A stretch of 46,905 nucleotides of DNA, taken from IMG/VR virus record IMGVR_UViG_3300023283_000212, positions 1-46,905 of that record. The stretch is one strand, 5' to 3'. Position numbers and translations under genes: made by a program. The notes below the pieces were generated by a model that saw only the letters and a list, made by a program, of their open reading frames with translations, did no database searches and had not been told where the DNA came from. Position 1 is the first letter of the stretch, and every line of letters begins with the position of its first letter. This document shows, piece after piece, positions 1 to 46,905 of the stretch. The DNA comes from a virus. Its lineage: Duplodnaviria > Caudoviricetes.

Positions 1-127
1 CAGCCCGGGCAGCAGCCACCCGACATTCGGGGCGAGATCGAAGCGCTCCGCGCGGCCGAGCAGCCCGAGCAGCAGCCACCCGACATTCGGGGCGAGATCG
101 AAGCGCTCCGCGCGGCCGAGCAGCCCG
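1..127. repeat. Terminal direct overlap with 46779-46905 (circular assembly signature)
   Basis: 1-127 is identical to 46779-46905. The reading frame of the giant ORF is preserved across the join. Confidence 0.9.
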
Positions 128-135
128 GGCAGCAG
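1..135 (+). repeat. 60-bp coding tandem repeat (QPGQQPPDIRGEIEALRAAE), also at 46723-46905
   Basis: Near-identical 60-nt units, in frame with the giant ORF. Confidence 0.9.
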
Positions 136-3100
136 ATCGCGGAGACCTTCGAAAGGCTCGCCCGCGAAACGGGAGTCGCGGCGCGCCGGGCAGAGCCGAG
201 CGCCGAGCAGGCGGAGATCGCTCGGCTAGCCGAGGCGTTCGGGCGGCAGGTGGTCTGGTTCGAGCCGCAGCAGAGAGGGAGAGCCCCGAAGGGATTTCAC
301 GACTCGCGACGGCCGGGCACGGTGTTTCTCAACAGCCAAAACACCGACCGGCAATCGCTCTACGGCATTCTGGGTCACGAGCTGGCGCACGACACGGGCG
401 CCGACCTCGAGGCCGAATTCCCGGAGGGACTGCTGGCCGAAGCGCTCGAAAGCTATCTGGGCGAAGCCAACCCGCGATACGCCGCGCGGGTCCGCCGCGA
501 TCCGGTGATCGCGCGGAAGGAAGCGGCGGCTAGGCTGATCGAGCGCTTCTTCGAGGACGACGCGTTCCGGGCGCAGGTGCGGCGCGCCGAGCCGGACCTC
601 TGGGAGCGGATCCAAGCGTTGCTCGAGCGGCTGCTGGCCTGGTTTCGCCGGGCACCGCAGACCGAAGCCGATCGCGCGGTCCGCGAAGCGCTGCGCGTGA
701 TGCGGGGCAAGCTGGACGAGTCGGCAGAGCGGCCGCAGGAGCAACCGGAGCCCCAATCGGAGCGCCGAGAGCAGCCGCCCCGGAAAGAGAAGGTGGCCGC
801 AGCGGAGACCGCCCGCAAGCGGCAGCGGCACCAGATCGAGGAGCAGGTGCGCCGGGAGGAGCGCATGCTGCGGGAGTTCTTCGGGAAGGATCTGGAGCTG
901 GCTGGCGATCTCGCGCGCAAGCCCTACTTCCAAAGCCGGCTGGAAGCGGCGCTCGAAGATCTGCCGGAGCGACCGCTCGCGCTCGACGAGCTGCTCGGCA
1001 CGCTCCGCAAGCGCGGCGCGAAAAAGGCGGAACTCGAGTTCGCCGACTTTCCGACGCTCTACGCGCTGCGCGGGAAGCGGAAGCTGCCCAAAGGGCAGCT
1101 CGCCGCTTGGCTGGCCGGACACCGGCTGCGGGTGGAGACCGAAACGCTCCGCGACAAGCAGATGCGGGGGCAGGGCCCCGGCTATCGCGAGCGGGGGACT
1201 GAGAACCTGCGGGAGATTCTCCTCACATGGCCCGATGCCCCGGCGCCGCTTTTAGGGATGCACCACCGCCGGAGCGACGTGTTGGCCTACGTCCGCGTGG
1301 GAGACCGGCGCGGCGCGGACGGCGAAAAGGTGCTCTATCTGGAGAACCTGCAGAGCGATCACGAGCAGGCGCCTGCCCCGAAGTTGCAAACCCCCTTCGC
1401 GCGTGACTGGATTCCGCTGGCGCTCAAGCGGTTGCTGGCCGAAGCGGCCGACGAGGGGTACGACGCGGTGAGCTGGACGTCGGCCGAGGTGCAGAAAGAG
1501 CGCTGGCGCAACGTGGTGACCGGCGGCGGCGCCAAATGGCTGGAGATCCTCTACGACGAGAAGATTCCCGGCTTTCTGAGGAAGTACAGCAGACAGTGGG
1601 GCGGGAAGATCGAGCCGGTCAAAACCGCCTCCGGCTCCGGTCGCGCCAAATTTACGACGATCGACGGGGCCGAGATCGGGATTGTCGGCCAGCCGGACAG
1701 GAGTGCAAACGGGCGGATTGAGACCGCGTCGGTGCACTACGACATACCGGGGATCGGTCGCGGGGCGATGGGCGTCGACCGCGCCGAGCTCGAGGAGGGC
1801 CGCAGCGGGCGGACCGCGGCGTTCGAGCGGCTTTTGCTCACCGCGCTGGAGCGCTACGAACAGGACCCGGAGAGCTTTTCCGAGCGGGTGACCAACTCGG
1901 TCACCCGCCTTGGCCTGCGGCTGACCGACCAGATGCGCGCGGCGCTGCGCCATCAGCCGCAAATCCTGCTGGCCAGCGACGCGGCCGGCAGCCTGGAGGG
2001 GCTGCCCGAAGAGATCGCCGCCGCGCTCGAGAATCTGGCCGACTACCTGTACCACGTGGATGGCAAGACCGGCCGGCACAACTTCCGCCAGGCCCTCTCC
2101 GAGCGCCTGGGGGACGGCGTGCTTCCCTATGCCGATGTGCTGTGGGAGCACGCCCAAAAGACCGAGATCGTCGAGCCGGCTGAGCCGCAGCCGGACGATG
2201 CGCCTCGAATGATCGTCTGGGACGAGCACGGCGGGTTTGACGTTTCGCGCGTGCCACCTGATGTGGCACGGGACATTCTGGCGGAACGCGACCAATGGCT
2301 CGGATCGCCGGAAGCCAAGCAACTCAAGGAGGTGCTCGAAGAGCGATCCCAACTCGGAGAGGCGGAGCCGCGCGAGATTCCCGAAGCCGACGAGGCGCGA
2401 AAACTGCGCGCTTTGCGCGACGACGCAGAACATAAGCTCGAAGAGGCGAAACGGGAGCACGAGCGGCAGTTGAGTCGCCGCACCAAGGAAATCGCCCGCG
2501 AGCGCGGCGTTCCCAAGGGGCGGAAAGCCAATTCCCTTTCCAAATTAAAAAAGTACCAGCCGGCGATCGATGCGGCCGAAAGAGCTGCGCGGCGCGACTC
2601 CGAGGTGCAGGCGGCCGCACGCGCAGAGCAGAGCGCGCTGGCGGAGTTTGAAGAGTTCGCCTCTGCGGTGGCCGAACAGGAGCGGCAGCAGCAAATTGCC
2701 GAGCACCAGCGCCTGGTGCGCGAGCATGGAGAAAAGAAGCCCGGCGAAATTTTGGTGAATCTGCGAATCCCGGGGGATGCGATCCGCATCGAGCGCTGGA
2801 ATCCCAAGCAGGGCAAGTATCTGGTCGACCGCGGAAATTTTCTGGAGAGCACCGGCGAGTTCTTTCCTCACACCAACACCAATGTTCCGGTGGGCGAGAC
2901 CGCATACGCCGTGTTTCGCCTTTACGGCACGCCCGACGAGGCGCGCCGGCGGCAGGCAATTGACAAGCAAATCATTCAGGCTGAAAGGGAAGCGGCGAAT
3001 TGGCGAGCCGAGGCGAATCGGCGAGCCGCGGAGCAAAGGAAAGACGCCGAGTACGCCGCGCTGTTTTCCGAGACCTCGCCGGTGAAAGCCACGCTCGCGA

Positions 3101-6100
3101 AGCTGCTGCCGGCCGAACGGCAAGTCGCCGCCACTTTCCGCGGGGCCCCGGCGATCGCGACACAACACTGGGCCCTCTGGGGCGATGTGCCGAAAAAGAT
3201 TCGCGCGCGCCATTTGCACCTGGTCGAGAAGCGCGGCTACGCCCCCCTCCGCTCCCCCGAAAACGCGGTCCAGTTGGAGGACTTGCTCGGGGACCTTGAA
3301 CAGTCGGCGGCCGAAGCGCTCGAGCTGGTGGGGTACTTGCGCCCGGAGGACGCACCGAAAGGGTGGCCGTGGGCGCTACTGACCGACGGCGAGCGGCTGC
3401 TGGCGGTCAGCGCCCCTTATTACGACTACCTCACCGCGCAGGGCTATACGTTCGCCGCCGGCGACGCGGCGTTTGCGGCGGCGGGCGTGAGGTTCGTCGA
3501 GCTTCACCGAAACGGCGAACTGCAAGGGGTCCTGGCGCCGCTCGGGATTGGAGACGAAATTTCGCTCGCCCAGGCGGAGCGTTGGAAAAAGCGGGCCAGC
3601 GAAGGGTCGGGGAAGAGCCTGAATATGGCGGCCGACGAGGCGCGACCCGATCCGGTGCTGCCCGGGGCGCCGCAGGAGACGCCGCCGACGCATGACGGGC
3701 CGCGGCGGCTGACGGCGCCGGGACCCGGCGAAGAGGACGTGACGCCGATTTCGGCGCCCGAGGTGGTCGAGGCGATCCGCCAGGTCGCGGCCGCCTTCGG
3801 CCGGGAGATTCCCTTGCGGGTCGGGCGGCTCGGCAAGCGGGCGTCGCTCGGCGTTTACAAAGTCGAGCCGATGGTGGCCCGCATCCGCCGGGCGCTCGAC
3901 TCCTCGACCGCCGCCCACGAGATCGGCCACGCGGTGGAACACATCGTCTTCGGTTGGCCCCAGGGCGGACCCTGGCGCCTGCCGCTGGTCGACCGGAGGA
4001 TTCAGCGCGAACTTGTCGAGCTGGGCAAGTTGCTCTACGGCGAGCGCAAACCGGCCGGCGGGTACAAGCGGGAGGGTTTTGCAGAGTTTATGCGGCTGTG
4101 GGTCGAAAACCGCGAACTCGCCCGCTCCGAAGCGCCGCGCTTCGCCCGCTGGTTCGAGAACGTCTTCCTCGAAGCGTTCCCCGCAGCGCGGGACGCGATC
4201 GACCTCGCGCGCGATGCGTTTACCCGCTGGGAGAAGCAGGGGAGCTACGAGCGCGGCCGGCAGGGGATCGTCGAGTTGACCTTTCCGGAGCGCATCCGGC
4301 GCTGGCGCAGGAAGTTCCTCGACCCGCTGAAGTGGATCGAGCAGGGACTCGAAATGCTCGACCCCTTGGCGCGGCTGGAGGTCCAGGCCGAGCAGTTGCT
4401 CGACCGGAAGCTCAAGCACGACGAGCGGGCCTATCTGCGCGGGAGCGCGCTGCGGATGACGCACGCCCCGATTGTGCGGCGGTGGGTCGAGCAGGGGATC
4501 ACCGATTTTCACGGGCGGCCGAACGGGCCGAGCCTCGATCAGATCCGCAGCCTCGTAAGCCAGCGGGAGCGGTGGGACTTTTTGGTTTACCTGTGGGCCC
4601 GCCGCGGGCTGCGGATGCTGCGCGACGAGCGCGGGCCGCGCGATCCGGGGCTGTCCGAAGCGGACGCCCAGCAGATCGTGCGCGAAGCCGAAGCGGACCC
4701 GAAGCGGCGGGTTCGCTGGCGGCTGGCGGCCCGCGAGGTGTACGACTGGAACGAGGGGGTGCTCGACTACGCGGCGCAAGCCTCGCCCGCGTTCGCCGAC
4801 GTCGTGCGGAGGATCCGCGCCCGCGATCCGGGCGAGTACATCCCGCTCTCGCGGGTGTTCGACGAGCTGGACGAAACGTACGCCCGCTCCGGCGGCGGCG
4901 CCTCGGCGCGGCTGGCGACCCTCGGCGGCTCGCTGCGGGGTTCCGCGCGGCGCATCAAAGAGCCCTTTGCGCAAATGATCGCAAACGCCGAGCGGATCGT
5001 GTATGCGGCCCACCAGCGGCACGTGCTCGATGCGATTCTGGCCCTGGCCCGCGTGCCGGGGATGGGCCGCGTCATCGAGGAGGTGCCGGTCGAGCAGCGA
5101 CCGGCGGCGGCGCGGACGATCGGCCAACTGCTCGAAGAGATCAACCGCAGACTGGCACCGGCCGCCAGCGCCCAAGTGGGCGGCGAGATCGACTCGGAGG
5201 CGCTCGCCCAGATGATCACGTTCTTCGCGCCGGCAGATCGGCCGAAGGGGGCCGACCCGATCGTGCCGCTCTACCAGGACGGCAAGGTCCGCTGGTACTA
5301 CCTCGAGGATTCGCTCTTCCGGTCCCTCGGCAGCCTGGAGATTTGGCGCGTGCAGCAGACCGGCGCGCTTGGCCTCATCCTGCGGGGGCTGGGCGCGCAC
5401 AACCGCTTCGTGAAGGCCGGCATCACGACCCTGCGGGCGAGCTTCGCGGTCGCCAACACGATCCGCGATGCGGGGGTCTACTTCTTCAACACGATGGAGC
5501 GGAACCCGATTCTGGCGGCGCTCTCGCTGCTCTCCGGGCACGCGCAGGTGATCTGGTCGGCACTGCCCGGGACGACCGAGACGAAGCTCGTGCGGCTCAT
5601 CAAGGATCGCGGCGGCGAGATCGCGCCCCGCTTGGGCCAGGACATTCCGCACACCAGGCGGGCGGCGCGGCGGGTGTTCGGGTGGCGCGTGCGCGATCTG
5701 CCGAGCAACGCCTTCGACGCCTACCGCACGCTGATCGGCCTCCCGGAGCTCGGGCCGCGCGTCGCCGAGGCGCAGAATTACCTGCGCTCGATCGGGTTCA
5801 CGTGGGACGGCTCGCGCGAGCTGACGGTGCAGGAATCCCAGGAGATGATGGTCGCCTACAAGCAGGTGACCACCGATTTCACGGCGGCCGGTGAGCTCGC
5901 CCGCACGCTCAACCAGTTCATCCCCTTTTTCAACGCGGCCATCCAGGGACCGCGTGCCCTGGTCCGCGCGGCGCGGCGCGATCCGGCGGCGATGGCGGCG
6001 CGGGTCCTGTCGGTCGCCGCCCTGACCCTGCTGTACTGGTGGCAGAAGAAGGACGAAGAGTGGTACCGCGAGATCGACGATCACAGCAAGTATCTCTACT

Positions 6101-7260
6101 GGCTGTTCCGCTTCACCAACCCAATAACCGGGGAGGAAGAGCTGCTGCGGATTCCGCGGCCCTTCGACCACGGACAACTCTTCTCGGCCAGCGTGGAAGC
6201 GATGGCCGACGCCTGGTACCGCGAGGACCCCGAGGCGGTGACCGGGTGGATGGAGGTGTTTCGGGCTACTGCCACCCCGCCGCTGGCTCCGGCGTTGGTC
6301 GAAGAGGCCTTCGAGCAGGCGCTCAACTACGACGTCTTCTGGGAGCGGCCGATCGTACCGCGCGCCTACCAGGGGCAGTACGCGAGCCAGCAGTACAACG
6401 AGTACACGACCCGAGCGGCCCGCGCGCTCGCGAATCTGTCGGGCCAAGACCGCCTCAGCCCGATGCGGATCGACCACGCCATCCGCGGCCTGGCCGGTCC
6501 CCTCTCGCGCGACGTGCTGGAGACGGCCGGCACGCTCGGGATTCCGGTCGGACCCGATAAAGCGCTGGGCTGGAGCGAGATGGCCGACACGCCGGTCTTC
6601 GGCCGGCTGTTCCGCCGCGGGGGACCGCGGGGCTCGGGCGGCAAAAGCATCGACGCACTGTACGACCTGGCCGAGCGGCTCGACAAGCGCGGCAGGTCGC
6701 TCGAAGAGTCGCCCGACGAGCGGCGGCAGCGGCTCGCGATCGATGATGCGGTTACGGCGGTCAGCGCCCTGTTGCAGCTCCGCAAAGACGTGCGGCCGGG
6801 GCAGCCGCGGGCCGAACTGGTGAAGGAGGCCACGCGCATTGCGCAGGATGCGTTGCGGGCGGCCGGCACGCCGGAGCAGGCACCGGCGGAGCTCGATCGC
6901 GAGCCACTGCGGTATCTGCGCCGCAGCGCCGAAGCGCGGCGCAGAGCGGCACAACTCAAGCCGGGCGAGCGGCAGCCGGTGATCGTCGAAGCGGTCGGAG
7001 TGCTCGCCCGCCCGATCCCCTTGAGCGTCACCGCGCGCGAGCGCGAGGCGGGCCTCACGATCACCGAGAAACAGCGGAAGTGGAGAAACGACCGGAAGGT
7101 CGCCACCGAAACGCTCCGGCGGCTCGGCGTGACGCCGCGGGAGGCGATCGCCGACTTTGCCCGCTCGCTGCGAGGCGGTGAGCGGGCCCGACTGGAAAGG
7201 GCAAAACGTGGAGTCGCTCGAGCCTTTCGCGAGGCGGGGAATCGGGGCGATGGCCAGTGA
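1..7260 (+). CDS. C-terminal 2,419 aa of a giant polyvalent virion/ejection protein (begins at 45225 and wraps); zincin-like HExxH motifs, C-terminal LPD38-like domain
   Basis: Open frame from base 1. HELAH at 376-390 and HEIGH at 3916-3930. 'FIPFFNAAIQG...LLRIPRPFDHG...NYDVFWERPIVP...SPMRIDHAIRG' resembles LPD38. It is the last gene of a podovirus-type structural block. Confidence 0.8.
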   Translation, partial: QPGQQPPDIRGEIEALRAAEQPEQQPPDIRGEIEALRAAEQPGQQIAETFERLARETGVAARRAEPSAEQAEIARLAEAFGRQVVWFEPQQRGRAPKGFHDSRRPGTVFLNSQNTDRQSLYGILGHELAHDTGADLEAEFPEGLLAEALESYLGEANPRYAARVRRDPVIARKEAAARLIERFFEDDAFRAQVRRAEPDLWERIQALLERLLAWFRRAPQTEADRAVREALRVMRGKLDESAERPQEQPEPQSERREQPPRKEKVAAAETARKRQRHQIEEQVRREERMLREFFGKDLELAGDLARKPYFQSRLEAALEDLPERPLALDELLGTLRKRGAKKAELEFADFPTLYALRGKRKLPKGQLAAWLAGHRLRVETETLRDKQMRGQGPGYRERGTENLREILLTWPDAPAPLLGMHHRRSDVLAYVRVGDRRGADGEKVLYLENLQSDHEQAPAPKLQTPFARDWIPLALKRLLAEAADEGYDAVSWTSAEVQKERWRNVVTGGGAKWLEILYDEKIPGFLRKYSRQWGGKIEPVKTASGSGRAKFTTIDGAEIGIVGQPDRSANGRIETASVHYDIPGIGRGAMGVDRAELEEGRSGRTAAFERLLLTALERYEQDPESFSERVTNSVTRLGLRLTDQMRAALRHQPQILLASDAAGSLEGLPEEIAAALENLADYLYHVDGKTGRHNFRQALSERLGDGVLPYADVLWEHAQKTEIVEPAEPQPDDAPRMIVWDEHGGFDVSRVPPDVARDILAERDQWLGSPEAKQLKEVLEERSQLGEAEPREIPEADEARKLRALRDDAEHKLEEAKREHERQLSRRTKEIARERGVPKGRKANSLSKLKKYQPAIDAAERAARRDSEVQAAARAEQSALAEFEEFASAVAEQERQQQIAEHQRLVREHGEKKPGEILVNLRIPGDAIRIERWNPKQGKYLVDRGNFLESTGEFFPHTNTNVPVGETAYAVFRLYGTPDEARRRQAIDKQIIQAEREAANWRAEANRRAAEQRKDAEYAALFSETSPVKATLAKLLPAERQVAATFRGAPAIATQHWALWGDVPKKIRARHLHLVEKRGYAPLRSPENAVQLEDLLGDLEQSAAEALELVGYLRPEDAPKGWPWALLTDGERLLAVSAPYYDYLTAQGYTFAAGDAAFAAAGVRFVELHRNGELQGVLAPLGIGDEISLAQAERWKKRASEGSGKSLNMAADEARPDPVLPGAPQETPPTHDGPRRLTAPGPGEEDVTPISAPEVVEAIRQVAAAFGREIPLRVGRLGKRASLGVYKVEPMVARIRRALDSSTAAHEIGHAVEHIVFGWPQGGPWRLPLVDRRIQRELVELGKLLYGERKPAGGYKREGFAEFMRLWVENRELARSEAPRFARWFENVFLEAFPAARDAIDLARDAFTRWEKQGSYERGRQGIVELTFPERIRRWRRKFLDPLKWIEQGLEMLDPLARLEVQAEQLLDRKLKHDERAYLRGSALRMTHAPIVRRWVEQGITDFHGRPNGPSLDQIRSLVSQRERWDFLVYLWARRGLRMLRDERGPRDPGLSEADAQQIVREAEADPKRRVRWRLAAREVYDWNEGVLDYAAQASPAFADVVRRIRARDPGEYIPLSRVFDELDETYARSGGGASARLATLGGSLRGSARRIKEPFAQMIANAERIVYAAHQRHVLDAILALARVPGMGRVIEEVPVEQRPAAARTIGQLLEEINRRLAPAASAQVGGEIDSEALAQMITFFAPADRPKGADPIVPLYQDGKVRWYYLEDSLFRSLGSLEIWRVQQTGALGLILRGLGAHNRFVKAGITTLRASFAVANTIRDAGVYFFNTMERNPILAALSLLSGHAQVIWSALPGTTETKLVRLIKDRGGEIAPRLGQDIPHTRRAARRVFGWRVRDLPSNAFDAYRTLIGLPELGPRVAEAQNYLRSIGFTWDGSRELTVQESQEMMVAYKQVTTDFTAAGELARTLNQFIPFFNAAIQGPRALVRAARRDPAAMAARVLSVAALTLLYWWQKKDEEWYREIDDHSKYLYWLFRFTNPITGEEELLRIPRPFDHGQLFSASVEAMADAWYREDPEAVTGWMEVFRATATPPLAPALVEEAFEQALNYDVFWERPIVPRAYQGQYASQQYNEYTTRAARALANLSGQDRLSPMRIDHAIRGLAGPLSRDVLETAGTLGIPVGPDKALGWSEMADTPVFGRLFRRGGPRGSGGKSIDALYDLAERLDKRGRSLEESPDERRQRLAIDDAVTAVSALLQLRKDVRPGQPRAELVKEATRIAQDALRAAGTPEQAPAELDREPLRYLRRSAEARRRAAQLKPGERQPVIVEAVGVLARPIPLSVTAREREAGLTITEKQRKWRNDRKVATETLRRLGVTPREAIADFARSLRGGERARLERAKRGVARAFREAGNRGDGQ

Positions 7261-7522
7261 GGTACGGCAACTGTTCGCCCGGATGGACGCGCAACAGGGC
7301 CTCACCGGCTTGGCGTGGGTCGTCTTCTGCGGCGTGACGATCTGGGTCGGGGTGACCGTCCAGCAGATGAGCATCACGCTGGCCGGCATGCAGCAGGAAC
7401 TGCGGCACCACTCGAGGCTGTTGGGCGAACGAGCCGACAGCGAGACCGTCCAGGAACTGCGGGCCGAGGTGCTGCGTCTGCGAACGCGGATCTCGGCCCT
7501 CGAAAGAAGCCCGCCGCGCTAA
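7250..7522 (+). CDS. Small membrane protein with coiled coil (holin-like candidate)
   Basis: MASEVRQ...; one hydrophobic segment LAWVVFCGVTIWVGVTV followed by a heptad-rich tail. It overlaps the end of the giant ORF. Confidence 0.55.
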   Translation: MASEVRQLFARMDAQQGLTGLAWVVFCGVTIWVGVTVQQMSITLAGMQQELRHHSRLLGERADSETVQELRAEVLRLRTRISALERSPPR

Positions 7523-7710
7523 GCGTCCTGCCGCGCGGTGGGGGGAGTGGAAGTCGGTCCGGAGACGACCACGAGCCGAATCCGGCATCATCCCTGACGC
7601 CGGTAACCGGACTCTGACCCAAAATAAACCCTTTGTCCAGACTTTTCCCGCCAAAATTTTCACTAGCACGGCATAGGATGGGGCAAGAATGCCCAGAGAA
7701 TATGCCGCGC

Positions 7711-7761
7711 GGACATCGGATTCTCAGTCCGAAGACAGGGGTTCGACTCCCCTAGGGGGCG
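7711..7761 (+). mobile_element. attP core: 3' portion of tRNA-Glu(CTC)
   Basis: Anticodon arm TCGGA-TTCTCAG-TCCGA, T-arm AGGGG-TTCGACT-CCCCT and 3' acceptor strand AGGGGGC are present. There is no matching 5' acceptor strand or D-arm upstream. It lies upstream of a tyrosine integrase. Confidence 0.8.
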
Positions 7762-8452
7762 CTTAAAAGGGGTGTCGTCGGATTGGTAGTCCGATGACAT
7801 TCGCGGGCGGCTTCACAGGCAGAGAACGGATGAGCATCATGCCCGAAGGCAATCCGAGGCCCAAGATGTTGCGGGAGGATTTCGCGGGGTCCGCCCACGG
7901 TGCGGTGGATCGTGTTTCTCGTCGTGCTCTTCGCCCAGACACACAGAAGACCAAACGAGCGAAAGGACCTGATGGGCCGCGCAGGTGAGCGGGAGGGGAA
8001 GCCCCCGTATCACTGACGCACATCAGTTTTGGACGGCACCTGCGCGGCCCGGCAGATCCTTTCAAAAGTTTTTTTCGCGCGCAACTCGCGACGACCAACC
8101 ACGTTCGCGTGCCGCTGGCCGGCGGGAACGAAATTCTTGGCGCCGCAGCGCTTGACGTGCGCCGCCCGGGCCGCTTATCTTGGAAGCCGTCCAAAATAGA
8201 TGTGCGTTTCGCCCCCTCTCGGGCACTCCGCGACCAGCCACTTTTTCCAGTGGCGCACGCTGTCGCTGACCGAGGCCGGTGTGACGCACACATTGGCCGG
8301 TCGGAGCACATCCCGGCTTGGGCCGGTCAGCCCAGCGGAGCTACTTGCAGCACCGCCGGCGGCGCAGGTTTTTCGTACCGGGCCTGCGCTGCCTGGCGGG
8401 TGCTTGTCGCTCCGCAGAGCACGGAGTGCTGCGTCATGTCCCGCGATAGGAT

Positions 8453-8515
8453 CGGTCAGCCGCTTGTTTTTCCCGCTGCGGGCGCCGCCGGGAGGACGGC
8501 GAAAAAGGCTGACCG
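8453..8515 (+). promoter_or_regulatory. Long hairpin directly upstream of the integrase start codon
   Basis: CGGTCAGCC...TTTTTC pairs with GAAAAA-GGCTGACCG, ending 2 nt before ATG 8518. Confidence 0.5.
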
Positions 8516-8517
8516 CC

Positions 8518-9447
8518 ATGAATCTCCCTTCCCTACTCGCCCGTTTCGCGACGGAAAATCCGCGCCTCGATTCGCACCGCTCGGTCGAGGAGTACCGTTC
8601 GACGGTGCGCGTCTTTTGCCGCTGGTGGCGCACGCGGGGCGAAACCGCCGAGCCGCGCATCGCCGATCTGACCGATGCGGCGATCGCCGAGTGGCTGCGC
8701 GCTTTGGACGCGGCCGAGTACGCCCGGCCGACGATCAACAAGCACCGCCGGCAACTGGTGGCGCTGCTCGGCTGGGCCTGGGCCGAACACCTGCTGGCCG
8801 CGCCGCCCCGGGTGAAAAAGTACACCGAGCCCCGGCGCTGCCGGTCCGCCTTTACGCCCCGAGAGTTCCAGGAGCTCCTCGATGCGGCCGGGCGTCGCGA
8901 CGGGTATGTGGGGGGCGTGCCGGCCGGGATCTTCTGGCAGGCGCTGCTCTCGACGATTGCGACCTCGGGCGGGCGAATCAACGCAGTGATGCTCTCCCGT
9001 CGCGCGGAGTTCGACCCGCAGCGGCGGACGCTGCGGCTGGACTGCAAAGTCCAGAAGCAGCAGGCCGATCAAGTCTTCGTCCTTCCACCCACGACCGCAG
9101 CCGTGCTCGGGCGTTTGATCGCGATGCACGAGCAGGAACGGATTTTCGGTTGCTGGCCGCACGATGCGCGTCGTGGGTGGAAGACGTTGACCCGCCACTA
9201 CCGGCACATTCTGCAGGCCGCCGGACTGCCGCACCGCTCGCGCCGGGACCTCTTCCACAAGATCCGCGCGAGCGTCGCCACCTGGATCGCCGCCGAGCTC
9301 GGCGAGGAGGAAGCCCGCAAGTACCTGGGCCATTCGAACGTGCGCGTGACGCGCAGCTATCTCGATCTCTCGCAGCTCCCGAGCATCCGCGACCTGTCGG
9401 GCGTGTTGCCGCAGTTCGAGGTGGGCGACGTGCGGCTGGTGGGGTGA
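8518..9447 (+). CDS. int: Tyrosine recombinase / phage integrase
   Basis: SAM-like N-terminus; catalytic R (SGGRINAV), HxxR (FHKIR), LGH and Y (TRSY). Confidence 0.9.
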   Translation: MNLPSLLARFATENPRLDSHRSVEEYRSTVRVFCRWWRTRGETAEPRIADLTDAAIAEWLRALDAAEYARPTINKHRRQLVALLGWAWAEHLLAAPPRVKKYTEPRRCRSAFTPREFQELLDAAGRRDGYVGGVPAGIFWQALLSTIATSGGRINAVMLSRRAEFDPQRRTLRLDCKVQKQQADQVFVLPPTTAAVLGRLIAMHEQERIFGCWPHDARRGWKTLTRHYRHILQAAGLPHRSRRDLFHKIRASVATWIAAELGEEEARKYLGHSNVRVTRSYLDLSQLPSIRDLSGVLPQFEVGDVRLVG

Positions 9448-9529
9448 GATGCATGCCGCACAGGGGCCGCGCGAAGCGAGAACGAGATCGTGAGTCCCGG
9501 TCATCACTTTGTTTGCAAAGGAGATTCGG

Positions 9530-9727
9530 ATGCTTGTCGTGACCAGGAAACTGTGGGAGTCGGTGGTGATCGGCGAGGTGACGGTGACGGTCGTGCCGTC
9601 GCAAGGCGCAGGCGTGCGGCTCGCGATCGACGCGCCGCGCGACGTGCCGATTCTCAGAGCGGAGATCGCGGTGCGGGCGGGCGCGGACGGCGGCCGGCGA
9701 GTCGAAGCGGGAGGCTCTTCGCGATGA
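9530..9727 (+). CDS. csrA: Carbon storage regulator CsrA-family RNA-binding protein
   Basis: MLVVTRKLWESVVIGEVTVTV...VRLAIDAPRDVPILRAEI matches the CsrA signature. AAGGAG RBS. Confidence 0.9.
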   Translation: MLVVTRKLWESVVIGEVTVTVVPSQGAGVRLAIDAPRDVPILRAEIAVRAGADGGRRVEAGGSSR

Positions 9728-9924
9728 CCGCCGCGCCGAAAGACACGATTTGCGTGGCCCTCCGCGCGCACGGCGAGCACTGGGTGTTTTTCTTCTCCCC
9801 GCCCGACCGGCGCGAGTTTGTCCGGGCCGCCGCCCGCTGGGCCAGCGATTCGGGTCTCGCCTTCTCCTGGGAGGACGCCGTCCGGGCGATGTTCGCCGCG
9901 AAAAAGGAGATGGCGAGCGACTGA
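9724..9924 (+). CDS. Small conserved hypothetical protein of a type I recall from Planctomycetota
   Basis: ICVALRAHGEHWVFFF...RWASDSGLAFSWEDA; ATGA-coupled to csrA. Family recognition is from memory. Confidence 0.65.
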   Translation: MTAAPKDTICVALRAHGEHWVFFFSPPDRREFVRAAARWASDSGLAFSWEDAVRAMFAAKKEMASD

Positions 9925-9935
9925 TAAGGAGCCGC

Positions 9936-10163
9936 ATGATGCAGACGCATTTGGAGCCGCCAGGTGGCGGCTGGATCGGCGCGGACGATCCGCCGGCGAC
10001 GGGCGAGACGGTGCTGGTCTACTGCCGCAAGTGGGCCGAGCCGATTTGGCTCGCGTTTTTCGACCAGCGCGAATCGCGTTGGCGGCCGGCCGACGTTCCG
10101 GCCGGCACGTTCATCGCCGACCCGACGCACTGGCGGCCGCTGCCCGAGGAGCCGGAGCGATGA
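9936..10163 (+). CDS. DUF551-like phage protein
   Basis: WI...PP...VLVY...PTHWRPLPEEP motif; AAGGAG RBS. Confidence 0.75.
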   Translation: MMQTHLEPPGGGWIGADDPPATGETVLVYCRKWAEPIWLAFFDQRESRWRPADVPAGTFIADPTHWRPLPEEPER

Positions 10164-10594
10164 AAACCAATAACGGGCCGAGCGACCCGCTATCGATCAC
10201 GCAATCCGAGCTCGTGTTTCCCGGCCGACCTAACGGGCCGAGCGACCCGCTATCGATCACGCAATCCGAGCTCGTGTTTCCCGGCCGACCTAACGGGCCG
10301 AGCGACCCGCTATCGATCACGCAATCCGAGCTCGTGTTTCCCGGCCGACCGGTGGTGCAGGTGAGCTGCGTCGCGAGGTTTCGGGTCTGGGAAAGCCGCT
10401 GCGGCCGGTATCGCGTAGTCCACGCGCATGTCACGCTCGGCGAGGACCTTCCGCGCGGCCGGCGGTGGCCCGACCGGTACACGGCGCAGCAGCGAGACGA
10501 GGCGGGCTGGCGCGTTTTGTCGAGGCACCGCAAGCGGACCCGCGCGCTTGCCGCCTGCCGCCGACACGCGGGAAGAAAGCGAGGCCCGGCATGA
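10160..10594 (+). CDS. Hypothetical protein with three 20-aa repeats
   Basis: ATGA-coupled; GGAG RBS; (NGPSDPLSITQSELVFPGRP)x3. Confidence 0.65.
   Translation: MKTNNGPSDPLSITQSELVFPGRPNGPSDPLSITQSELVFPGRPNGPSDPLSITQSELVFPGRPVVQVSCVARFRVWESRCGRYRVVHAHVTLGEDLPRGRRWPDRYTAQQRDEAGWRVLSRHRKRTRALAACRRHAGRKRGPA
10171..10350 (+). repeat. Perfect 60-bp tandem repeat x3
   Basis: Three identical adjacent units with no spacers. Confidence 0.95.
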
Positions 10595-10613
10595 GCGAAC
10601 ACGAAAAACAACC

Positions 10614-10703
10614 AGGCAACGTCCAAGATCACGGGGCGGCCGTGATCGACATTGATTTCAAAACCGACGACGCCGGCCGCTCCCGTGCATCGTTTTGTTC
10701 GCC
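10614..10703 (-). other. attC-like site A (left boundary of the array)
   Basis: AGGCAAC-gtccaa-GATCACGGGGCGGCCG...CGGCCGC-t-CCCGTG-c-ATC-gtttt-GTTCGCC. Confidence 0.8.
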
Positions 10704-10727
10704 GCTTTTTGGCGGAAGGAGTTGACC

Positions 10728-11066
10728 ATGCCCGCACCGAAACAACCATGCCAGACATTGCCGCAGTGGTTGAAACAGAATCTTGGGCCGCGCTGTTTGG
10801 CGCCATTGACCGGAACCGATTCCAAAGCGCTTTCCGCTGCAGTGCAGATTGTTGCGCTGTACGCATACCATCCAGCGCCACAGGTCGCGGAAGCATTCGG
10901 CCTGACCGTGATGCAGATCCAGCAATCGTGTTGGCCGTTGGCGTACCATGCCATCGCGCACGTGATGGACTGGACTGACCGCGGCGAGTTGTGGCGCGAG
11001 GCGAAGTTGCCATCGATTCCAGTTGGCATTTGCAAGTTTGAGTCGCGAGAAGACGTGTTCGTGTAG
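10728..11066 (+). CDS. Cassette hypothetical protein
   Basis: AAGGAG RBS, ATG 10728; stop 2 nt before the next core site. Confidence 0.7.
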   Translation: MPAPKQPCQTLPQWLKQNLGPRCLAPLTGTDSKALSAAVQIVALYAYHPAPQVAEAFGLTVMQIQQSCWPLAYHAIAHVMDWTDRGELWREAKLPSIPVGICKFESREDVFV

Positions 11067-11067
11067 C

Positions 11068-11088
11068 GACGAACTATGATTATCAGGA
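11068..11088 (-). other. Short simple recombination site B
   Basis: GACGAAC-TATGA-TTATCAGG, sharing AACTATGATTATC with site G. Confidence 0.55.
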
Positions 11089-11338
11089 TTTCGCGATGCC
11101 CGGACCAGTCTCAGACTCATGGATGCGACGGCTTGGTGACCTTTTAAGGTCCGGCGGGGTAACGCCCGTGCTAATAGGCTGGCCGTTCAGTTGCTCGCTT
11201 GGACCGAGAGCGGAGGCAGCGCCATGACGCAGCCCTCCGTGGTTAGCAGGAGCCGTGGCGTCAGCGAATCGGTTGGGTACAGCACGGCTTGGCCGCTGGC
11301 ATGCGCTCACTGCTGATGCCAGCCCCGTGTTTTGATGC

Positions 11339-11462
11339 AGAGAACGACTGAGTTCACGCGGCCACGGGCCACGGAGAAAAGACGATGAAACAGACCACAC
11401 GAGAACAACCAGCGTCGAAGCGCGAGGGCGGTAGTGGCTCGGCGTGCAACGATTTGTTATCC
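11339..11462 (-). other. attC-like site C (contains RBS and ATG 11385)
   Basis: AGAGAAC-gactga-GTTCACGCGGCCAC...GTGGCtcgGCGTG-c-AAC-gattt-GTTATCC. Confidence 0.8.
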
Positions 11463-12185
11463 GTCGTCTCGTTTGGCGGCGGAATCAACAGTACGGCGTT
11501 GCTGATAGGTTTACACGAACGCGGGCAGACGCCGGACTTGGTGATGTTCGCAGACACCGGAGGCGAGAAGCCGGAGACATACGAGCACATCGCATTCATG
11601 GTGATTTGGTGCGGCCAGCGAGGAATGCCGATCAGGATTGTTGCGGAAACGCAAACGCTTGAGGACGACTGCCGCAACCGCGAGACGTTGCCAGGTAGGG
11701 TGTTTGGCTTCGGATCGTGCAGCGAGCATTTCAAGATAAGGCCGCAGCGCCGCTACCTGCGCGAACAGGGAATCGACGCCGTAACGTGGTTGGTTGGATT
11801 CCATGCGGGCGAACAGCGGCGAGCATGGAGAGGAGCGACCGGAAACGACACAATCCGATACCCGCTGATCGAATGGGGCTGGCATCAAGAGGATTGCATT
11901 GCCGCGATCAAGCGGCACGGCATGTCCGTGCCCGTGAAGTCCGCCTGCTTTTATTGTCCCTCAATGACGAAACGGGAAGTTCTGCGCTTGCGACGCAGCC
12001 ACCCGGAATTATTTGAGCGGGCGATTGAGATGGAACGCGATGCCATCGAATCCGGGAATCTGCAAACCGTGAAAGGTTTGGGACGCCACTGGAGCTGGGA
12101 ACAGCTGGCGACTGCCGACGCGGCACAATTGCGGTTGTTCGAGGATTGTCAGGTCCCGCTTTGTGACGTGTGTTTCGACGGATAA
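11385..12185 (+). CDS. PAPS reductase (CysH)-like / adenine nucleotide alpha-hydrolase family protein
   Basis: SFGGGINS PP-loop, FADTGGE, YPL and SACFYCP motifs. Confidence 0.85.
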   Translation: MKQTTREQPASKREGGSGSACNDLLSVVSFGGGINSTALLIGLHERGQTPDLVMFADTGGEKPETYEHIAFMVIWCGQRGMPIRIVAETQTLEDDCRNRETLPGRVFGFGSCSEHFKIRPQRRYLREQGIDAVTWLVGFHAGEQRRAWRGATGNDTIRYPLIEWGWHQEDCIAAIKRHGMSVPVKSACFYCPSMTKREVLRLRRSHPELFERAIEMERDAIESGNLQTVKGLGRHWSWEQLATADAAQLRLFEDCQVPLCDVCFDG

Positions 12186-12278
12186 CGACTGAGTTCGCGC
12201 GGCCACGGGCCGGAGAGAAAACGTATGAATGACGAGACGACAAAAAGCGAAGAACCAGCGTCGAAGCGCGAGTTATCC
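12180..12278 (-). other. Decayed attC-like site D (paralog of site C with a 30-nt deletion in the right arm)
   Basis: Left arm is near-identical to site C. The right arm jumps from GCGCGAG to TTATCC. Confidence 0.7.
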
Positions 12279-12809
12279 GTTTTTTCGCGTGAGATCGCGG
12301 AACAAATTGGAGACTGGATCGCACAGGGCCAGCAGTATGCGCAACAAGAGCAGGCCGACGAACCGTACTGGGACCACGTTTGCGCCGAAATTCGCGAGTA
12401 CCTCGATCGAGCGCATGACATTGGATGGCACGCCGCCGCACACGCCGCGATTACCGTTTGCAACGTCCGTGCCGAGCGAGGCGACGACATCGGAACGCCG
12501 CGAAGCAATGAAGCGGCAAAGTGTGGATTGCAGATCGAGGCCGTGTTGGTGACGCACACAATGACGTTGCCGCGCGAATACCAGAGAGACGAGAAGTTGC
12601 CGGCCCCTGTGGGAGGCGATGAGCCGGAGTGCCCACATTGCGGGACCGTGCACGAAATGCCGAAGTGGGTCGAACAGTACCACACGTTCAATTGCGATTG
12701 CGGTTGGGCGTTTCAAGCTGAGCGGGAAACCGTCATTGTGTCGCGACCGCTCGAATACCGTGAGTGGACCAAGGTAACCGGGTTGCCGGACCAACGGAGA
12801 AACCCATGA
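12225..12809 (+). CDS. Cassette hypothetical protein with Zn-ribbon (CPHC...CDC)
   Basis: GGAGAG RBS inside site D. Reads into site E and stops at the ATGA overlap. Confidence 0.7.
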   Translation: MNDETTKSEEPASKRELSVFSREIAEQIGDWIAQGQQYAQQEQADEPYWDHVCAEIREYLDRAHDIGWHAAAHAAITVCNVRAERGDDIGTPRSNEAAKCGLQIEAVLVTHTMTLPREYQRDEKLPAPVGGDEPECPHCGTVHEMPKWVEQYHTFNCDCGWAFQAERETVIVSRPLEYREWTKVTGLPDQRRNP

Positions 12810-12890
12810 ATCAACGGACGATGTACAACGAATCGATTGACGTTGACAAACCGAAAGACGAGGCAACTCCGGTTGACCGCCTTGTTATCC
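12760..12890 (-). other. Decayed attC-like site E (left AAC core lost)
   Basis: gaccaa-GGTAACCGGGTTGCC...GGCAAC-t-CCGGTT-g-ACC-gcctt-GTTATCC. GTG stands where AAC is expected. Confidence 0.7.
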
Positions 12891-13282
12891 TGCCTGTCAA
12901 AGCGGTGACCATCTCCCAGCCGTTTGCATCGTTGATTGCTGACGGTGCCAAGTTTGTTGAGAACCGGACGTGGGAGTGCCGATACCGTGGCCCGATCGCG
13001 ATTCATGCAGGGAAGGGGACGCAGTATCTGGACCGCCGCGAATTGCGGGAATACCCGAACGGCGGAATCGTGGCCGTGGCGAACCTGTTGGCGTGCATGC
13101 CGTTGGATTCGATGCGGCGCATCAGCCGGTCGCAACGCATCCAGCGAACAGAGTTGACGATTGGCGAAGTGCTGGACCATGAACACACGGAAGGTCCGTG
13201 GTGTTGGATTTTGAGCGACGTGAAACCGTGCAAGTTCTTTCCGTGCCGTGGGGCGCAGGGACTGTGGGACTTTGCTGGATAA
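12806..13282 (+). CDS. ASCH domain protein
   Basis: KAVTISQPFASLIADGAKFVENRTW...RGPIAIHAG...GPWCWIL...RGAQGLW. Confidence 0.9.
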   Translation: MNQRTMYNESIDVDKPKDEATPVDRLVILPVKAVTISQPFASLIADGAKFVENRTWECRYRGPIAIHAGKGTQYLDRRELREYPNGGIVAVANLLACMPLDSMRRISRSQRIQRTELTIGEVLDHEHTEGPWCWILSDVKPCKFFPCRGAQGLWDFAG

Positions 13283-13405
13283 CGCTGGTGATAACCGGAC
13301 CACGGACCAACGGAGTTGACGTTGAATGACCAAGGAAGTTGACAACCAGATTGACGGTGGAACTGCCGAGACGGTAGTGGCTCCGTGTTCATCACATTGT
13401 TATGT
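13277..13405 (-). other. attC-like site F (contains RBS and ATG 13326)
   Basis: GGATAAC-gctggt-GATAACCGGACCAC...GTGG-c-TCCG-t-GTT-c-ATC-acatt-GTTATGT. Confidence 0.8.
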
Positions 13406-13940
13406 GCCGTATCGGACAATCTTGATTGATCCCCCGTGGCCGCAAGTGATGAGCGGAAAGTACAAGACAGCGAAGAATCAGCGGGCCGCCGATTTGCCAT
13501 ACAACCCGATGACGCTGGAGGAAATGTTGCGGTTGCCTGTGAAGGCATTGGGCAGTGATGACGCCCATTTATGGCTGTGGACAACCAATCAATTCCTCGA
13601 GGACGGCTTCGTGTTGATGCGTGCATGGGGGTTCAAGTATTTGGCGGCGATCCACGCGATTAAGCCGAACGGGATCGGCAATTACTTCGTGCATCGGACG
13701 CAAACGCTGTTGTTCGGGTACAAGACCAAGTGCAAGTTTCCGTTGGAGCGGTACAAGCCGAACATCATCGAAGTGCCGGACCCAAGGCGGCACAGCGAGA
13801 AGTGGGACGAAACGTATGAGTACATCGAGTCCGTCTCGCCCGGCCCGCGTGTCGAGCTGTTCGCACGCCGGAAACGTCCCGGCTGGGACGTGTGGGGCAA
13901 CGAAGTGGACTCGGACATCGAGTTGGAAGTAGGCACATAA
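13326..13940 (+). CDS. MT-A70 family N6-adenine methyltransferase
   Basis: YRTILIDPPW, HLWLWTTN, AWGFKY, HSEK and ELFARR...GWDVWGNE motifs. Confidence 0.9.
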   Translation: MTKEVDNQIDGGTAETVVAPCSSHCYVPYRTILIDPPWPQVMSGKYKTAKNQRAADLPYNPMTLEEMLRLPVKALGSDDAHLWLWTTNQFLEDGFVLMRAWGFKYLAAIHAIKPNGIGNYFVHRTQTLLFGYKTKCKFPLERYKPNIIEVPDPRRHSEKWDETYEYIESVSPGPRVELFARRKRPGWDVWGNEVDSDIELEVGT

Positions 13941-13955
13941 CTATGATTATCCAGC
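13935..13955 (-). other. Short simple recombination site G (contains ATG 13943)
   Basis: ACATAAC-TATGA-TTATCCAGC. TTATCCAGC is the complement of this cassette's end GCTGGATAA. Confidence 0.65.
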
Positions 13956-14254
13956 CGTTTCCACCGCGAGACGGCAACGAATGGGATTGCCAGTGCGCCC
14001 GTTGCGGATCGTCCGCAGATTGGCGGGAGTGTGAATCGTGCGACGAGGACGGCTTTGACGGGCACGATTGCGGCGAGGATTGCTGCATGTGCCTGTGTCC
14101 AAAAGAAAACGTTCCGTGCCAGTTTTGCGACGGCCACGGCGGAGATTATTGGTGCCTATCATCGCGCGAGTGGTGTGAGGCGAATCCACTAGAAGGACGA
14201 GAGCAAATCGAGCGAGGACAGATCGAGTGGTTCCGTGTCCGTGATGCTGGATAA
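13943..14254 (+). CDS. Cys-rich Zn-finger cassette protein
   Basis: Multiple CxxC motifs; TAA lies in the core of site H. Confidence 0.75.
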   Translation: MIIQPFPPRDGNEWDCQCARCGSSADWRECESCDEDGFDGHDCGEDCCMCLCPKENVPCQFCDGHGGDYWCLSSREWCEANPLEGREQIERGQIEWFRVRDAG

Positions 14255-14338
14255 CGACCAGCGTAACCGGGACCGCCCGGTTGACGTGGAATACAGAGTT
14301 GACGCGGAGGCGGTCTCCGGTTGACGCATTTGTTCTTC
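14249..14338 (-). other. attC-like site H
   Basis: GGATAAC-gaccag-CGTAACCGGGACCGCC...GGCGGTC-t-CCGGTT-g-ACG-cattt-GTTCTTC. Confidence 0.85.
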
Positions 14339-14354
14339 AGTTTTTGGTGACGAT

Positions 14355-14798
14355 ATGCGAAAAGCGAGACTGATAGAAGACGCCGAAAACGACGTCGTCC
14401 ACGGCAATGGTCGGGAGCAGATTCGAGCATTGTGTGAGCGTGCTCGATTCCAATCCGAGTGGTATTCAGTGCGTTGGAAACGGCTGCATGAATATCTTCG
14501 CGACCATGCGGACCAAGACACGTTCGAGCGATCCTGTAACATCATGGCGAACGGAACTGCCGACTCGATGGAACCGCCAACGTACGGGCAGATTTTGAAT
14601 GTGTTGCAGCAGGCCATCGAGCAGTCGATAGCGTTGGCAGATACGGGCAGCCATGCCCACAAATCGCGGTTCGATCCGGATGGCGTTGGCGAAATTCCTC
14701 CGGGTTGGCGAGTGGTTGAAGCGATGACGGAACGACTCAAGGACGGGCTGAAATGGGGGACGTCGCTGATGCGGCGATCCACGAGCACTGTTGACTGA
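14355..14798 (+). CDS. Cassette hypothetical protein
   Basis: The ORF fills the interval between sites H and I. Confidence 0.7.
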   Translation: MRKARLIEDAENDVVHGNGREQIRALCERARFQSEWYSVRWKRLHEYLRDHADQDTFERSCNIMANGTADSMEPPTYGQILNVLQQAIEQSIALADTGSHAHKSRFDPDGVGEIPPGWRVVEAMTERLKDGLKWGTSLMRRSTSTVD

Positions 14799-14882
14799 AG
14801 AACGTTTCGGATCACCGGGCGGAAAGAAAGCTATGAGTACAGAAACAGCGTTGCCCGCTCCGGTGCATCCGGCTGGTTATGT
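14797..14882 (-). other. attC-like site I (contains ATG 14833)
   Basis: GAAGAAC-gtttc-GGATCACCGGGCGG...CCGC-t-CCGGTG-c-ATCC-ggctg-GTTATGT. Confidence 0.8.
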
Positions 14883-15243
14883 GCCGCATCCGTTGCGTGT
14901 GCAGCGAAAGCGGACCAAGGGATTCCGGTTGCAATCAGGCGTCATTTGCGTGACAAGGCCCGGCCCGTGGGGAAACCCGTTCAAGATGCAGTCAGCACTC
15001 GAAGCGGGCTACGCGAACACCGAAGCCGAGGCCCGTGCGTTGTGCGTCGAGTGTTTCGAGGATTGGCTGTTAAAAGGTGACCTTTCCGAGTGGTGGTTTG
15101 GTGCAAGCCGTGAATCGTGGATGTGGATGCGAGAGAACTTGTCAACGCTGGCGAGTCAGAAGGTGGCGTGCTTCTGTCCGCTGGATCGTCCGTGTCACGC
15201 CGACGTGCTGGCAAAGTGGGCACCGATGGCGTGTCCGTTTTAG
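14833..15243 (+). CDS. DUF4326 domain protein
   Basis: RVQRKRTKG...VTRPGPWGNPF...ACFCPLDRPCHADVL. Confidence 0.85.
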   Translation: MSTETALPAPVHPAGYVPHPLRVQRKRTKGFRLQSGVICVTRPGPWGNPFKMQSALEAGYANTEAEARALCVECFEDWLLKGDLSEWWFGASRESWMWMRENLSTLASQKVACFCPLDRPCHADVLAKWAPMACPF

Positions 15244-15245
15244 GC

Positions 15246-15265
15246 ACATAACTTGGTCGTTATGC
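15246..15265 (-). other. Short simple site J (copy of terminal site N)
   Basis: ACATAAC-TTGGTC-GTTATGC. Confidence 0.65.
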
Positions 15266-15377
15266 CGCAAGTTGCCGAGGTTGCTAAGCGAGTTGCCAAG
15301 CGGAGTTTTGGTGGACGGAAAAAAGTGAGCAGGCGAGGCGTAACTACCTGAAAGAGTCCCAGCTTACGGCCGCCGAG
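15249..15377 (+). repeat. Internal copy of the array's right boundary and the 5' part of the replication gene (16953-17175)
   Basis: Near-identical sequence. It has a single copy of the upstream duplicated unit and lacks 21 nt between two GTTGCCAAG repeats, which removes the ATG. Confidence 0.9.
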
Positions 15378-15437
15378 GTCGATCAGGATTGGCCCAACGA
15401 TGACAAGTTGGATGATTTTCTGATCCGGCAACAGTCC

Positions 15438-15569
15438 ACATAACGTTAAAGATCACCGGGCACATGGCCCAACGGGATAGGCGATGGAACAACCAAACAA
15501 CGTAGCCGAAGGATTGGACGTGGAAACGCCGGAAGACGAATGTGCTCCGTGTGCATCGCCTTGTTATCG
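15438..15569 (-). other. attC-like site K (contains ATG 15484)
   Basis: ACATAAC-gttaaa-GATCACCGGGCACAT...ATGTGC-t-CCG-t-GTG-c-ATC-gcctt-GTTATCG. Confidence 0.85.
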
Positions 15570-15672
15570 GGATTCTCGGACGCGGATTCAGCGATTGTTG
15601 AATTACAAACGATACATTGATTGGTTAATTGAAAAGGAGCTGGAAAATGTGGACAGGCAACGACACGCTTGA
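15484..15672 (+). CDS. Small cassette protein (first of two genes in cassette K)
   Basis: Starts inside the attC-like loop, like neighbouring cassette genes. Confidence 0.5.
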   Translation: MEQPNNVAEGLDVETPEDECAPCASPCYRDSRTRIQRLLNYKRYIDWLIEKELENVDRQRHA

Positions 15673-16189
15673 CGCTTTGCGATCGAAGGCAGCGTCGATG
15701 ACGACGGGAACCATTTGCGTGAACATTGAGCAACTGAATGGGTTTGGCCGCGTTCTCCGGGTCTCGGAAGAGATCATCGAAGAGGCCAAAGAGACGCGTA
15801 CATGGCCAGACAAGCGGATCAGCGCAAAGCTGTTGTACGAGCTTCAGGACGCGCTCAAGGCGTGCGGGAACATGGCGAAGAAATTGAAACACGCACCGGA
15901 GGAACTGTGCGGTGAGAGTCTGCGGTATTTTCGGGACGGAAACATGATGTGCTGTGTGTTCGGCGACTTCGAGAACTTGCAGGAAAGTCCAGCAGGTTTT
16001 GGAAAAACGGACGACGAAGCGTATGAAGACTTGAAGCAGCAGATCGTGTGTGAGACGTGTGGCGGCGATGGTCGTGTTCCGGTGACGAATACGTGGTCTG
16101 TGGACCGTGGCACGAAGTTTCGGCGTGATTACGAGGAACAAGTTACGGGAGAATGCCCAGCGTGTCACGGCGTTGGGTTTTCCCGATAA
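15647..16189 (+). CDS. Cassette hypothetical protein with DnaJ-type CxxCxGxG motifs
   Basis: AAGGAG RBS; CETCGGDG and CPACHGVG; TAA lies in the core of site L. Confidence 0.75.
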   Translation: MWTGNDTLDALRSKAASMTTGTICVNIEQLNGFGRVLRVSEEIIEEAKETRTWPDKRISAKLLYELQDALKACGNMAKKLKHAPEELCGESLRYFRDGNMMCCVFGDFENLQESPAGFGKTDDEAYEDLKQQIVCETCGGDGRVPVTNTWSVDRGTKFRRDYEEQVTGECPACHGVGFSR

Positions 16190-16274
16190 CGACTGAGGTC
16201 AGCGGGCGGCGGCCGTTGACTTTGATTTCATGTGCAGCGTCAACCGCCGCTCCGTCTGCACCGTTTTGTTATCT
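16184..16274 (-). other. attC-like site L
   Basis: CGATAAC-gactga-GGTCAGCGGGCGGCGG...CCGCCGC-t-CCG-t-CTG-c-ACC-gtttt-GTTATCT. Confidence 0.85.
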
Positions 16275-16286
16275 GCGGATCATGCA

Positions 16287-16628
16287 ATGAGCAACCTACG
16301 AAGCGACTGCCGCGACCTTGTGAAAGACCGTGAAGCCGGGGACGTTTGGCGAACACATATCGAGCGACTGTGCTACCAGATCGACGAAGTTGAGGAACGC
16401 TGGCACGCAGCAGAGCGGAAGTTGAACGCCGCCCGTGAGGCGTTGGAGCAGATCGTATGCACGGAAGGCGAAGACCGTGGCGTGGTAATGGTCGATCACG
16501 AAAGCCCGACACGGTACGACTCGGAGCGAAAATGTCAGGTGTATTTGTGCGAGAACTTTTCGCCGCTGGGGGACGCTTTGATTTCATTGTGGGATGGACT
16601 TCAACGCGACGTTGAGTTGAGCAGATAA
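16287..16628 (+). CDS. Cassette hypothetical protein (coiled coil); alternative start 16230 inside site L
   Basis: The ORF fills the L-M interval; TAA lies in the core of site M. Confidence 0.7.
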   Translation: MSNLRSDCRDLVKDREAGDVWRTHIERLCYQIDEVEERWHAAERKLNAAREALEQIVCTEGEDRGVVMVDHESPTRYDSERKCQVYLCENFSPLGDALISLWDGLQRDVELSR

Positions 16629-16713
16629 CGTCCAAGGTCACCGGGCCGCCGCCAGTGACCTCGAACTTGAATTAACGCGCCGTCGGCGGCTCCGGTGCAC
16701 CGTTTTGTTATCC
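16623..16713 (-). other. attC-like site M
   Basis: AGATAAC-gtccaa-GGTCACCGGGCCGCCG...CGGCGGC-t-CCGGTG-c-ACC-gtttt-GTTATCC. Confidence 0.85.
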
Positions 16714-16722
16714 GGATTTCAC

Positions 16723-16956
16723 ATGGCGACTACGAGAACACCACCGACGTTTCAGTTTGATGAGCGATCAGTGCTGAAGTGTCCGGGCTGTCAGACACCG
16801 CTGAAGCGAGTGCGTCAGACAGGCGGCATGATGTTGAACGATGATCAGTTTGACGCGATCAAAGCGGGCGACTTCTATTGCGATCAGTGTCCGGGCGATC
16901 GCGGCAAGTCAGGTTTGCGATACTTTTGGAAGGCCGAGTTGGGGATTGACGGATAA
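16723..16956 (+). CDS. Small Zn-ribbon cassette protein
   Basis: CPGC...CDQC; TAA lies in the core of site N. Confidence 0.7.
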   Translation: MATTRTPPTFQFDERSVLKCPGCQTPLKRVRQTGGMMLNDDQFDAIKAGDFYCDQCPGDRGKSGLRYFWKAELGIDG

Positions 16957-16970
16957 CTTGGTCGTTATGC
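16951..16970 (-). other. Terminal simple site N, candidate attI-like insertion point
   Basis: GGATAAC-TTGGTC-GTTATGC: two inverted cores 6 nt apart. It sits at the array end that is 5' in attC orientation. Confidence 0.6.
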
Positions 16971-17605
16971 CGCAAGTTGCCGAGGTTGCTGAGCGAGTTG
17001 CCAAGCTATGGACGGCAGTTTCCAAGCGGAGTTTTGTTATGCCGCAAGTTGCCGAGGTTGCTAAGCGAGTTGCCAAGCTATGGATGGCAGTTGCCAAGCG
17101 GAGTTTTGGTGGACGGAAAAAAGTGAGCAGGCGAGGCGTAACTACCTGAAAGAGTCCCAGCTTACGGCCGCCGAGATCGAGCTGTTGGTGATCTTGGGGG
17201 GCTGTGGAAAAGTTGTCCGCAGAGACGGCAACTGGCTGGTTGCCAAGGTTGCCAAGCGTGAGTTTGCCGGCCGGGGATTCGCGGCCGAAACGCTCCGCAA
17301 GGCGGCTGTCCGACTGTCCGAGTCCGAGTCCGCGCTGGTCCGAATCGAGCCGGGAAAAGGCGGAAAACCCAGCGTTTATTGGGTTGATTGCGGCCGCCTG
17401 TCCGAGTTGTCCGAGCTGCCGCGAGCGAGTTTCGCCGGCGGGAAAAAATTTCCGCCGCCGGAGCTTGGCAACTCGCTTGGCAACCTTGGCAACTCGCTAC
17501 CCCGTGTAAAAGAAACAAGCGCATTACGCCGTGCATCCGTGAACCGTGAACCGTGCGCTCGTGCGGGAGCAAGCCGCGTGCCGGTTGCCGAGCCGGTTGC
17601 CAAGA
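16964..17605. repeat. GTTGCC(A/G)AG iteron-like repeats and a 72-bp duplication; putative replication origin
   Basis: Many direct copies in 16976-17256 and 17584-17604. Inverted copies CTTGGCAAC at 17464, 17476 and 17485 lie inside the rep-like gene. Confidence 0.6.
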
Positions 17606-17979
17606 TCGACGACATCGACGACATCGACGGCCTCGGGGCGATCCTTAGATCGGATCGCCCCTGGTCGGATCTCCGCGACTGGCACGTGAGGACCGGGGAC
17701 CTGAGGCTCGCCCGACTACTGTACGCACACAGTGGGCAGACGGGGCAACTGGCAGAGCAGGGATACGCGAAGCTGTTCCTGGCGCAGTTTCACCACTGCG
17801 CAAATCTGCGGAAGGCGCACATACGCGATCCGAACCGCAGCGACGGGCAGGGGGGACGCCACAACGCGGCGGCGATCCTGGCGTCGCTCGTACGCAGCGG
17901 CCGGCGAGATGTGATCCAAAACGCCTCCTGGGAGTGGGCCGAATCGCAACTGCGCCGCCGGCAGCCGGTCGAAGATTGA
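17080..17979 (+). CDS. Putative replication initiator (winged-helix-like N-terminus, internal iterons)
   Basis: wHTH-like 'AETLRKAAVRLSES...VRIEPGKGGKPSVYWVD' followed by a low-complexity repeat-bearing linker, as in lambda O-like initiators. Confidence 0.5.
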   Translation: MDGSCQAEFWWTEKSEQARRNYLKESQLTAAEIELLVILGGCGKVVRRDGNWLVAKVAKREFAGRGFAAETLRKAAVRLSESESALVRIEPGKGGKPSVYWVDCGRLSELSELPRASFAGGKKFPPPELGNSLGNLGNSLPRVKETSALRRASVNREPCARAGASRVPVAEPVAKIDDIDDIDGLGAILRSDRPWSDLRDWHVRTGDLRLARLLYAHSGQTGQLAEQGYAKLFLAQFHHCANLRKAHIRDPNRSDGQGGRHNAAAILASLVRSGRRDVIQNASWEWAESQLRRRQPVED

Positions 17980-18039
17980 TTTGTGCCGAGACCAGGGCCG
18001 CCACGTGCGAACGAACAGCGTGAATCGGCGTCGGTCCAA

Positions 18040-18390
18040 CGCCTGGTTAGCCAGCTTTTTGGCGCGGCTCGCGGTGTCGAGTTACGCATCGGTCAGCAGC
18101 GGTGCTTCTTCTGCCTGGCGCCGTGCGGCGAATCGAATGTGGCCGCGAAGCACGTCAAGAGGTCGTTCACCAGCCGTGACACCGTGGGCGGCGATGAACG
18201 AAAAAGCGACCGTCACAATGGCGGACGGCGAAGTCCGCGAGAATCAAAAGGTCAGATCGTATTCGTGGCTGATCGCCAACGGCAACGCGATCGCGGCCGT
18301 GTGTCTCACAGCCGCGAGCAGATCGTCGTGACGCTCGAAGGCGATCCGATCACCTGCACGCCGGCCGAACTTCGCGGCCGGCTGAGTCAG
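18040..18390 (+). pseudogene. csf1: Fragmented type IV CRISPR Csf1 (Cas8-like) relic
   Basis: Three pieces in alternating frames: VSQLF...CFFCLAPC...KRSFTSRDTV / AMNEKATVTMADGEVRENQKVRSYSW / RGRVSHSREQIVVTLEGDPI...ELRGRL. Resemblance is from memory. Confidence 0.45.
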
Positions 18391-18541
18391 ATTCCGCCGG
18401 GCGATACTCATTTAATAGCTGTAATGCCTCAGTCAATTCGCGCTGATGCGCCTTGAGCAGGGCGGCCACTCGCCGCAGTCTCTCCACCTCGCGTTGCAGC
18501 AATTCGTTTTGGTGTGCGAGCTGTTTCTGTTTTGTTTTCAT
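18350..18541 (-). CDS. Small coiled-coil protein
   Basis: MKTKQKQLAHQNELLQREVERL...; purine-rich GAGGAG leader. Confidence 0.65.
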   Translation of the reverse strand: MKTKQKQLAHQNELLQREVERLRRVAALLKAHQRELTEALQLLNEYRPAESDSAGREVRPACR

Positions 18542-18571
18542 CTCTCTGTCTCTCTCCTCGCTAGTGGTTGT

Positions 18572-18597
18572 GCCGGCTGTTGGTGGGCCGCCGGCTT
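18572..18597 (-). repeat. 26-bp leader element repeated at 19148-19173
   Basis: GCCGGCTGTTGGTGGGCCGCCGGCTT is identical upstream of both leftward genes. Confidence 0.85.
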
Positions 18598-18686
18598 CGC
18601 CCGGTGGAGCATTCCGCGTGCTCCGTGCGGCCCCCCTGTGAGCGAGGCCGGCGGCGGGGGGCGGACCGCCGGCGAGAGAGTCTGTG

Positions 18687-19124
18687 TTACGTGGGGCCCA
18701 TCGGTTCCTCATGCCGCCGCAGCAGGTCCACCCGGATCTGCTGCCGGGTACCGGAGTAGTCCGGCCACCCGTCTGTGTGCCCCGACGGCGTGGCGGATCG
18801 CCTCGCGGCATAAAACTCGCGGTCGTATTCCTGTCGTGCTCGCGTCGGCGCGAGCGGCGGGGGGCCGTCGTGGAGCTGGTGCACGACGGCTACGGCGGAG
18901 GCGTGGACTCTAACGTCCACCCCCAACGTTTTTGCGTCGGCCCAGTCGGTGACCGCCTCCCCGGGCTCTCCCGGGAACTCAACCGTGAATGTTTCGCTTT
19001 TCCCGCCGACCCGTGACGCGAATATTTGGGGCGTCATGCCCTTTTCAAATAAGTACGTAATTCCGTCTGCGCCAATGCCCCATCCTAGCGGACGCGGACG
19101 CGGAAACTCTTCTGCGAATGTCAT
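18687..19124 (-). CDS. Hypothetical protein
   Basis: MTFAEEFPRPRPLGWG...; GAGGAGAGGGAG RBS; downstream of the leftward promoter. Confidence 0.65.
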   Translation of the reverse strand: MTFAEEFPRPRPLGWGIGADGITYLFEKGMTPQIFASRVGGKSETFTVEFPGEPGEAVTDWADAKTLGVDVRVHASAVAVVHQLHDGPPPLAPTRARQEYDREFYAARRSATPSGHTDGWPDYSGTRQQIRVDLLRRHEEPMGPT

Positions 19125-19193
19125 CTCCCTCTCCTCATCTGAGTGTCGCCGGCTGTTGGTGGGCCGCCGGCTTTGCCCTCGTCGCCTGACTCC

Positions 19194-19221
19194 ATTGTAT
19201 CTTTCGTGCAGCGAAATGCAA
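19194..19221 (-). promoter_or_regulatory. Leftward sigma70-like promoter
   Basis: TTGCAT-16 nt-TACAAT on the minus strand. Confidence 0.6.
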
Positions 19222-19254
19222 CGAAAAAAAGGCCGCTGGGGAAAATTATTTCGC

Positions 19255-19283
19255 TGGACGTAATCTATTGCGCGTGCTATACT
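19255..19283 (+). promoter_or_regulatory. Rightward extended -10 promoter giving a probable leaderless mRNA
   Basis: TGGACG-17 nt-TATACT with a TGn extension. ATG 19291 lies 7 nt downstream with no RBS. Confidence 0.6.
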
Positions 19284-19290
19284 TGCGCGC

Positions 19291-19494
19291 ATGAGCGCGA
19301 AACCACCCAAAAAAAAACGGCAGCGGAAGCTCGGCCGGCCGAGCCGGACGGGCAGGCCGACGCAGACGATCGGAGTGCGACTCGCGCGCAGCGAGCTGCG
19401 CGCCATCGACGCGGCGGCGAAGGAGGTGGGCCTCACCCGCTCGGAGTTCGTGCGGCGGGCGGCCGCGCGGGCGGCCGCTAAGGTGACCCACTAG
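19291..19494 (+). CDS. Ribbon-helix-helix (CopG-like) regulator
   Basis: GRP...TIGVRLARSELRAIDAAAKEVGLTRSEFVRRA. Confidence 0.8.
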   Translation: MSAKPPKKKRQRKLGRPSRTGRPTQTIGVRLARSELRAIDAAAKEVGLTRSEFVRRAAARAAAKVTH

Positions 19495-19792
19495 CAGGGC
19501 CGGCCAGCAGCGGCAGAAGCGTGTCGAGAATCGACTTCGGCGACGGTTACATCCGGAGCTTCTGCATCAGGTCGGAAAAGCAACTGCGGCCGAGGGTCGA
19601 CCAACGGTGGACCTCCTCCACCACGCTTGAGAGGGTGAAGTCCGGCAAATGCAGCCGCAGCGGATAGCTCGGGTCCGGGGCGTCGCGGGCCGCGCGCGCG
19701 AGGCGATGCGGGCGGATTCGGCGGATGCGGTCGGATGCGAATCGCATCCGACCGGGCTTGCGGGCCTCCGGCCGGCCGGCGAACATGAGCGT

Positions 19793-20017
19793 ATGGCAGC
19801 ACGCAGAGTCATTACGGTTCGGATGCCGCCCTGGCTGCACGAGGCACTGCGCGAGGAGGCGCATCGCTCCCGGACCTCGCTCAACTCGCTCTGCATCTCG
19901 AAGCTAGCCAGCTCCCACGGCGGCGGCGATGCGCCGCCCGAATTGCCCCACGGGGCCCCTCCGGCCGGAAAAATTTGCACCGGACCCCCCGTACCGAAGA
20001 CGATGCCGGTACAGTAG
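19793..20017 (+). CDS. Arc/HicB-like ribbon-helix-helix protein
   Basis: RVITVRMPPWLHEALREEAHRSRTSLNSLCISKL. Confidence 0.7.
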   Translation: MAARRVITVRMPPWLHEALREEAHRSRTSLNSLCISKLASSHGGGDAPPELPHGAPPAGKICTGPPVPKTMPVQ

Positions 20018-20088
20018 TTAGCTTCTCTCTCCCGCGCCCAAATCTGGGTGGTAAAAGCGCACGCTCTCGGATATAGCCGCACAATCTC

Positions 20089-20514
20089 TTGTGTGAGCGG
20101 CCCCTCTTGCGAGATCTGCCGAGTGTGCCTCCGACACCCAAACAGCTTCGCTCGCTGTGCCAGATGCGCCGCGACGGCACCCGCCCGGCTGAGATCGCCG
20201 CGCGGCTAAGTGTCAGCGTCACAACGGTTTACCGCTGGATGAGGGCCGCCGAATTGCCGGTCCGGGGCGTCTCGGCGGGCCTTCGCAAAGGCGTCTGCCA
20301 GCAGCTCCGAGCAGGTAAAAGTTACAAGGCGATTGCGAGGCACTACAAAATTTCGCCCGACACCGTGCGGCGAATCGACCGCAGGCGAAACGCCAGAACG
20401 ATCGGGCGGCCGACGTTCAAGCCGACCAACAGGCCGGTCCGCTGCCCCGGCTGCGGCGGGCGAATCAATTTGCTGCCGTGCGTCCTATGCTCCGCGAAAA
20501 ATTCCAGAGCTTGA
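20089..20514 (+). CDS. Double-HTH protein with C-terminal Zn finger (possible late regulator); start uncertain
   Basis: AEIAARLSVSVTTVYRW, KAIARHYKISPDTVRRI and RCPGCGG...PCVLC. Confidence 0.7.
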   Translation: MCERPLLRDLPSVPPTPKQLRSLCQMRRDGTRPAEIAARLSVSVTTVYRWMRAAELPVRGVSAGLRKGVCQQLRAGKSYKAIARHYKISPDTVRRIDRRRNARTIGRPTFKPTNRPVRCPGCGGRINLLPCVLCSAKNSRA

Positions 20515-20714
20515 TTCAGTCGCGGCGTTTCTGGGGGCTCGCCCTCCAGGTGCTCGTCGCCTTCACGTATCACCACCTGCGGCTCGGATCGCCGGAGGCC
20601 TGGATGATCGTCATGGGCCTGGGGTTCTGGGTCCTCGGCGACTCACTGCGGCCGGCGCGCACGGCACTGAAAATCAGCCGCCGTGAAATCCGTCAGGCGC
20701 TCAACATCGAGTAG
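20487..20714 (+). CDS. Holin-like two-TM protein
   Basis: SRRFW, two hydrophobic segments, WVLGDSLR and a basic tail. Confidence 0.6.
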   Translation: MLREKFQSLIQSRRFWGLALQVLVAFTYHHLRLGSPEAWMIVMGLGFWVLGDSLRPARTALKISRREIRQALNIE

Positions 20715-20724
20715 GGATTGACTG

Positions 20725-20892
20725 ATGGGCAGAATCGTCGCTCTTTTGCTCGCGCTGCTGGTGATCTTTTTCGCAGGCTACGCGACCGGATGGCACGAGG
20801 GGCGGGCGAGTATCGGGCCGCCGGCCGAGACGGCGCCGCTTCAGATCGAACGCGGCGACTACGCGCGGAGCGATCACATCCGCAGGTACTGA
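20725..20892 (+). CDS. Small membrane-anchored protein (55 aa)
   Basis: MGRIVALLLALLVIFFAGYATGWHEG...; fills the gap between neighbouring genes. Confidence 0.6.
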   Translation: MGRIVALLLALLVIFFAGYATGWHEGRASIGPPAETAPLQIERGDYARSDHIRRY

Positions 20893-20895
20893 CAC

Positions 20896-21510
20896 GTGGC
20901 ACACCGTTACTCGCGATCGAGCCAGCTACGACCCGGCGACGTGGTCGGATTCGCGTCCCATTCGGCCCTCGATGCGCTGATCAACCTCGCGACCTGGGGC
21001 ATCCCAGGCATTGGGATCTCGCACGTCGCGCTGGTCGCGCCGCACCCGGAGTACGACTACGTCCCGGGGATGCAGGAGCGACTGCTGCTGTTCGAGTCCA
21101 CCACCCGCAACCCGGAGCCGTGCGCGCTCTCCGGGAAGCACGTACAAGGGGTGCAGGCCCACAAGCTCTATCACCGCCTCAAAGACTACCGGGGGGCGGT
21201 GTGGCGCTACCCGCTCAGCACGCCGCTCGACGAGCAGCGGCGCGCGAATCTCAAAACGTACTGCGTCAACCAGCTCGGCCTGCGGTACGACCGGATCGGC
21301 GCGTTCCGATCGCGCGGCCTGACTTTGATCGAGCGCCTGCTGTACCGGCCCGAGGACCTCAGCGCGGTCTTCTGTTCGGAACTGGTCGCCGCGGCCTTGC
21401 GCTACGTCGGGGAGTTCCGCGCGCGGAACGTGAGCTACTGGAACCCCAACCGCCTCTGCCGCGAGCTGGTGCGCCGCGGCGTCTGCCGCCGGCCGGAGAG
21501 GATCGGATGA
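20896..21510 (+). CDS. Permuted papain-like NlpC/P60 (YiiX/YebB-like) enzyme
   Basis: LRPGDVV...SHVALV...GLRYD...FCSELVA (His before Cys). Confidence 0.8.
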   Translation: MAHRYSRSSQLRPGDVVGFASHSALDALINLATWGIPGIGISHVALVAPHPEYDYVPGMQERLLLFESTTRNPEPCALSGKHVQGVQAHKLYHRLKDYRGAVWRYPLSTPLDEQRRANLKTYCVNQLGLRYDRIGAFRSRGLTLIERLLYRPEDLSAVFCSELVAAALRYVGEFRARNVSYWNPNRLCRELVRRGVCRRPERIG

Positions 21511-23261
21511 GGCGGGCCGCCCTGCTGCTTTTGATTTGTGCGACGCCGGCCGCGGCGCAGCCGACCACCCCGCGCTACAGCAGCGCGGGGCTCCGCGAAG
21601 AACTTGTGCGGTCCTTTCTTGCGGTCGGTGCCTACGATGCGGCCGGCAGGCTGTACGCATTGGGCGCCGGGGTCATCGTCGACCGCGAGGCGGAGCACTA
21701 CGTGGCCATCTCGGCGGCGCATATCGCCGACAGCAAGACGCGCGAGCTGCACGTCAAGCCGGTGCACAATCTGCGGCTCGGAGAGCCCGAGGCGCCGGAG
21801 TTCCGCTGCGCGCTGCTCGCGCTGGACCGCGAGAGCGACCTGATGCTGCTGGGCTTTACGGTCGATTCGCCGCGGCCGGTGAAGCTCGCCGTCGCGCCGC
21901 TTGCGGCCGCGCCGCCGGAGCCGGGAGAACCGCTGATTCACCTGGGCCGACCGGCCGTCTACAAGACGATGGAGGTCAAGGTGATGCGTACGGCGGCCGG
22001 CGCGACCGAAAACGGGCAGCTGCACATTACAGGCGACCCGATCAGCGGCGACTCGGGCGGGCCGATCTTCAACGCCCGCGGCGAGGTGGTCGGACTGGTC
22101 ACCGGATATCCGGGGCGGGGCCCCTACGACCGTCACGGACCGGGGCACGGCCCCGGAGTGCCGGCCATCGAGCAGCTTGTGAGCTGCCCCGGGGGGCGCT
22201 GCCCGCTGCCGAACTGGCGCCCGTTTGAAAAATTTCGCAAGCGGTGGCAAGAGCGGCGGGAGCAGTGGCGCCGCGGGCGAGAGCCAGGCGATACACCGCA
22301 AGGCGCGCGGCCTGGCGAGCCGCTCAAGCCGCTGCCAGAAGGCCCTTGGAGCGAGCGCCGCAGAGACCCAGGCGGGATGATCGACGTTCCGCCTCCGAAC
22401 GTTCAGCCGCCGGCGCGCGGGACGCAGCCAGATCCGCCGGCACCTTCCGAAGCGCAACCTGAGCGTGCGGACTCGGTTGAGGACGCGCGACCGGCGGCTT
22501 TTGATCGGCTCGGGCGGCGGCTCGGGCAGTGGGGCGATGCGGCCCTCGATCACCTGCCGCTGCTGCTACTCTTACTCGGAGGGGGCGGCGCCGGAGCACT
22601 GGTGTTGCGGGCCGCCGGCCCGCCGGCGGTGCGCGGCGTGCGGAGGATCTGGGATTGGTCCGGCAGGGTCGGACGGTCGGGCGGGGGCAGCACGCAAGGC
22701 GGCAATGCGACCAAAAGCTCGCGCGAACCGAAAGCCAAGTGCGGCGGCGGCGGGCACGATTCGCCGCAGCCGGCTGCAGAGCAGAGCCCCCAGCGCAAAG
22801 GCGCGCGGCCCGAGCAGCTCGTGAAACTCAAGAGCTTGCCGTCGCCGCCGGACGATTACGCCAAAATGCACTTCCACCACTACGCCTACCGCGATCTCCC
22901 AGGCATGGTGGAGGAGTACAACGCCTATCTCGACGCGCTCGCGGCGCTCGAGCGCGGCGAAATCGAACTCCCGCCGGACGTGGACGGCCGGCAGATTGCC
23001 CGGGAGGTGCGCCGCTACGCACTGCGCGACTTCCGCGTCCACGGGGTGGAGCACATCGAAACGGACCGCAACGAGTATCATAAGGCCCTGTTCGCGCACT
23101 CGGTACGCCGCTGGCTCGATCAGCTTCACCAGGGGACGTTCTCCGGCGAAGGATTCGAGGGGTCCCGCCCCGAAGTCGCCGAACGGATCGAAGACTGGGT
23201 GAACGAGCGTTTTTTTTCCGGGTCTTCCAAGTCGGATCGAGTTGAACCAGTCGCCGCGTAA
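21507..23261 (+). CDS. Secreted/membrane-anchored trypsin-like serine protease with long C-terminal extension
   Basis: Signal peptide; SAAH / DLML / GDSGGP triad; Pro-rich linker; hydrophobic segment LPLLLLLLGGGGAGALVL. Confidence 0.8.
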   Translation: MRRAALLLLICATPAAAQPTTPRYSSAGLREELVRSFLAVGAYDAAGRLYALGAGVIVDREAEHYVAISAAHIADSKTRELHVKPVHNLRLGEPEAPEFRCALLALDRESDLMLLGFTVDSPRPVKLAVAPLAAAPPEPGEPLIHLGRPAVYKTMEVKVMRTAAGATENGQLHITGDPISGDSGGPIFNARGEVVGLVTGYPGRGPYDRHGPGHGPGVPAIEQLVSCPGGRCPLPNWRPFEKFRKRWQERREQWRRGREPGDTPQGARPGEPLKPLPEGPWSERRRDPGGMIDVPPPNVQPPARGTQPDPPAPSEAQPERADSVEDARPAAFDRLGRRLGQWGDAALDHLPLLLLLLGGGGAGALVLRAAGPPAVRGVRRIWDWSGRVGRSGGGSTQGGNATKSSREPKAKCGGGGHDSPQPAAEQSPQRKGARPEQLVKLKSLPSPPDDYAKMHFHHYAYRDLPGMVEEYNAYLDALAALERGEIELPPDVDGRQIAREVRRYALRDFRVHGVEHIETDRNEYHKALFAHSVRRWLDQLHQGTFSGEGFEGSRPEVAERIEDWVNERFFSGSSKSDRVEPVAA

Positions 23262-23279
23262 GGAGTAAGGAGTCTTCGC

Positions 23280-24047
23280 ATGTTCGTCACCGCCGCCGCC
23301 CCCGGAAAGATGAAGCACAGCTACACGGGGCTCCGCCCCGACTTTCCGAACCTGCACATCCACGACATCATCAACGATCCCTACAAGCCGGGGCGACGCG
23401 AGCTCGTCAAGCGGCCGAGTATCGGCACCACGACCAGCGTCGACGACGACCTGTTGACCTACGGGATGGAATTGGTCGACGCGATGGTGGCGAAGATCCG
23501 TCACTACACGCTCGCGCCGCAAATCCCGGCTGAGACGACACTCAAGGACCGCCGCCAGAAGCGCAAAGAATTCATCGCTAGGGCGGTCGCGAAAAATACC
23601 GACATCGAGCAGTTCGCCGCGGAGCTGCAAGCCTCGCACACCGACGAGCAGCTCGAGGCGGCCGAGCTGCGCAACTGGACGATCAGCTTCGATTTCACCG
23701 GGGCCGACCCGAAGTATCCGCAGCCGACGCCTTCGCGGGTGCCCAACGACAAGATCCGCGGTTTCATTGTCGCGCTCGATGCGTTTGTGGTACGCATGAC
23801 CCAGAGCCACTCGGCGCACATGGACCGCGGCATCATCCAGCAGGAGAGCGCCGCCTGGGTCACCGACCTGGCGGATATTCTGACCTACTGGCGGGCCGCG
23901 TTCCCGACGCCGTTCCATCCGACGAACCTCGAGCTCGACGAGCTGGAGCGGGTTTTCAACGCCGACGCATCGCGCGATCCGGCGCAGAACGAGGGGCTGC
24001 CGCCGCAGGGCGACCAGGGGATTCCGCGCGAAGGGTCGCCGACGTAA
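23280..24047 (+). CDS. Hypothetical protein
   Basis: AAGGAG RBS; codon usage typical of the backbone. Confidence 0.75.
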   Translation: MFVTAAAPGKMKHSYTGLRPDFPNLHIHDIINDPYKPGRRELVKRPSIGTTTSVDDDLLTYGMELVDAMVAKIRHYTLAPQIPAETTLKDRRQKRKEFIARAVAKNTDIEQFAAELQASHTDEQLEAAELRNWTISFDFTGADPKYPQPTPSRVPNDKIRGFIVALDAFVVRMTQSHSAHMDRGIIQQESAAWVTDLADILTYWRAAFPTPFHPTNLELDELERVFNADASRDPAQNEGLPPQGDQGIPREGSPT

Positions 24048-24166
24048 GGCCAGCGGCAAACGAGTGGCATCCGAACTCTTGGCGAGTTCGGCTACTGGTA
24101 AACTCTCACCTGCCGCTCGCCTAAAGCCGAGCGGCCATTTCTTTCCCACCTTTCAAGGAGAAGCGC

Positions 24167-24613
24167 GTGGCAAAACAAGACCCGCAAACAATGCAGCTCG
24201 GGTATCACGCCCTCGCCAAGCACACCGCCAAGCTGTGCGACCGCGAAGCGCTCCGACCGGGCCAGCAGCACTACGTCGAGGTGGGGCCGATCGACGTGTT
24301 GGTCGATGGGGACGAGATCGTGCTCCCCGAATTCGAGGGAGTTTTGACGGTCGGCATGGACGCCGTCGCGCCGGTCAACGCGACTGCGCAGCCGGCGAGG
24401 CTCTTCGCGATGATCATCTTCGGCCTGCTCCCCGAGACCAAGCGCAGCGCGGTGCTCGAGACCTGGCCCGAGGCGTTCGTGCGCGGAGCGCTGCAGGAGC
24501 CGTCCGCCGAGAACGTGAAGCGCATCAGCGACTGGCTGAAGCGCTTCAACTACCAGTCGGGCACGAAGCCCCGCAAGGGATCCGTTACGTTCGCTCCGGA
24601 GGTCGCAGCTTGA
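24167..24613 (+). CDS. Hypothetical protein
   Basis: AAGGAG RBS, GTG start. Confidence 0.75.
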   Translation: MAKQDPQTMQLGYHALAKHTAKLCDREALRPGQQHYVEVGPIDVLVDGDEIVLPEFEGVLTVGMDAVAPVNATAQPARLFAMIIFGLLPETKRSAVLETWPEAFVRGALQEPSAENVKRISDWLKRFNYQSGTKPRKGSVTFAPEVAA

Positions 24614-25391
24614 TCAGCCGCGACGGTTTGCTCCGCTTCGGCCGGGGCGGCACGAGACCGGCCCGCTCGAGGATCGCGCGCACGGCGCCGTGGTGCCAGT
24701 GGTCGTGATCGCGATAAGGAATCCCGCGGCGCTCCATCTCGGCGGCGATCGGCCGCAGCCCGAGGCCGCTCTCGTAGAGCTCGATGACGGTCTTCAGGTG
24801 CTGCTGCTCGGCCGGCTCGATTCTGAGCCACTGCGGATTCTTCGTACCGGTCGCCGGGTCGAACTTCGGCGGGTTCGCCGGGTCGATCGACCACCCGTAG
24901 GGCGGCCGCGCCGACATCTTGCGGCCGTTCCGCTGCAGGGAGCGCATCTTGGCGGCGGTGAGCTTGGCGATGCACTTCTTTTGGTATTCGGCGAAAATGG
25001 CGAAAATCTGCCGGGTGAGCTGCTGCTCCGGGTTGTCGAAATCGTAGCTCGCGCCTTCGACCGCTTCGATCGTCGCGCCGGCGGCGTGGACCTGCCGGAC
25101 GATCACCTCCTCGAGGAACGCATCGCGCGCGAGGCGGTGGAACCAGCGGACGACCAGCACGTCGCCCTTGCGCAGCGAGGCGACGGCGTCCCACAGCCCG
25201 GGTCGATCCTCCTGGTCGCCCGAGACCGCCACGTCCCAGAAGATGCGGTCCTTGTGCTTCGCATAGCCACGCTCGCGGCAGTACCGGCAGCAGACCTTGA
25301 GCTGCTGCTGGATGCTTTCGCTGGTGGCGGCGTCTGGGCGGGGCGAGAAACGCGCGTAGATGACCGCCCGCGGGGCGTTAGAATGGGCCAT
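24585..25391 (-). CDS. Serine recombinase (resolvase domain plus short recombinase-like tail)
   Basis: AVIYARFS, DRPGL, RLARD, FAIFAEYQ and PPYGW motifs; GGAGG RBS. Confidence 0.9.
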   Translation of the reverse strand: MAHSNAPRAVIYARFSPRPDAATSESIQQQLKVCCRYCRERGYAKHKDRIFWDVAVSGDQEDRPGLWDAVASLRKGDVLVVRWFHRLARDAFLEEVIVRQVHAAGATIEAVEGASYDFDNPEQQLTRQIFAIFAEYQKKCIAKLTAAKMRSLQRNGRKMSARPPYGWSIDPANPPKFDPATGTKNPQWLRIEPAEQQHLKTVIELYESGLGLRPIAAEMERRGIPYRDHDHWHHGAVRAILERAGLVPPRPKRSKPSRLIKLRPPERT

Positions 25392-25503
25392 GGATCGAGC
25401 CTCCTGTCTTAGCTCGGTTCCGGGCCCGGGGCGTTGGCGCGCCGCCGGGCCGCTTTTGTGGTGTGCCGATCCGGATCGTACCAACCGCAAAAGGACGAAG
25501 CAA

Positions 25504-25833
25504 GTGGTGAGGTTTGTCGGCGGACCGTATCACAACCGTCAGCTCGAAGTTTGCGGGGACGTCTGGCCGGACCAAATAGACGCCGGGGACGGAGCCTACC
25601 GGCTGGCTAGGTTCCGCTCGCCGTTCGGAGCGTGGTATGTGCAGTACGTGTTCGACAATTTCAGCCTCCATCTCGAAGCGTGGTGGGACGAGCGCGCGGA
25701 GGATGCGATGCTCGGCGGCGCGTTTCGCCGCCGCTCGCCCGGGACGGGCGCCCAGCTCGTCTTTCGGATCGCCGCAATCGGCGCGAAATACGGCACGCTC
25801 CGCGGAGACGAAGGGCGGCTGCCGGGCGGGTGA
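25504..25833 (+). CDS. Hypothetical protein
   Basis: VRFVGGPYHNR... motif of a kind common in small phage proteins; AAGGA upstream. Confidence 0.5.
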   Translation: MVRFVGGPYHNRQLEVCGDVWPDQIDAGDGAYRLARFRSPFGAWYVQYVFDNFSLHLEAWWDERAEDAMLGGAFRRRSPGTGAQLVFRIAAIGAKYGTLRGDEGRLPGG

Positions 25834-25875
25834 TAAAAGCGCTCCGCGCGGGCCTGCCGACTAGACTGTGGGGAC

Positions 25876-26496
25876 ATGGAGAGCAAAGCGCAACTCCGCA
25901 AGCGGCTGATCGACGAAGGGCGGTGGGAGGATTTCACGGCGGCCCGCGAGCGGCTCAAAGCCGAAGGGCAATCGTCCGCCGAAGCGCACCGGGGCGCCGT
26001 GGAGCTATTTCCGCCGCTGACCGCGAGCCAGCGGGCCGAAGCCGACCAGGCCGCGCGCGAGAGCCACCAGGCTCTCGCCGAGCTGGTCGCGGCGGTGCGG
26101 CGGAGGCCGGCCGACGCCGCGAATACGGACCTGCGGCAGCGGGCGGTCGCCGAGTGGGTCTTCGAGCACGCGCAGGTGGACCTCGCCGCGATCGAGGCGG
26201 CCGACGTGCCGAGCTGCGGGGCGCTCGGCCTGCTCGTCTGGGTCCAAACCAGCCCGGCCAACTACGGGGCGTTCCTCTCCCAGATCTGGAGCAAGCTGCT
26301 GCCGACCCGGCAGCAGATCGAACAGACCAACCGGTATACCGATGACGGCCGTGGGCTCGAACAACTCGATCAATTCGAGCAGGCCTGGAGCGAGGAGCGC
26401 GCCGCCGGCGTCGCGGGCCCCAAAGCGGCTGGGCCAGAACCTGGCGTATCGCAGAGCGCTGTTAAGCTGGGCGACGACCCCCGACCGCCAGCGTGA
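25876..26496 (+). CDS. Putative terminase small subunit
   Basis: Helical protein immediately upstream of, and overlapping, terL. Confidence 0.5.
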   Translation: MESKAQLRKRLIDEGRWEDFTAARERLKAEGQSSAEAHRGAVELFPPLTASQRAEADQAARESHQALAELVAAVRRRPADAANTDLRQRAVAEWVFEHAQVDLAAIEAADVPSCGALGLLVWVQTSPANYGAFLSQIWSKLLPTRQQIEQTNRYTDDGRGLEQLDQFEQAWSEERAAGVAGPKAAGPEPGVSQSAVKLGDDPRPPA

Positions 26497-28150
26497 CATA
26501 TGGGTCCGCTGCCGGCGCGATCCGATCTGGTACTTCGACGTCTTCGGGTGGACCTACAGCCCCAAGGACCACGCCGCCGCGCCCCACCGGCCGTTCATCC
26601 TCTGGCCCTACCAGGAAGAGATGCTGCTGTGGCTCATCGAGGGCTTCGGCCGCGCCGATCGCCTCGTCGAAAAGTCGCGCGATATGGGGGCGACCTGGCT
26701 CTGCCTGTGCGCGATCGAGTGGGCCTGGCATTTCCACGAGGGGGTCTCGTTTCTGGTCGCCTCGCGCAAGGAGGAGTACGTCGATAAGACGCGCGATCCG
26801 AAGACGCTCTTTTGGAAGCTCGACTATCTGCACAGCCGGCAGCCGGCCTGGTTGCTCGGGAGCTACTCGCCGGAGAACGACCGGCTGAAAAACCACATCT
26901 ACCACCCGGACACCGAGAGCACGATCGACGGCGAGAGCACGAACGCCGACCTCGGCCGCGGCGACCGCCGGACGGCGATTCTGCTCGACGAGTTTGCGAC
27001 CGTCGAAAACTCGTACCACATCCTCGCCGCCGCCGGTCAGGCGACCAACTGCTGCATTCTCAACTCGACGCCCAAGGGGACCGAGACCGCCTTCTACGAC
27101 CGGCGGCAGCAGCTCCCTGCCGAGCAGGTGCGGCGCCTGCACTGGACGATGCACCCGGAGAAGAGCGCCGGGCTGTACTACGACGACGCCGGCCGCGCGC
27201 GCAGCCCGTGGTACGACCAGGAATCCCGCCGCGCGCCGCACCGGCAGTGGATCGCCCAGGAGCTGGATATCGACTACGCGAGCAGCGCGTGGCAGTTCTT
27301 CGACGCGGAGCTGTTGGCCAAGCTGATCGCCGAGACCGCCACCCCGCCGACCCGCGAAGGCGAGCTGAACTTTGCCGTGGCGGACGACTACCGCCGGCTG
27401 GAACCCGAGTGGTTGGACCAGCCGGGCGGCCGGCTCAAGCTTTGGATGCACGTCGATCCGGTGACGAAGCGGCCGGTCCAGCGTGGCTTGTACGTGGTCG
27501 GCTGCGACGTGGCGACCGGCAAGGGCGGCGCGATGAGCAGCAACAGCGTGGCGTCGATCCTCGACCGGCAGACCGGCACGAAGGTCGGTGAGTTCGCCAG
27601 CAACCGGCTCTCGCCCGAGTCGTTCGCCCGCTTCGCGGTGGCGCTCTGCCTCTGGCTGGACGAGCGGGGCGCGTTCCTCATCTGGGAGGACAACGGACCG
27701 GGAGCCCAGTTCGGCCGGCAGGTGAGCGACCTGGGCTACGCGCGCGTCTTTATGCGCGAGGACGAGAAGGCCCTTTTTGGGAAAAAGCAGGCCAAGCCGG
27801 GATGGTACTCCTCGAAAGAGATCAAGCGGATGCTGCTCGGCAATTACGCCACGGCGCTGCTGGAGGGAAAGTTCGTCAACCGCTCGGAAGCCGCGCTCCG
27901 CGAGTGCGGCGAGTATGTCCACGGCCCGAACGGCGACATCTATCACGCCGGGGCCAAGAAGGGAGTCGAGCCGACCAGCGAGGGAGAGAACCACGGGGAC
28001 CGGGTGATCGCCGACGCGCTCTGCTGGCGCGCGGTCAAGGACGTGCCGCTGAGGCAGACCGACGAGATCCGCCGCGCGCCGCTCGGGTCGCTCGCCGCTC
28101 GCCGCGCGCGGCGAGCGACCAAGCTGCGGCGCGAGGCGCGGAGGTGGTGA
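26342..28150 (+). CDS. terL: Terminase large subunit
   Basis: LWPYQ, KSRDMGATW (Walker A-like), ILLDEFA (Walker B), NSTPKG, VVGCDVA and HGDRVIA. Confidence 0.9.
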   Translation: MTAVGSNNSINSSRPGARSAPPASRAPKRLGQNLAYRRALLSWATTPDRQRDIWVRCRRDPIWYFDVFGWTYSPKDHAAAPHRPFILWPYQEEMLLWLIEGFGRADRLVEKSRDMGATWLCLCAIEWAWHFHEGVSFLVASRKEEYVDKTRDPKTLFWKLDYLHSRQPAWLLGSYSPENDRLKNHIYHPDTESTIDGESTNADLGRGDRRTAILLDEFATVENSYHILAAAGQATNCCILNSTPKGTETAFYDRRQQLPAEQVRRLHWTMHPEKSAGLYYDDAGRARSPWYDQESRRAPHRQWIAQELDIDYASSAWQFFDAELLAKLIAETATPPTREGELNFAVADDYRRLEPEWLDQPGGRLKLWMHVDPVTKRPVQRGLYVVGCDVATGKGGAMSSNSVASILDRQTGTKVGEFASNRLSPESFARFAVALCLWLDERGAFLIWEDNGPGAQFGRQVSDLGYARVFMREDEKALFGKKQAKPGWYSSKEIKRMLLGNYATALLEGKFVNRSEAALRECGEYVHGPNGDIYHAGAKKGVEPTSEGENHGDRVIADALCWRAVKDVPLRQTDEIRRAPLGSLAARRARRATKLRREARRW

Positions 28151-28332
28151 TGAAATTTCGACATCTGCTGCGGATGTATACCGATCGGTGGCGCGAAAGA
28201 TGCCTCGAAGCGCGGGGGCGCTGCGAGCGGCTGGAAAGGCGGATTCGCGAGCTCGAAGCGGAAAACGAGCGGCAGCGCCGGGCGCTTGAGCAGATCGCCG
28301 CCGAGGCGAGCCGATGGGAGGAACAGCCATGA
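28150..28332 (+). CDS. Small coiled-coil protein
   Basis: TGATG coupling with terL; GGAGG RBS. Confidence 0.6.
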   Translation: MKFRHLLRMYTDRWRERCLEARGRCERLERRIRELEAENERQRRALEQIAAEASRWEEQP

Positions 28333-28649
28333 AACAGCTCACCTTCGCCCAGCTTTTGCAGGAGCCGCCGGGGACGGTCTTTTCGGTTCTCGAAGACGGG
28401 GAGATTTGCAGCCTGCTGGTCAAGGAGGAGACCTGTTACGAGATCCGGCGCGGCCGCTCCCGCGCGATCGACTGCGAGGTCCGATCGCTGCTGCCGGTCC
28501 TGGTACACAAGCTGGCGATGCACGACCGGGCGAAGTTCCGGCTGCAAAACCGGGGCGCCGGCGCGCGGTTCGTGGTGTACGACCCGGGCATCGATCTGAG
28601 TTGGCTGGAAGCCGAGCTGCACCAGTGCCGTTATCTCGCCGAAACCTAG
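28329..28649 (+). CDS. Hypothetical protein
   Basis: ATGA coupling; GGAGG RBS. Confidence 0.65.
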   Translation: MKQLTFAQLLQEPPGTVFSVLEDGEICSLLVKEETCYEIRRGRSRAIDCEVRSLLPVLVHKLAMHDRAKFRLQNRGAGARFVVYDPGIDLSWLEAELHQCRYLAET

Positions 28650-29004
28650 CTCGGGCCGGGATCGAAGCGCGCATTCGCGCGCGACGCTTGGATCGCTCGC
28701 CGGTGGGCTCGTTTCCCGCCGGCGCGGCGGCCCAGGCACCGCGTCTGGGCTCGTTTCCCCTTGCTGCCTCCGGTCGCATGGGAGAGGCATGCGACCGCGG
28801 CGGCGGCCCAGGGGCCCCCGGCAAGCGCAAAATCCGATCCGCATCCCCCGCACCGAAGCCGTGTCCGGGACGTTAGTTAGCTTCGCTCTGCCGCGCCGCA
28901 TCAAGGGGTGAAAAAGGTGAAAAAAGCGCACGGGCGGAAATTCGCCTCAAGAATAAAGCGTGATGGGGGACGAGGCGCAGAGACACCAACACGACGAGGC
29001 ACCG

Positions 29005-29151
29005 ATGAAGGGCAAGCATTACGGGCGATCCGCAGCGAAGGGAATCAAAAAGGCGAAGGGCCGCACGCCGCGGACCAGTCGCGGGCGCTCCACCGGGGTG
29101 CCCAAGACCAACACCAAGGGCCGCGGCAAGGGGACGATGAGCTACCGCTAG
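29005..29151 (+). CDS. Very basic small protein (K/R/G-rich)
   Basis: MKGKHYGRSAAKGIKKAKGR...; GAGG RBS; precedes the portal gene. Confidence 0.6.
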   Translation: MKGKHYGRSAAKGIKKAKGRTPRTSRGRSTGVPKTNTKGRGKGTMSYR

Positions 29152-29199
29152 CGCGGCGGCTCGGTGTACTTCTCTTCCTCGATTCGCCACTCGATCCCG

Positions 29200-31017
29200 A
29201 TGCCCTTCGACCCGGAAAACCAGCGCGACCTGATGCGCCTCCGCGAGAGCTTGCACGACGCGCGGCAGCAATTGCGCGTCTTTCACGAGCACTGGCTCGA
29301 AGCGCTGCAAGAGCTGGTCGGGGCCCACTACGGGCGGCTGCTGGTCGGGGCCCACACCCGCGTTCACGCCCCGCTGATCGAAAAGGCGGTGACGATCTAC
29401 TCGCGGCTGCTCGCCGCCCAGGCACCGCAGATCCTGATGCTCACCGACGCGGCGGCCCTCAAGAGCCTCGCCAAAGACGCCGAAGCGGTGAACAACCGCA
29501 TCCTGCAAGAGAGCAACTTCGAAATTACGCTGCAGCGCTGGGTGCAGCAGAGCCTGCTCGCCCCGTTCGGGATTCTGAAGGTCGGCTGGGAGCTCGCCGG
29601 CGAGACCGAGGGCGACGACGGGGAGCCGATCCCGGTCGGCGAAGCGTATCTCTCGGACGTCTCGTTCGACGACTGGGTACACGACCTCGGCGCCACGCGG
29701 CTCGAAGAAGCGCCCTACATGGGCCACCGCTTCCGCACCTCGCTCGAAGAGGTGCGGGATAACCCGCTCTACGAGCGGACCGCGCGCGAAAGCCTCACGC
29801 CCGACGAGCAGGACAACTACCACGAGCAGGGCCAACGCAAATCGAGCCTCCTCTCGCGCGGCTATTACGGCCAGCGGGAAGACCTCACCCCGCAGGTCGA
29901 GCTGTGGGAGCTCTACCTCCCGCGCGAACAGCTCGTCGTCACGATCGCGGCCGAGCAGACGCTCCCCGCGCTGCGGGTCGCCGAGTGGGTCGGTCCCGAG
30001 CGGGGCCCCTATCACTTCCTGTATTACACGGAGGTCCCCAACAACTCGCTGCCGCTCGCGCCGGTCGCCAACTGGATGGACCTGCACGAACTGAATAACA
30101 CCGTCCTGCGGAAGCTCGCCCGGCAGGCGGAAAATCAGAAGATCGTCGGGCTCTATGCCGAGGGCGACGACGAGAGCGCGACCCGCATCACCGAGGCGGA
30201 CGACATGGAATGGGTCGGGGTCCGCGACCCGCAGCGGATCGCCGAGGTCCGCTTCAACGGGCCCGATGCGGCCAATCAGCAGTTTTTCCTGGCCATGCAG
30301 GACCTCTTCAACAACCTCTCGGGAAACCTCGATCTGCTCGGCGGGCTCGGCCCACAGAGCGACACGGTGGGACAGGATCAGCTCATCTCAGATCGGGCGA
30401 GCGAGCGGGTCGAGTGGATGAAAGACCGGGTGTACCTCCGCACGCGCGACGTCTGCGAGTCGATCGCCTGGTACTACTGGCACGACCCCGTGCGGCTCTA
30501 CGCGGGCGTCCGCGAGCTGCCGCACACCGACCTGGCGATCCCGGTCGAGATCACCCCGGAGATGCGCAGCGGCAACTGGCAAAAGTTCAACTTCGAAATC
30601 GTGCCGCACTCGATGCAGAAGCTCTCGCCCGCGCAGCGGATGAACGAGCTGCGGCAGCTCATGCAAGAGCTCACGGCGCTCGGCCCGCTGCTCGAACAGC
30701 AGGGCCTCGCGCTGAACGTGCAGGCGTACCTGGAGACCTACGCCAAGTACCGGCACATGCCGGAAGTGCGCGAGCTGGTGACCCTCCTGGAAGGCGAGCC
30801 GGGAGAGCCGGCGCCGATCGGGACGCGGCCCGGCGCCGAAGGGGCGCGGATGCCGGCCCATACGGTCCGCGAGAACGTGCGCCGCAGCGTGCCGACCGGC
30901 GGGACCGAGCAGAGCCGCCGGCAGACTTTGATGCAGGGCTTGATGGCCGCCGCCGGCGGGCAAGGCGGCGCCAACTCGCAGCAGCTCGCCGCCCTTTCGC
31001 GAAGGGCCGCCGGATGA
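29200..31017 (+). CDS. Portal protein (podovirus type)
   Basis: About 605 aa, between terL and scaffold/capsid. GILKVGW, VELWELY and GPYHFL motifs; Q-rich tail. Confidence 0.8.
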   Translation: MPFDPENQRDLMRLRESLHDARQQLRVFHEHWLEALQELVGAHYGRLLVGAHTRVHAPLIEKAVTIYSRLLAAQAPQILMLTDAAALKSLAKDAEAVNNRILQESNFEITLQRWVQQSLLAPFGILKVGWELAGETEGDDGEPIPVGEAYLSDVSFDDWVHDLGATRLEEAPYMGHRFRTSLEEVRDNPLYERTARESLTPDEQDNYHEQGQRKSSLLSRGYYGQREDLTPQVELWELYLPREQLVVTIAAEQTLPALRVAEWVGPERGPYHFLYYTEVPNNSLPLAPVANWMDLHELNNTVLRKLARQAENQKIVGLYAEGDDESATRITEADDMEWVGVRDPQRIAEVRFNGPDAANQQFFLAMQDLFNNLSGNLDLLGGLGPQSDTVGQDQLISDRASERVEWMKDRVYLRTRDVCESIAWYYWHDPVRLYAGVRELPHTDLAIPVEITPEMRSGNWQKFNFEIVPHSMQKLSPAQRMNELRQLMQELTALGPLLEQQGLALNVQAYLETYAKYRHMPEVRELVTLLEGEPGEPAPIGTRPGAEGARMPAHTVRENVRRSVPTGGTEQSRRQTLMQGLMAAAGGQGGANSQQLAALSRRAAG

Positions 31018-31346
31018 GCAAGCGCTACTACTACCGGGGCGAGTGGCACGACGCGCCGGCGCCGCGGAGGGGCGGCCTCACGCGGCTGGTCCACGGCGTC
31101 GGCGGCGGAGGGCCGCTTCCCAAGACGCGCCTCCGGCGGACCCGCAAGCGGGCCCGCTACGGCTACGAGTCGCTCGGGATGGGCGTCCTGCCCTCGCAGC
31201 GCAAGATCCTGCAAAAGCGGCTCGACGAGCACTGCGCGCGGCCCTGCGAAGTCTCGGCCGACGGAAACCCGATCATCACCGGCCCGGAGCAGCACCGCGC
31301 GGTCTGCCGGGCCCTGAACATGTACGACAAGGACGCCTACCTGTGA
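31014..31346 (+). CDS. Hypothetical head-region protein
   Basis: Coupled to the portal and scaffold genes by overlapping start/stop codons. Confidence 0.7.
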   Translation: MSKRYYYRGEWHDAPAPRRGGLTRLVHGVGGGGPLPKTRLRRTRKRARYGYESLGMGVLPSQRKILQKRLDEHCARPCEVSADGNPIITGPEQHRAVCRALNMYDKDAYL

Positions 31347-32272
31347 ACCACGACGAGCAGACGGCCCAAGCGCACGAACAGATCCAAGCCGAAGCCACGC
31401 AGGAGGAAGATCCCCTGCACGGCTTGAACTTTTCCGAGCCGAGCGTTCCGGGCGGCGGCGAGACGAGCTCCGCCGACGACCGAAGCGGGGGCGAACCGCC
31501 TCCGGAAAGCGATCGCGCGGAGGCGACCGGCAGCGAGCGCGAAACGCCGCAGGCGCCCGCGCTCGACCCGATCCTGATGCAGGCGTACCAGGCGCTTTCG
31601 CAGCAACCGCAGCAACCGCAGCAACCGCAGCAACCGCAGCAACCGCAGCAACCGCAGCAACCGCAGCAACCGCAGCAGGGGCAGTACGCCCCGTTTGAGC
31701 GGAAGCTCGACGGGGAATACGTCGATACCGAGGTCCGCGAGTACCTCGAAGCGCTCGCCGAGCACGTCAACACGGCGCTCGGCCCGCTGCACCAGAGCCA
31801 GCAGAGCGTCTCAGCCCTGCAGCAGCAGCTCGCCGAGCAGCAGAACGCGCAGTTCCAGCAGTGGTTCGACCCGGCGGTCGACTCGCTCGGCTACAGCGAC
31901 CTGTTCGGCGAAAGCGGCAGCGCGCTTTCGCCCGACCAAATGGAAAACCGCGGCCAGCTCGACGATGCGATGTTCTCCCTGGAGCAGAGCTACCGGGCCC
32001 TCGGCCGGCCGGTTCCGCGCGGCGAGCAGTTGCTCACCGAAGCGCTGCATCTGAAGTTTGGACAGCAACTTATTCGGCGCGCCGAGCAGCGGACGCGGCA
32101 GAGCACGCACGCGCAGCTCCGCAGCCGGGACGAGACGGGGAAATTCACCCGCCGCCCGGACCGGCAAAGCAGCGAGCGGCGACCGACCACCGCCGACGAG
32201 CGGCGGATGGCCGGGGCCGAGCGGGTGCGGGACATGCTCCGCAGCCGAGGGGTCGACGTGCCCCTGGTCTGA
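31343..32272 (+). CDS. Putative scaffolding protein
   Basis: Acidic disordered N-terminus, Q-rich coiled coil, directly upstream of the capsid gene. Confidence 0.7.
   Translation: MNHDEQTAQAHEQIQAEATQEEDPLHGLNFSEPSVPGGGETSSADDRSGGEPPPESDRAEATGSERETPQAPALDPILMQAYQALSQQPQQPQQPQQPQQPQQPQQPQQPQQGQYAPFERKLDGEYVDTEVREYLEALAEHVNTALGPLHQSQQSVSALQQQLAEQQNAQFQQWFDPAVDSLGYSDLFGESGSALSPDQMENRGQLDDAMFSLEQSYRALGRPVPRGEQLLTEALHLKFGQQLIRRAEQRTRQSTHAQLRSRDETGKFTRRPDRQSSERRPTTADERRMAGAERVRDMLRSRGVDVPLV
31600..31678 (+). repeat. 9-bp coding microsatellite (CAGCAACCG)n encoding QQP
   Basis: About 8.5 tandem copies. Confidence 0.95.
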
Positions 32273-32310
32273 TCGCGAAGCGCGCATAAACACAACCGGA
32301 GAACGACACC

Positions 32311-33351
32311 GTGGCCACCCTCCAAGACTCGGACATTGCCGACCTGATCAAATCCACGAGAGCGGATGAAGGCGTCGGCAGGTTCAACGAAATCGCCAGC
32401 CGGCTCACCCACTACGAGGTGATGAGCCGGATGATGAAGACCGACAAGCAGGAGTTCCAGGCCGGCAGGAAGGTCCAGGGCAACCTGCTGGTGAACCACA
32501 GCTTTAGCGCCAAGCAGGTCGGCCTGCACGAGGTGATCGAGCCGACGATCGACGATCTGTTCGAGCAATTCGAAGTTCCCTGGCGGCACACCAACTGCAA
32601 TTGGAGCTGGGAGCGCCGCGAAGGGCTGATGAACCGCTCGGCGCAGCAGATCTTCAACATGATCGACGGCCGCCGCGTCGCCGCGATGATCTCGCTGTTC
32701 GAACATCTCGAGACGCAGTTCTGGACCGCCCCGACCGATTCGGACAACGCGCTGGACTGGTACGGCATCCCGTACTGGGTCGTCAAGGCGACCAGCGACA
32801 CGGCCGGGTTCAACGGCGGGAACCCGACCGGATTTTCCGACGGGGCCGGCAGCATCAACTCGGATACCCACACGCGGTGGGCCAACTGGAACGCCCAGTA
32901 CACCGACGTGACCGAGGACGACCTGCTGCGGGAGCTGCGCAAAGCCTGCCGCCGGACCGACTTCAAAAGCCCGGTCGATTTCGAAGACTACTCGAACGGC
33001 GGCGGCCAGCAGCGGCGGATTTACATGAACGAGGAGACCATCGACGCGATGGAATCGGACATGCGCACCCGCAACGACAACCACTCGGACCTCGCGCAGT
33101 ACTACGGCGCGACGACCTTCAAGCGGCACCCACTGAGGTACGTGCCGAAGCTCAACGACGACACGCAGAACCCGGTCTACTGCCTGAATTTCGAGTGGCT
33201 CGCGCTGGTCTTCCTTTCGGGGGACTTCCTCTACGAGCACGACCCGGAAAAGAGCCCCAATCAGCCGAACACGTGGGTCGTACATACCGACCTTACCGGC
33301 AACGTGCTCTGCACCAACCGGCGGATGCAGGCGGTCATCAACAAAGCGTAA
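32311..33351 (+). CDS. Major capsid protein
   Basis: 346 aa after the scaffold; HK97-like pattern (EVPWRH, YGIPYW, YVPKL, GNVLCTNRR); GGAG RBS. Confidence 0.8.
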   Translation: MATLQDSDIADLIKSTRADEGVGRFNEIASRLTHYEVMSRMMKTDKQEFQAGRKVQGNLLVNHSFSAKQVGLHEVIEPTIDDLFEQFEVPWRHTNCNWSWERREGLMNRSAQQIFNMIDGRRVAAMISLFEHLETQFWTAPTDSDNALDWYGIPYWVVKATSDTAGFNGGNPTGFSDGAGSINSDTHTRWANWNAQYTDVTEDDLLRELRKACRRTDFKSPVDFEDYSNGGGQQRRIYMNEETIDAMESDMRTRNDNHSDLAQYYGATTFKRHPLRYVPKLNDDTQNPVYCLNFEWLALVFLSGDFLYEHDPEKSPNQPNTWVVHTDLTGNVLCTNRRMQAVINKA

Positions 33352-33408
33352 GCCTCCAGCGCGCGCAGCGTTTTCAGCCAACTCCAGGATTCACCAGGAT
33401 CGAACACC

Positions 33409-34260
33409 ATGGTCAAACTCAACACCACCGCCGTCTACCGCGGCAAGAACAGCGACGTGGGGCAGTCGCCGCGCATCTGGGGCGACTGCCCGGCGGACCT
33501 TCTGCGGAACGACTTCAACGCCGGCTTCATCTGCGCCGACCACTTCAAAGCCTTCCACGGATCGGTCAGCAGCAACGTCGGGCGGTACTTCGGCCCGGAC
33601 GGCGGGTATGTGAGCTACGAGGACACTTCCTGCTCGATCGCGCAGCTTGCGACCGAGCGGGACGGCGTGGTCCGCCTCGCGACGACCACCACCGACAACG
33701 TGGAGGTGTGGTTGATGCCCGGCAGCGCGACCAGCGTGGCCGCCCTGCTCTCGGACTCGACCCTCTACAAGACGTGGTTCGAGGCGCGGGTGCGGTTCAA
33801 CTCGATCACCGACGACAAGTTCGGGTTCTTCGTCGGCCTCGCGGAGGAGGGTCTCGCGGCGGCCGACACGATCTCCGACGCCGGCGCACTGGCCGACAAG
33901 GATTTTGTCGGCTTCTTTCGCGACGAGGCGGACGGCGACCAGCTCGACACGGTCCACAACAAGGCGGGCGCCGGCGGCGTGACGACGGTCAAAGCCGATG
34001 CGGCCCCCTCGGCGCTGGTGGCCGACACGTGGGTCAAACTCGGCCTCCTCTACGAGCCGGAGCACCACGACGGGGCGCGGATTACGTACTTTGTCGACGG
34101 CGTCGCGCTGGACGATACGATCGACGCCTCGACCTTCGCCGCCGGCTTCCCCGACGGCGAGGAGCTCCACGCGTTGTTCGGTTTGAAGAACGCGACCAAC
34201 GAACTCGCGCAGCTCGACGTCGACTGGTGGCAGCTCGCCCAACTGAACGTCGCCGCCTAA
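33409..34260 (+). CDS. Virion protein, beta-sandwich (decoration-like)
   Basis: Follows the capsid gene; WFEARV, WVKLG and YFVDG lectin-like strands. Confidence 0.6.
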   Translation: MVKLNTTAVYRGKNSDVGQSPRIWGDCPADLLRNDFNAGFICADHFKAFHGSVSSNVGRYFGPDGGYVSYEDTSCSIAQLATERDGVVRLATTTTDNVEVWLMPGSATSVAALLSDSTLYKTWFEARVRFNSITDDKFGFFVGLAEEGLAAADTISDAGALADKDFVGFFRDEADGDQLDTVHNKAGAGGVTTVKADAAPSALVADTWVKLGLLYEPEHHDGARITYFVDGVALDDTIDASTFAAGFPDGEELHALFGLKNATNELAQLDVDWWQLAQLNVAA

Positions 34261-34287
34261 TCTCCACTCCCACCGAACGCAGAAGAG

Positions 34288-34635
34288 GTGACGGCCATGG
34301 ACGAGCAGACCCGCAGCCACTTCCAGAGTTTGTTGGGCGAACCGGAAGTCGCCGCCCCCGAACGAGACCTGCCGGATAGCGAGCGGGCGCTGCCGCGGCG
34401 GATCGCCGAGCTCTACGACGAGCTGCACGGGCAGATCAAGAAGATCGATCGCCACAAAAAACCGATGCACGCCGATCTGGCATGGATCACCGTGCTTGAG
34501 CCCAAGCTGCATCAGATCGCGCGGCTCGCCGCGCGGGTGGAGCAGATCGAAGCGCGGCTGGAGGCTCAAACCGAGCACTCCGGCGCCTGCGCAGGGGCCT
34601 CGAAGCCCGCCGGCGGGAAAAGGACGAACAAGTAA
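34288..34635 (+). CDS. Hypothetical protein
   Basis: Co-oriented ORF in the structural operon. Confidence 0.6.
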   Translation: MTAMDEQTRSHFQSLLGEPEVAAPERDLPDSERALPRRIAELYDELHGQIKKIDRHKKPMHADLAWITVLEPKLHQIARLAARVEQIEARLEAQTEHSGACAGASKPAGGKRTNK

Positions 34636-34738
34636 TTTGCTTGCTGCGACCGGGAGATCCCCGAACCGGCGTGCTGGTGGCTGCTTGCGATTTGCACTTG
34701 GATTGCGAGACGGACAAGACACCCGACGCTGCGATAAC

Positions 34739-36019
34739 ATGCCCTACTACCTGGCCAACTACCCGCTGATCGAAGACGGTGGCGAGCAGTTCTATCGCGC
34801 GCCGGGGGACGGTCGGCCTGTGATCGCGATCGGGCCGCCGAAGCAGGTGCCACCGGTCGGGGTGGTCTTCAGCCGCACGCCGCTGAGCGACGGTACACCG
34901 CGCCGCACGCCGCGAGCCGCAAGCGACTCTGCCATCGAGCTTGGCGGCGCGCTGGACGACCGGCCGGCCAATCGACTCCGCGCCGCGTGGGCTGCGCTTG
35001 CCGGCCGGCCGCCGACGGGCAATACGCTGCTCGATTGGGTTTGGTCGAGCATCACCGACCGATCCGACCCGACCGGCCAGACCGCCGCGCTGCCCCTGTT
35101 GCCGGGGTCGCGAGGTGCGAGGCTGCGCTTAGTGGTCGGCGGCAAGCTGCTGCGCACACACCGTTGGCAGCCGGACCGGCAGCCGGAGAATCACGCGGCG
35201 CTCGATCTGCTCAAGCGCCAATACCGCCGCACGCGCGCGGCTGTGTTCGACGGCGAGCTCCCCGCCGACTGGCACCGCCGGACGCTAAGCAAGTGGCAGC
35301 GCGTCTATCGCGTGAGCGACCACCGCACGTTTGTTCCGGCCGATCTGCCGGACGAACCGCCGCTACCGCACGCGACGGTGATCACCGACGATTTCAATCG
35401 GCCCAATGCGGCAACGCTCGGCGCGAATTGGAATCAACTCAACAACCTGATCGAAGTGCTCGACAACGAAGCGTTTTACACGAGCGGAGACTCACTGCTG
35501 GCCGACAACTGCGAATATCAAGGGGATATCACAGGCAGTGATATGTCGGTGCGCATGGATATTGCAAGTTGGTTTTGGGATTCCAACGGCGCGCTCAACA
35601 CCGGTGTATTAACGCGACTTCAGGACGACGGATTCACGCAAAACACGTTCTATCGATTCAACCTGAATGAAGCGCCTATCGGGCAAGGCGGTCAGCGCGT
35701 GCGCTTGTTCGTCTCGAACGACGGCACGCAAACGCAAATCGGCACCGATCAGCCCGTGACGATCCTCGGCAGTGGCGAGCGATTGCGCGGAGACACCGAC
35801 GCGGGCAACCACGTACTGCGCTACCGCGGCACGGTCGAGATCAGCGAGACCGATACGTCGATCGACGGCAGCACGCGCGGTGGGATTCGCGCGGCGCGCA
35901 ACTTCGACGGCAACGAAGTCGCGCTGGACAACTGGCGGCTGTCGGACATCGGCGCCGGGAGCATGCTGCTCGGCCTGCTCGCCGAAGGGGCGTTCGTCGG
36001 CGAACGGGAGCGCGAATAG
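34739..36019 (+). CDS. Putative receptor-binding/tail protein with C-terminal ConA-like domain
   Basis: 'ITDDFNRPN...LGANW' begins an Asn/Thr-rich beta domain whose codon usage differs from the backbone. Confidence 0.6.
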   Translation: MPYYLANYPLIEDGGEQFYRAPGDGRPVIAIGPPKQVPPVGVVFSRTPLSDGTPRRTPRAASDSAIELGGALDDRPANRLRAAWAALAGRPPTGNTLLDWVWSSITDRSDPTGQTAALPLLPGSRGARLRLVVGGKLLRTHRWQPDRQPENHAALDLLKRQYRRTRAAVFDGELPADWHRRTLSKWQRVYRVSDHRTFVPADLPDEPPLPHATVITDDFNRPNAATLGANWNQLNNLIEVLDNEAFYTSGDSLLADNCEYQGDITGSDMSVRMDIASWFWDSNGALNTGVLTRLQDDGFTQNTFYRFNLNEAPIGQGGQRVRLFVSNDGTQTQIGTDQPVTILGSGERLRGDTDAGNHVLRYRGTVEISETDTSIDGSTRGGIRAARNFDGNEVALDNWRLSDIGAGSMLLGLLAEGAFVGERERE

Positions 36020-37666
36020 ATGAGTCGCAGCATCGCCCCGGACAGCACGAACGTCTCGACCACGATCCGCATCCTCGACGAGACGAGCGCGCCGGAAGGC
36101 CAGCCGAAAGAGGACGTGACCAGCGCGAGCTCGGGCCTGGCGCTCTGGTATCGCCGCACCGGCGGGACCAAGACGGCGATCACGCCCGCCGCGCTCTCGG
36201 CGCTCGACGATGCGCACTCCGACGGCGGGATCCTGCACATCGACGACGGCTACTACCGCCTCGACGTGCCCGACGCGGCGTTCGCCTCCGGCGCGACCGA
36301 CGTGGTGATCGGCGGGACGGTCGACGACGGCACGATCGTCGGCGTCGCGCACCCGATCGTGGCGACCGAAGCGGGGACCGGTTCGGCCGTGACCACGTTC
36401 ACGCAGCAGGACGGCGCCACCGGCGCGCTGGCGGGCGTCAAGACCTGGCTCACCAGCGACGCGGCCGGCAGCGTAGTGGTGGCCGGTCCGCGCACGACCG
36501 ACGATTCCGGGCAGAGTACGTACTACCTGGACTCGGGCGCGACCTATTACCTGTGGCGCGACTCGGGCAGCTACCGCTTCACCAACCCGCAGACGGTGAC
36601 CGGCGGCACCAGCGCCACGCACACCGACGGGGTCGCCTTCGGCGAGACCGGCAGCTCGGATCTGATTCTCGGCTACGACGAGATCCGCCGCCGGATCGGG
36701 CGGATGCTGAGCTGGGACCGCACGCCCGCCAACTGGGACAGCGAGCAGCAGACCGACGCGGCCGATTTCATCGCCGACGGGATCGAGCAGTTCCTCCACC
36801 CGCCGCCGCTGCCCGGAGAGCAGCACGCGCACCAGTGGAAATTCGCCCGGCCGCGGCAGACGATCGACCTGTGGGCCAGCGCGACGATCACCACCAGCGG
36901 CGCACCGGTACACGCCGCCGGAGAGAGCACGATCACCGCCGCGAGCGACGCGTTCTACGCCTCGATGACGAGCAAGACGATCAGCTTCGCGGCGAGCGGC
37001 AGCGAGTACACGATCAGCGAGTATGTCTCGGCCACGCAGATCAAGGTGACCGGCGACGCTTCGGGAGAAGCGAGCGGGGACGACATCTCGATCAGCGCCG
37101 ACGGCACCTACGATCTGCCGGTGAAATTCGGCGGGATCGACGGCAAGCTCACGTTTTCCAAAGGGACCACCTGGCAAGAAGCGCTGGAGCTGGTCAACGA
37201 ACGGCAGATCGCCGAACTGATGCAGCGCGGGGACACCTACACCGGCCGGCCGCGCGTGGCGGCCGTCTACCCGAAGACGTTCGACGAGGCGACCGGGCAG
37301 CGGTGGGCGCTGGCCGTCGCGCCGATCCCGGACGCCTACTACCAGGTGAGCTACCGGGGGCAGCTCGACCGCTCGACGATCGACGGATCGAACCCGTTCG
37401 CCGTCGCCCCGGTGCACGGAAATACGCTGCTCTACTCGATCCTCTCGATGGCCGAAAGGCACCTCCAGGACGAAGGCGAGGGGCCGATGTACCGGCAGTT
37501 TTTGCGATCGCTCGCCGCGAGCGTCTCGCACGACCGGATGAGCAATGCGGCCGAGAGCGTGGGGATCAACCGCGACCGCTCGGACACGCGGCGGCGCTAC
37601 AGCCGCCGGCGGCGGGATGAGGACAACTACTACGTCGACTACAAGGGGACGATCCCGGGACTTTAA
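36020..37666 (+). CDS. Head-tail adaptor (tail tubular A-like) fused to beta-rich domains
   Basis: HQWKF...YDLPVKFG...GRPRV...VAPIPDAYY adaptor pattern; N-terminal GYYRLDVPDAAFA module. Confidence 0.65.
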   Translation: MSRSIAPDSTNVSTTIRILDETSAPEGQPKEDVTSASSGLALWYRRTGGTKTAITPAALSALDDAHSDGGILHIDDGYYRLDVPDAAFASGATDVVIGGTVDDGTIVGVAHPIVATEAGTGSAVTTFTQQDGATGALAGVKTWLTSDAAGSVVVAGPRTTDDSGQSTYYLDSGATYYLWRDSGSYRFTNPQTVTGGTSATHTDGVAFGETGSSDLILGYDEIRRRIGRMLSWDRTPANWDSEQQTDAADFIADGIEQFLHPPPLPGEQHAHQWKFARPRQTIDLWASATITTSGAPVHAAGESTITAASDAFYASMTSKTISFAASGSEYTISEYVSATQIKVTGDASGEASGDDISISADGTYDLPVKFGGIDGKLTFSKGTTWQEALELVNERQIAELMQRGDTYTGRPRVAAVYPKTFDEATGQRWALAVAPIPDAYYQVSYRGQLDRSTIDGSNPFAVAPVHGNTLLYSILSMAERHLQDEGEGPMYRQFLRSLAASVSHDRMSNAAESVGINRDRSDTRRRYSRRRRDEDNYYVDYKGTIPGL

Positions 37667-37668
37667 CG

Positions 37669-38007
37669 ATGGCGATCAAAGGCGAACCCGATCCGCGCAA
37701 CAAGCGCACCCCGAGCACGGCGAAGGCCGACAACGGCGCGGCGACGATCACACTCGCCGCCGAGAGCGGCCGGACGCACGTGCTGGACAAGCTGACCGCC
37801 GGATTCGAGGCGGCCCCGGCGGCCGCGAAGCTGCTGACCGTTTCGATCGGCGGGACGGTCAAATTCCAGGCCTACCTCGACGACGCGATCCCGCACCATT
37901 TCGATTTCGACGGGCTGCACGGCGGAGAGAACGAGGCGATGGTGATCAGCCTCCCGGCGAGCGGCACCGGCGGGGTGGAAGGCTACGTCAACTCGCTAAC
38001 CCGCTGA
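37669..38007 (+). CDS. Small virion protein
   Basis: Co-oriented and beta-rich. Confidence 0.65.
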   Translation: MAIKGEPDPRNKRTPSTAKADNGAATITLAAESGRTHVLDKLTAGFEAAPAAAKLLTVSIGGTVKFQAYLDDAIPHHFDFDGLHGGENEAMVISLPASGTGGVEGYVNSLTR

Positions 38008-38042
38008 CCGGCTCGACGCATTTCACAACCAGGAGAAGCACC

Positions 38043-38831
38043 ATGCCCGCCGCCTTTCAAACCTTAAAGATGCTCGAGGGCCTCGTCCGGCTGGAGGAGT
38101 CGGGCGAGATTCTCAAGGTCCCCGGCCAGTCGAACCGCCGGCTGTTCGGCTGGGGGACCGGGGCCCCGGCCGCGGCAACCAACTGCTACTTCTACCTGCG
38201 GACCGACGCGACCAGCGGCGACATCGGGGTCTACGTCTACGATTCGACCGCCGCGGCCTTCGAGGCGCTGCAGAGCGAGTTTGCCCGCGGCGATCTGACG
38301 CAGGACGACGCGCAGATCTACGATTTGCCGCTGGAGAACTTCCGGGTGACCGCGACCGGAGCGCTGCTGGGAACCTCGGCCGGAACCCCGTCCGGCGCGT
38401 TCGGGATCACCTACGGCACCCACGGCACCGCGCCGCCGAAGATCGTCAGCGAAGCCGCCTCGGCCGGCTCGATCACCAACAAGATGCGGCAGACGTTCGT
38501 GCTGCCGCCCGAGTACGTGAGCGGGGAAACGGTCACCCTGCGGGTGCGCGGCAAGGAGACGGTCGCCGCGGCGACGGTCGATACCACGATCGACGCGGAG
38601 GTGTACAAGCACGACAAGGACGGCGGGATCGGCTCGGACCTCTGCGCGACGGCCGCCCAGAGCGTGACGACCGCCGCGGCAAACTTCGATTTCACGATCA
38701 CGCCGACCGGCCTGGCGGCCGGCGACCGGCTGGACGTCGAGCTGACCGGCGTCTCGGACGATACCGGAGGTTCGCAGGGGACGATCCTGGAGATCTACTC
38801 GACCGAGATGCTGCTGGACATCAAGGCTTAG
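38043..38831 (+). CDS. Virion structural protein
   Basis: AGGAG RBS; Thr/Ala/Gly-rich beta protein. Confidence 0.7.
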   Translation: MPAAFQTLKMLEGLVRLEESGEILKVPGQSNRRLFGWGTGAPAAATNCYFYLRTDATSGDIGVYVYDSTAAAFEALQSEFARGDLTQDDAQIYDLPLENFRVTATGALLGTSAGTPSGAFGITYGTHGTAPPKIVSEAASAGSITNKMRQTFVLPPEYVSGETVTLRVRGKETVAAATVDTTIDAEVYKHDKDGGIGSDLCATAAQSVTTAAANFDFTITPTGLAAGDRLDVELTGVSDDTGGSQGTILEIYSTEMLLDIKA

Positions 38832-38833
38832 CC

Positions 38834-40984
38834 GTGCCCCCGCAAAAAAGAGTGATCCTCCTGCGCTGGCCGATGGGCGGTCTGGTCAAGAGGCGCGGCT
38901 ACCAGCAGCAGCCGCCCTACTCGACGCCCGATGCGCTCAACGTGCGCCCCGACGGCACGATCGAGGGCCGCGAACGCGGCGGCTCGCGGCCCGGTCTGGC
39001 CAAGGCTTTCTCCGAGCAGCTCGGCAGCGGAAGCCCGGTGCGGATGCTCACCGACGTGAGCTACGTCGAGAGCGCGACGCACAAGACGCGCATTGCCGCG
39101 GTGGCCGGCGGCATCCTGCACCGCGAGGAGCCGGCCGGAACGATGGCGGCCGTGACCCACACGGATTTCCCTTTGCGCGACGTGGACCTGATGGCGGCCG
39201 ACCATCTGCAGAAGCTCTACATCGCCGACTGGGATACGGGCGTGCAGATCTCGGGCACCGACGGCGTCCTGAGCAGTTCCAAGGTGCTTACGAGCGCTTC
39301 GGTCGGCAACTGGGAGACGGCCGGCGCCGTGAAGGGCATGGCGGTGCGGATCACCGGCGGCGGAACGGGCGCCGACGAGAAGATCAAGATCAAGCTGGTC
39401 GGTTCGCCGACCGGCGGGACGTTCACGCTCAAGTACGTGAGAGACGTCGAGGCGGTGAGCGGGACCGAAAAGCGGACCGACCAAAGCGCGGCGATCGCCT
39501 ACGACGCCTCGGCCGCGACGATGGACACCGAACTGGAGAAGTTCTTCGGATCGAGCGAGCTGTCGGTGAGCCTCGCTTCGAGCGAGTACACGGTCACCTT
39601 CGATGGGAGCAGCTACACCGGCAAGAACATGGCCACCGTGACCGGCCAGACCGATTACCTGATCCTCGGCGCCAACGACCTGACCGGCGGGACGTTCCCG
39701 CACGTGACCTTCGAGCGGGTGACCGTGGGCGGCGCGGGGGCCACGGTGGGAGCCTACGAGATCGCCTCGATCTCGGGCACCGACCTCACGCTCTCCGGTT
39801 CGCCCGGCGAATCGACCGGCTCGGTCGAGTTCGAGCTGGAGCGCGCGCCGAAGAAGTGGGACCCGGCGACCAATGCGGTTTCGAGCTGGGTGGCGAGCGA
39901 AGGGGAGATTCCGCTCGGCAACCCGCTGTTTGTGATCTGGAAGGAGCGGGCGGTGCTCGCGGGCGATCCGCCGCACGCCTGGTACATGAGCCGCGCCGGC
40001 GACCTGGAGGATTTCGACTTTTCGCAGGACGACCGGCAGGCGGCCGTCTACGGGGTGACCGGCGAAGCGGGGCGGCCCGGGGAGCCGATCCGGGCGCTGA
40101 TGCCGCACAGCGACGACTGTTTGGTCATCGGCTGCCATACGAGCATGTGGGTGATCCGGGGCGATCCGGCGGCGGGCGGGACGATGGACCGGCTCAGCTC
40201 CCGCGTGGGAGTCGTCGACCGGCACGCCTGGACGCACGCCCCGGGGCTCGAGGGCAGCCAGGAGATTCTCGTCTTTCTCTCGCACGACGGGCTGTGGGCG
40301 ATGGCTTCCACCTGCGGCTCGCCGCCGATCTCCCTGTCGCGGGAACGGTTGCCCGAGGAGCTGCTCGCGGTCGACTGGACGGCGAGTACGGTGACGCTCG
40401 AATACTGCGACCGCTACCGGGGGATCTCGATCGCGGTGGTGGCCGACGACGAGTCGACCGGAACCTACTACTGGTTCGACTGGGAGACCAAAAGCTTTTG
40501 GCCCGAGAGCTACACGACCGAGCACGAACCGACCGTCCGCTACCGGCGGCGGGACCACGTGAGCGACCATTCGCGCGTCCTGTGGGGCGGCCGCGACGGG
40601 TATCTGCGCCGCCACCAGGCGGACACCGAAGACGACGACGGGACGAACTTCACCAGCTACGTCGAGATCGGCCCGCTGCGGCTCGGGCGGCACGACATGG
40701 AGACCGGCAGCCTGGCCGAGCTGCAGGCGACCGTTGCCGCGGGCAGCGGCGATGTGGGATGGGAGCTGCGCGGGGGGCTCTCGAGCGAGGATGCCTTCGA
40801 CCAGACGGCCGGGGCGCACAAGCGGAGCGGTACCTGGACGGTGGCCGGGCTGAACCCGGCGAACCATCCGCGGCTCCGGGCGGCGGCGGCCGTGCTGCGG
40901 CTCACCGGAACGGCCGGCCAGAAGTGGGCGCTCGAGGCGCTCTCGGCTTCGGTCCGCACGACCGGGCGGAGGCGATACCAGTGA
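38834..40984 (+). CDS. Tail nozzle / tail tubular B (P22 gp10-like)
   Basis: N-terminal ALNV...RPG motif, beta-propeller-like repeats, position before the ejection proteins. Confidence 0.7.
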   Translation: MPPQKRVILLRWPMGGLVKRRGYQQQPPYSTPDALNVRPDGTIEGRERGGSRPGLAKAFSEQLGSGSPVRMLTDVSYVESATHKTRIAAVAGGILHREEPAGTMAAVTHTDFPLRDVDLMAADHLQKLYIADWDTGVQISGTDGVLSSSKVLTSASVGNWETAGAVKGMAVRITGGGTGADEKIKIKLVGSPTGGTFTLKYVRDVEAVSGTEKRTDQSAAIAYDASAATMDTELEKFFGSSELSVSLASSEYTVTFDGSSYTGKNMATVTGQTDYLILGANDLTGGTFPHVTFERVTVGGAGATVGAYEIASISGTDLTLSGSPGESTGSVEFELERAPKKWDPATNAVSSWVASEGEIPLGNPLFVIWKERAVLAGDPPHAWYMSRAGDLEDFDFSQDDRQAAVYGVTGEAGRPGEPIRALMPHSDDCLVIGCHTSMWVIRGDPAAGGTMDRLSSRVGVVDRHAWTHAPGLEGSQEILVFLSHDGLWAMASTCGSPPISLSRERLPEELLAVDWTASTVTLEYCDRYRGISIAVVADDESTGTYYWFDWETKSFWPESYTTEHEPTVRYRRRDHVSDHSRVLWGGRDGYLRRHQADTEDDDGTNFTSYVEIGPLRLGRHDMETGSLAELQATVAAGSGDVGWELRGGLSSEDAFDQTAGAHKRSGTWTVAGLNPANHPRLRAAAAVLRLTGTAGQKWALEALSASVRTTGRRRYQ

Positions 40985-41541
40985 CCCGCCCCGACCCGAT
41001 TCCACAAAACGTGATCAGCCACACGTGCAGCGAGGAGGCGGTGCTGAGGCGCAACTTTGCGAACCTCAAGGACCTGCAGGAGCGGCTGCACGACGGGGAT
41101 TTGTATTTCCCGGAGATCCACGCCGGCAATTGGTTCGACGGCGACGAAAACCAGCTTTACAGCACCGACGAGCAGAAGCTCACCCTCAAAAACCTGCACG
41201 TCAACGAGGAGATCGTCCTGGGCGACAACCTGGTGTGGAAGCGCATCGACGGGACGGTGATCCTCGTCGGCTTCGACCTCTGCAAAGTGAAGGTGAACGA
41301 GGGCGACGACTGCGACTACCTGGAGGACCAGTTTTTCGATCACAACGCGAGCGCGGAGTATTCCAGCGCGCGGGACCTGGCGATCGACGTGGACACCGAA
41401 GCGGACGGGGGAGACGACAAGCTGCGTCTGTTCGCCGACGCCTCGGCGATCAGCGGCTACACCGAGGCGAACCAGCAAGTGCTCACGCATTCCGCCTCGG
41501 GCGGTTTCGCCTGGGTGGACGTCGACACGAGTAGCTGCTGA
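40981..41541 (+). CDS. Tail-associated protein
   Basis: GTGA coupling to the nozzle gene; acidic. Confidence 0.65.
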   Translation: MTRPDPIPQNVISHTCSEEAVLRRNFANLKDLQERLHDGDLYFPEIHAGNWFDGDENQLYSTDEQKLTLKNLHVNEEIVLGDNLVWKRIDGTVILVGFDLCKVKVNEGDDCDYLEDQFFDHNASAEYSSARDLAIDVDTEADGGDDKLRLFADASAISGYTEANQQVLTHSASGGFAWVDVDTSSC

Positions 41542-42035
41542 TGCCCGACACCTTTTGGAACTGCGATGGGAAGATTGTCGCCGCTGGGAGCGGCGAGCCG
41601 AAGCTCTGCCCGAGCGACCCGTGCGCCGGCGGCGGAGCCGATTGCTGCAGCGGCGCGACGCCCGTTTCCATCAACGCGGAGATCGACGCTTTGGTCGACG
41701 AAGACTGCGGCGAGTGCACCGGAGCGGCGGGCGATTTGGACGACGTGACGTTTTCCTGCGGCCAGGACGCGCCGGATGCGTGCTCGTGGTCGACGACTTT
41801 GTCGCACTGCGCAGGATTGAGCGCGAACGTCGGCACCTACCAGGATTTCACCGACCAGTACGTCGCCTTTGGAATTACCTTCGACGACGGCTCGTATGTC
41901 GAGTGGAGAAAGAGCGTCGGGCCGCCGGACAGCACATTCGACTGCGAGGCGACCCATGAGCTGGCATATGCCGCGGGCGAGAGCAACTCGACGAAGTGCG
42001 ATTGGACCGGCAGCAAGGTGATTTTGAATCCGTGA
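41541..42035 (+). CDS. Cys-rich acidic tail-region protein
   Basis: TGATG coupling; many Cys residues. Confidence 0.65.
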   Translation: MPDTFWNCDGKIVAAGSGEPKLCPSDPCAGGGADCCSGATPVSINAEIDALVDEDCGECTGAAGDLDDVTFSCGQDAPDACSWSTTLSHCAGLSANVGTYQDFTDQYVAFGITFDDGSYVEWRKSVGPPDSTFDCEATHELAYAAGESNSTKCDWTGSKVILNP

Positions 42036-42044
42036 GCGGAATTT

Positions 42045-42353
42045 ATGAGCGAGTGCGAAAGGGTGACGCGCCGAAGCGGGCCGAATCGCTACGAGCACGT
42101 CTGCCTGCGCTGCGACTATCGCAGCGAAGGCACGCGGCCGCGGCTGGCGATGGATTGCCTCGCGCCGCAGAACCCGGTGTTCGATGCGCGGTGCGTCCAT
42201 TTGGGCGCCGCGACCGGAGCGCGGTTCGACTGCGGCGGCTGCCGAAGCGGCCGGCCGCCGATCCGCGCGTGTGCGATTTTCGGGGAGTGTTTGGAGCTGA
42301 CCGTCAAGGAGGGCATCGACTGTTGCCCCCACTGCGAGAGATACGAGGTGTGA
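42045..42353 (+). CDS. Small Cys-rich protein
   Basis: CLRC, CVHLG, CGGC, CAIFGEC and CPHC motifs. Confidence 0.7.
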   Translation: MSECERVTRRSGPNRYEHVCLRCDYRSEGTRPRLAMDCLAPQNPVFDARCVHLGAATGARFDCGGCRSGRPPIRACAIFGECLELTVKEGIDCCPHCERYEV

Positions 42354-42354
42354 C

Positions 42355-43530
42355 ATGCCGCGCTACTACCCGCGACCCCAACACGGATACCCGCTGCGCG
42401 CCGGCCAGAACGAAGCGGCGTCGGCGCTCTTGAGAAACCGCGGGATCGGCGTCGGGACGCCGAGCTCGAACCGCAATTTGAATATGGAGGCGTGGGGCAA
42501 GTACGCCCGGGGCGGGCGCCGCCGGCTGACGCCGCTGCAGCAGTTCGACCGGATGCGCACCCTCGTGAGACCGCTCGGCTGGACCCCGGTCGCCGAGCAG
42601 GGCGCGCCGCAAGAGGAGCCGCTCTCGCTGGCCGACGAGTATCAGCGCGCCCTCGACGAGGCGAACGCGGCGAACGAAGCCCGCTACCAGGAAGGCCGCG
42701 GTTTGCACGCGGACCGGCAGTCGGCGGCGGCCGCCGGGCAGCGGCGGCGGATCAATGCGGCGATGAGCGACCTGACGAACTACGGGCGGACCGCGCGGCG
42801 CGATCTGGCCGAGGACTACTCGGACCTCGAACAGTCCCAGCTCGCCCGCGTGCGCGGCCTCGGCCTAGCGAACACCAGCGCGGTCGGCAGCGCGCAGACC
42901 GGCGTGCGGCGGCGGCGGGACCAGGCCTTCGACCGCCTCAACGAACAGATCGAGCGCACGCGGCTCGATACGATGAGCCGGCTGCGGGGCGAGGCGATCG
43001 GCCAGGCCGAGCGAATGACCGCCGACGAGCTCGGCTTCCTCGAGCGGCGCGAAGACATCGGCCCGGACTTCAACGTCCTCGCGCGGCTGGCGGAGATGGA
43101 GGGTTCGGCCGACGCGCAGAACCGGTTTCCCCGTTCTGTGGGGGCGGCGGCCGGCGCCTTGGGCGCCGGCGGGGGCGGCAGTTACGGCGCGGCGGCGCCG
43201 GTCATGTTCGCGCCGCAGATGCCCGGCAGGACCGTCTTCGGCCACACTCCGCGGCGGCGCCGGCAGGCAGCGCAGGGGCAAAGGCAGGCGGCGCCGAGGC
43301 AGGGGCAGGCGGCGCCGGAGCTCGGCCCGCGGGCGCAAGCGGCGCTTCAGGCCGCTGCCGCCGCGGCGGGAGGTCTGCCCGGAGCGATCGCCGGCGCGGC
43401 GGCCGGCGGCAGCGGCCGGCGGACGCGAAGCGGCTACAAGCCGCGATCCGACATGGGCGAGTTCGCCCGCCGCCTCGCCCGCCGCCGGGCGAACGCGAAC
43501 CTGCACCCCTCGCTCCGCCGGGGTACCTAA
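42355..43530 (+). CDS. Putative DNA ejection/pilot protein
   Basis: Helical and Ala/Gly/Arg-rich; first of three genes in the internal virion protein position. Confidence 0.6.
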   Translation: MPRYYPRPQHGYPLRAGQNEAASALLRNRGIGVGTPSSNRNLNMEAWGKYARGGRRRLTPLQQFDRMRTLVRPLGWTPVAEQGAPQEEPLSLADEYQRALDEANAANEARYQEGRGLHADRQSAAAAGQRRRINAAMSDLTNYGRTARRDLAEDYSDLEQSQLARVRGLGLANTSAVGSAQTGVRRRRDQAFDRLNEQIERTRLDTMSRLRGEAIGQAERMTADELGFLERREDIGPDFNVLARLAEMEGSADAQNRFPRSVGAAAGALGAGGGGSYGAAAPVMFAPQMPGRTVFGHTPRRRRQAAQGQRQAAPRQGQAAPELGPRAQAALQAAAAAAGGLPGAIAGAAAGGSGRRTRSGYKPRSDMGEFARRLARRRANANLHPSLRRGT

Positions 43531-45225
43531 ATGGCGATCCGAGTCCAATATCAGCCGGCCGCTTCGGTCGTCGACCGGGCGGCGCGGGCGGGAGGCCGCG
43601 AGAACCGGCGGCGACACGAGGAGGGTCTGGCCCTCCAGTACGGTCAGCTCCGGCAGCGGGCGGCGCTCCAGCAAAACGCGCAGCGGCACCAAGCGCGATT
43701 GCAGGCGTCGCAGCAGGCGGCCGCCTTCCAGACGGCCCAGGCCCGCGAGCAGGCGGCTCTCCAGCGGATGGGGCTCGGCGCGGGGCTCCAGCAGCAGCAG
43801 CAGTTGGGAGCCGCCGCTTTGCGGGAGCGGCAGGCGGCGGCCGACTTCCAGCGGCAGCAGCAGCTCGGGCAGCAGCAGTTCGGGCAGCGGCAGCAGCTCG
43901 CCGAGCAGCAGTTCGGCCAGCAGCAGGAGCTCTCGGAGATCGACCTGGCGAACCGGATTCGCTGGTCGGAGTACCAGCTCACCGCCGGCCAGCGGCACGC
44001 AGCGAACCGGCTCGAAGCGGCCGACCGGCACCTGCAAGAAGCCCGCGCGCGGGGCGAACTCTCGCCCGCGCAGTACGAGCAGCTCGGCCGGCAACTCGCC
44101 CGCGAGAAACTGGAGCTGCAAAGCGGGCTCTCGGTGCAACCCACGCTCGAGGAGCAGTGGCAGCAGAGCCACATCATGGTGACCGTCCCGGGCACCGACG
44201 GGATGCAGATCCCCCTGGTGCCCGATGGCGACGGGGGCTGGCAAGTGCCGCGGGGGTGGCCGGGCGATGGCGCCCAGGCGCTGCGCGACCAGGAGCACCG
44301 AAAGACCGAAATCCTCGAACAGTACCACGAGCGGCTGGGGAAGGTGCAAACCGAACGCGCGAAACTGGCGGCCGGCCTGTTGCAGCAGACCAACTTCGAA
44401 GGAGAGCGCGCCTACACGCCCAAGGAGGCGCTGGCGGCCGCCGCCATACTGCTGCCCGATCCGCCCAAGGTGGACGTGGAGGTGGTGGATCGGCAGGCGG
44501 CGCCGGGCACTGCGCTCGACCCGGAGCCGCCGCCGCAGCCGGGCACTGCGCTCGACCCGGAGCCGCCGCCGCAGCCGGGCGAAGTGGCGGGCGATGCGCC
44601 CGGAGTGCAGCCAGCCGTACCGCCGCCGGCGGGCGAAGGGGCGGGCGATGCGCCCGGAGTGCAGCCAGCCGTACCGCCGCCGCAGCCGGGCGATGCGCTT
44701 GAAAGGGAGGCGGCCGAGCTGAATCTGTTCGATCACGGAGCGGGGGCGGGCGGGCCGGCCGAGGGGCAGGCGGAGGTCATCTCCGAACAGCTCGGAATCG
44801 GGCCGCCGCCGGAAGAAGCCATCGACGCGGGCCGCCGGCTGGTGAAGGGCAGCAGCGATCGCGCCGCGCGGGAAGTGGCCGGCCTGCTGCATGCCTACCG
44901 GCACAACGAGCTGCCAGGCGATCAAGCCGAACCGATCGTCCGCGCCTACGCGGATCTCGTGCGCCGCGCCGACGTCGCGCAGCAAAGGGGCAAGGCGTTC
45001 CAGCCGACCGCCGAGGACGAAGAGCTACTGCGGCTGGTCGAGAGAACGCTGCGGCTGCTGACTGTGGGAGTCCCGGAGGCGCCGATCGATGCGAACGGAA
45101 CGGTCCAGACCGACCAGCTTGTCGTCGGGGAAGCGTATACGTTTGTCGGTCCCGGCGGCGAGCCGATCGTCGCCCGCTGGGACGGTGCCGCGTTTGTGCC
45201 GATCGGGGTCGGGGGAGATTTGTGA
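43531..45225 (+). CDS. Putative ejection protein (Q-rich, with Pro-rich repeats)
   Basis: Q-rich coiled coil; position between ejection-protein candidates. Confidence 0.6.
   Translation: MAIRVQYQPAASVVDRAARAGGRENRRRHEEGLALQYGQLRQRAALQQNAQRHQARLQASQQAAAFQTAQAREQAALQRMGLGAGLQQQQQLGAAALRERQAAADFQRQQQLGQQQFGQRQQLAEQQFGQQQELSEIDLANRIRWSEYQLTAGQRHAANRLEAADRHLQEARARGELSPAQYEQLGRQLAREKLELQSGLSVQPTLEEQWQQSHIMVTVPGTDGMQIPLVPDGDGGWQVPRGWPGDGAQALRDQEHRKTEILEQYHERLGKVQTERAKLAAGLLQQTNFEGERAYTPKEALAAAAILLPDPPKVDVEVVDRQAAPGTALDPEPPPQPGTALDPEPPPQPGEVAGDAPGVQPAVPPPAGEGAGDAPGVQPAVPPPQPGDALEREAAELNLFDHGAGAGGPAEGQAEVISEQLGIGPPPEEAIDAGRRLVKGSSDRAAREVAGLLHAYRHNELPGDQAEPIVRAYADLVRRADVAQQRGKAFQPTAEDEELLRLVERTLRLLTVGVPEAPIDANGTVQTDQLVVGEAYTFVGPGGEPIVARWDGAAFVPIGVGGDL
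44502..44698 (+). repeat. Coding tandem repeats (36-bp x2, 54-bp x2)
   Basis: PGTALDPEPPPQ x2 and AGDAPGVQPAVPPP x2. Confidence 0.85.
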
Positions 45226-46905
45226 TGAATCTCCCGAGCTACGACGAGATCTTGCGCGGGCGGGTTCGGCAGCCCGGGGAGCTTCCCGCCAAGATCACCC
45301 CGGAGCAGGCCGGCACGTGGGCGTCCGGAGAAGCGCGGCATCGGCAGCGGCAATCGATGCTCGGGCCGCGGGCGCAAAAGCTTTCCGAGCTCCCCGAGGC
45401 GATCACCTTGGAGCAGGCCGGCGCGTGGGCGGTGGCAGACGACGAATACCGGGCGCGGCGCTCGGCGATGGCCCGCCGCGGCGCCAAGCTCGAACACCTG
45501 AACCGGCACGTAGAGAAGAAGCGCAAGCTCGGCCTCTCCGAGGAAGCGACCTGGAACTACTGGCAGCAGCGGGTCCCCTTCGGGGGCGGCGGCGTCGCGC
45601 TGCACAATTTGCAGGTGGCGGCGGCGGCGCGGCGCTACGAGCAGGGGACCGCGACCGAGCGCGATTTCGATCTGCTCTCGGATTATCTCGTCGGCCAGGA
45701 AGTGGAAGACCGGAAGGGCTTCGGCCGGCAAGTGTTCGACGTCGTCAGCCGGATGCCGGGCTACGTGGGCGAGTTTCTCGCCACCGGGCCGGCCTACCGC
45801 GCGACGCGCGGCGTCGCGGGATCGCTGCTCCGCGAGGGGACCAGACAGGGAGTGGCGAAGCTGGTGGCGCGGAACCTGGCCCGCGGCGCCGGACTGGCCG
45901 GCCGCTCGGCGGCGCTACCGACGATGATCGCCGAACATGCATCGCGGCAGCTGTTGCCCGGCGCGCAGGCGTGGCGCGGCGAGGAGGACCAGATTCGCTA
46001 CCACGTGGTAGCGAACCAAGAGAGCTTCGTGTCGCAGCTCCCCAAGGGCTTTCTGCAGACCTTTATCGAGCTCGGCAGCGAGATGGCCGGCGGCCATCTG
46101 ATGGATGTCTTCGGGCGGCTCGGGTCCCGGGTGCCGGGCTTCAAGCGGGCGGCGAAATGGCTGGCCGATTTGCCGCAGGGATCGAGGCTGCGGCTCTTCC
46201 ACGAGCACGTCATCCGGCGGTGGCTGCTCGATGCGCCCGGGCGGACCCCCGGGATGATCGACGATGCGCTGCGGGCCGGCGGTTACAACGGATGGCTCGC
46301 CGAAATGCTCGAAGAGCGCCTCGGCGATCTGCTCCGCGGCACCACGACCCTTCAGCCGGTGCCAGAACTCCAACTGCGAGAAGGATTCGGCACCCTCGGC
46401 GAGCTCGATACGCGGCGCGGATGGGAGCAGATGCTGATCGAGTTTGTCGCTTTCCAGGTCTTTCCGGTCGCGCGGGAGATCGGGAAACGGTTCATCGCCG
46501 AGCCGTCCCGCAAAAACTACGAGGCGGCGCATCCGGACGGGGAGCGGAGGAGCGCCGCAGAGCGGCGGCGGATCGCGGCCGAAGATCGCGAACTCTCAAA
46601 AGAGTACGCGGACCTCGACGAGCTGCTCGAGAAGTTCTACCAGGGGACAATGAACACCGACGAGCGGGAACGTCTCGATCGCATCCTGGACGAGCTGCCC
46701 GCGGTAGACGCGGACGCCTCGGCCGGGCAGCAGCCGCCCGACATTCGGGGCGAGATCGAAGCGCTCCGCGCGGCCGAGCAGCCCGGGCAGCAGCCACCCG
46801 ACATTCGGGGCGAGATCGAAGCGCTCCGCGCGGCCGAGCAGCCCGAGCAGCAGCCACCCGACATTCGGGGCGAGATCGAAGCGCTCCGCGCGGCCGAGCA
46901 GCCCG
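45225..46905 (+). CDS. N-terminal part of the giant polyvalent ejection protein (continues at position 128)
   Basis: ATG 45225 (TGATG coupling, GGAG RBS) is in frame with position 1 through the overlap, giving about 2,937 aa in total. Confidence 0.8.
   Translation, partial: MNLPSYDEILRGRVRQPGELPAKITPEQAGTWASGEARHRQRQSMLGPRAQKLSELPEAITLEQAGAWAVADDEYRARRSAMARRGAKLEHLNRHVEKKRKLGLSEEATWNYWQQRVPFGGGGVALHNLQVAAAARRYEQGTATERDFDLLSDYLVGQEVEDRKGFGRQVFDVVSRMPGYVGEFLATGPAYRATRGVAGSLLREGTRQGVAKLVARNLARGAGLAGRSAALPTMIAEHASRQLLPGAQAWRGEEDQIRYHVVANQESFVSQLPKGFLQTFIELGSEMAGGHLMDVFGRLGSRVPGFKRAAKWLADLPQGSRLRLFHEHVIRRWLLDAPGRTPGMIDDALRAGGYNGWLAEMLEERLGDLLRGTTTLQPVPELQLREGFGTLGELDTRRGWEQMLIEFVAFQVFPVAREIGKRFIAEPSRKNYEAAHPDGERRSAAERRRIAAEDRELSKEYADLDELLEKFYQGTMNTDERERLDRILDELPAVDADASAGQQPPDIRGEIEALRAAEQPGQQPPDIRGEIEALRAAEQPEQQPPDIRGEIEALRAAEQP

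Follow-up and report, generated by a model that had tools for sequence, protein, structure and literature searches.

An integron cassette array in a tailed phage, with genes inverted relative to attC and apparent rearrangement at AAC cores in the wild

The window analysed here, a stretch of 46,905 nucleotides, is a complete tailed-phage genome in which about a dozen small accessory genes sit between integron-type recombination sites. The best explanation, to which a probability of about 0.7 is given, is a phage-borne integron cassette array in which the genes are inverted with respect to attC and the AAC cores are the points of rearrangement in the wild; the enzyme responsible is likely an integron integrase (IntI) acting in trans, from a host that likely belongs to the Planctomycetota. 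Phage attC clusters have hitherto been read mainly as passengers that possibly move cassettes between bacteria. The phage-type cargo, a layout that fits phage transcription and differences in order and content at the integron cut site within one population point to use of the array by the phage itself.

Genomic context of the array

The array differs in composition from its surroundings, with a GC content of 54-59% per kb between 11001 and 17000 versus 63-75% in the remaining 1-kb bins. It holds nine attC model matches of one polarity (+) spanning 6.1 kb with no integron integrase nearby, which places it among the CALINs; lacking an intI gene, it does not class as a complete integron. No IntI was found in the complete genome (0 TIGR02249 matches), in agreement with the sequence-only reading, which had described the array as integrase-less. 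The protein encoded at 8200-9447 (+; phrog_1), outside the array and 1.2 kb from it, is an ordinary phage tyrosine integrase whose best relatives are 36-41% identical; it gave neither a TIGR02249 match nor a significant alignment to an IntI, and the IntI insertion lies outside what can be aligned with it. No tRNA was found in the phage.

Recombination sites

A covariance model trained on 30 independent attC sites that adjoin IntI genes of Planctomycetota, used in place of the model of IntegronFinder, gave nine matches in the window, all within 10614-16713 and all on +, with 26.6-81.3 bits and E values up to 3.4e-4 under a rough calibration; elsewhere in the genome nothing exceeded 14.3 bits. 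A layout detector found seven matches on + and one on - between 10601 and 17000, versus a mean of 0.06 and a maximum of 1 in 50 dinucleotide shuffles searched on both strands. Folding is weaker as a sole signal, since z falls to -2 or below in five of the ten long sites and stays within 0 to -1.5 in the remaining five. Ten hairpins with the layout AAC, 6 nt, arm, loop, arm, 5 nt, GTT had been proposed from the letters; their places and layout, with the bulged T and bulged C/G, were found as described, but two of the ten are defective, one (12759-12890) with GTG in place of AAC and the other (12180-12278) without a right arm and unmatched by the model. The eight complete sites (10614-10703, 11339-11462, 13277-13405, 14249-14338, 14797-14882, 15438-15569, 16184-16274 and 16623-16713) have AAC and GTT cores separated from paired L arms by spacers of 6 and 5 nt, except that the right spacer is 6 nt at 14797-14882. 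The extrahelical T and C/G on the L'' arm mark + as the bottom strand and are placed as in the bottom strands of the validated aadA7 and TJE1 sites, and the right arms at 16257 and 16696 have a 17-nt repeat in common. A candidate eleventh site at 11157-11278 was dropped (no model match, z +0.79).

The four short simple sites announced earlier are also present, with AAC at 11072, 13939, 15250 and 16955. The two short TATG sites have a 10-mer that is also found in the loops of some planctomycete attC sites and is absent from the attI regions compared. The fixed half of the terminal site (16951-16970) matches the L'-spacer-R' portion of an attC that points the other way. Its 17-mer was considered as a host attI and rejected, as it is an attC half in two other loci (L002 and L003) and host attI regions differ from it; the site is likewise unlike the attI regions of planctomycete-type integrons. 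The GTTGCC repeats to the right of the array could be IntI accessory sites, but because they match inverted repeats within the next gene, replication-origin repeats are at least as likely.

Cassettes and cargo

All genes and attC sites below are on +, and no strand is assigned to the simple sites. The array opens with attC site S1 (10614-10703, 76.7 bits, bulged T and C), followed by a gene for a hypothetical protein of 112 aa (10728-11066, no Pfam or PHROG match), a hairpin-less simple site with AAC, TATG and ATT (11068-11085) and a 271-bp unit without a clear gene. The long loop of the site at 11339-11462 (38.7 bits) carries the SD and ATG of the next gene, which encodes a PAPS-reductase-like protein (11385-12185; PF01507, phrog_424) and takes its stop from the TAA of the next core. 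There lies the truncated attC (12180-12278), with 20 nt in common with the site at 11339 and SD and ATG in its loop, and then a hypothetical protein of 194 aa with CxxC motifs and no family match (12225-12809). The GTG-bearing attC at 12759-12890 (30.7 bits), predicted to be non-recombining, holds in its loop the start of an ASCH-domain protein (12806-13282; PF04266, phrog_3193). The site at 13277-13405 (26.6 bits), again with SD and ATG in its loop, precedes a DNA methyltransferase of the MT-A70 family (13326-13940; phrog_359), in which PF05063 matches from residue 29, alignments to relatives mostly begin at residue 27-29 and the first ~28 residues are site-derived.

The simple site at 13935-13952, which includes the next ATG, is the breakpoint of two joints described below and likely an attI-type acceptor. 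It is followed by a Cys-rich protein of 103 aa (13943-14254), relocated in sequencing run X2, by the attC site 14249-14338 (56.8 bits, bulged T and G, a breakpoint) and by a hypothetical protein of 147 aa (14355-14798) missing from the main X2 form. Another breakpoint, the site 14797-14882 (47 bits, SD and ATG in the loop), precedes a DUF4326 protein (14833-15243; PF14216, phrog_464) that is also relocated in X2. At 15246-15382 an internal copy of the terminal simple site and ~130 bp of its right-hand DNA (repeat D3, 91%) is joined to a gene tail; a contig of run X1 spans 15382 at depth 18. The long-looped site 15438-15569 (35.7 bits) leads a two-gene cassette (15484-16189; 62 aa at 15484-15672, and 180 aa with CxxC motifs at 15647-16189) that is missing from the main X2 form. 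The array closes with the attC site 16184-16274 (64.5 bits, a breakpoint), a hypothetical protein of 113 aa (16287-16628), the attC site 16623-16713 (81.3 bits), a small CxxC protein of 77 aa (16723-16956) and the terminal simple site (16951-16970; AAC, 6 nt, GTT), an attI-like insertion point. The cargo had been called phage-type, and its PAPS-reductase-like, ASCH, MT-A70 and DUF4326 members are indeed recognized by Pfam, each with a PHROG match as well.

Inverted orientation and cassette structure

All 12 array genes are encoded on the attC bottom, or recombining, strand (+), an orientation based on family matches, which are on + for four of them, and on stop codons. The canonical rule, by which a gene lies on the top strand, is read away from attI and is followed by its attC, does not hold; the layout on + is C, attC body, GTT, gene, AA. 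The earlier idea of an integron-like cassette array is thus supported, but it had overlooked that + is the attC bottom strand, so that the genes are inverted. The cassette ends pair as in circle-derived cassettes with a closed R box: in the 10 cassettes 65 of 70 bases are complementary, versus a mean of 37.5 in permutations (p 5e-6), and the outer three bases alone give 26/30 (p 1e-5). One of the mobile cassettes, 13941-14254, lacks its own hairpin.

The start codon of the next gene is carried by half of the long sites, and a loop of the bottom strand with an SD and an ATG from which a frame runs outward was found in 5/10 phage sites versus 0/72 sites in planctomycete integrons. These integrons have intI on the bottom-type strand, the equivalent of +, and their genes opposite, with 35 canonical, 2 inverted and 28 undecided gaps among 65, totals that are only indicative given a noisy strand-count script (it called four "inverted" gaps in L148, an ordinary chromosomal integron). 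In the array the genes face attI, so the promoter Pc could not express them. A promoter search of the two strands gave two sigma-70 matches on + (2.1 expected) and none on -, with no convincing promoter.

Rearrangement in the wild population

Joints were read from contigs assembled from four public runs, all belonging to one study and one of them possibly the source of the window; such contigs are graph paths, which drop rare forms and cannot reveal free circles. Eight joints were found in them, five at AAC cores: 13938>14801, 14249>16185, 15240>13930, 14800>16955 and 16957>828 new bases>simple site, the first four with 3, 9, 13 and 3 shared letters, respectively. The other three joints and three further rows of the table lie off the cores; they probably reflect other organisms, a match of 21 bases and an effect of contig edges. 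Among the contig joints none falls at the GTT ends or in the 17-nt right-arm repeat (16257/16696). The core joints lie at left AAC cores, as expected for crossover between A and C, with the exact bond unreadable within the shared bases. The gain, loss and reordering of genes with breaks at AA|C, proposed earlier as a check in relatives, was found in contigs of a near-identical phage from another sample.

Compared with the window, run X2 shows four base differences in 11 kb, yet its array is reordered, with three new joints and a new cassette, along a path that is continuous across contigs of depth 29-39; each main joint lies within a single contig. The new cassette (~844 bp) is located at the terminal attI-like site in X2, its 828 bases not being themselves seen. 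The 828-base insertion follows the terminal-site AAC in both X1 and X2, the only new cassette to enter there, and X1 contains forms with and without it at depths 9.8 and 12.7. A joint in run X4 is based on 24 bases at depth 3.1. Reordering of the array is apparently still active.

An array left as a relic of an IntI in an ancestor, its alternative orders being old co-existing strains or assembly paths, would agree with the two defective long sites, with the presence of 10321-13938 as one unaltered contig in X1 and X2 and with the path nature of contigs; the 72-nt duplication at 16964-17107 is a single unit in the contigs, which makes it at least one place where the window shows either a local assembly variant or a minority one. 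This is improbable in view of the three new joints and new cassette of X2 beside so few base differences, the coexistence of both forms in X1 and the confinement of main joints to single contigs. Slightly less probable still is recombination of short homologies at conserved cores by a phage enzyme, either the 8200-9447 integrase or an unrecognised annealing protein: that integrase is close to the array and two joints share 9 and 13 bases, usable by such recombination, but two others share just 3, the longer 17-base repeat has no joint (weak evidence, as scarce forms are lost from contigs), the bulges and spacers that IntI requires are conserved, and the integrase lacks the TIGR02249 match and the alignment across the IntI insertion.

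Source of the enzyme

As the phage has no IntI of its own, the recombining enzyme is likely a host IntI. Among the matches listed, 61 of 80 genome loci with the site motif are titled Planctomycetota (with some overlap), and four of the five such genomes tested encode an IntI over the cut-off. By sequence, the site arms of the window come nearest to attC sites on Planctomycetota chromosomes, and the attC sites that match those of the window adjoin intact IntI genes in this phylum. The same cassettes and cut site could be served by an IntI from a co-infecting phage or another mobile element, since 44 viral-contig loci encode IntI relatives and one phage (L265) has a capsid gene and an IntI of 347 bits (cut-off 265) directly after an inverted array, with 12 model matches upstream and a bottom strand that encodes a PAPS-like protein and further phage genes. 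This source is held to be unlikely compared with the host chromosome, given the planctomycete affinity of the arms, the intact IntI of most such genomes and the finding of two or more sites (layout detector) in only 4/44 viral loci.

A terminase search (PF03237) gave no match in five viral records, that of L265 included. No same-backbone relative was found in viral or metagenome contigs with the protein of 17080-17979, nor with that of 16705-16956, in searches that may have left out near-identical records, and the loci compared share no cassettes at the DNA level, the similarity being limited to sites and to MT-A70 matches of 67-74%.

Proposed mechanism

By analogy with bacterial integrons, the + strand would fold and be cut between A and C, and cassettes would leave the array as circles and be reinserted at simple sites. 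Of these, the terminal one, 16951-16970, may act as attI, as one insertion suggests, with new cassettes landing at the right end while the decayed left half would stay fixed. Inversion of the genes would reflect transcription from a phage promoter at the left rather than from Pc, and many sites would supply the ribosome-binding site and start codon, with the core TAA supplying the stop. More tentatively, at somewhat below even odds, the array may be a reversed phage integron, in which early genes became cassettes with an attC-borne RBS and start codon, docked at a half-attC attI, and the stress-induced IntI of the host is borrowed, so that the array is reshuffled and lengthened at a pace above that of point mutation. 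If true, this would be a phage diversity generator made from a host adaptation machine, and a natural system for watching cassettes form from ordinary genes.

Comparison with known integron systems

Phage-borne integrase-less attC clusters are already published: 17 phage CALINs are reported in the relevant passages of Qi 2023 (PMC9892861), where IntI1 recombined 5/6 tested sites. Those arrays resemble the present one in having attC in a phage, no intI and a DNA methyltransferase among the cargo; they differ in that the arrays listed have 2-4 sites versus nine model matches plus simple sites here, and natural gain, loss or reordering of cassettes is not shown in the same passages. That set may already include the inverted layout, though it is not pointed out in those passages, as the example MW202573 has bottom strand and genes both on + (weak matches of 15-23 bits). 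Neither inverted phage arrays nor reordering in a wild phage population was found in the literature searched. The lab-validated TJE1 site, with the same strand parsing, is in canonical orientation, whereas every gene of the window array is inverted.

The sedentary chromosomal integrons of planctomycetes (L163/L227, L229-L232, L234) share with the array the arms, the 6- and 5-nt spacers, the bulged T and C/G and the complementarity of cassette ends, but have their own intI and genes mostly on the top strand. Among acceptors, attI1* hybrid sites are related. The attI and attG sites (attG: bioRxiv 10.1101/2022.09.11.507474) are double-stranded acceptors which, like the terminal site, are short, without a hairpin, and take cassettes at AA|C; the terminal site differs in consisting of one half of an attC that faces the other way, and its use by IntI would follow from one insertion. 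Nivina 2016 (PMC5027507) puts the attC cut on the bottom strand, in R', where A meets C in AAC; in the same paper a passage on whole-cassette inversion states that promoter-facing cassettes are never seen in mobile or chromosomal integrons. The window array departs from the rule by which genes in cassettes point away from attI, and one mobile gene, the Cys-rich 13943-14254, whose 64% homolog lies in an ordinary operon of another phage that lacks attC, provides a handle on the origin of cassettes.

Attachment sites and cassette structure

On the + strand, the sites of the array (10614-16970) read AAC, 6 nt, left arm, loop, right arm, 5 nt and GTT, and the right arm carries an unpaired T and, 6-7 nt further, an unpaired C or G followed by 3 nt. 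The attC bottom strands tested by Qi et al. (2023) (supplement of PMC9892861) have this layout. The sequence-only reading had counted ten such hairpins, which holds for eight complete long sites and fails for site 12759, devoid of AAC, and site 12180, devoid of a right arm. A layout detector found seven sites on the + strand and one on the - strand (shuffled-sequence mean, 0.06). As an independent test, GTDB genomes were scanned with the site motif, giving at least 127 loci; 61 of the 80 listed, some of them overlapping, were titled Planctomycetota, and an integron integrase (IntI) scored above cut-off in four of the five motif-bearing genomes searched. A covariance model was then built from 30 aligned sites cut from arrays adjoining IntI, two poorly aligned rows being retained. 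It matched nine window sites, every one on the + strand and within the array (26.6-81.3 bits), so that the proposed attC-type layout is supported by a model of bacterial sites; the next-best matches were two terminal-type simple sites on the - strand (14 bits).

A unit that was once circular is expected to show complementarity between the bases that follow GTT on its left and those that precede AAC on its right. Across 10 cassettes such pairing was found at 65 of 70 positions (permutation 37.5, p = 5e-6), and the three positions beyond the 7-bp core gave 26 of 30 (p = 1e-5); pairing within sites as they now stand reached 1-6 of 7. Three units were omitted: the one that ends at the site without AAC, the simple-site copy inside the array (4/7) and a 271-bp unit (4/7). 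The units of the array are cassettes.

The terminal simple site (16951-16970), the putative acceptor, consists of AAC, 6 nt and GTT, and its fixed half corresponds to the L'-spacer-R' half of an oppositely facing attC; 17 bases of this half also end ordinary attC sites in two other viral loci, L002 and L003. A copy of the site with ~130 bp of downstream DNA lies inside the array (AAC at 15250), its right junction crossed by an X1 contig at depth 18. Two arrays were probably joined here through an illegitimate crossover.

Rearrangement in the wild population

The stretch is present in four public sequencing runs of one study (X1-X4), X1 being a possible source of the window. The sequence-only reading had suggested comparing related phages for gain, loss or reordering of cassettes with breaks at AA|C. 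The array has been rearranged in nature: contigs of X1-X4 contain eight joints, five of them at AAC cores. The MT-A70 to DUF4326 cassette joint (13938>14801; 3 bases common) reached depth 38.2 in X2 and 12.9 in X1, and 14249>16185 (9 bases common) depth 29.3 in X2. DUF4326 is joined to the Cys-rich cassette (15240>13930; 13 bases common) in X3, and in X1 and X2 by loose ends. The fourth, from 14800 to 16955 or to the copy at 15250 (3 bases common), rests on 24 bases at depth 3.1 in X4. In the fifth, compared at 95% likeness, 16957 is followed by 828 unseen bases and then the simple site (depth 31.3 in X2, 9.8 in X1); the direct form, free of this insertion, occurs in X1 at depth 12.7.

In the main X2 form the order runs MT-A70, DUF4326, Cys-rich, the 16287 gene, the 16723 gene, the new cassette and the terminal site. 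X2 has four base differences from the window over 11 kb, and it still contains window-like pieces (depth 6-9). X1 and X2 both have the left part (10321-13938), with the defective sites, in unaltered form. The off-core joints are 11388>12862, at depth 28 where the phage is few-fold, 11820>18715 (21 bases) and a third at an edge; three further rows of the contig-match table also lie off AAC cores. A contig in X3 and X4 corresponds to 11359-11388 and 12862-12890, and its depth of ~28 greatly exceeds that of the phage in these runs; it carries a long attC-like site that matches the loop with SD and ATG and probably belongs to another genome in the samples that shares the site type.

At the joints the site body always travels with its right-hand gene, as predicted by bottom-strand cleavage at AA|C (described in PMC5027507). 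One candidate path of standard reaction types, tentative in order and direction, would yield all joints: DUF4326 would be excised from the stretch that runs from 14801 to the internal simple site and reinserted at the 13939 simple site, followed by excision between 14253 and 16188 and capture of a cassette at 16955.

Gene orientation and cargo

The attC bottom strand and all 12 genes lie on the + strand, so the genes are inverted relative to attC. In the bacterial integrons analysed, intI is on the bottom strand and the cassette genes are opposite (35 canonical, 2 inverted and 28 undecided gaps); the other motif-bearing viral loci gave a noisy count of 13 inverted, 5 canonical and 8 undecided. 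Seven window genes stop at the TAA of the following core and three more within 7 bases of it. An SD and ATG opening the next gene occur in 5 of 10 long window sites and 7 of 54 sites of other viral loci vs 0 of 72 bacterial sites, the latter partly expected because bacterial cassette genes run the opposite way.

The cargo is phage-type. With the planctomycete-biased model, matches were found at 4 of 80 viral MT-A70 loci, at two of them directly upstream on the gene's strand, and a homolog of the 13943 gene sits in a plain operon with no attC model match.

Among related loci, the viral contig L003 (1900-11929; IMGVR_UViG_3300037882_001652) has 17 model matches and mixes inverted cassettes with others that look canonical, which suggests that it exchanges cassettes with the bacterial pool. 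In the phage early region L002 (4500-6312; IMGVR_UViG_3300010396_000203) the genes are inverted, the five short attC sites belong to another sequence type, and the head is attI-like. A large Pirellulales chromosomal array (L281, region 5265-5857, G007:C6) adjoins an intI that was found in two pieces.

Genome context, enzyme and host

The window is an entire viral contig, 100% complete and bounded by direct terminal repeats, encoding a terminase large subunit (26342-28150), a major head protein (32311-33351, weak match), a tail protein, a tyrosine integrase and a weakly matched portal. The array is flanked by the integrase region on its left and, on its right, by a 299-aa gene that matches no known family; it has 54-59% GC per kb vs 63-75% elsewhere. 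A 2336-aa protein contains an LPD38 (large polyvalent protein) domain (250-7260), and a CsrA-like translational regulator (9509-9727) is a short way upstream of the array. Inside a gene close to the left end of the array are three identical in-frame 60-nt tandem copies (10171-10350); X1 and X2 contigs end at both edges, making the copy number putative. A GTTGCC-rich 72-nt tandem duplication (16964-17107), which the contigs of X1 and X2 show as one unit, has a 36-nt inverted match (17462-17497) within the 299-aa gene (17080-17979, no family match); together they are possibly a replication origin adjoining the insertion site.

IntI is absent from the complete phage genome, and the phage tyrosine integrase gave no significant alignment to IntI. 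The site family and the intact IntI genes point to a putative planctomycete host. With a planctomycete IntI as query, 44 viral loci were found. One, L265 (IMGVR_UViG_3300033074_001918), has a capsid gene, IntI above cut-off (347 bits) and an inverted array whose cargo is PAPS-like; it provides one further phage in which inversion goes together with IntI, and looks like the complete form of the window's system. Its array region (4146-10987) has 12 attC model matches, with genes co-directional with intI. IntI is induced by SOS, as cited in Qi et al. (2023) (PMC9892861); that this coincides with induction of the window phage is speculation.

Comparison with known systems

By the tests run, the array is a CALIN, neither a canonical cassette array nor a complete integron; it would work like an integron with its genes turned round. 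The available text of Qi et al. (2023) (PMC9892861) reports 17 phage CALINs, with IntI1 active on five of six sites, and calls the layout of TJE1 and PH101 typical. TJE1 cassettes are canonical, whereas those of the window are inverted; MW202573, of the same set, appears inverted like the window (weak matches). In its locus (L236, 2069-3738), a published phage CALIN, the bottom strand and annotated genes appear to share one strand (weak, 15-23 bits). No rearrangement in nature is shown in the text of that study, whose figures and Dryad annotation may give gene orientation, whereas the window array is reordered. A literature search, with most subscription papers outside its reach, found no paper that deals with phage cassette arrays of inverted layout or with changes of their order in populations. 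The array is of interest mostly as direct evidence that cassettes are shuffled and captured in a wild phage population.

Follow-up and report, generated by a model that had tools for sequence, protein, structure and literature searches.

Organization of the attC array

The window (the whole stretch of DNA analysed here, 46,905 nt) is a complete phage genome, and carries an integrase gene (8200..9447, + strand, likely start 8518) encoding a generic tyrosine recombinase of the phage integrase type and not an IntI (PHROG_1, E 8.8e-19). A motif and geometry scanner located eight intact attC sites within 10.6-16.7 kb; it scored eight sites in 10.5-17.1 kb, whereas 100 dinucleotide shuffles yielded 0.01 on average (maximum 1). 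R boxes, L boxes, an unpaired spacer and a single-strand hairpin were present in all eight, 8-11 nt of complementarity joins both ends of every intact cassette, and the array genes all lie on the + strand. Having at least two attC sites within a few kb and no intI, the array corresponds to a CALIN, and lacks the adjacent intI of a complete integron.

A covariance model (CM) was built from 55 chromosomal (Planctomycete) attC sites, the training loci having been found via a motif taken from the window. Throughout the array, the attC top strand lies on the - strand. At the left array end, s1 (10614..10703, AAC to GTT 10618-10699) was recognized by geometry and by the CM at 75.6 bits, with a predicted crossover at 10619|10620, and is followed by a 112-aa cassette gene of no assigned function (10728..11066, +) bounded by complementary cassette ends. 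A hairpin-less junction apparent in the sequence (11068..11086), of the type found at 13939, precedes a decayed unit reaching 11344. Site s2 (11339..11462, AAC to GTT 11343-11458) has attC geometry with only a short, partial CM match, and its long loop holds a Shine-Dalgarno-like motif and the ATG (11385) of a gene with a PAPS-reductase (SspD-like) domain match (11385..12185, +), the first 26 codons of which fall within s2. Repeat comparison revealed a decayed site, s3 (12180..12278), with the right arm missing and a left arm resembling that of s2. A 194-aa gene without assigned function (12225..12809, +) then reads through the left arm of another decayed site, s4 (12760..12890; partial CM match, 18.4 bits), which has lost its left AAC, the remainder being intact, and within which a gene with an ASCH domain match starts (12806..13282, +).

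Site s5 (13277..13405, AAC to GTT 13281-13401; geometry, partial CM match) again has a long loop, from whose ATG (13326) an MT-A70 DNA methyltransferase gene is read (13326..13940, +); homologues align only from residue 27-29, past the attC arm. The hairpin-less junction M (13935..13952, crossover 13940|13941), at which neighbours change in population contigs (joints 13938->14801 and 15240->13930, see below), is followed by the 103-aa Cys-rich gene of unit M (13943..14254, +), the unit ends being complementary over 9 nt. Site s6 (14249..14338, AAC to GTT 14253-14334; CM 64.3 bits, joint 14249->16185) leads a 147-aa gene without assigned function (14355..14798, +), and s7 (14797..14882, AAC to GTT 14801-14878; CM 51.8 bits, crossover 14802|14803) leads a gene with a DUF4326 domain match that starts in its loop (14833..15243, +). 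Between two crossovers lies T' (15246..15443), a copy of the terminal hairpin-less site together with a partial copy of 17036-17180. The long loop of s8 (15438..15569, AAC to GTT 15442-15565; geometry, partial CM match) contains ATG 15484, and the cassette (15484..16189, +) holds ORFs of no assigned function (15484-15672 and 15629-16189); like the 147-aa gene, it has low depth in run X2. Site s9 (16184..16274, AAC to GTT 16188-16270; CM 71.4 bits) is associated with a 132-aa gene without assigned function (16230..16628, +), and s10 (16623..16713, AAC to GTT 16627-16709; CM 83.7 bits) with a small Cys-containing gene of 83 aa from a TTG (16705..16956, +), ATG 16724 being the likelier start.

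The array closes with T (16951..16970), a terminal hairpin-less site (AAC, 6 nt, GTT; crossover 16956|16957) whose left neighbours differ among contigs. To its right, a 299-aa gene with GTTGCC repeats (17080..17979, +) fits no family, and a search for relatives of it gave none; it is possibly a replication initiator with iterons.

Start codons are often found inside the attC loop, and the domain matches of four cargo genes start at residue 17-35, directly after the attC-coded leader. Long attC loops would supply a ribosome-binding site and a start codon, so that each unit may constitute a self-contained translation module. The cassettes would be read from the rightward transcript of the phage; a promoter scan detected 2 where 1.9 were expected, no more than chance, and no RNA holder was listed. 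That the array needs no Pc promoter, as previously proposed, is only plausible. Some upstream promoter would simply play the role of Pc.

Orientation of the sites and their chromosomal relatives

The preliminary description of this DNA held that all sites are inverted relative to the genes. In all eight sites the + strand has bottom-strand geometry, namely AAC, a 6-nt spacer, L', right-arm bulges, a 5-nt spacer and GTT, with one spacer deviating by one base in s7. The right arm of the + strand carries a bulged T and a bulged C/G (C in seven sites, G in one), so that the bottom-strand R''-L'' arm holds the extrahelical bases. The CM matched five array sites on the - strand at 51.8-83.7 bits, with a best + match of 10.8 bits. 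Folding of both strands, also called for earlier, was less uniform: the R-box pairing probability of + exceeded that of - in 8/8 sites, but minimum free energy favoured + in only five, with one tie and two favouring -, and folding energy alone was hence rejected as a strand indicator. In canonical controls, all 14 sites of a Vibrio anguillarum integron array and all three of the TJE1 array were top-like on the coding strand. The genes here instead lie on the bottom strand with attC in front, unlike canonical cassettes, in which a top-strand gene precedes its attC.

The seven positions at which TAA|C had been proposed to end a gene and open a site are all real. An intact attC follows only 13282, 14254, 16189 and 16628, however; the site at 12185 lacks its right arm, and 13940 and 16956 have no hairpin. 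The intact sites at 10618, 11343, 14801 and 15442 do not overlap the stop codon of the upstream gene.

On chromosomes, arrays of this attC family adjoin genuine IntI genes (L082, TIGR02249 409 bits, cut-off 265), which supports the inverted orientation of the phage sites. At L099, an attI-like site provides the G|TT at which the first cassette begins, and the complementary RYYYAAC closes that cassette, placing the crossover of the family at bottom-strand AA|C. The C in place of G at the bulge also occurs in IntI-linked chromosomal sites, and the R-box purine/pyrimidine pattern, which is loose in the array, is equally loose in the chromosomal family. Among 19 viral records with this family, which are not independent of one another, 16 were inverted, one was canonical and two could not be assigned, whereas 23 of 27 chromosomal loci were canonical, one was inverted and three were ties, as judged by a home-made gene-strand caller.

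Several other searches were undertaken. A narrow two-arm pattern had no match in viral contigs. MT-A70 homologues (best 80 of 593 confirmed) were mostly distant and without attC; a scanner site of any kind occurred at 11 of these 80 loci, mostly weak, and the look of an inverted cassette at the gene was seen only in L111, L134 and L169. With identities of 28-42%, the 20 DUF4326 loci were too divergent for their boundaries to be mapped. A scan for the motif at junction M gave 119 loci, of which two had a scanner site, in both cases away from the motif, and the result was treated as chance. In a metagenome scan, a 22-mer from T recovered three canonical cassette loci rather than related phages, and ends their attC top strands. 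Other inverted arrays showed no evident conserved attI at their ends. The attC2 site of P12002L was set aside as an orientation case, its position between convergent genes leaving the orientation ambiguous.

Crossover mapping in population contigs

Joints were read from assembled contigs of natural samples (runs X1-X4 of one study, of which X1 may be the source of the window) at a resolution of 3-13 nt, and were listed at 98% and 85% likeness. Contigs from the four runs show alternative cassette orders, with cassettes reordered, lost and gained. At 98% likeness, five of six joints fell at the left-hand AAC core and none at the right-hand GTT, in agreement with the crossover at AA|C proposed earlier. 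Only AAC was held in common at 13938->14801 (depth 12.9 in X1 and 38.2 in X2) and at 14800->16955, the latter being weak (X4, depth 3.1, shorter side 24 nt), whilst 9 nt were shared at 14249->16185 and 13 nt at 15240->13930 (X3, shorter side 151 nt). Position 16957 was followed by approximately 830 other letters in X2 (depth 31.3). The two joints sharing 9-13 nt could arise via microhomology. Joints 11388->12862, 11820->18715 and 19000->18572, and those at 17079/17400, were disregarded, being attributed to other organisms or to repeats.

As the joints lie at the left AAC, the mobile unit is attC plus its downstream gene, the mirror image of a normal cassette, as had been suggested. A contig of 14801-15253 (X1, X2) is exactly s7 plus the DUF4326 gene, a pair kept in both observed orders. 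Unit M is mobile though it has no hairpin of its own. At 85% likeness, one low-depth row (X2 5.5, X4 2.5) leaves at a right-hand GTT, running from 16709 through 13 letters to 12889; since no loose end at 16709 was listed at 98% likeness, we take it to represent a different cassette whose attC is similar.

Interpretation and alternatives

We consider it likely, with a probability of roughly 0.75, that this is an array lacking an integrase of its own, with genes on the attC bottom strand, in which units of attC plus downstream gene are rearranged at the left AA|C, the likely agent being a host (probably Planctomycete) IntI that works in trans on the coding strand in its folded form. IntI would bind the folded + strand of attC and cut at AA|C, excising circles of the form C-attC-gene-AA, which would reinsert at other attC sites and also at the hairpin-less double-stranded sites T (16956) and M (13940), acting like attI or attG. 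Units distant from T would for the most part degenerate into fixed phage genes. Against a simple decay gradient, s1 is intact although it lies farthest from T. T, which sits at the array's 5' end as read on the top strand and takes different neighbours, is a candidate attI-like entry site; its spacing differs from that of the L099 attI, and the ends of other inverted arrays vary.

Host IntI in trans is invoked because TIGR02249, the IntI model, had no match in the complete phage genome, nor any above the cut-off in 20 further viral records carrying sites of this kind, most of which are fragments. The same absence could be taken to favour shuffling by the phage's own tyrosine recombinase (8518-9447), whose gene is on the same strand approximately 1.2 kb upstream of the array with its reading frame open. 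We regard this as decidedly unlikely: the recombinase has no similarity to IntI (no significant BLASTP match), the array sites are members of an IntI-linked chromosomal family and retain the bulges and spacers used by IntI for strand choice (Bouvier 2009), and even a weak IntI-model match was present in only 3 of the 20 records, though most are fragments.

An unlikely reading, too, is that the contigs represent co-existing phage lineages, which arose through microhomology or through exchange by the phage recombinase at similar sites, with attC now serving mainly as gene junctions and translation leaders. The 9 and 13 nt shared at two joints, the decay of s3, s4 and M, and a single unbranched contig spanning 10321-13938 in both X1 and X2 would accord with it, but two joints have AAC alone in common, and all five array joints lie at the left core, although the stems and right arms, where no joint fell, are more similar. 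Variant cassettes are, moreover, nearly identical between runs (one substitution listed), which points to rearrangements that are recent on the scale of point mutation. The lower GC content of the array (0.569 vs 0.68 in the flanks), the chromosomal nature of the attC family and a viral record (L005) with a canonical array of that family might suggest that an ordinary canonical array was taken up from a host chromosome in reversed orientation, its true genes being on -. This is very improbable, given that all four genes that match a family lie on +, 7/7 inter-site segments score for +, and homologues of the cargo are numerous in viral contigs.

If host IntI does act on the array, a broader reading may also be entertained, somewhat tentatively and at less than even odds: phages may keep their own mirror-image cassette pool using the host integron integrase, in which attC in front supplies the translation start and turns phage genes into cassettes, with shuffling on population time scales and entry at the hairpin-less, promoter-distal site.

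Relationship to known integrons and significance

Phage attC arrays are already known: the available part of Qi et al. 2023 (PMC9892861) describes phage genomes with clustered attC sites and no intI (phage CALINs) and methyltransferase cargo, features shared with this array, and IntI1 recombination of bottom strands. The geometry of the array sites equals that of the aadA7 bottom strand in Table S3 of that source. Strand-preferred IntI recombination is reported there for other sites such as those of PH101, which IntI1 recombined via a bottom strand that is the annotated coding strand, i.e. inverted; MW202573 is probably inverted also, whereas the TJE1 array is canonical, unlike the present one. 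The available text of Qi 2023 makes no mention of gene-versus-attC inversion, that of PH101 included, of attC-supplied start codons or of natural rearrangement.

In common with canonical integrons (Bouvier 2009, PMC2727003; Nivina 2016, PMC5027507), the sites have R/L boxes, an unpaired spacer, extrahelical bases, a crossover in bottom-strand AAC and complementary cassette ends. They differ in that attC leads the gene, which is on the bottom strand, and in that the first bulge is mostly C; in canonical integrons intI and attI are present and the newest cassette adjoins Pc, whereas here there is no intI. A Planctomycetes attC class was named in Ghaly 2021 (PMC8352920), and the chromosomal Planctomycete sites (L082, L099 and others) belong to the same sequence family as the array (CM up to 83.7 bits); those arrays are mostly canonical with occasional single inverted-gene cassettes, whereas here the whole array is inverted. 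T and M, as candidate hairpin-less phage targets, may resemble attG, double-stranded IntI targets that lack a hairpin and have GWT as their core (Loot et al., bioRxiv 10.1101/2022.09.11.507474), or the sites of delta-attI cassettes, which are mobile though bounded by non-attC sites (PMC12901181). T differs from attG in having 6 nt between AAC and GTT, and its sequence resembles that with which a top-strand attC ends.

In the integron field, the cassette design is taken to be a gene and then attC beside Pc, and strand selectivity is explained as safeguarding that orientation. If the present reading is true, an inverted class rearranges in a phage lacking the integron integrase, and host IntI is able to shuffle phage genes and add to mosaicism. 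An inverted cassette in a chromosomal attI would face the promoter, such that phage and host pools could share an enzyme and stay functionally apart. The cargo is also known as ordinary attC-less phage genes, and provides a testable handle on how cassettes arise; were phages to keep such a pool, their junctions would be a place where cassette creation is watchable.

Orientation of the attC sites

The array at 10.6–17 kb comprises attC sites s1–s10 (s3 and s4 decayed), with its cassette genes on the + strand. Every AAC..GTT pair was scored for bottom-strand versus top-strand geometry, with the aadA7 bottom strand in the consulted Table S3 of Qi et al. 2023 (PMC9892861) as reference. A relaxed threshold gave 11 candidates in the window, eight of them array sites, all eight bottom-like on the + strand; a stricter threshold returned 8 sites from the array region, against a mean of 0.01 in shuffles. 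The candidates at 7954, 13082 and 42940 had poor L boxes and no covariance model (CM) match, and were dropped. The right arm carries both the bulged T and the first bulge, a C in seven sites and a G in one, whilst one spacer of s7 is one base off. As controls, the V. anguillarum integron array and the TJE1 array were top-like on the coding strand at 14 of 14 and 3 of 3 sites, respectively, and well-scoring sites in both Shewanella M16-3 arrays stood 3' of their genes.

A search with a right-arm motif found 80 genome loci, of which 56 have Planctomycetota in their titles. A CM built from 55 of the 77 listed family sites, in the top-strand orientation of locus L099, matched the window on the - strand (83.7, 75.6, 71.4, 64.3 and 51.8 bits; best + match 10.8 bits), as did four further, weaker partial matches. 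The CM itself is no independent anchor, since a motif taken from the window retrieved its training loci and geometry set their orientation; that role falls to the IntI/attI context. The L082 and L099 arrays both adjoin a divergent intI (409 bits on TIGR02249 for L082), and the first L099 cassette runs from the G|TT of a site resembling attI to a complementary RYYYAAC. By a home-made gene-strand score, 74 of 90 family inter-site segments were canonical, 7 inverted and 9 unclear, and 23 of 27 loci were canonical, one inverted and three tied. Single cassettes with a bottom-strand ORF of 211–246 aa lie within canonical chromosomal arrays at L029 (2000–2928), L055 (4189–5014) and L099 (2139–3060).

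The preliminary description, which held the attC sites to be inverted relative to the genes, was borne out by both the geometry and the strand of the CM matches, and inversion of the array is well supported. When both strands were folded, R-box pairing was likelier on + at all eight sites, but minimum free energy preferred + at only five. Four of the seven proposed TAA|C positions precede an intact attC, whereas the site at 12185 lacks a right arm and those at 13940 and 16956 lack a hairpin. The AAC is gone from the site at 12760–12890. A short ORF (10591–10725) spans s1 and reads the crossover AAC in frame as Asn, a rule not followed by the other intact sites.

Crossover position and mobile unit

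The region is present, always as contigs, in four public runs of one study (X1–X4), X1 being possibly the source of the window. Six joints were listed at 98% likeness, four of which link left cores: 13938->14801 (AAC alone in common; depth 12.9 in X1, 38.2 in X2), 14800->16955 (AAC alone; in X4 at depth 3.1, with 24 nt on the shorter side), 14249->16185 (9 nt in common) and 15240->13930 (13 nt in common; X3, shorter side 151 nt); loose ends in both X1 and X2 imply this last joint as well. The fifth (X2, depth 31.3) exits at the C of the terminal AAC (16957) and returns after ~830 letters unplaced on the window to sequence resembling T, the terminal hairpin-less site; the sixth lies within right-flank repeats. 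In X4 a loose end branches off at 16193, 3 nt past the s9 AAC. None of the six joints falls at a right-hand GTT; at 85% likeness one low-depth row exits there, which we take to be a further cassette whose attC is similar. With five of six joints at the left core, and a contig in X1 and X2 (14801–15253) holding exactly s7 and its gene, both the predicted AA|C crossover and a cassette of attC plus the gene 3' of it are well supported. Cassette ends are complementary over 8–11 nt in each of six intact single cassettes compared directly (units U5–U10 less M, the unit of hairpin-less junction 13940; seven with U2).

In the window the order reads MT-A70, M, s6, DUF4326, T' (a copy of T), s8, s9, s10, T; chained high-depth X2 contigs gave MT-A70, DUF4326, M, s9, s10, new DNA, T as the main order, and there the depth of the s6 and s8 cassettes was ~6. 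This is a contig-level order, which does not fix whole-array phase or the direction of events. A contig in X3 and X4 (depth ~28) partially matches 11359–11388 and 12862–12890 with differing flanks, and probably represents a different element sharing this long-loop type of attC.

Hairpin-less sites

T (16951–16970) occupies the attI-equivalent position for the top strand. On +, it resembles the part of a top-strand attC that holds the spacer and R' end, and three metagenome loci contain canonical attC sites ending in the identical 22-mer. Three left neighbours of T were observed, with a fourth at T', and the neighbours of M also vary. By analogy with attG sites (Loot et al., bioRxiv 10.1101/2022.09.11.507474) and delta-attI cassettes (PMC12901181), as described in the consulted parts of those reports, T and M would fit similar use as double-stranded attI/attG-like sites, and T may be the entry site for cassettes. 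Array ends of the other inverted arrays compared showed no conservation. The T' unit (15252–15443; covered in X1, X3 and X4) lies between two AA|C positions and contains a partial copy of 17036–17180.

Cassette genes and phage context

Seven of 12 listed ORFs have 15–28 codons within the upstream attC, several preceded by a GGAG-like motif. Family matches begin at residue 27 (PAPS reductase), 29–35 (ASCH), 27–29 (MT-A70) and 17–26 (DUF4326), close to the end of the attC arm in these four cargo genes; together with the in-site start codons, this suggests that attC may serve as the gene leader. Among homologues of the MT-A70 gene, the nearest are ordinary viral ones that lack attC, and in L111, L134 and L169 an MT-A70 gene stands 3' of a bottom-like site.

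The window, an entire virus record (completeness 100%), has direct terminal repeats and encodes, nearly all on +, a tyrosine recombinase, a CsrA-like regulator, terminase, portal-like, capsid and tail proteins. GC content is 0.569 in 10620–16956 and 0.681 and 0.675 in the flanks. No TIGR02249 match was found anywhere in this complete genome, and the tyrosine recombinase matched generic Xer-like models only, none of IntI. A protein of 2336 aa carrying the large polyvalent protein domain LPD38 is encoded at 250–7260. Immediately left of the array is a 60-nt tandem repeat in three exact copies (10171–10350); to its right, a 72-nt tandem duplication (16964–17107) contains GTTGCC repeats, with inverted copies at 17462–17497. 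Its single-copy form also occurs in X1 and X2 contigs, and one X4 record spans the duplication.

Inverted arrays among viruses

After removal of duplicates (L003, L017, L020), with L008 as control and L009, L028 and L111 without a match, 19 distinct viral records had CM matches: 16 inverted, one canonical (provirus L005) and two unresolved; per site, 47 of 65 were inverted, 9 canonical and 9 unclear. IntI did not exceed the cut-off in any of 20 viral records searched, just five of which are at least 90% complete. The canonical nine-site array of L005 (84–5086) directly adjoins portal- and capsid-like genes and includes a repeated ~480-nt unit without a clear ORF.

The accessible text of Nivina 2016 (PMC5027507) states that neither mobile nor chromosomal integrons had ever shown promoter-facing cassettes; single inverted-gene cassettes do exist in chromosomal arrays. 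Qi et al. 2023 (PMC9892861), in the parts consulted, described phage CALINs (attC clusters lacking intI) whose bottom strands IntI1 recombined, and termed the PH101 array typical. Since the PH101 GenBank record places the bottom strands of the tested sites and the surrounding annotated genes both on -, an inverted site was probably already assayed in that work. In two phages of the same study, KR534323 (75960–77984) and probably MW202573 (2073–3734), attC bottom strands lie on the annotated coding strand. Our literature search, mostly outside subscription journals, turned up no description of phage arrays inverted throughout.

The present array is a CALIN, and not a complete integron; it works as an integron cassette array does, but departs from the canonical cassette layout. 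Its rearrangement would be catalysed by a host IntI, and its cassettes may be expressed from a phage promoter.

What the first reader, a model, noticed from the sequence alone, without database searches (positions are those of the whole stretch)
11456..16957. Each cassette's 3' end complements its own attC core, the footprint of circular intermediates
The right core of a site matches the end of the cassette it heads, generally better than it matches the adjacent left core. C: GTTATCCGTCG/CGACGGATAAC (11/11). E: GTTATCCTGC/GCTGGATAAC (9/10). F and I: GTTATGTGCC/GGCACATAAC (10/10). H: GTTCTTCAGT/ACTGAAGAAC (10/10). K: GTTATCGGGA/TCCCGATAAC (10/10). L: GTTATCTGC/GCAGATAAC (9/9). M: GTTATCCG/CGGATAAC (8/8). 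A: 6/7. This is what is expected if each unit was a circle with a fully paired attC that was opened at AA|C. It independently fixes the cassette boundaries and orientation.
Basis: seen in the sequence. Interest (0 to 1): 0.85.

Follow-up and report, generated by a model that had tools for sequence, protein, structure and literature searches.

The report
Reshuffling backward integron cassettes in phage
A bacterial virus carries a row of small genes packed between integron-type DNA hairpins but facing backwards, and environmental samples of this virus hold them in different orders, likely moved as circles by the host's integron enzyme; the end-to-end base pairing that was flagged is real but is a long-known property of such cassettes.

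Summary
The pairing is real: all nine quoted matches hold, and 2 of 362,880 permutations reach the observed score. It is a known attC property (Bouvier 2009; also in Planctomycete host arrays). It does not fix boundaries, because both possible crossover sides give the same pairs, and it shows no circle.

The system is more interesting. The window is a complete 46.9-kb phage without IntI. Its 13-unit array has Planctomycete-type attC sites with the genes on the recombining strand, inverse to host arrays and to the published TJE1 array; six start codons lie inside the hairpins. Contigs of four runs (one study) show other cassette orders. All five joints within the array fall at core AACs, two sharing only AAC, so each unit moves with its upstream hairpin. 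No single-cassette circle was seen.

Inverse arrays dominate 29 of 42 viral locus groups. Two viral records carry IntI beyond an attI-type end. Six literature searches found no description of the inverse type; this scan has noted it before on other phages. Verdict: known feature, inside a new variant of the integron array.

The parts
1..46905 (.). Complete phage genome, 127-nt direct terminal repeat; terminase, major head, portal-like gene; no IntI
8200..9447 (+). Ordinary phage tyrosine integrase; lacks the IntI-specific insertion; probably not the cassette recombinase (inferred)
   Evidence: phrog_1, no TIGR02249 match, alignment
10618..16957 (+). Cassette array of 13 units (A-M), GC 56.9% against 67.6% for the rest; genes on +, which is the recombining-type strand
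10620..11073 (+). Cassette A: attC head (cores at 10618 and 10697), ORF ending 11066; its left core interrupts a reading frame that starts at 10591
11074..11344 (+). Unit B: short attI-type head (second box 5 nt after AAC, 6 of 9 pairs with own end); no clear gene
11345..12185 (+). Cassette C: attC head (11343/11456), PAPS-reductase-family gene starting at 11385 inside the hairpin loop, stop in the end core
12186..12766 (+). Unit D: damaged; head is a relative of C's with the right arm missing, AAC end lost; ORF 12225-12809
12767..13282 (+). Cassette E: attC head without left-core AAC (right core 12884), ASCH-domain gene starting at 12806 in the loop
13283..13940 (+). Cassette F: attC head (13281/13399), MT-A70 DNA methyltransferase gene starting at 13326 in the loop
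13941..14254 (+). Unit G: attI-type mini-head (box 13947-13955 pairs 9 of 9 with own end), cysteine-rich 103-aa ORF from 13943; head likely serves as a second insertion point
   Evidence: joints
14255..14802 (+). Cassette H: attC head (14253/14332, bulged G), ORF 14355-14798; low depth in run X2
14803..15251 (+). Cassette I: attC head (14801/14876), DUF4326 gene starting at 14833 in the loop; found after F, after H, before G and before the attI-like site
15250..15443 (+). Copy of the terminal attI-like site with downstream DNA (to 15382, 21-nt deletion), fused to the headless tail of unit J
   Evidence: bridged by contigs in X1 and X4
15444..16189 (+). Cassette K: attC head (15442/15563), short leader frame from the loop, main ORF ending 16189
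16190..16628 (+). Cassette L: attC head (16188/16268), ORF open from the loop (ATG 16230 or 16287)
16629..16956 (+). Cassette M: attC head (16627/16707), ORF ending 16956
16951..16970 (+). Terminal attI-like simple site (AAC, 6 nt, GTTATG); likely the main entry point
   Evidence: H, I and M ends each abut it in contigs; motif at other array ends
17080..17979 (+). ORF of no known family with internal repeats inverted to those after the attI-like site; possibly a replication initiator (inferred)

Best explanation
The region is a phage-borne array of integron attC cassettes with the genes in inverse polarity, present in different orders in the phage population and likely excised and re-inserted as circles by a host IntI acting in trans. 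Shown: each unit runs from the C of its head's left-core AAC to the AA of its own end; the + strand folds with the bulged C/G and T on the arm opposite the AAC, the geometry of the recombining strand; the unit's end pairs with its head's right core; the phage encodes no IntI; alternative orders join at AAC. Inferred: closing a unit restores a fully paired attC, which IntI cuts at AA|C; circles enter at the terminal attI-like site (16955) or at the attI-type head of G; the host is a planctomycete with a chromosomal integron; inverse polarity puts the genes in sense with the phage early region, and six cassettes bring their start codon inside their own hairpin, so they would stay translatable wherever they land.
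For: Pairing 2 of 362,880. Scanner: 8 sites on +, 0 on -, against 0.08-0.09 per 10 kb in other viral DNA. Closed forms 4.2-9.0 kcal/mol more stable than linear sites in 8 of 8, + strand more stable than - in 8 of 8, as reported for bottom strands (PMC5027507). Five of five joints inside the array at core AACs; F-to-I and H-to-terminal share only AAC. Same site type in Planctomycetota records (15 of 18 loci), IntI over cut-off in 4 of 5 such genomes, arrays beside intI. Two cross-phage cassette pairs are 94.6% and 97.2% identical from the left AAC to the end AAC with different neighbours. Two viral records carry IntI just beyond an inverse cassette and an attI-type end. Phage attC sites recombine with IntI1 (PMC9892861); C in place of the bulged G costs only 2.7-fold (PMC2727003).
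Against: No single-cassette circle joint in 4 runs, which are contigs and drop rare forms. All runs come from one study and X1 may be the window's source. Three of the five joints are marked 'between: not known', with short sides of 27-43 letters; I-to-G and G-to-L share 13 and 9 letters, so microhomology could make them. D, E's left core, J and the duplicated terminal site show non-AAC rearrangements. Two other cross-phage pairs share the body but have diverged heads. The host is not identified and no recombination was assayed. The terminal site's spacing differs from most other array ends.
Confidence: 0.8

Rival explanations
1. The sites are attC-derived but the phage's own tyrosine integrase (8200-9447), or another host tyrosine recombinase, moves the cassettes.
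For: An intact-looking tyrosine recombinase lies 1.2 kb upstream; 35 of 37 viral records with such sites have no IntI over cut-off.
Against: It lacks the IntI insertion and does not match TIGR02249. 25 of 32 array-bearing viral records gave no TIGR02249 match at E 0.001, although many are fragments. The phage with its own IntI also has a separate ordinary integrase.
Confidence: 0.07
2. The array is a relic of past IntI insertions; present order differences come from homologous or microhomology recombination between similar site ends.
For: I-to-G shares 13 letters and G-to-L 9; D's deletion, J's fusion and the duplicated terminal site are not at AAC; no circles seen.
Against: F-to-I (depth 38.2 in X2, 12.9 in X1) and H-to-terminal (3.1 in X4) share only AAC; only 8 of 60 AAC triplets in the stretch are cores, yet all five joints use them.
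Confidence: 0.08
3. The joints are chimeras of the assembly graph or pieces of related phages, and the array is static.
For: Evidence is from contigs of one study; short sides are 24-43 letters for four joints; related phages with similar heads are in the same runs (loose ends).
Against: A three-letter overlap cannot join contigs; joint depths match depth drops (H 6.5 and K 6.2 against G 29.3, I 36, L-M 31.3 in X2); I-to-G is bridged by 151 letters in X3; F-to-I occurs in two runs.
Confidence: 0.03
4. Each unit is a small element with terminal inverted repeats (inverton or MITE-like), not an attC cassette.
For: The GTT... and ...AAC ends of each gene body are inverted repeats of 8-11 nt.
Against: No inverted unit or opposite-strand joint inside the array; the moving unit includes the upstream hairpin; the same sites flank cassettes beside intI in hosts.
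Confidence: 0.02

Closest known systems
Integron gene cassettes and attC sites (PMC2727003, PMC5027507, PMC3053210)
   Same: RYYYAAC/GTTRRRY cores, 6/5-nt spacers, bulged base three pairs into the L box plus a T about six pairs further, cut at AA|C, end-to-core pairing of 9-11 nt.
   Different: Genes lie on the recombining strand; the site heads the gene, with start codons in the loop and stops in the end core; first bulge is mostly C; no intI or Pc in cis.
Planctomycete chromosomal integron arrays (Planctomycetes attC model in PMC8352920; loci L089-L120)
   Same: Same site sequence type, bulged C, own-end pairing (5.27 against 2.86 of 7).
   Different: Host genes are classical in polarity (46 classical-only, 1 inverse-only of 80) and sit beside intI.
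Phage CALINs (Qi et al. 2023, PMC9892861), e.g. Tetrasphaera phage TJE1
   Same: attC clusters without integrase in phages, methyltransferase cargo; five of six tested sites recombined with IntI1.
   Different: TJE1's sites are in classical polarity; the parts read (2-4 of 7) report no systematic inverse polarity, attI-like terminal site in a CALIN of a virulent phage, or population reshuffling.
Delta-attI-type gene cassettes (PMC12901181, abstract) and attG sites (10.1101/2022.09.11.507474)
   Same: Cassettes bounded by short attI-type sites are mobile; IntI inserts at simple double-stranded sites outside integrons. Units G and B and the terminal site resemble these.
   Different: Those were described in class 1/2 mobile integrons and E. 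coli chromosomes; the attG right-hand motif cannot be scored here because that side belongs to the inserted cassette.

Membership tests
attC site | Inverted cores RYYYAAC...GTTRRRY with inner L boxes and 5-6 nt spacers | tested here: met
   8 sites by scanner; E lacks its left AAC, D its right arm
attC site | Extrahelical bases on the arm opposite the cut AAC | tested here: met
   Bulged C in 7 and G in 1 of 8 sites on the 3' arm of +, none on -
attC site | Core pairing restored in the closed cassette | tested here: met
attC site | Recombined as a folded single strand by IntI | not testable with these tools
   needs a conjugation or in vitro assay
Integron cassette | Unit moves with crossover at AA|C | tested here: met
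   5 of 5 joints inside the array at core AACs, two sharing only AAC; one study only
Integron cassette | Free circular form | tested here: inconclusive
   No single-cassette joint in contigs of 4 runs; contigs drop rare forms
Integron cassette (classical) | Gene on the top strand, followed by its attC | tested here: not met
   Genes are on the bottom-like strand and preceded by their attC
Complete integron | intI gene with the IntI-specific insertion | tested here: not met
Complete integron | attI site at the array end | tested here: inconclusive
   Simple site at 16955 abuts H, I and M ends and resembles host and phage ends; function untested
Complete integron | Pc promoter reading from attI into the array | tested here: inconclusive
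   No sigma-70-type match in 9400-17300; genes point toward the attI-like site, so a Pc would be antisense
CALIN | Cluster of attC sites with no IntI in the replicon | tested here: met

The most novel reading that the evidence does not exclude
Phages of planctomycetes run their own branch of the integron system: a shared pool of backward cassettes whose attC hairpin carries the gene's start signals, fed through attI-like sites in the early region and actively reshuffled in wild populations by host IntI, with some phages carrying IntI themselves.
Probability: 0.55. Interest if true: 0.75.

Novelty: new variant of a known kind. Interest (0 to 1): 0.52.

Why it matters
The flagged pairing alone teaches nothing new. 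The array does: integrons are viewed as bacterial gene-capture devices, and phage attC clusters as rare captured leftovers. Here the cassettes have phage-type cargo, inverse polarity and different orders among samples of one phage, which suggests a site-specific route to phage mosaicism and possible hijacking of a host recombinase. It gives testable substrates: closed-form attC sites, two candidate attI-type sites and two phage-borne IntI genes. It also bears on how cassettes arise, since gene and site overlap at both ends.

Tried and rejected
Circles: none seen in contigs of X1-X4; the back-joint 15240-to-13930 equals a G-H-I circle junction, but H is at low depth in X2 and nearly absent in X3, so I read it as the order I-G. 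No RNA holder listed. Close relatives of this phage: none for ORF 17080 in viral or metagenome contigs, none for the integrase, so no empty site was seen. The 15-nt terminal motif gave 112 viral loci, about chance level, with almost no attC sites; used only as background. Relatives of cassettes F (80 loci) and C (3 loci) are mostly not in arrays. The G013 IntI found only itself. M's head had no real match among annotated phages. No Rfam match, no promoter match, no look-alike earlier finding by place. E's closed-form fold used a placeholder left coordinate and was dropped; one search uses 8 units. The Fisher test treats cassettes as independent, and most host cassettes come from one genome (G001), so I rely on the per-group tally. 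Supplements of Qi et al. 2023 (17 CALINs) were not opened; they could include inverse arrays.
Full report
Setting. The window is a complete phage genome of 46,905 bases with a 127-nt terminal repeat, a terminase, a major head protein and a tyrosine integrase. The finding lies in a low-GC block, 56.9% against 67.6%, between small early-type genes (CsrA-like, DUF551) and an ORF of no known family at 17080. Cargo: PAPS-reductase family (C), ASCH (E), MT-A70 methyltransferase (F), DUF4326 (I); the other units had no Pfam match.

Observation. All nine quoted matches hold. Contiguous pairs beyond GTT/AAC sum to 53 against a permutation mean of 19.9; 2 of 362,880 pairings reach this. The own end beats the adjacent left core in 8 of 8 units that have one. 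The nine are a selection from 13 units: D has lost its end core and the right arm of its head, J is a headless tail, and B and G have short heads (below).

The pairing is known and generic. Bouvier et al. 2009 (PMC2727003, passages) state that pairing extends to 9-11 consecutive nt for most cassettes; closed-circular intermediates are standard (PMC3053210, passages). In 64 host cassettes of the same site type the own end scores 5.27 of 7 against 2.86 for the adjacent core (52 higher, 9 equal, 3 lower). In 161 viral cassettes it is 5.34 against 3.00 (133, 14, 14). The pairing also cannot fix the boundary: a crossover at the right core joins the same end to the same core. For H, K and L the two models give -26.2/-23.6, -28.6/-26.5 and -25.4/-25.4 kcal/mol.

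What does fix boundary and polarity. (1) A scanner for recombining-strand geometry finds 8 sites on + and 0 on -, against 0.08-0.09 per 10 kb in two sets of other viral DNA. The bulge is C in 7 and G in 1, on the arm opposite the left AAC, which is the layout of the bottom strand (PMC5027507, passages); C is tolerated (PMC2727003). Closed forms are 4.2-9.0 kcal/mol more stable than the linear hybrids, and + is more stable than - in 8 of 8. (2) Contigs of four runs, all from one study, X1 possibly the window's source, gave six joints in 13850-17250. One reflects the inverted repeat beyond the array. The other five are at core AACs: F end to I head (depth 12.9 in X1, 38.2 in X2), G end to L head (29.3, X2), H end to the terminal site (3.1, X4), I end to G head (4.1, X3; loose ends in X1 and X2), and M end to about 830 letters not in the stretch, then the attI-like sequence (X1, X2; length inferred from X2 record 15). 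Shared letters are 3, 9, 3 and 13 for the first four, and only 8 of 60 AAC triplets in the stretch are cores. Each unit keeps its upstream hairpin. (3) Two cassette pairs from different phages align at 94.6% and 97.2% from the left AAC to the end AAC with different neighbours; two other pairs share the body but have diverged heads, and one further pair is the same region twice.

Reshuffling. Depths in X2 (G 29.3, I 36, L-M 31.3; H 6.5, K 6.2) fit a major order F-I-G-L-M-new-terminal, against F-G-H-I-...-K-L-M in the window. This phasing is inferred from contigs. It places I between F and G with an AAC-exact left joint, which is what insertion of an I circle at G's head would give. This is the best support for circles, and it is indirect: no joint from a unit's end to its own head was listed.

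Inverse polarity. The genes lie on the recombining strand. Six ORFs (C, D, E, F, I, L) have an ATG inside the head; A, H, K and M start after the right core; stops fall in or up to 7 nt before the end core. A 20-nt head motif hit 18 genome loci, 15 from Planctomycetota records (Adhaeretor's phylum is recalled). Four of 5 such genomes have IntI over cut-off, with arrays beside it. A gapped motif hit 109 viral loci. Keeping intervals of 200-1300 nt with at least 3 of 4 core pairs: viral 134 cassettes (62 inverse-only, 15 classical-only, 34 both, 23 neither); host 80 (1, 46, 1, 32), mostly from one genome. Of 42 viral locus groups 29 are inverse, 5 classical and 8 tied; two of the classical ones are provirus records and may include host DNA. 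The published TJE1 array is classical by the same scanner.

Entry sites. M's end is followed by a simple site (AAC, 6 nt, GTTATG), duplicated after I with 130 nt of downstream DNA. A second box 4-7 nt after the AAC occurs at 23 of 28 other viral array ends against 932 of 11,312 control AACs. The motif was defined after seeing the list, and the 28 come from 38 listed ends: I dropped 2 of the window, 5 that were further attC heads and 3 alternative ends. Host ends beside intI look similar. The heads of G and B are of this short type; G's box pairs 9 of 9 with its own end. Cassettes bounded by attI-type sites are known and mobile (PMC12901181, abstract), and IntI also inserts at attG sites (10.1101/2022.09.11.507474, passages and one section).

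Recombinase. The phage has no IntI match and its integrase lacks the IntI insertion; Cury et al. (10.1101/030866, passages) concluded that such neighbours are not IntI. IntI over cut-off was found in 1 of 32 array-bearing viral records and in 1 of 5 more, that one chosen because tblastn had flagged it. G013 is a complete phage with terminase, portal and head genes, a separate ordinary integrase, an inverse array, an attI-type end and intI starting about 50 nt later. G038 is a fragment with the same layout. So inverse arrays occur with a true IntI; for this phage a host IntI in trans is the simplest inference.

Comparison and novelty. The sites meet the attC criteria that could be tested and the array meets the CALIN definition; it fails classical cassette polarity and is not a complete integron. 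Phage CALINs and IntI1 activity on their sites are published (PMC9892861, parts 2-4 of 7 read; supplements not opened). Planctomycete attC models exist (PMC8352920, passages). Six searches and passages of a review (PMC8876359) gave no account of inverse phage arrays; the library lacks most subscription papers. Earlier notes of this scan describe inverse arrays in other phages and call the pairing a known footprint. I had reached both readings before seeing them and do not count them as support.

Verdict. The flagged feature is real and already known. The system is a new variant of a known kind, already noted elsewhere in this scan. What this window adds is natural reordering at AA|C, attI-type internal heads and phage-borne IntI examples. 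Interest 0.52; confidence in the mechanism 0.8.

Noticed in passing
window 10171-10350: Three identical head-to-tail 60-nt copies inside ORF 10160-10594; listed long contigs of X1 and X2 break here, so copy number may vary or be an assembly effect.
   Followed up: no
window 16964-17035: 72-nt tandem duplication right after the terminal site; absent from the major X1 and X2 contigs, present in a low-depth X4 contig.
   Followed up: partly
window 16957 (runs X1, X2): About 830 letters not in the window follow M's end before the attI-like site: probably one or more further cassettes. X4 also shows a new sequence after K's end at 16193.
   Followed up: no
window 17239-17607: Short repeats inside ORF 17080-17979, inverted to those after the terminal site; iteron-like, possibly the replication origin.
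   Followed up: no
window 10591-10620: A frame overlapping the stop of the upstream gene is interrupted after about nine codons by the array's first core; the array may have opened a small phage gene.
   Followed up: partly
L244:3043-7696 (G013) and L309 (G038): Phage records with an inverse array, an attI-type end and their own IntI in the same direction as the cassette genes; the G013 IntI is only about 32-34% identical to the Pirellulaceae IntI.
   Followed up: partly
L117:3305-5445 (G005): Host integron with intI in the same direction as its cassettes, unlike L116, L119 and L120.
   Followed up: no
window 16709 to 12889 (runs X2, X4): Low-depth joint from M's right core to E with 13 other letters between; probably from a related phage, unexplained.
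   Followed up: no
window 250-7260: 2336-aa protein with an LPD38 domain (large polyvalent protein).
   Followed up: no
window 20718-23261: 847-aa protein with a trypsin-like peptidase domain.
   Followed up: no
L002:4003-5410 (minus strand): Shorter attC sites (about 60 nt) in an AT-richer viral record, also with inverse genes: the pattern may extend beyond planctomycete phages.
   Followed up: no

Follow-up and report, generated by a model that had tools for sequence, protein, structure and literature searches.

A phage genome (Caudoviricetes; IMG/VR record IMGVR_UViG_3300023283_000212), complete at 46.9 kb and analyzed over all 46,905 nucleotides (the window), carries a run of genes separated by hairpin-forming sites, and several of these genes appear to begin inside the hairpin that precedes them. 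This raises the question of what the sites are, which piece of DNA moves when they recombine, and whether translation starts within them. Integron cassettes are regarded as units of an ORF followed by an attC site. How a gene first gains an attC is, to our knowledge, an open question. The features of the locus are listed below (SD, Shine-Dalgarno-like word).

8200..9447, +, phage tyrosine integrase, not an integron integrase (PF02899/PF00589, phrog_1)
10614..10703, +, attC site A, intact, leftmost of the array, bottom-strand geometry on the + strand; 12/12 stem pairs, extrahelical C16/T23 in the 3′ arm
11068..11085, +, minimal site AAC-TATG-ATTATC, form as in site G
11339..11462, +, attC site C, GGAG and ATG 11385, encodes a 24-aa leader
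11385..12185, +, PAPS-reductase-family gene C (PF01507); stop TAA is that of TAA|C of site D
12180..12278, +, site D, GGAG and ATG 12225; copy of the left arm and leader of C
12225..12809, +, gene D, 194 aa, no family; crosses the left arm of E
12772..12890, +, site E, degenerate left L box, GGAG and ATG 12806
12806..13282, +, ASCH-domain gene E (PF04266); stop in TAA|C of site F
13277..13405, +, attC site F, GGAG and ATG 13326
13326..13940, +, MT-A70 methyltransferase gene F (PF05063, homolog N-termini); stop in TAA|C of site G
13935..13952, +, minimal site G, no hairpin, contains ATG 13943; crossover point in joints 13938→14801 and 15240→13930
13943..14254, +, Cys-rich gene G
14249..14338, +, attC site H, intact, without ATG; 12/12 pairs, G16/T23; joint 14249→16185
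14355..14798, gene after site H, start downstream of the site
14797..14882, +, attC site I, intact, ATG 14833 with weak SD; 12/12 pairs; joints at 14800/14801
14833..15243, +, DUF4326 gene I (PF14216); moves together with site I
15246..15437, +, minimal site J, copy of DNA downstream of N (91% over 116 nt) and 55-nt unique tail
15438..15569, +, site K, ATG 15484 (weak SD, predicted paired) and GTG 15520 with SD, both within the site
15484..16189, +, two-gene cassette K (15484-15672, 15647-16189); final stop in TAA|C of L
16184..16274, +, attC site L, in-frame ATG 16230 without SD, alternative start 16287, gene end 16628; joint 14249→16185
16623..16713, +, attC site M, intact, without ATG; 12/12 pairs, C16/T23; gene 16723-16956
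16951..16970, +, minimal site N, right end of the array; joints 14800→16955 and 16957→15237

A candidate site B (11157-11248) gave no attC fold and was excluded.

Geometry and polarity of the sites

The ten full sites are 86-132 nt long and all run from AAC to GTT. They have the box layout of attC sites (RYYYAAC/GTTRRRY ends, 57-141 nt), with flanks that deviate from RYYY/RRRY in several. An attC is expected to leave bases 16 and 23/24 extrahelical, about 6 bp apart and with T as the last. In A, H, I, and M, the stem pairs at 12/12 positions and bases 16 and 23 (T) are extrahelical on the 3′ side, while the reverse model reaches only 7-8/12. The same fixed model gives 9 pairs for C and F and 7 for K and L, although L folds well when folded freely. 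L-box pairing with extrahelical bases was not found in sites D and E. At position 16, this family mostly has C where G is usual; a second viral family shows the same geometry, with G/T extrahelical bases in 77 of 139 sites. By their letters and predicted folds, the hairpins belong to a Planctomycete-type family of integron attC sites.

In the bottom strand of an attC, the extrahelical bases lie opposite the AAC within which that strand is cut (available text of PMC5027507). Here, it is the coding strand that has this bottom-strand geometry, and the genes are thus inverted relative to normal cassettes. We did not find the canonical arrangement of a top-strand ORF ahead of its own attC with a start after GTTRRRY. 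The complementary R boxes that surround the ORF of a canonical cassette are present: in 8/11 units, the letters flanking GTT and the reverse complement of those flanking the AAC of the next site agree at ≥9 of 12 positions (mean 9.1 letters with the next site vs 7.0 with its own site). At 7/11 junctions, the TAA of TAA|C is the stop codon of the upstream gene.

The polarity extends beyond this phage. Among 40 sites drawn at random from 162 viral sites, PHROGs matches fell on the bottom-strand ORF in 13 and on the top strand in none. In bacteria, the comparison used the 16 of 22 sites with an ORF on each strand, and Pfam matches fell on the top-strand ORF in 5/16 and on the bottom in 0/16; this control is small (22 sites, 12 loci) because the exact two-arm pattern matched only 1/61 Pirellulaceae-family genomes. 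With the right-arm pattern, at least 254 matches were obtained, most of them by chance, and the left arm was present in 24 of the 254 listed. An upstream site was found at 5/144 MT-A70 loci, always with bottom geometry, and at none in the control. ORF length was a weak test of strand, the bottom ORF being longer in 87/162 viral and 7/22 bacterial sites.

Pfam (PF02899/PF00589) and PHROGs (phrog_1) both identify the gene at 8200..9447 as a tyrosine integrase. It holds the only PF00589 match genome-wide, and its similarity to a Planctomycete IntI is limited to a weak 60-aa match. TIGR02249 (integron integrase) had no match across the complete phage genome. The array has no adjoining intI, as a complete integron would, and corresponds to a CALIN, a cluster of attC sites without integron integrase. 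IntI scored above the cut-off in 4/5 Planctomycete genomes matching the right-arm pattern, among the matches listed. An Rfam scan of 9000-19000 gave a single chance match (E 0.58); promoters were at shuffle level (2 vs 2.1 expected by chance), as were terminators. Close relatives of the cassettes were found neither in viral contigs nor in 5/64 parts of a metagenome scan.

Natural rearrangements map to the AAC end of the sites

Contigs from four runs of one study contain five near-identical rearrangement joints, all five at the AAC end. These are joints in assembled contigs (85% likeness; sides of 24-43 letters in 4/5). Joint 13938→14801 shares 3 letters and has a depth of 12.9 in run X1, possibly the source sample, and 38.2 in X2. 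Joint 14249→16185 was found in X2 (depth 29.3), 14800→16955 in X4 (3 shared letters, depth 3.1), 15240→13930 in X3 (short side 151 letters), and 16957→15237 in both X1 and X2. Between 14800→16955 and 16957→15237 stand about 830 unknown letters, extra DNA placed exactly at the AAC of N. Cassette I follows H in the window and lies between F and G in run X2, in an order assembled from overlapping contigs. None of the joints found lies at the left end of C, D, E, or F. Two further links touch right arms, 11388→12862 (X3/X4) and 16709→12889 (13 foreign letters, X2/X4), and are tentatively read as other replicons.

The crossover is at AA|C, the left end of the hairpin and often within the stop codon of the previous gene, not at GTT. 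With all five near-identical joints at that end, the hairpin travels together with the start and the gene body as a single unit. Since the crossover falls in or just after the upstream stop and the start moves with the gene, rearrangement at AA|C spares the frames of both neighbors, and the codon phase at GTT becomes irrelevant. The GTT core occurs in all three phases (C3, D3, E1, F2, I2, K2), so that swaps at GTT would usually cause a frameshift.

We consider it very probable that the locus is a phage attC array with genes on the bottom strand, made of units running AA|C, hairpin, gene, TAA|, with the start in the loop, and shuffled probably by a host integron integrase. The mobile unit would comprise AA|C, the hairpin, and its own gene up to the next TAA|, and the loop likely gives that gene its ribosome-binding site and start codon. 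Units would be excised and re-inserted by the integron integrase of a host, presumably a Planctomycete. The minimal sites G and N may act as double-stranded entry sites; N, at the right end, is likely an attI/attG-like entry point. The start-bearing hairpins C to F may have relaxed into fixed genes.

The first-pass annotation had proposed that a site could supply a start to captured gene bodies. In its strongest form, a routine crossover at G|TT would leave start and leader with the upstream unit and fuse them to an incoming gene body, which we regard as rather unlikely. Several observations agree with it. Domains start just past GTT, an identical 14-aa leader precedes an MT-A70 protein (P0009) and a PAPS reductase (P0144), one 15-aa leader heads three unrelated bodies (L456, L523, L539), C and D have a common leader with different bodies, and among 74 viral pairs with similar hairpins the downstream gene is common to only 4 and the upstream gene to 2. 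However, none of the five near-identical joints is at GTT, though the direct repeats that right arms share are longer than those of left ends; phases are mixed, both within the window and among viral sites (25-27 phase 1, 10 phase 2, 20 phase 3); top-strand recombination is 1,000-10,000 times rarer (available text of PMC5027507); and a plain swap leaves the 10-nt complementarity of the two flanks of a gene unexplained. Hairpin linkage across phages did not tell the ends apart (similar hairpins in 4/9 downstream-sharing and 2/7 upstream-sharing pairs).

G|TT crossover thus fails as a routine reaction and is possible as a rare top-strand recombination making new cassettes. The identical leaders on unrelated bodies suggest such a rarer joining at GTT when cassettes form, and the idea of a donated start may hold for cassette birth. 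Tentatively, the phage array could be a mirror-image integron running on host IntI, in which start-bearing hairpins form a cassette-making module that is joined at GTT to ordinary phage genes at their first codons, replacing the native Met; the self-starting units would then shuffle at AA|C with frames unbroken. If so, host cassettes (often anti-phage) entering the phage array would be antisense, phage cassettes would be silent inside a host integron, and cassette birth would be observable in phage early regions.

Probable translation starts within the sites

The six ATGs at 11385, 12225, 12806, 13326, 14833, and 15484 were confirmed. Each sits 34-49 nt into its site, counted from the left, and between the L boxes. 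Their placement in a hairpin loop is nominal for D, E, and K, whose L-box-paired form is not reached in the folding model (P = 0.00). A GGAG stands ahead of the ATG in four sites, at a spacing of 8 nt in C, 9 nt in D, 6 nt in E, and 10 nt in F; I has only GGAA and K only GGGA. Overall, 4/10 full sites of the window combine GGAG with ATG and 7/10 contain an in-frame ATG (these six and L at 16230). The five leaders SACNDLLS, ATPVDRLVI, APCSSHCY, PAPVHPAGY, and APCASPCY are in frame with the downstream gene. Their proposed origin from the right arm does not apply to D, which relative to C has lost this arm by a 30-nt in-frame deletion.

Comparison with homologs, a check suggested in the annotation, showed that conserved domains start 2-6 codons past the GTT core (PAPS reductase, ASCH, MT-A70, DUF4326). 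An SD followed by ATG occurs in the loop of 36/162 viral sites on the gene strand vs 7/162 on the opposite strand, and in 0/22 bacterial sites in the same orientation. Counted per bacterial locus, the strands do not separate (3 vs 3, 6 ties), and in the small vir1 set the motif occurs in 5 loops of the gene strand and 4 of the opposite strand. From sequence comparison, a start within the site is well supported for C, D, and E, likely for F, and possible for I and K. Of the three roles assigned to the site by the first reading, recombination substrate (attC geometry, natural rearrangements) and coding sequence hold, and a start inside it is most likely.

The suggested coupling of mRNA folding to expression found no support. 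In RNA folding, the start-bearing sites surpass shuffled sequences slightly or not at all (z −0.3 to −2.0); stable folds are reached by A, H, L, and M (z −3.2 to −4.7). It is improbable that the hairpins are mRNA switches masking the start and tuning expression. In class 1 integrons, attC hairpins hinder downstream translation (PMC8876359, section 3.2), and the AUG of K is predicted to be paired (unpaired probability 0.03). Nevertheless, the folds are weak where the starts are, the AUG is predicted unpaired at 0.69-0.90 in C, D, E, F, and I, and a second input for a switch is not evident.

Still less probable is that the sites are inert relics, with variants arising by microhomology or phage-encoded homologous recombination at common RYYYAAC words. 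Two joints with 9 and 13 shared letters, a phage without IntI, and the failure of D, E, and K to reach the recombinogenic fold would fit. However, two joints share just the 3 letters AAC, cassette I occupies two positions, the extra DNA at N starts precisely at its AAC, and longer right-arm repeats carry no joints.

The least credible alternative is that the true starts lie downstream and the leaders are longest-ORF artefacts: H and M do start downstream, I and K lack a clear SD, and in-frame GTG codons without SD directly follow the core in I (14881, which coincides with the native start of homologs) and F (13404), but C has no in-frame start past the core until aa 39, beyond its SFGGG motif, D none before aa 102, E has Val (GTC) at the native Met position (homologs start within 3 aa of MKAL in 100/117 anchored) with an ATG overlapping the TGA stop of D, and the viral enrichment of SD and ATG would be left aside.

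Relation to known systems

Like integron cassettes (available text of PMC5027507), the phage array has R and L boxes, a 6/5-nt central spacer, extrahelical bases 16 and 23, a bottom-strand AAC crossover, complementary R boxes, and loss or re-ordering of whole units. Unlike them, its genes are on the bottom strand with the attC ahead of the gene and with probable starts and leaders inside it. The phage also lacks intI, neither a Pc nor an attI was recognised in it, and its cargo consists of phage accessory genes.

Phage CALINs are likewise integrase-free attC clusters in phage genomes with DNA methyltransferase cargo, and 5/6 tested sites recombined with IntI1 (PMC9892861). In the available text of that report, two arrays are called typical in structure and no natural shuffling is shown, unlike in this phage; "start codon", "ribosome", and "N-terminal" are absent from its main text. 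We found no published description of inverted start-in-attC phage cassettes in the literature searched, which covers few subscription papers. What the phage brings is attC sites at opposite polarity, probable translation starts inside them, and population variants that locate the crossover with single-base precision. Some gene families occur both with their native Met and with a hairpin leader joined 2-6 codons before the domain; these would represent before/after pairs for cassette birth. Hairpin leaders may also be the origin of one kind of unusual N-terminal extension seen in phage proteins.

Minimal sites G, J, and N are candidate counterparts of attG sites, short double-stranded GWT targets of IntI (available text of bioRxiv 10.1101/2022.09.11.507474), and differ from them in that G and N are reused and have an inverted second box. 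Translation signals also come from the recombination site in ORF-11/17/18 of attI1 and in short attC ORFs (available text of PMC8876359). There, the ORF either is short and works through coupling or is part of the platform, whereas the phage start would lie in the cassette's own attC and be fused in frame. Synthetic attC sites placed in coding sequence share the dual attC/protein code (available text of PMC7439510); they are engineered, while the phage sites are N-terminal and provide natural examples of attC sites doubling as coding sequence.

Hairpin sites and gene polarity

The array runs from 10614 to 16970, farther than the region first annotated. Its full sites begin with AAC (left end) and finish at a GTT core (right end), and AA↓C and G↓TT are the candidate crossover points.

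Sites of the array (plus strand, within 10614–16970; one letter names a site and the gene behind it)
Full hairpin sites, n = 10: A, C, D, E, F, H, I, K, L, M
Minimal sites, n = 4: 11068, G, J, N (right end of the array)

On the bottom strand of known attC sites, extrahelical bases lie opposite AAC at positions 16 and 23/24, the last being T, and the IntI cut is placed in the bottom-strand AAC (PMC5027507). Read on the plus strand, sites A, H, I and M pair at 12/12 stem positions and leave bases 16 and 23 (T) of the 3' arm extrahelical; the reverse model yields 7–8/12. According to our in silico analysis, the hairpin sites are thus predicted attC sites. Because the plus strand fits the bottom-strand geometry, the coding strand is the attC bottom strand, with genes inverted relative to usual cassettes.

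As a control, sites were called in fetched loci purely from their geometry, which gave 162 viral sites (84 loci) and 22 bacterial sites (12 loci). In a random draw of 40 of the 162 viral sites, the ORF to the right matched PHROGs 13 times on the bottom strand and never on the top strand. Of the bacterial sites, 16/22 had an ORF on each strand; there Pfam matched the top strand at 5 and the bottom strand at 0. An upstream site was present at 5/144 MT-A70 loci, always in bottom geometry (in-gene control, 0). Counts of ORFs with SD and ATG put the bottom strand ahead in 61/84 viral loci and behind in 9/84, and gave no strand separation in the 12 bacterial loci.

The GTT flank is complementary to the AAC flank of the next site (at least 9/12 letters in 8/11 units). 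Such complementary R boxes around each gene mark true cassettes and are compatible with crossover at either end. Flanking gene C on its 5' side, GTTATCCGTCG (11456–11466) reads as the reverse complement of the codons that close this gene, Asp-Gly-stop (12174–12186). The 3' end of the gene may have been the template for this flank; CFDG is also terminal in many leaderless homologs. In other phages (L346:-:1769-2266; L134:+:2285-3154), the upstream gene often reads past AAC and stops in or beyond the hairpin, and therefore attC there also encodes C-terminal tails.

The array works like an integron array and shows the CALIN and attC features that could be checked, but differs from the canonical cassette in polarity. 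Already published are CALINs in phages that carry methyltransferase genes and have sites active with IntI1 (PMC9892861), signals for translation within attI1 together with short attC ORFs (PMC8876359), and synthetic coding attC sites (PMC7439510); inverted phage cassettes with a start inside attC were not described in the literature searched.

Probable translation starts in the loops

All six ATGs of the first-pass annotation were recovered, as were its four GGAG motifs (here with spacers of 8, 9, 6 and 10 nt) and its five leader peptides. It had placed the ATGs in hairpin loops: their positions stood, and the L-box-paired fold was not reached in the folding model by D, E and K. This fold was reached by A, H, I, L and M (0.84–0.96) and partially by C (0.43) and F (0.74). 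Site D is the left arm of C plus leader, its right arm gone by in-frame deletion.

Among 116 anchored PAPS reductase homologs (of 120), 44 start at most 7 residues from SFGG and 50 carry leaders of at least 8 extra residues; the first start past the core of gene C is residue 39, already beyond this motif. ASCH homologs start at MKAL or within 3 residues in 100/117 cases. In gene E this Met is replaced by GTC, and ATG 12806 has GGAG and overlaps the TGA of D. Past its loop ATG, gene D has no in-frame start before residue 102. MT-A70 homologs (n = 116) start near the domain in 63 cases and have leaders in 38; in the closest of these, the leader ends with a peptide resembling the right arm, and all three phases are represented. 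Directly past the core, gene F offers a GTG that lacks an SD, at a position occupied by Ala in three close homologs. For gene I, GTG 14881 corresponds to the point where DUF4326 homologs natively start, and the SD of ATG 14833 is weak; both candidate starts of gene K lie within the loop. SD plus ATG occurred in the loop on the gene strand at 36/162 viral sites, on the other strand at 7/162, and at 0/22 bacterial sites. We infer that the loop ATGs of C, D and E, and probably that of F, serve as translation starts; those of I and K are candidates.

A coupling of mRNA folding to expression, as initially proposed, was not borne out: RNA fold z was −0.3 to −2.0 at start-bearing sites (−3.2 to −4.7 at A, H, L and M), and the AUG was mostly unpaired in the predicted RNA, K excepted. 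In the model, weak folding looks like relaxation permitting initiation, not a switch.

Crossover point and natural variants

Assembled contigs from four runs of one study (X1–X4; X1 possibly from the source sample) were placed on window 9500–18500. Of six joints, five link near-identical phage sequence, 5/5 at AAC ends.

Joints at AAC ends
13938→14801: G to I; 3 letters shared; depth 12.9 (X1), 38.2 (X2)
14249→16185: H to L; 9 letters shared; depth 29.3 (X2)
14800→16955: I to N; 3 letters shared; depth 3.1 (X4)
15240→13930: gene I end to site G; 13 letters shared; short side 151 letters (X3), matching loose end in X2
16957→15237: extra DNA (~830 letters in X2) inserted at N

Shared stretches of 3–13 letters are probably too short for false joins, since the assembly was built on longer words (length 31, from the tool text). 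Overlapping contigs give F-I-G-L-M-new-N as the main order in X2, against F-G-H-I-J-K-L-M-N in the window; both orders are present in X1 and X2. A large fraction of the population carries the ~830-letter insert at the AAC of N (16957; X1, X2), and this insert ends like cassette I: GGCACATAAC.

The sixth joint, 11388→12862, touches right arms (29-letter side; depth 27–29 where the phage has 0–10), and so does a link of low depth, 16709→12889, that includes 13 foreign letters. Both probably stem from other replicons with related sites. X3 and X4 contain a more abundant co-occurring replicon (11359–11388; 12862–12890); its site joins an SD/ATG part resembling that of C to a right arm resembling that of E, and another body follows. 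The left ends of C–F gave no joint among contigs of the four runs; 10321–13938 is a single contig in X1 and in X2.

The mobile unit would be C (of AA↓C), hairpin, gene and TAA. The upstream stop is the TAA of TAA↓C at 7/11 junctions, and F stop, I start, I stop and G start are all preserved across observed joints. The GTT core falls in all three codon phases, in the window and other phages alike; this mixture is harmless if crossover is at AA↓C and harmful if the swap is at G↓TT.

An identical 14-residue leader precedes an MT-A70 and a PAPS reductase, one 15-residue leader stands ahead of three unrelated bodies, and only 4/74 similar-hairpin pairs share the downstream gene. Because the same leaders sit on different bodies, a union of hairpin and body at GTT would also have taken place at some point; cassette making is the simplest occasion for it. 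Top-strand recombination is a candidate for this joining; it is rare (PMC5027507) and leaves the flank complementarity unexplained.

A 72-nt tandem duplication (16964–17107) runs from the GTT of N to a G↓GT look-alike, and the deletion in D relative to C was likewise rejoined at G↓TT; both could reflect infrequent exchanges at GTT ends. Minimal sites 11068–11085 and 13935–13952 (G) share AAC-TATG-ATTATC, the latter holding gene G's ATG two bases past the stop of F. Unit J (15246–15437), placed as a cassette between I and K, copies site N together with ~130 nt that follow N (16951–17180 for site and following DNA) but has another tail, and looks like phage DNA newly captured from the phage's own putative entry site N. 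One X1 contig spanning 15348–16957 shows the J–K link to be real in that run.

Phage, probable host and candidate recombining enzyme

The window is a complete virus record and has direct terminal repeats. Pfam/PHROGs matches include integrase, CsrA-like regulator, terminase, head and portal-like proteins, and the virus is therefore a temperate tailed phage. The array sits within an accessory block whose GC content is lower (54–59% vs 63–75%). The hairpin-site family also occurs in Rhodopirellula, Rubripirellula and Pirellulaceae records among the matches listed, and named homologs come from Allorhodopirellula, Pirellula and Planctomicrobium; both point to a Planctomycete host.

A profile search of the complete phage genome found no IntI, and its sole tyrosine recombinase is unlike IntI. 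IntI scored above cut-off in 4/5 Planctomycete genomes tested, and host IntI appears the likeliest recombining agent. Prophage induction is often SOS-induced. IntI is commonly SOS-induced as well (PMC8946536).

An LPD38 domain lies in a 2336-aa large polyvalent protein (250–7260). At 10171–10350, a 60-nt tandem repeat is present in three exact copies, each beginning TAAC, in frame within a gene. A 19-nt inverted repeat (95%) links the integrase gene (8420–8438) with a non-coding stretch ahead of site C (11223–11241). The 299-aa gene behind the array holds direct and inverted GGTTGCCAAG-type repeats (17036–17607), suggestive of a replication origin.
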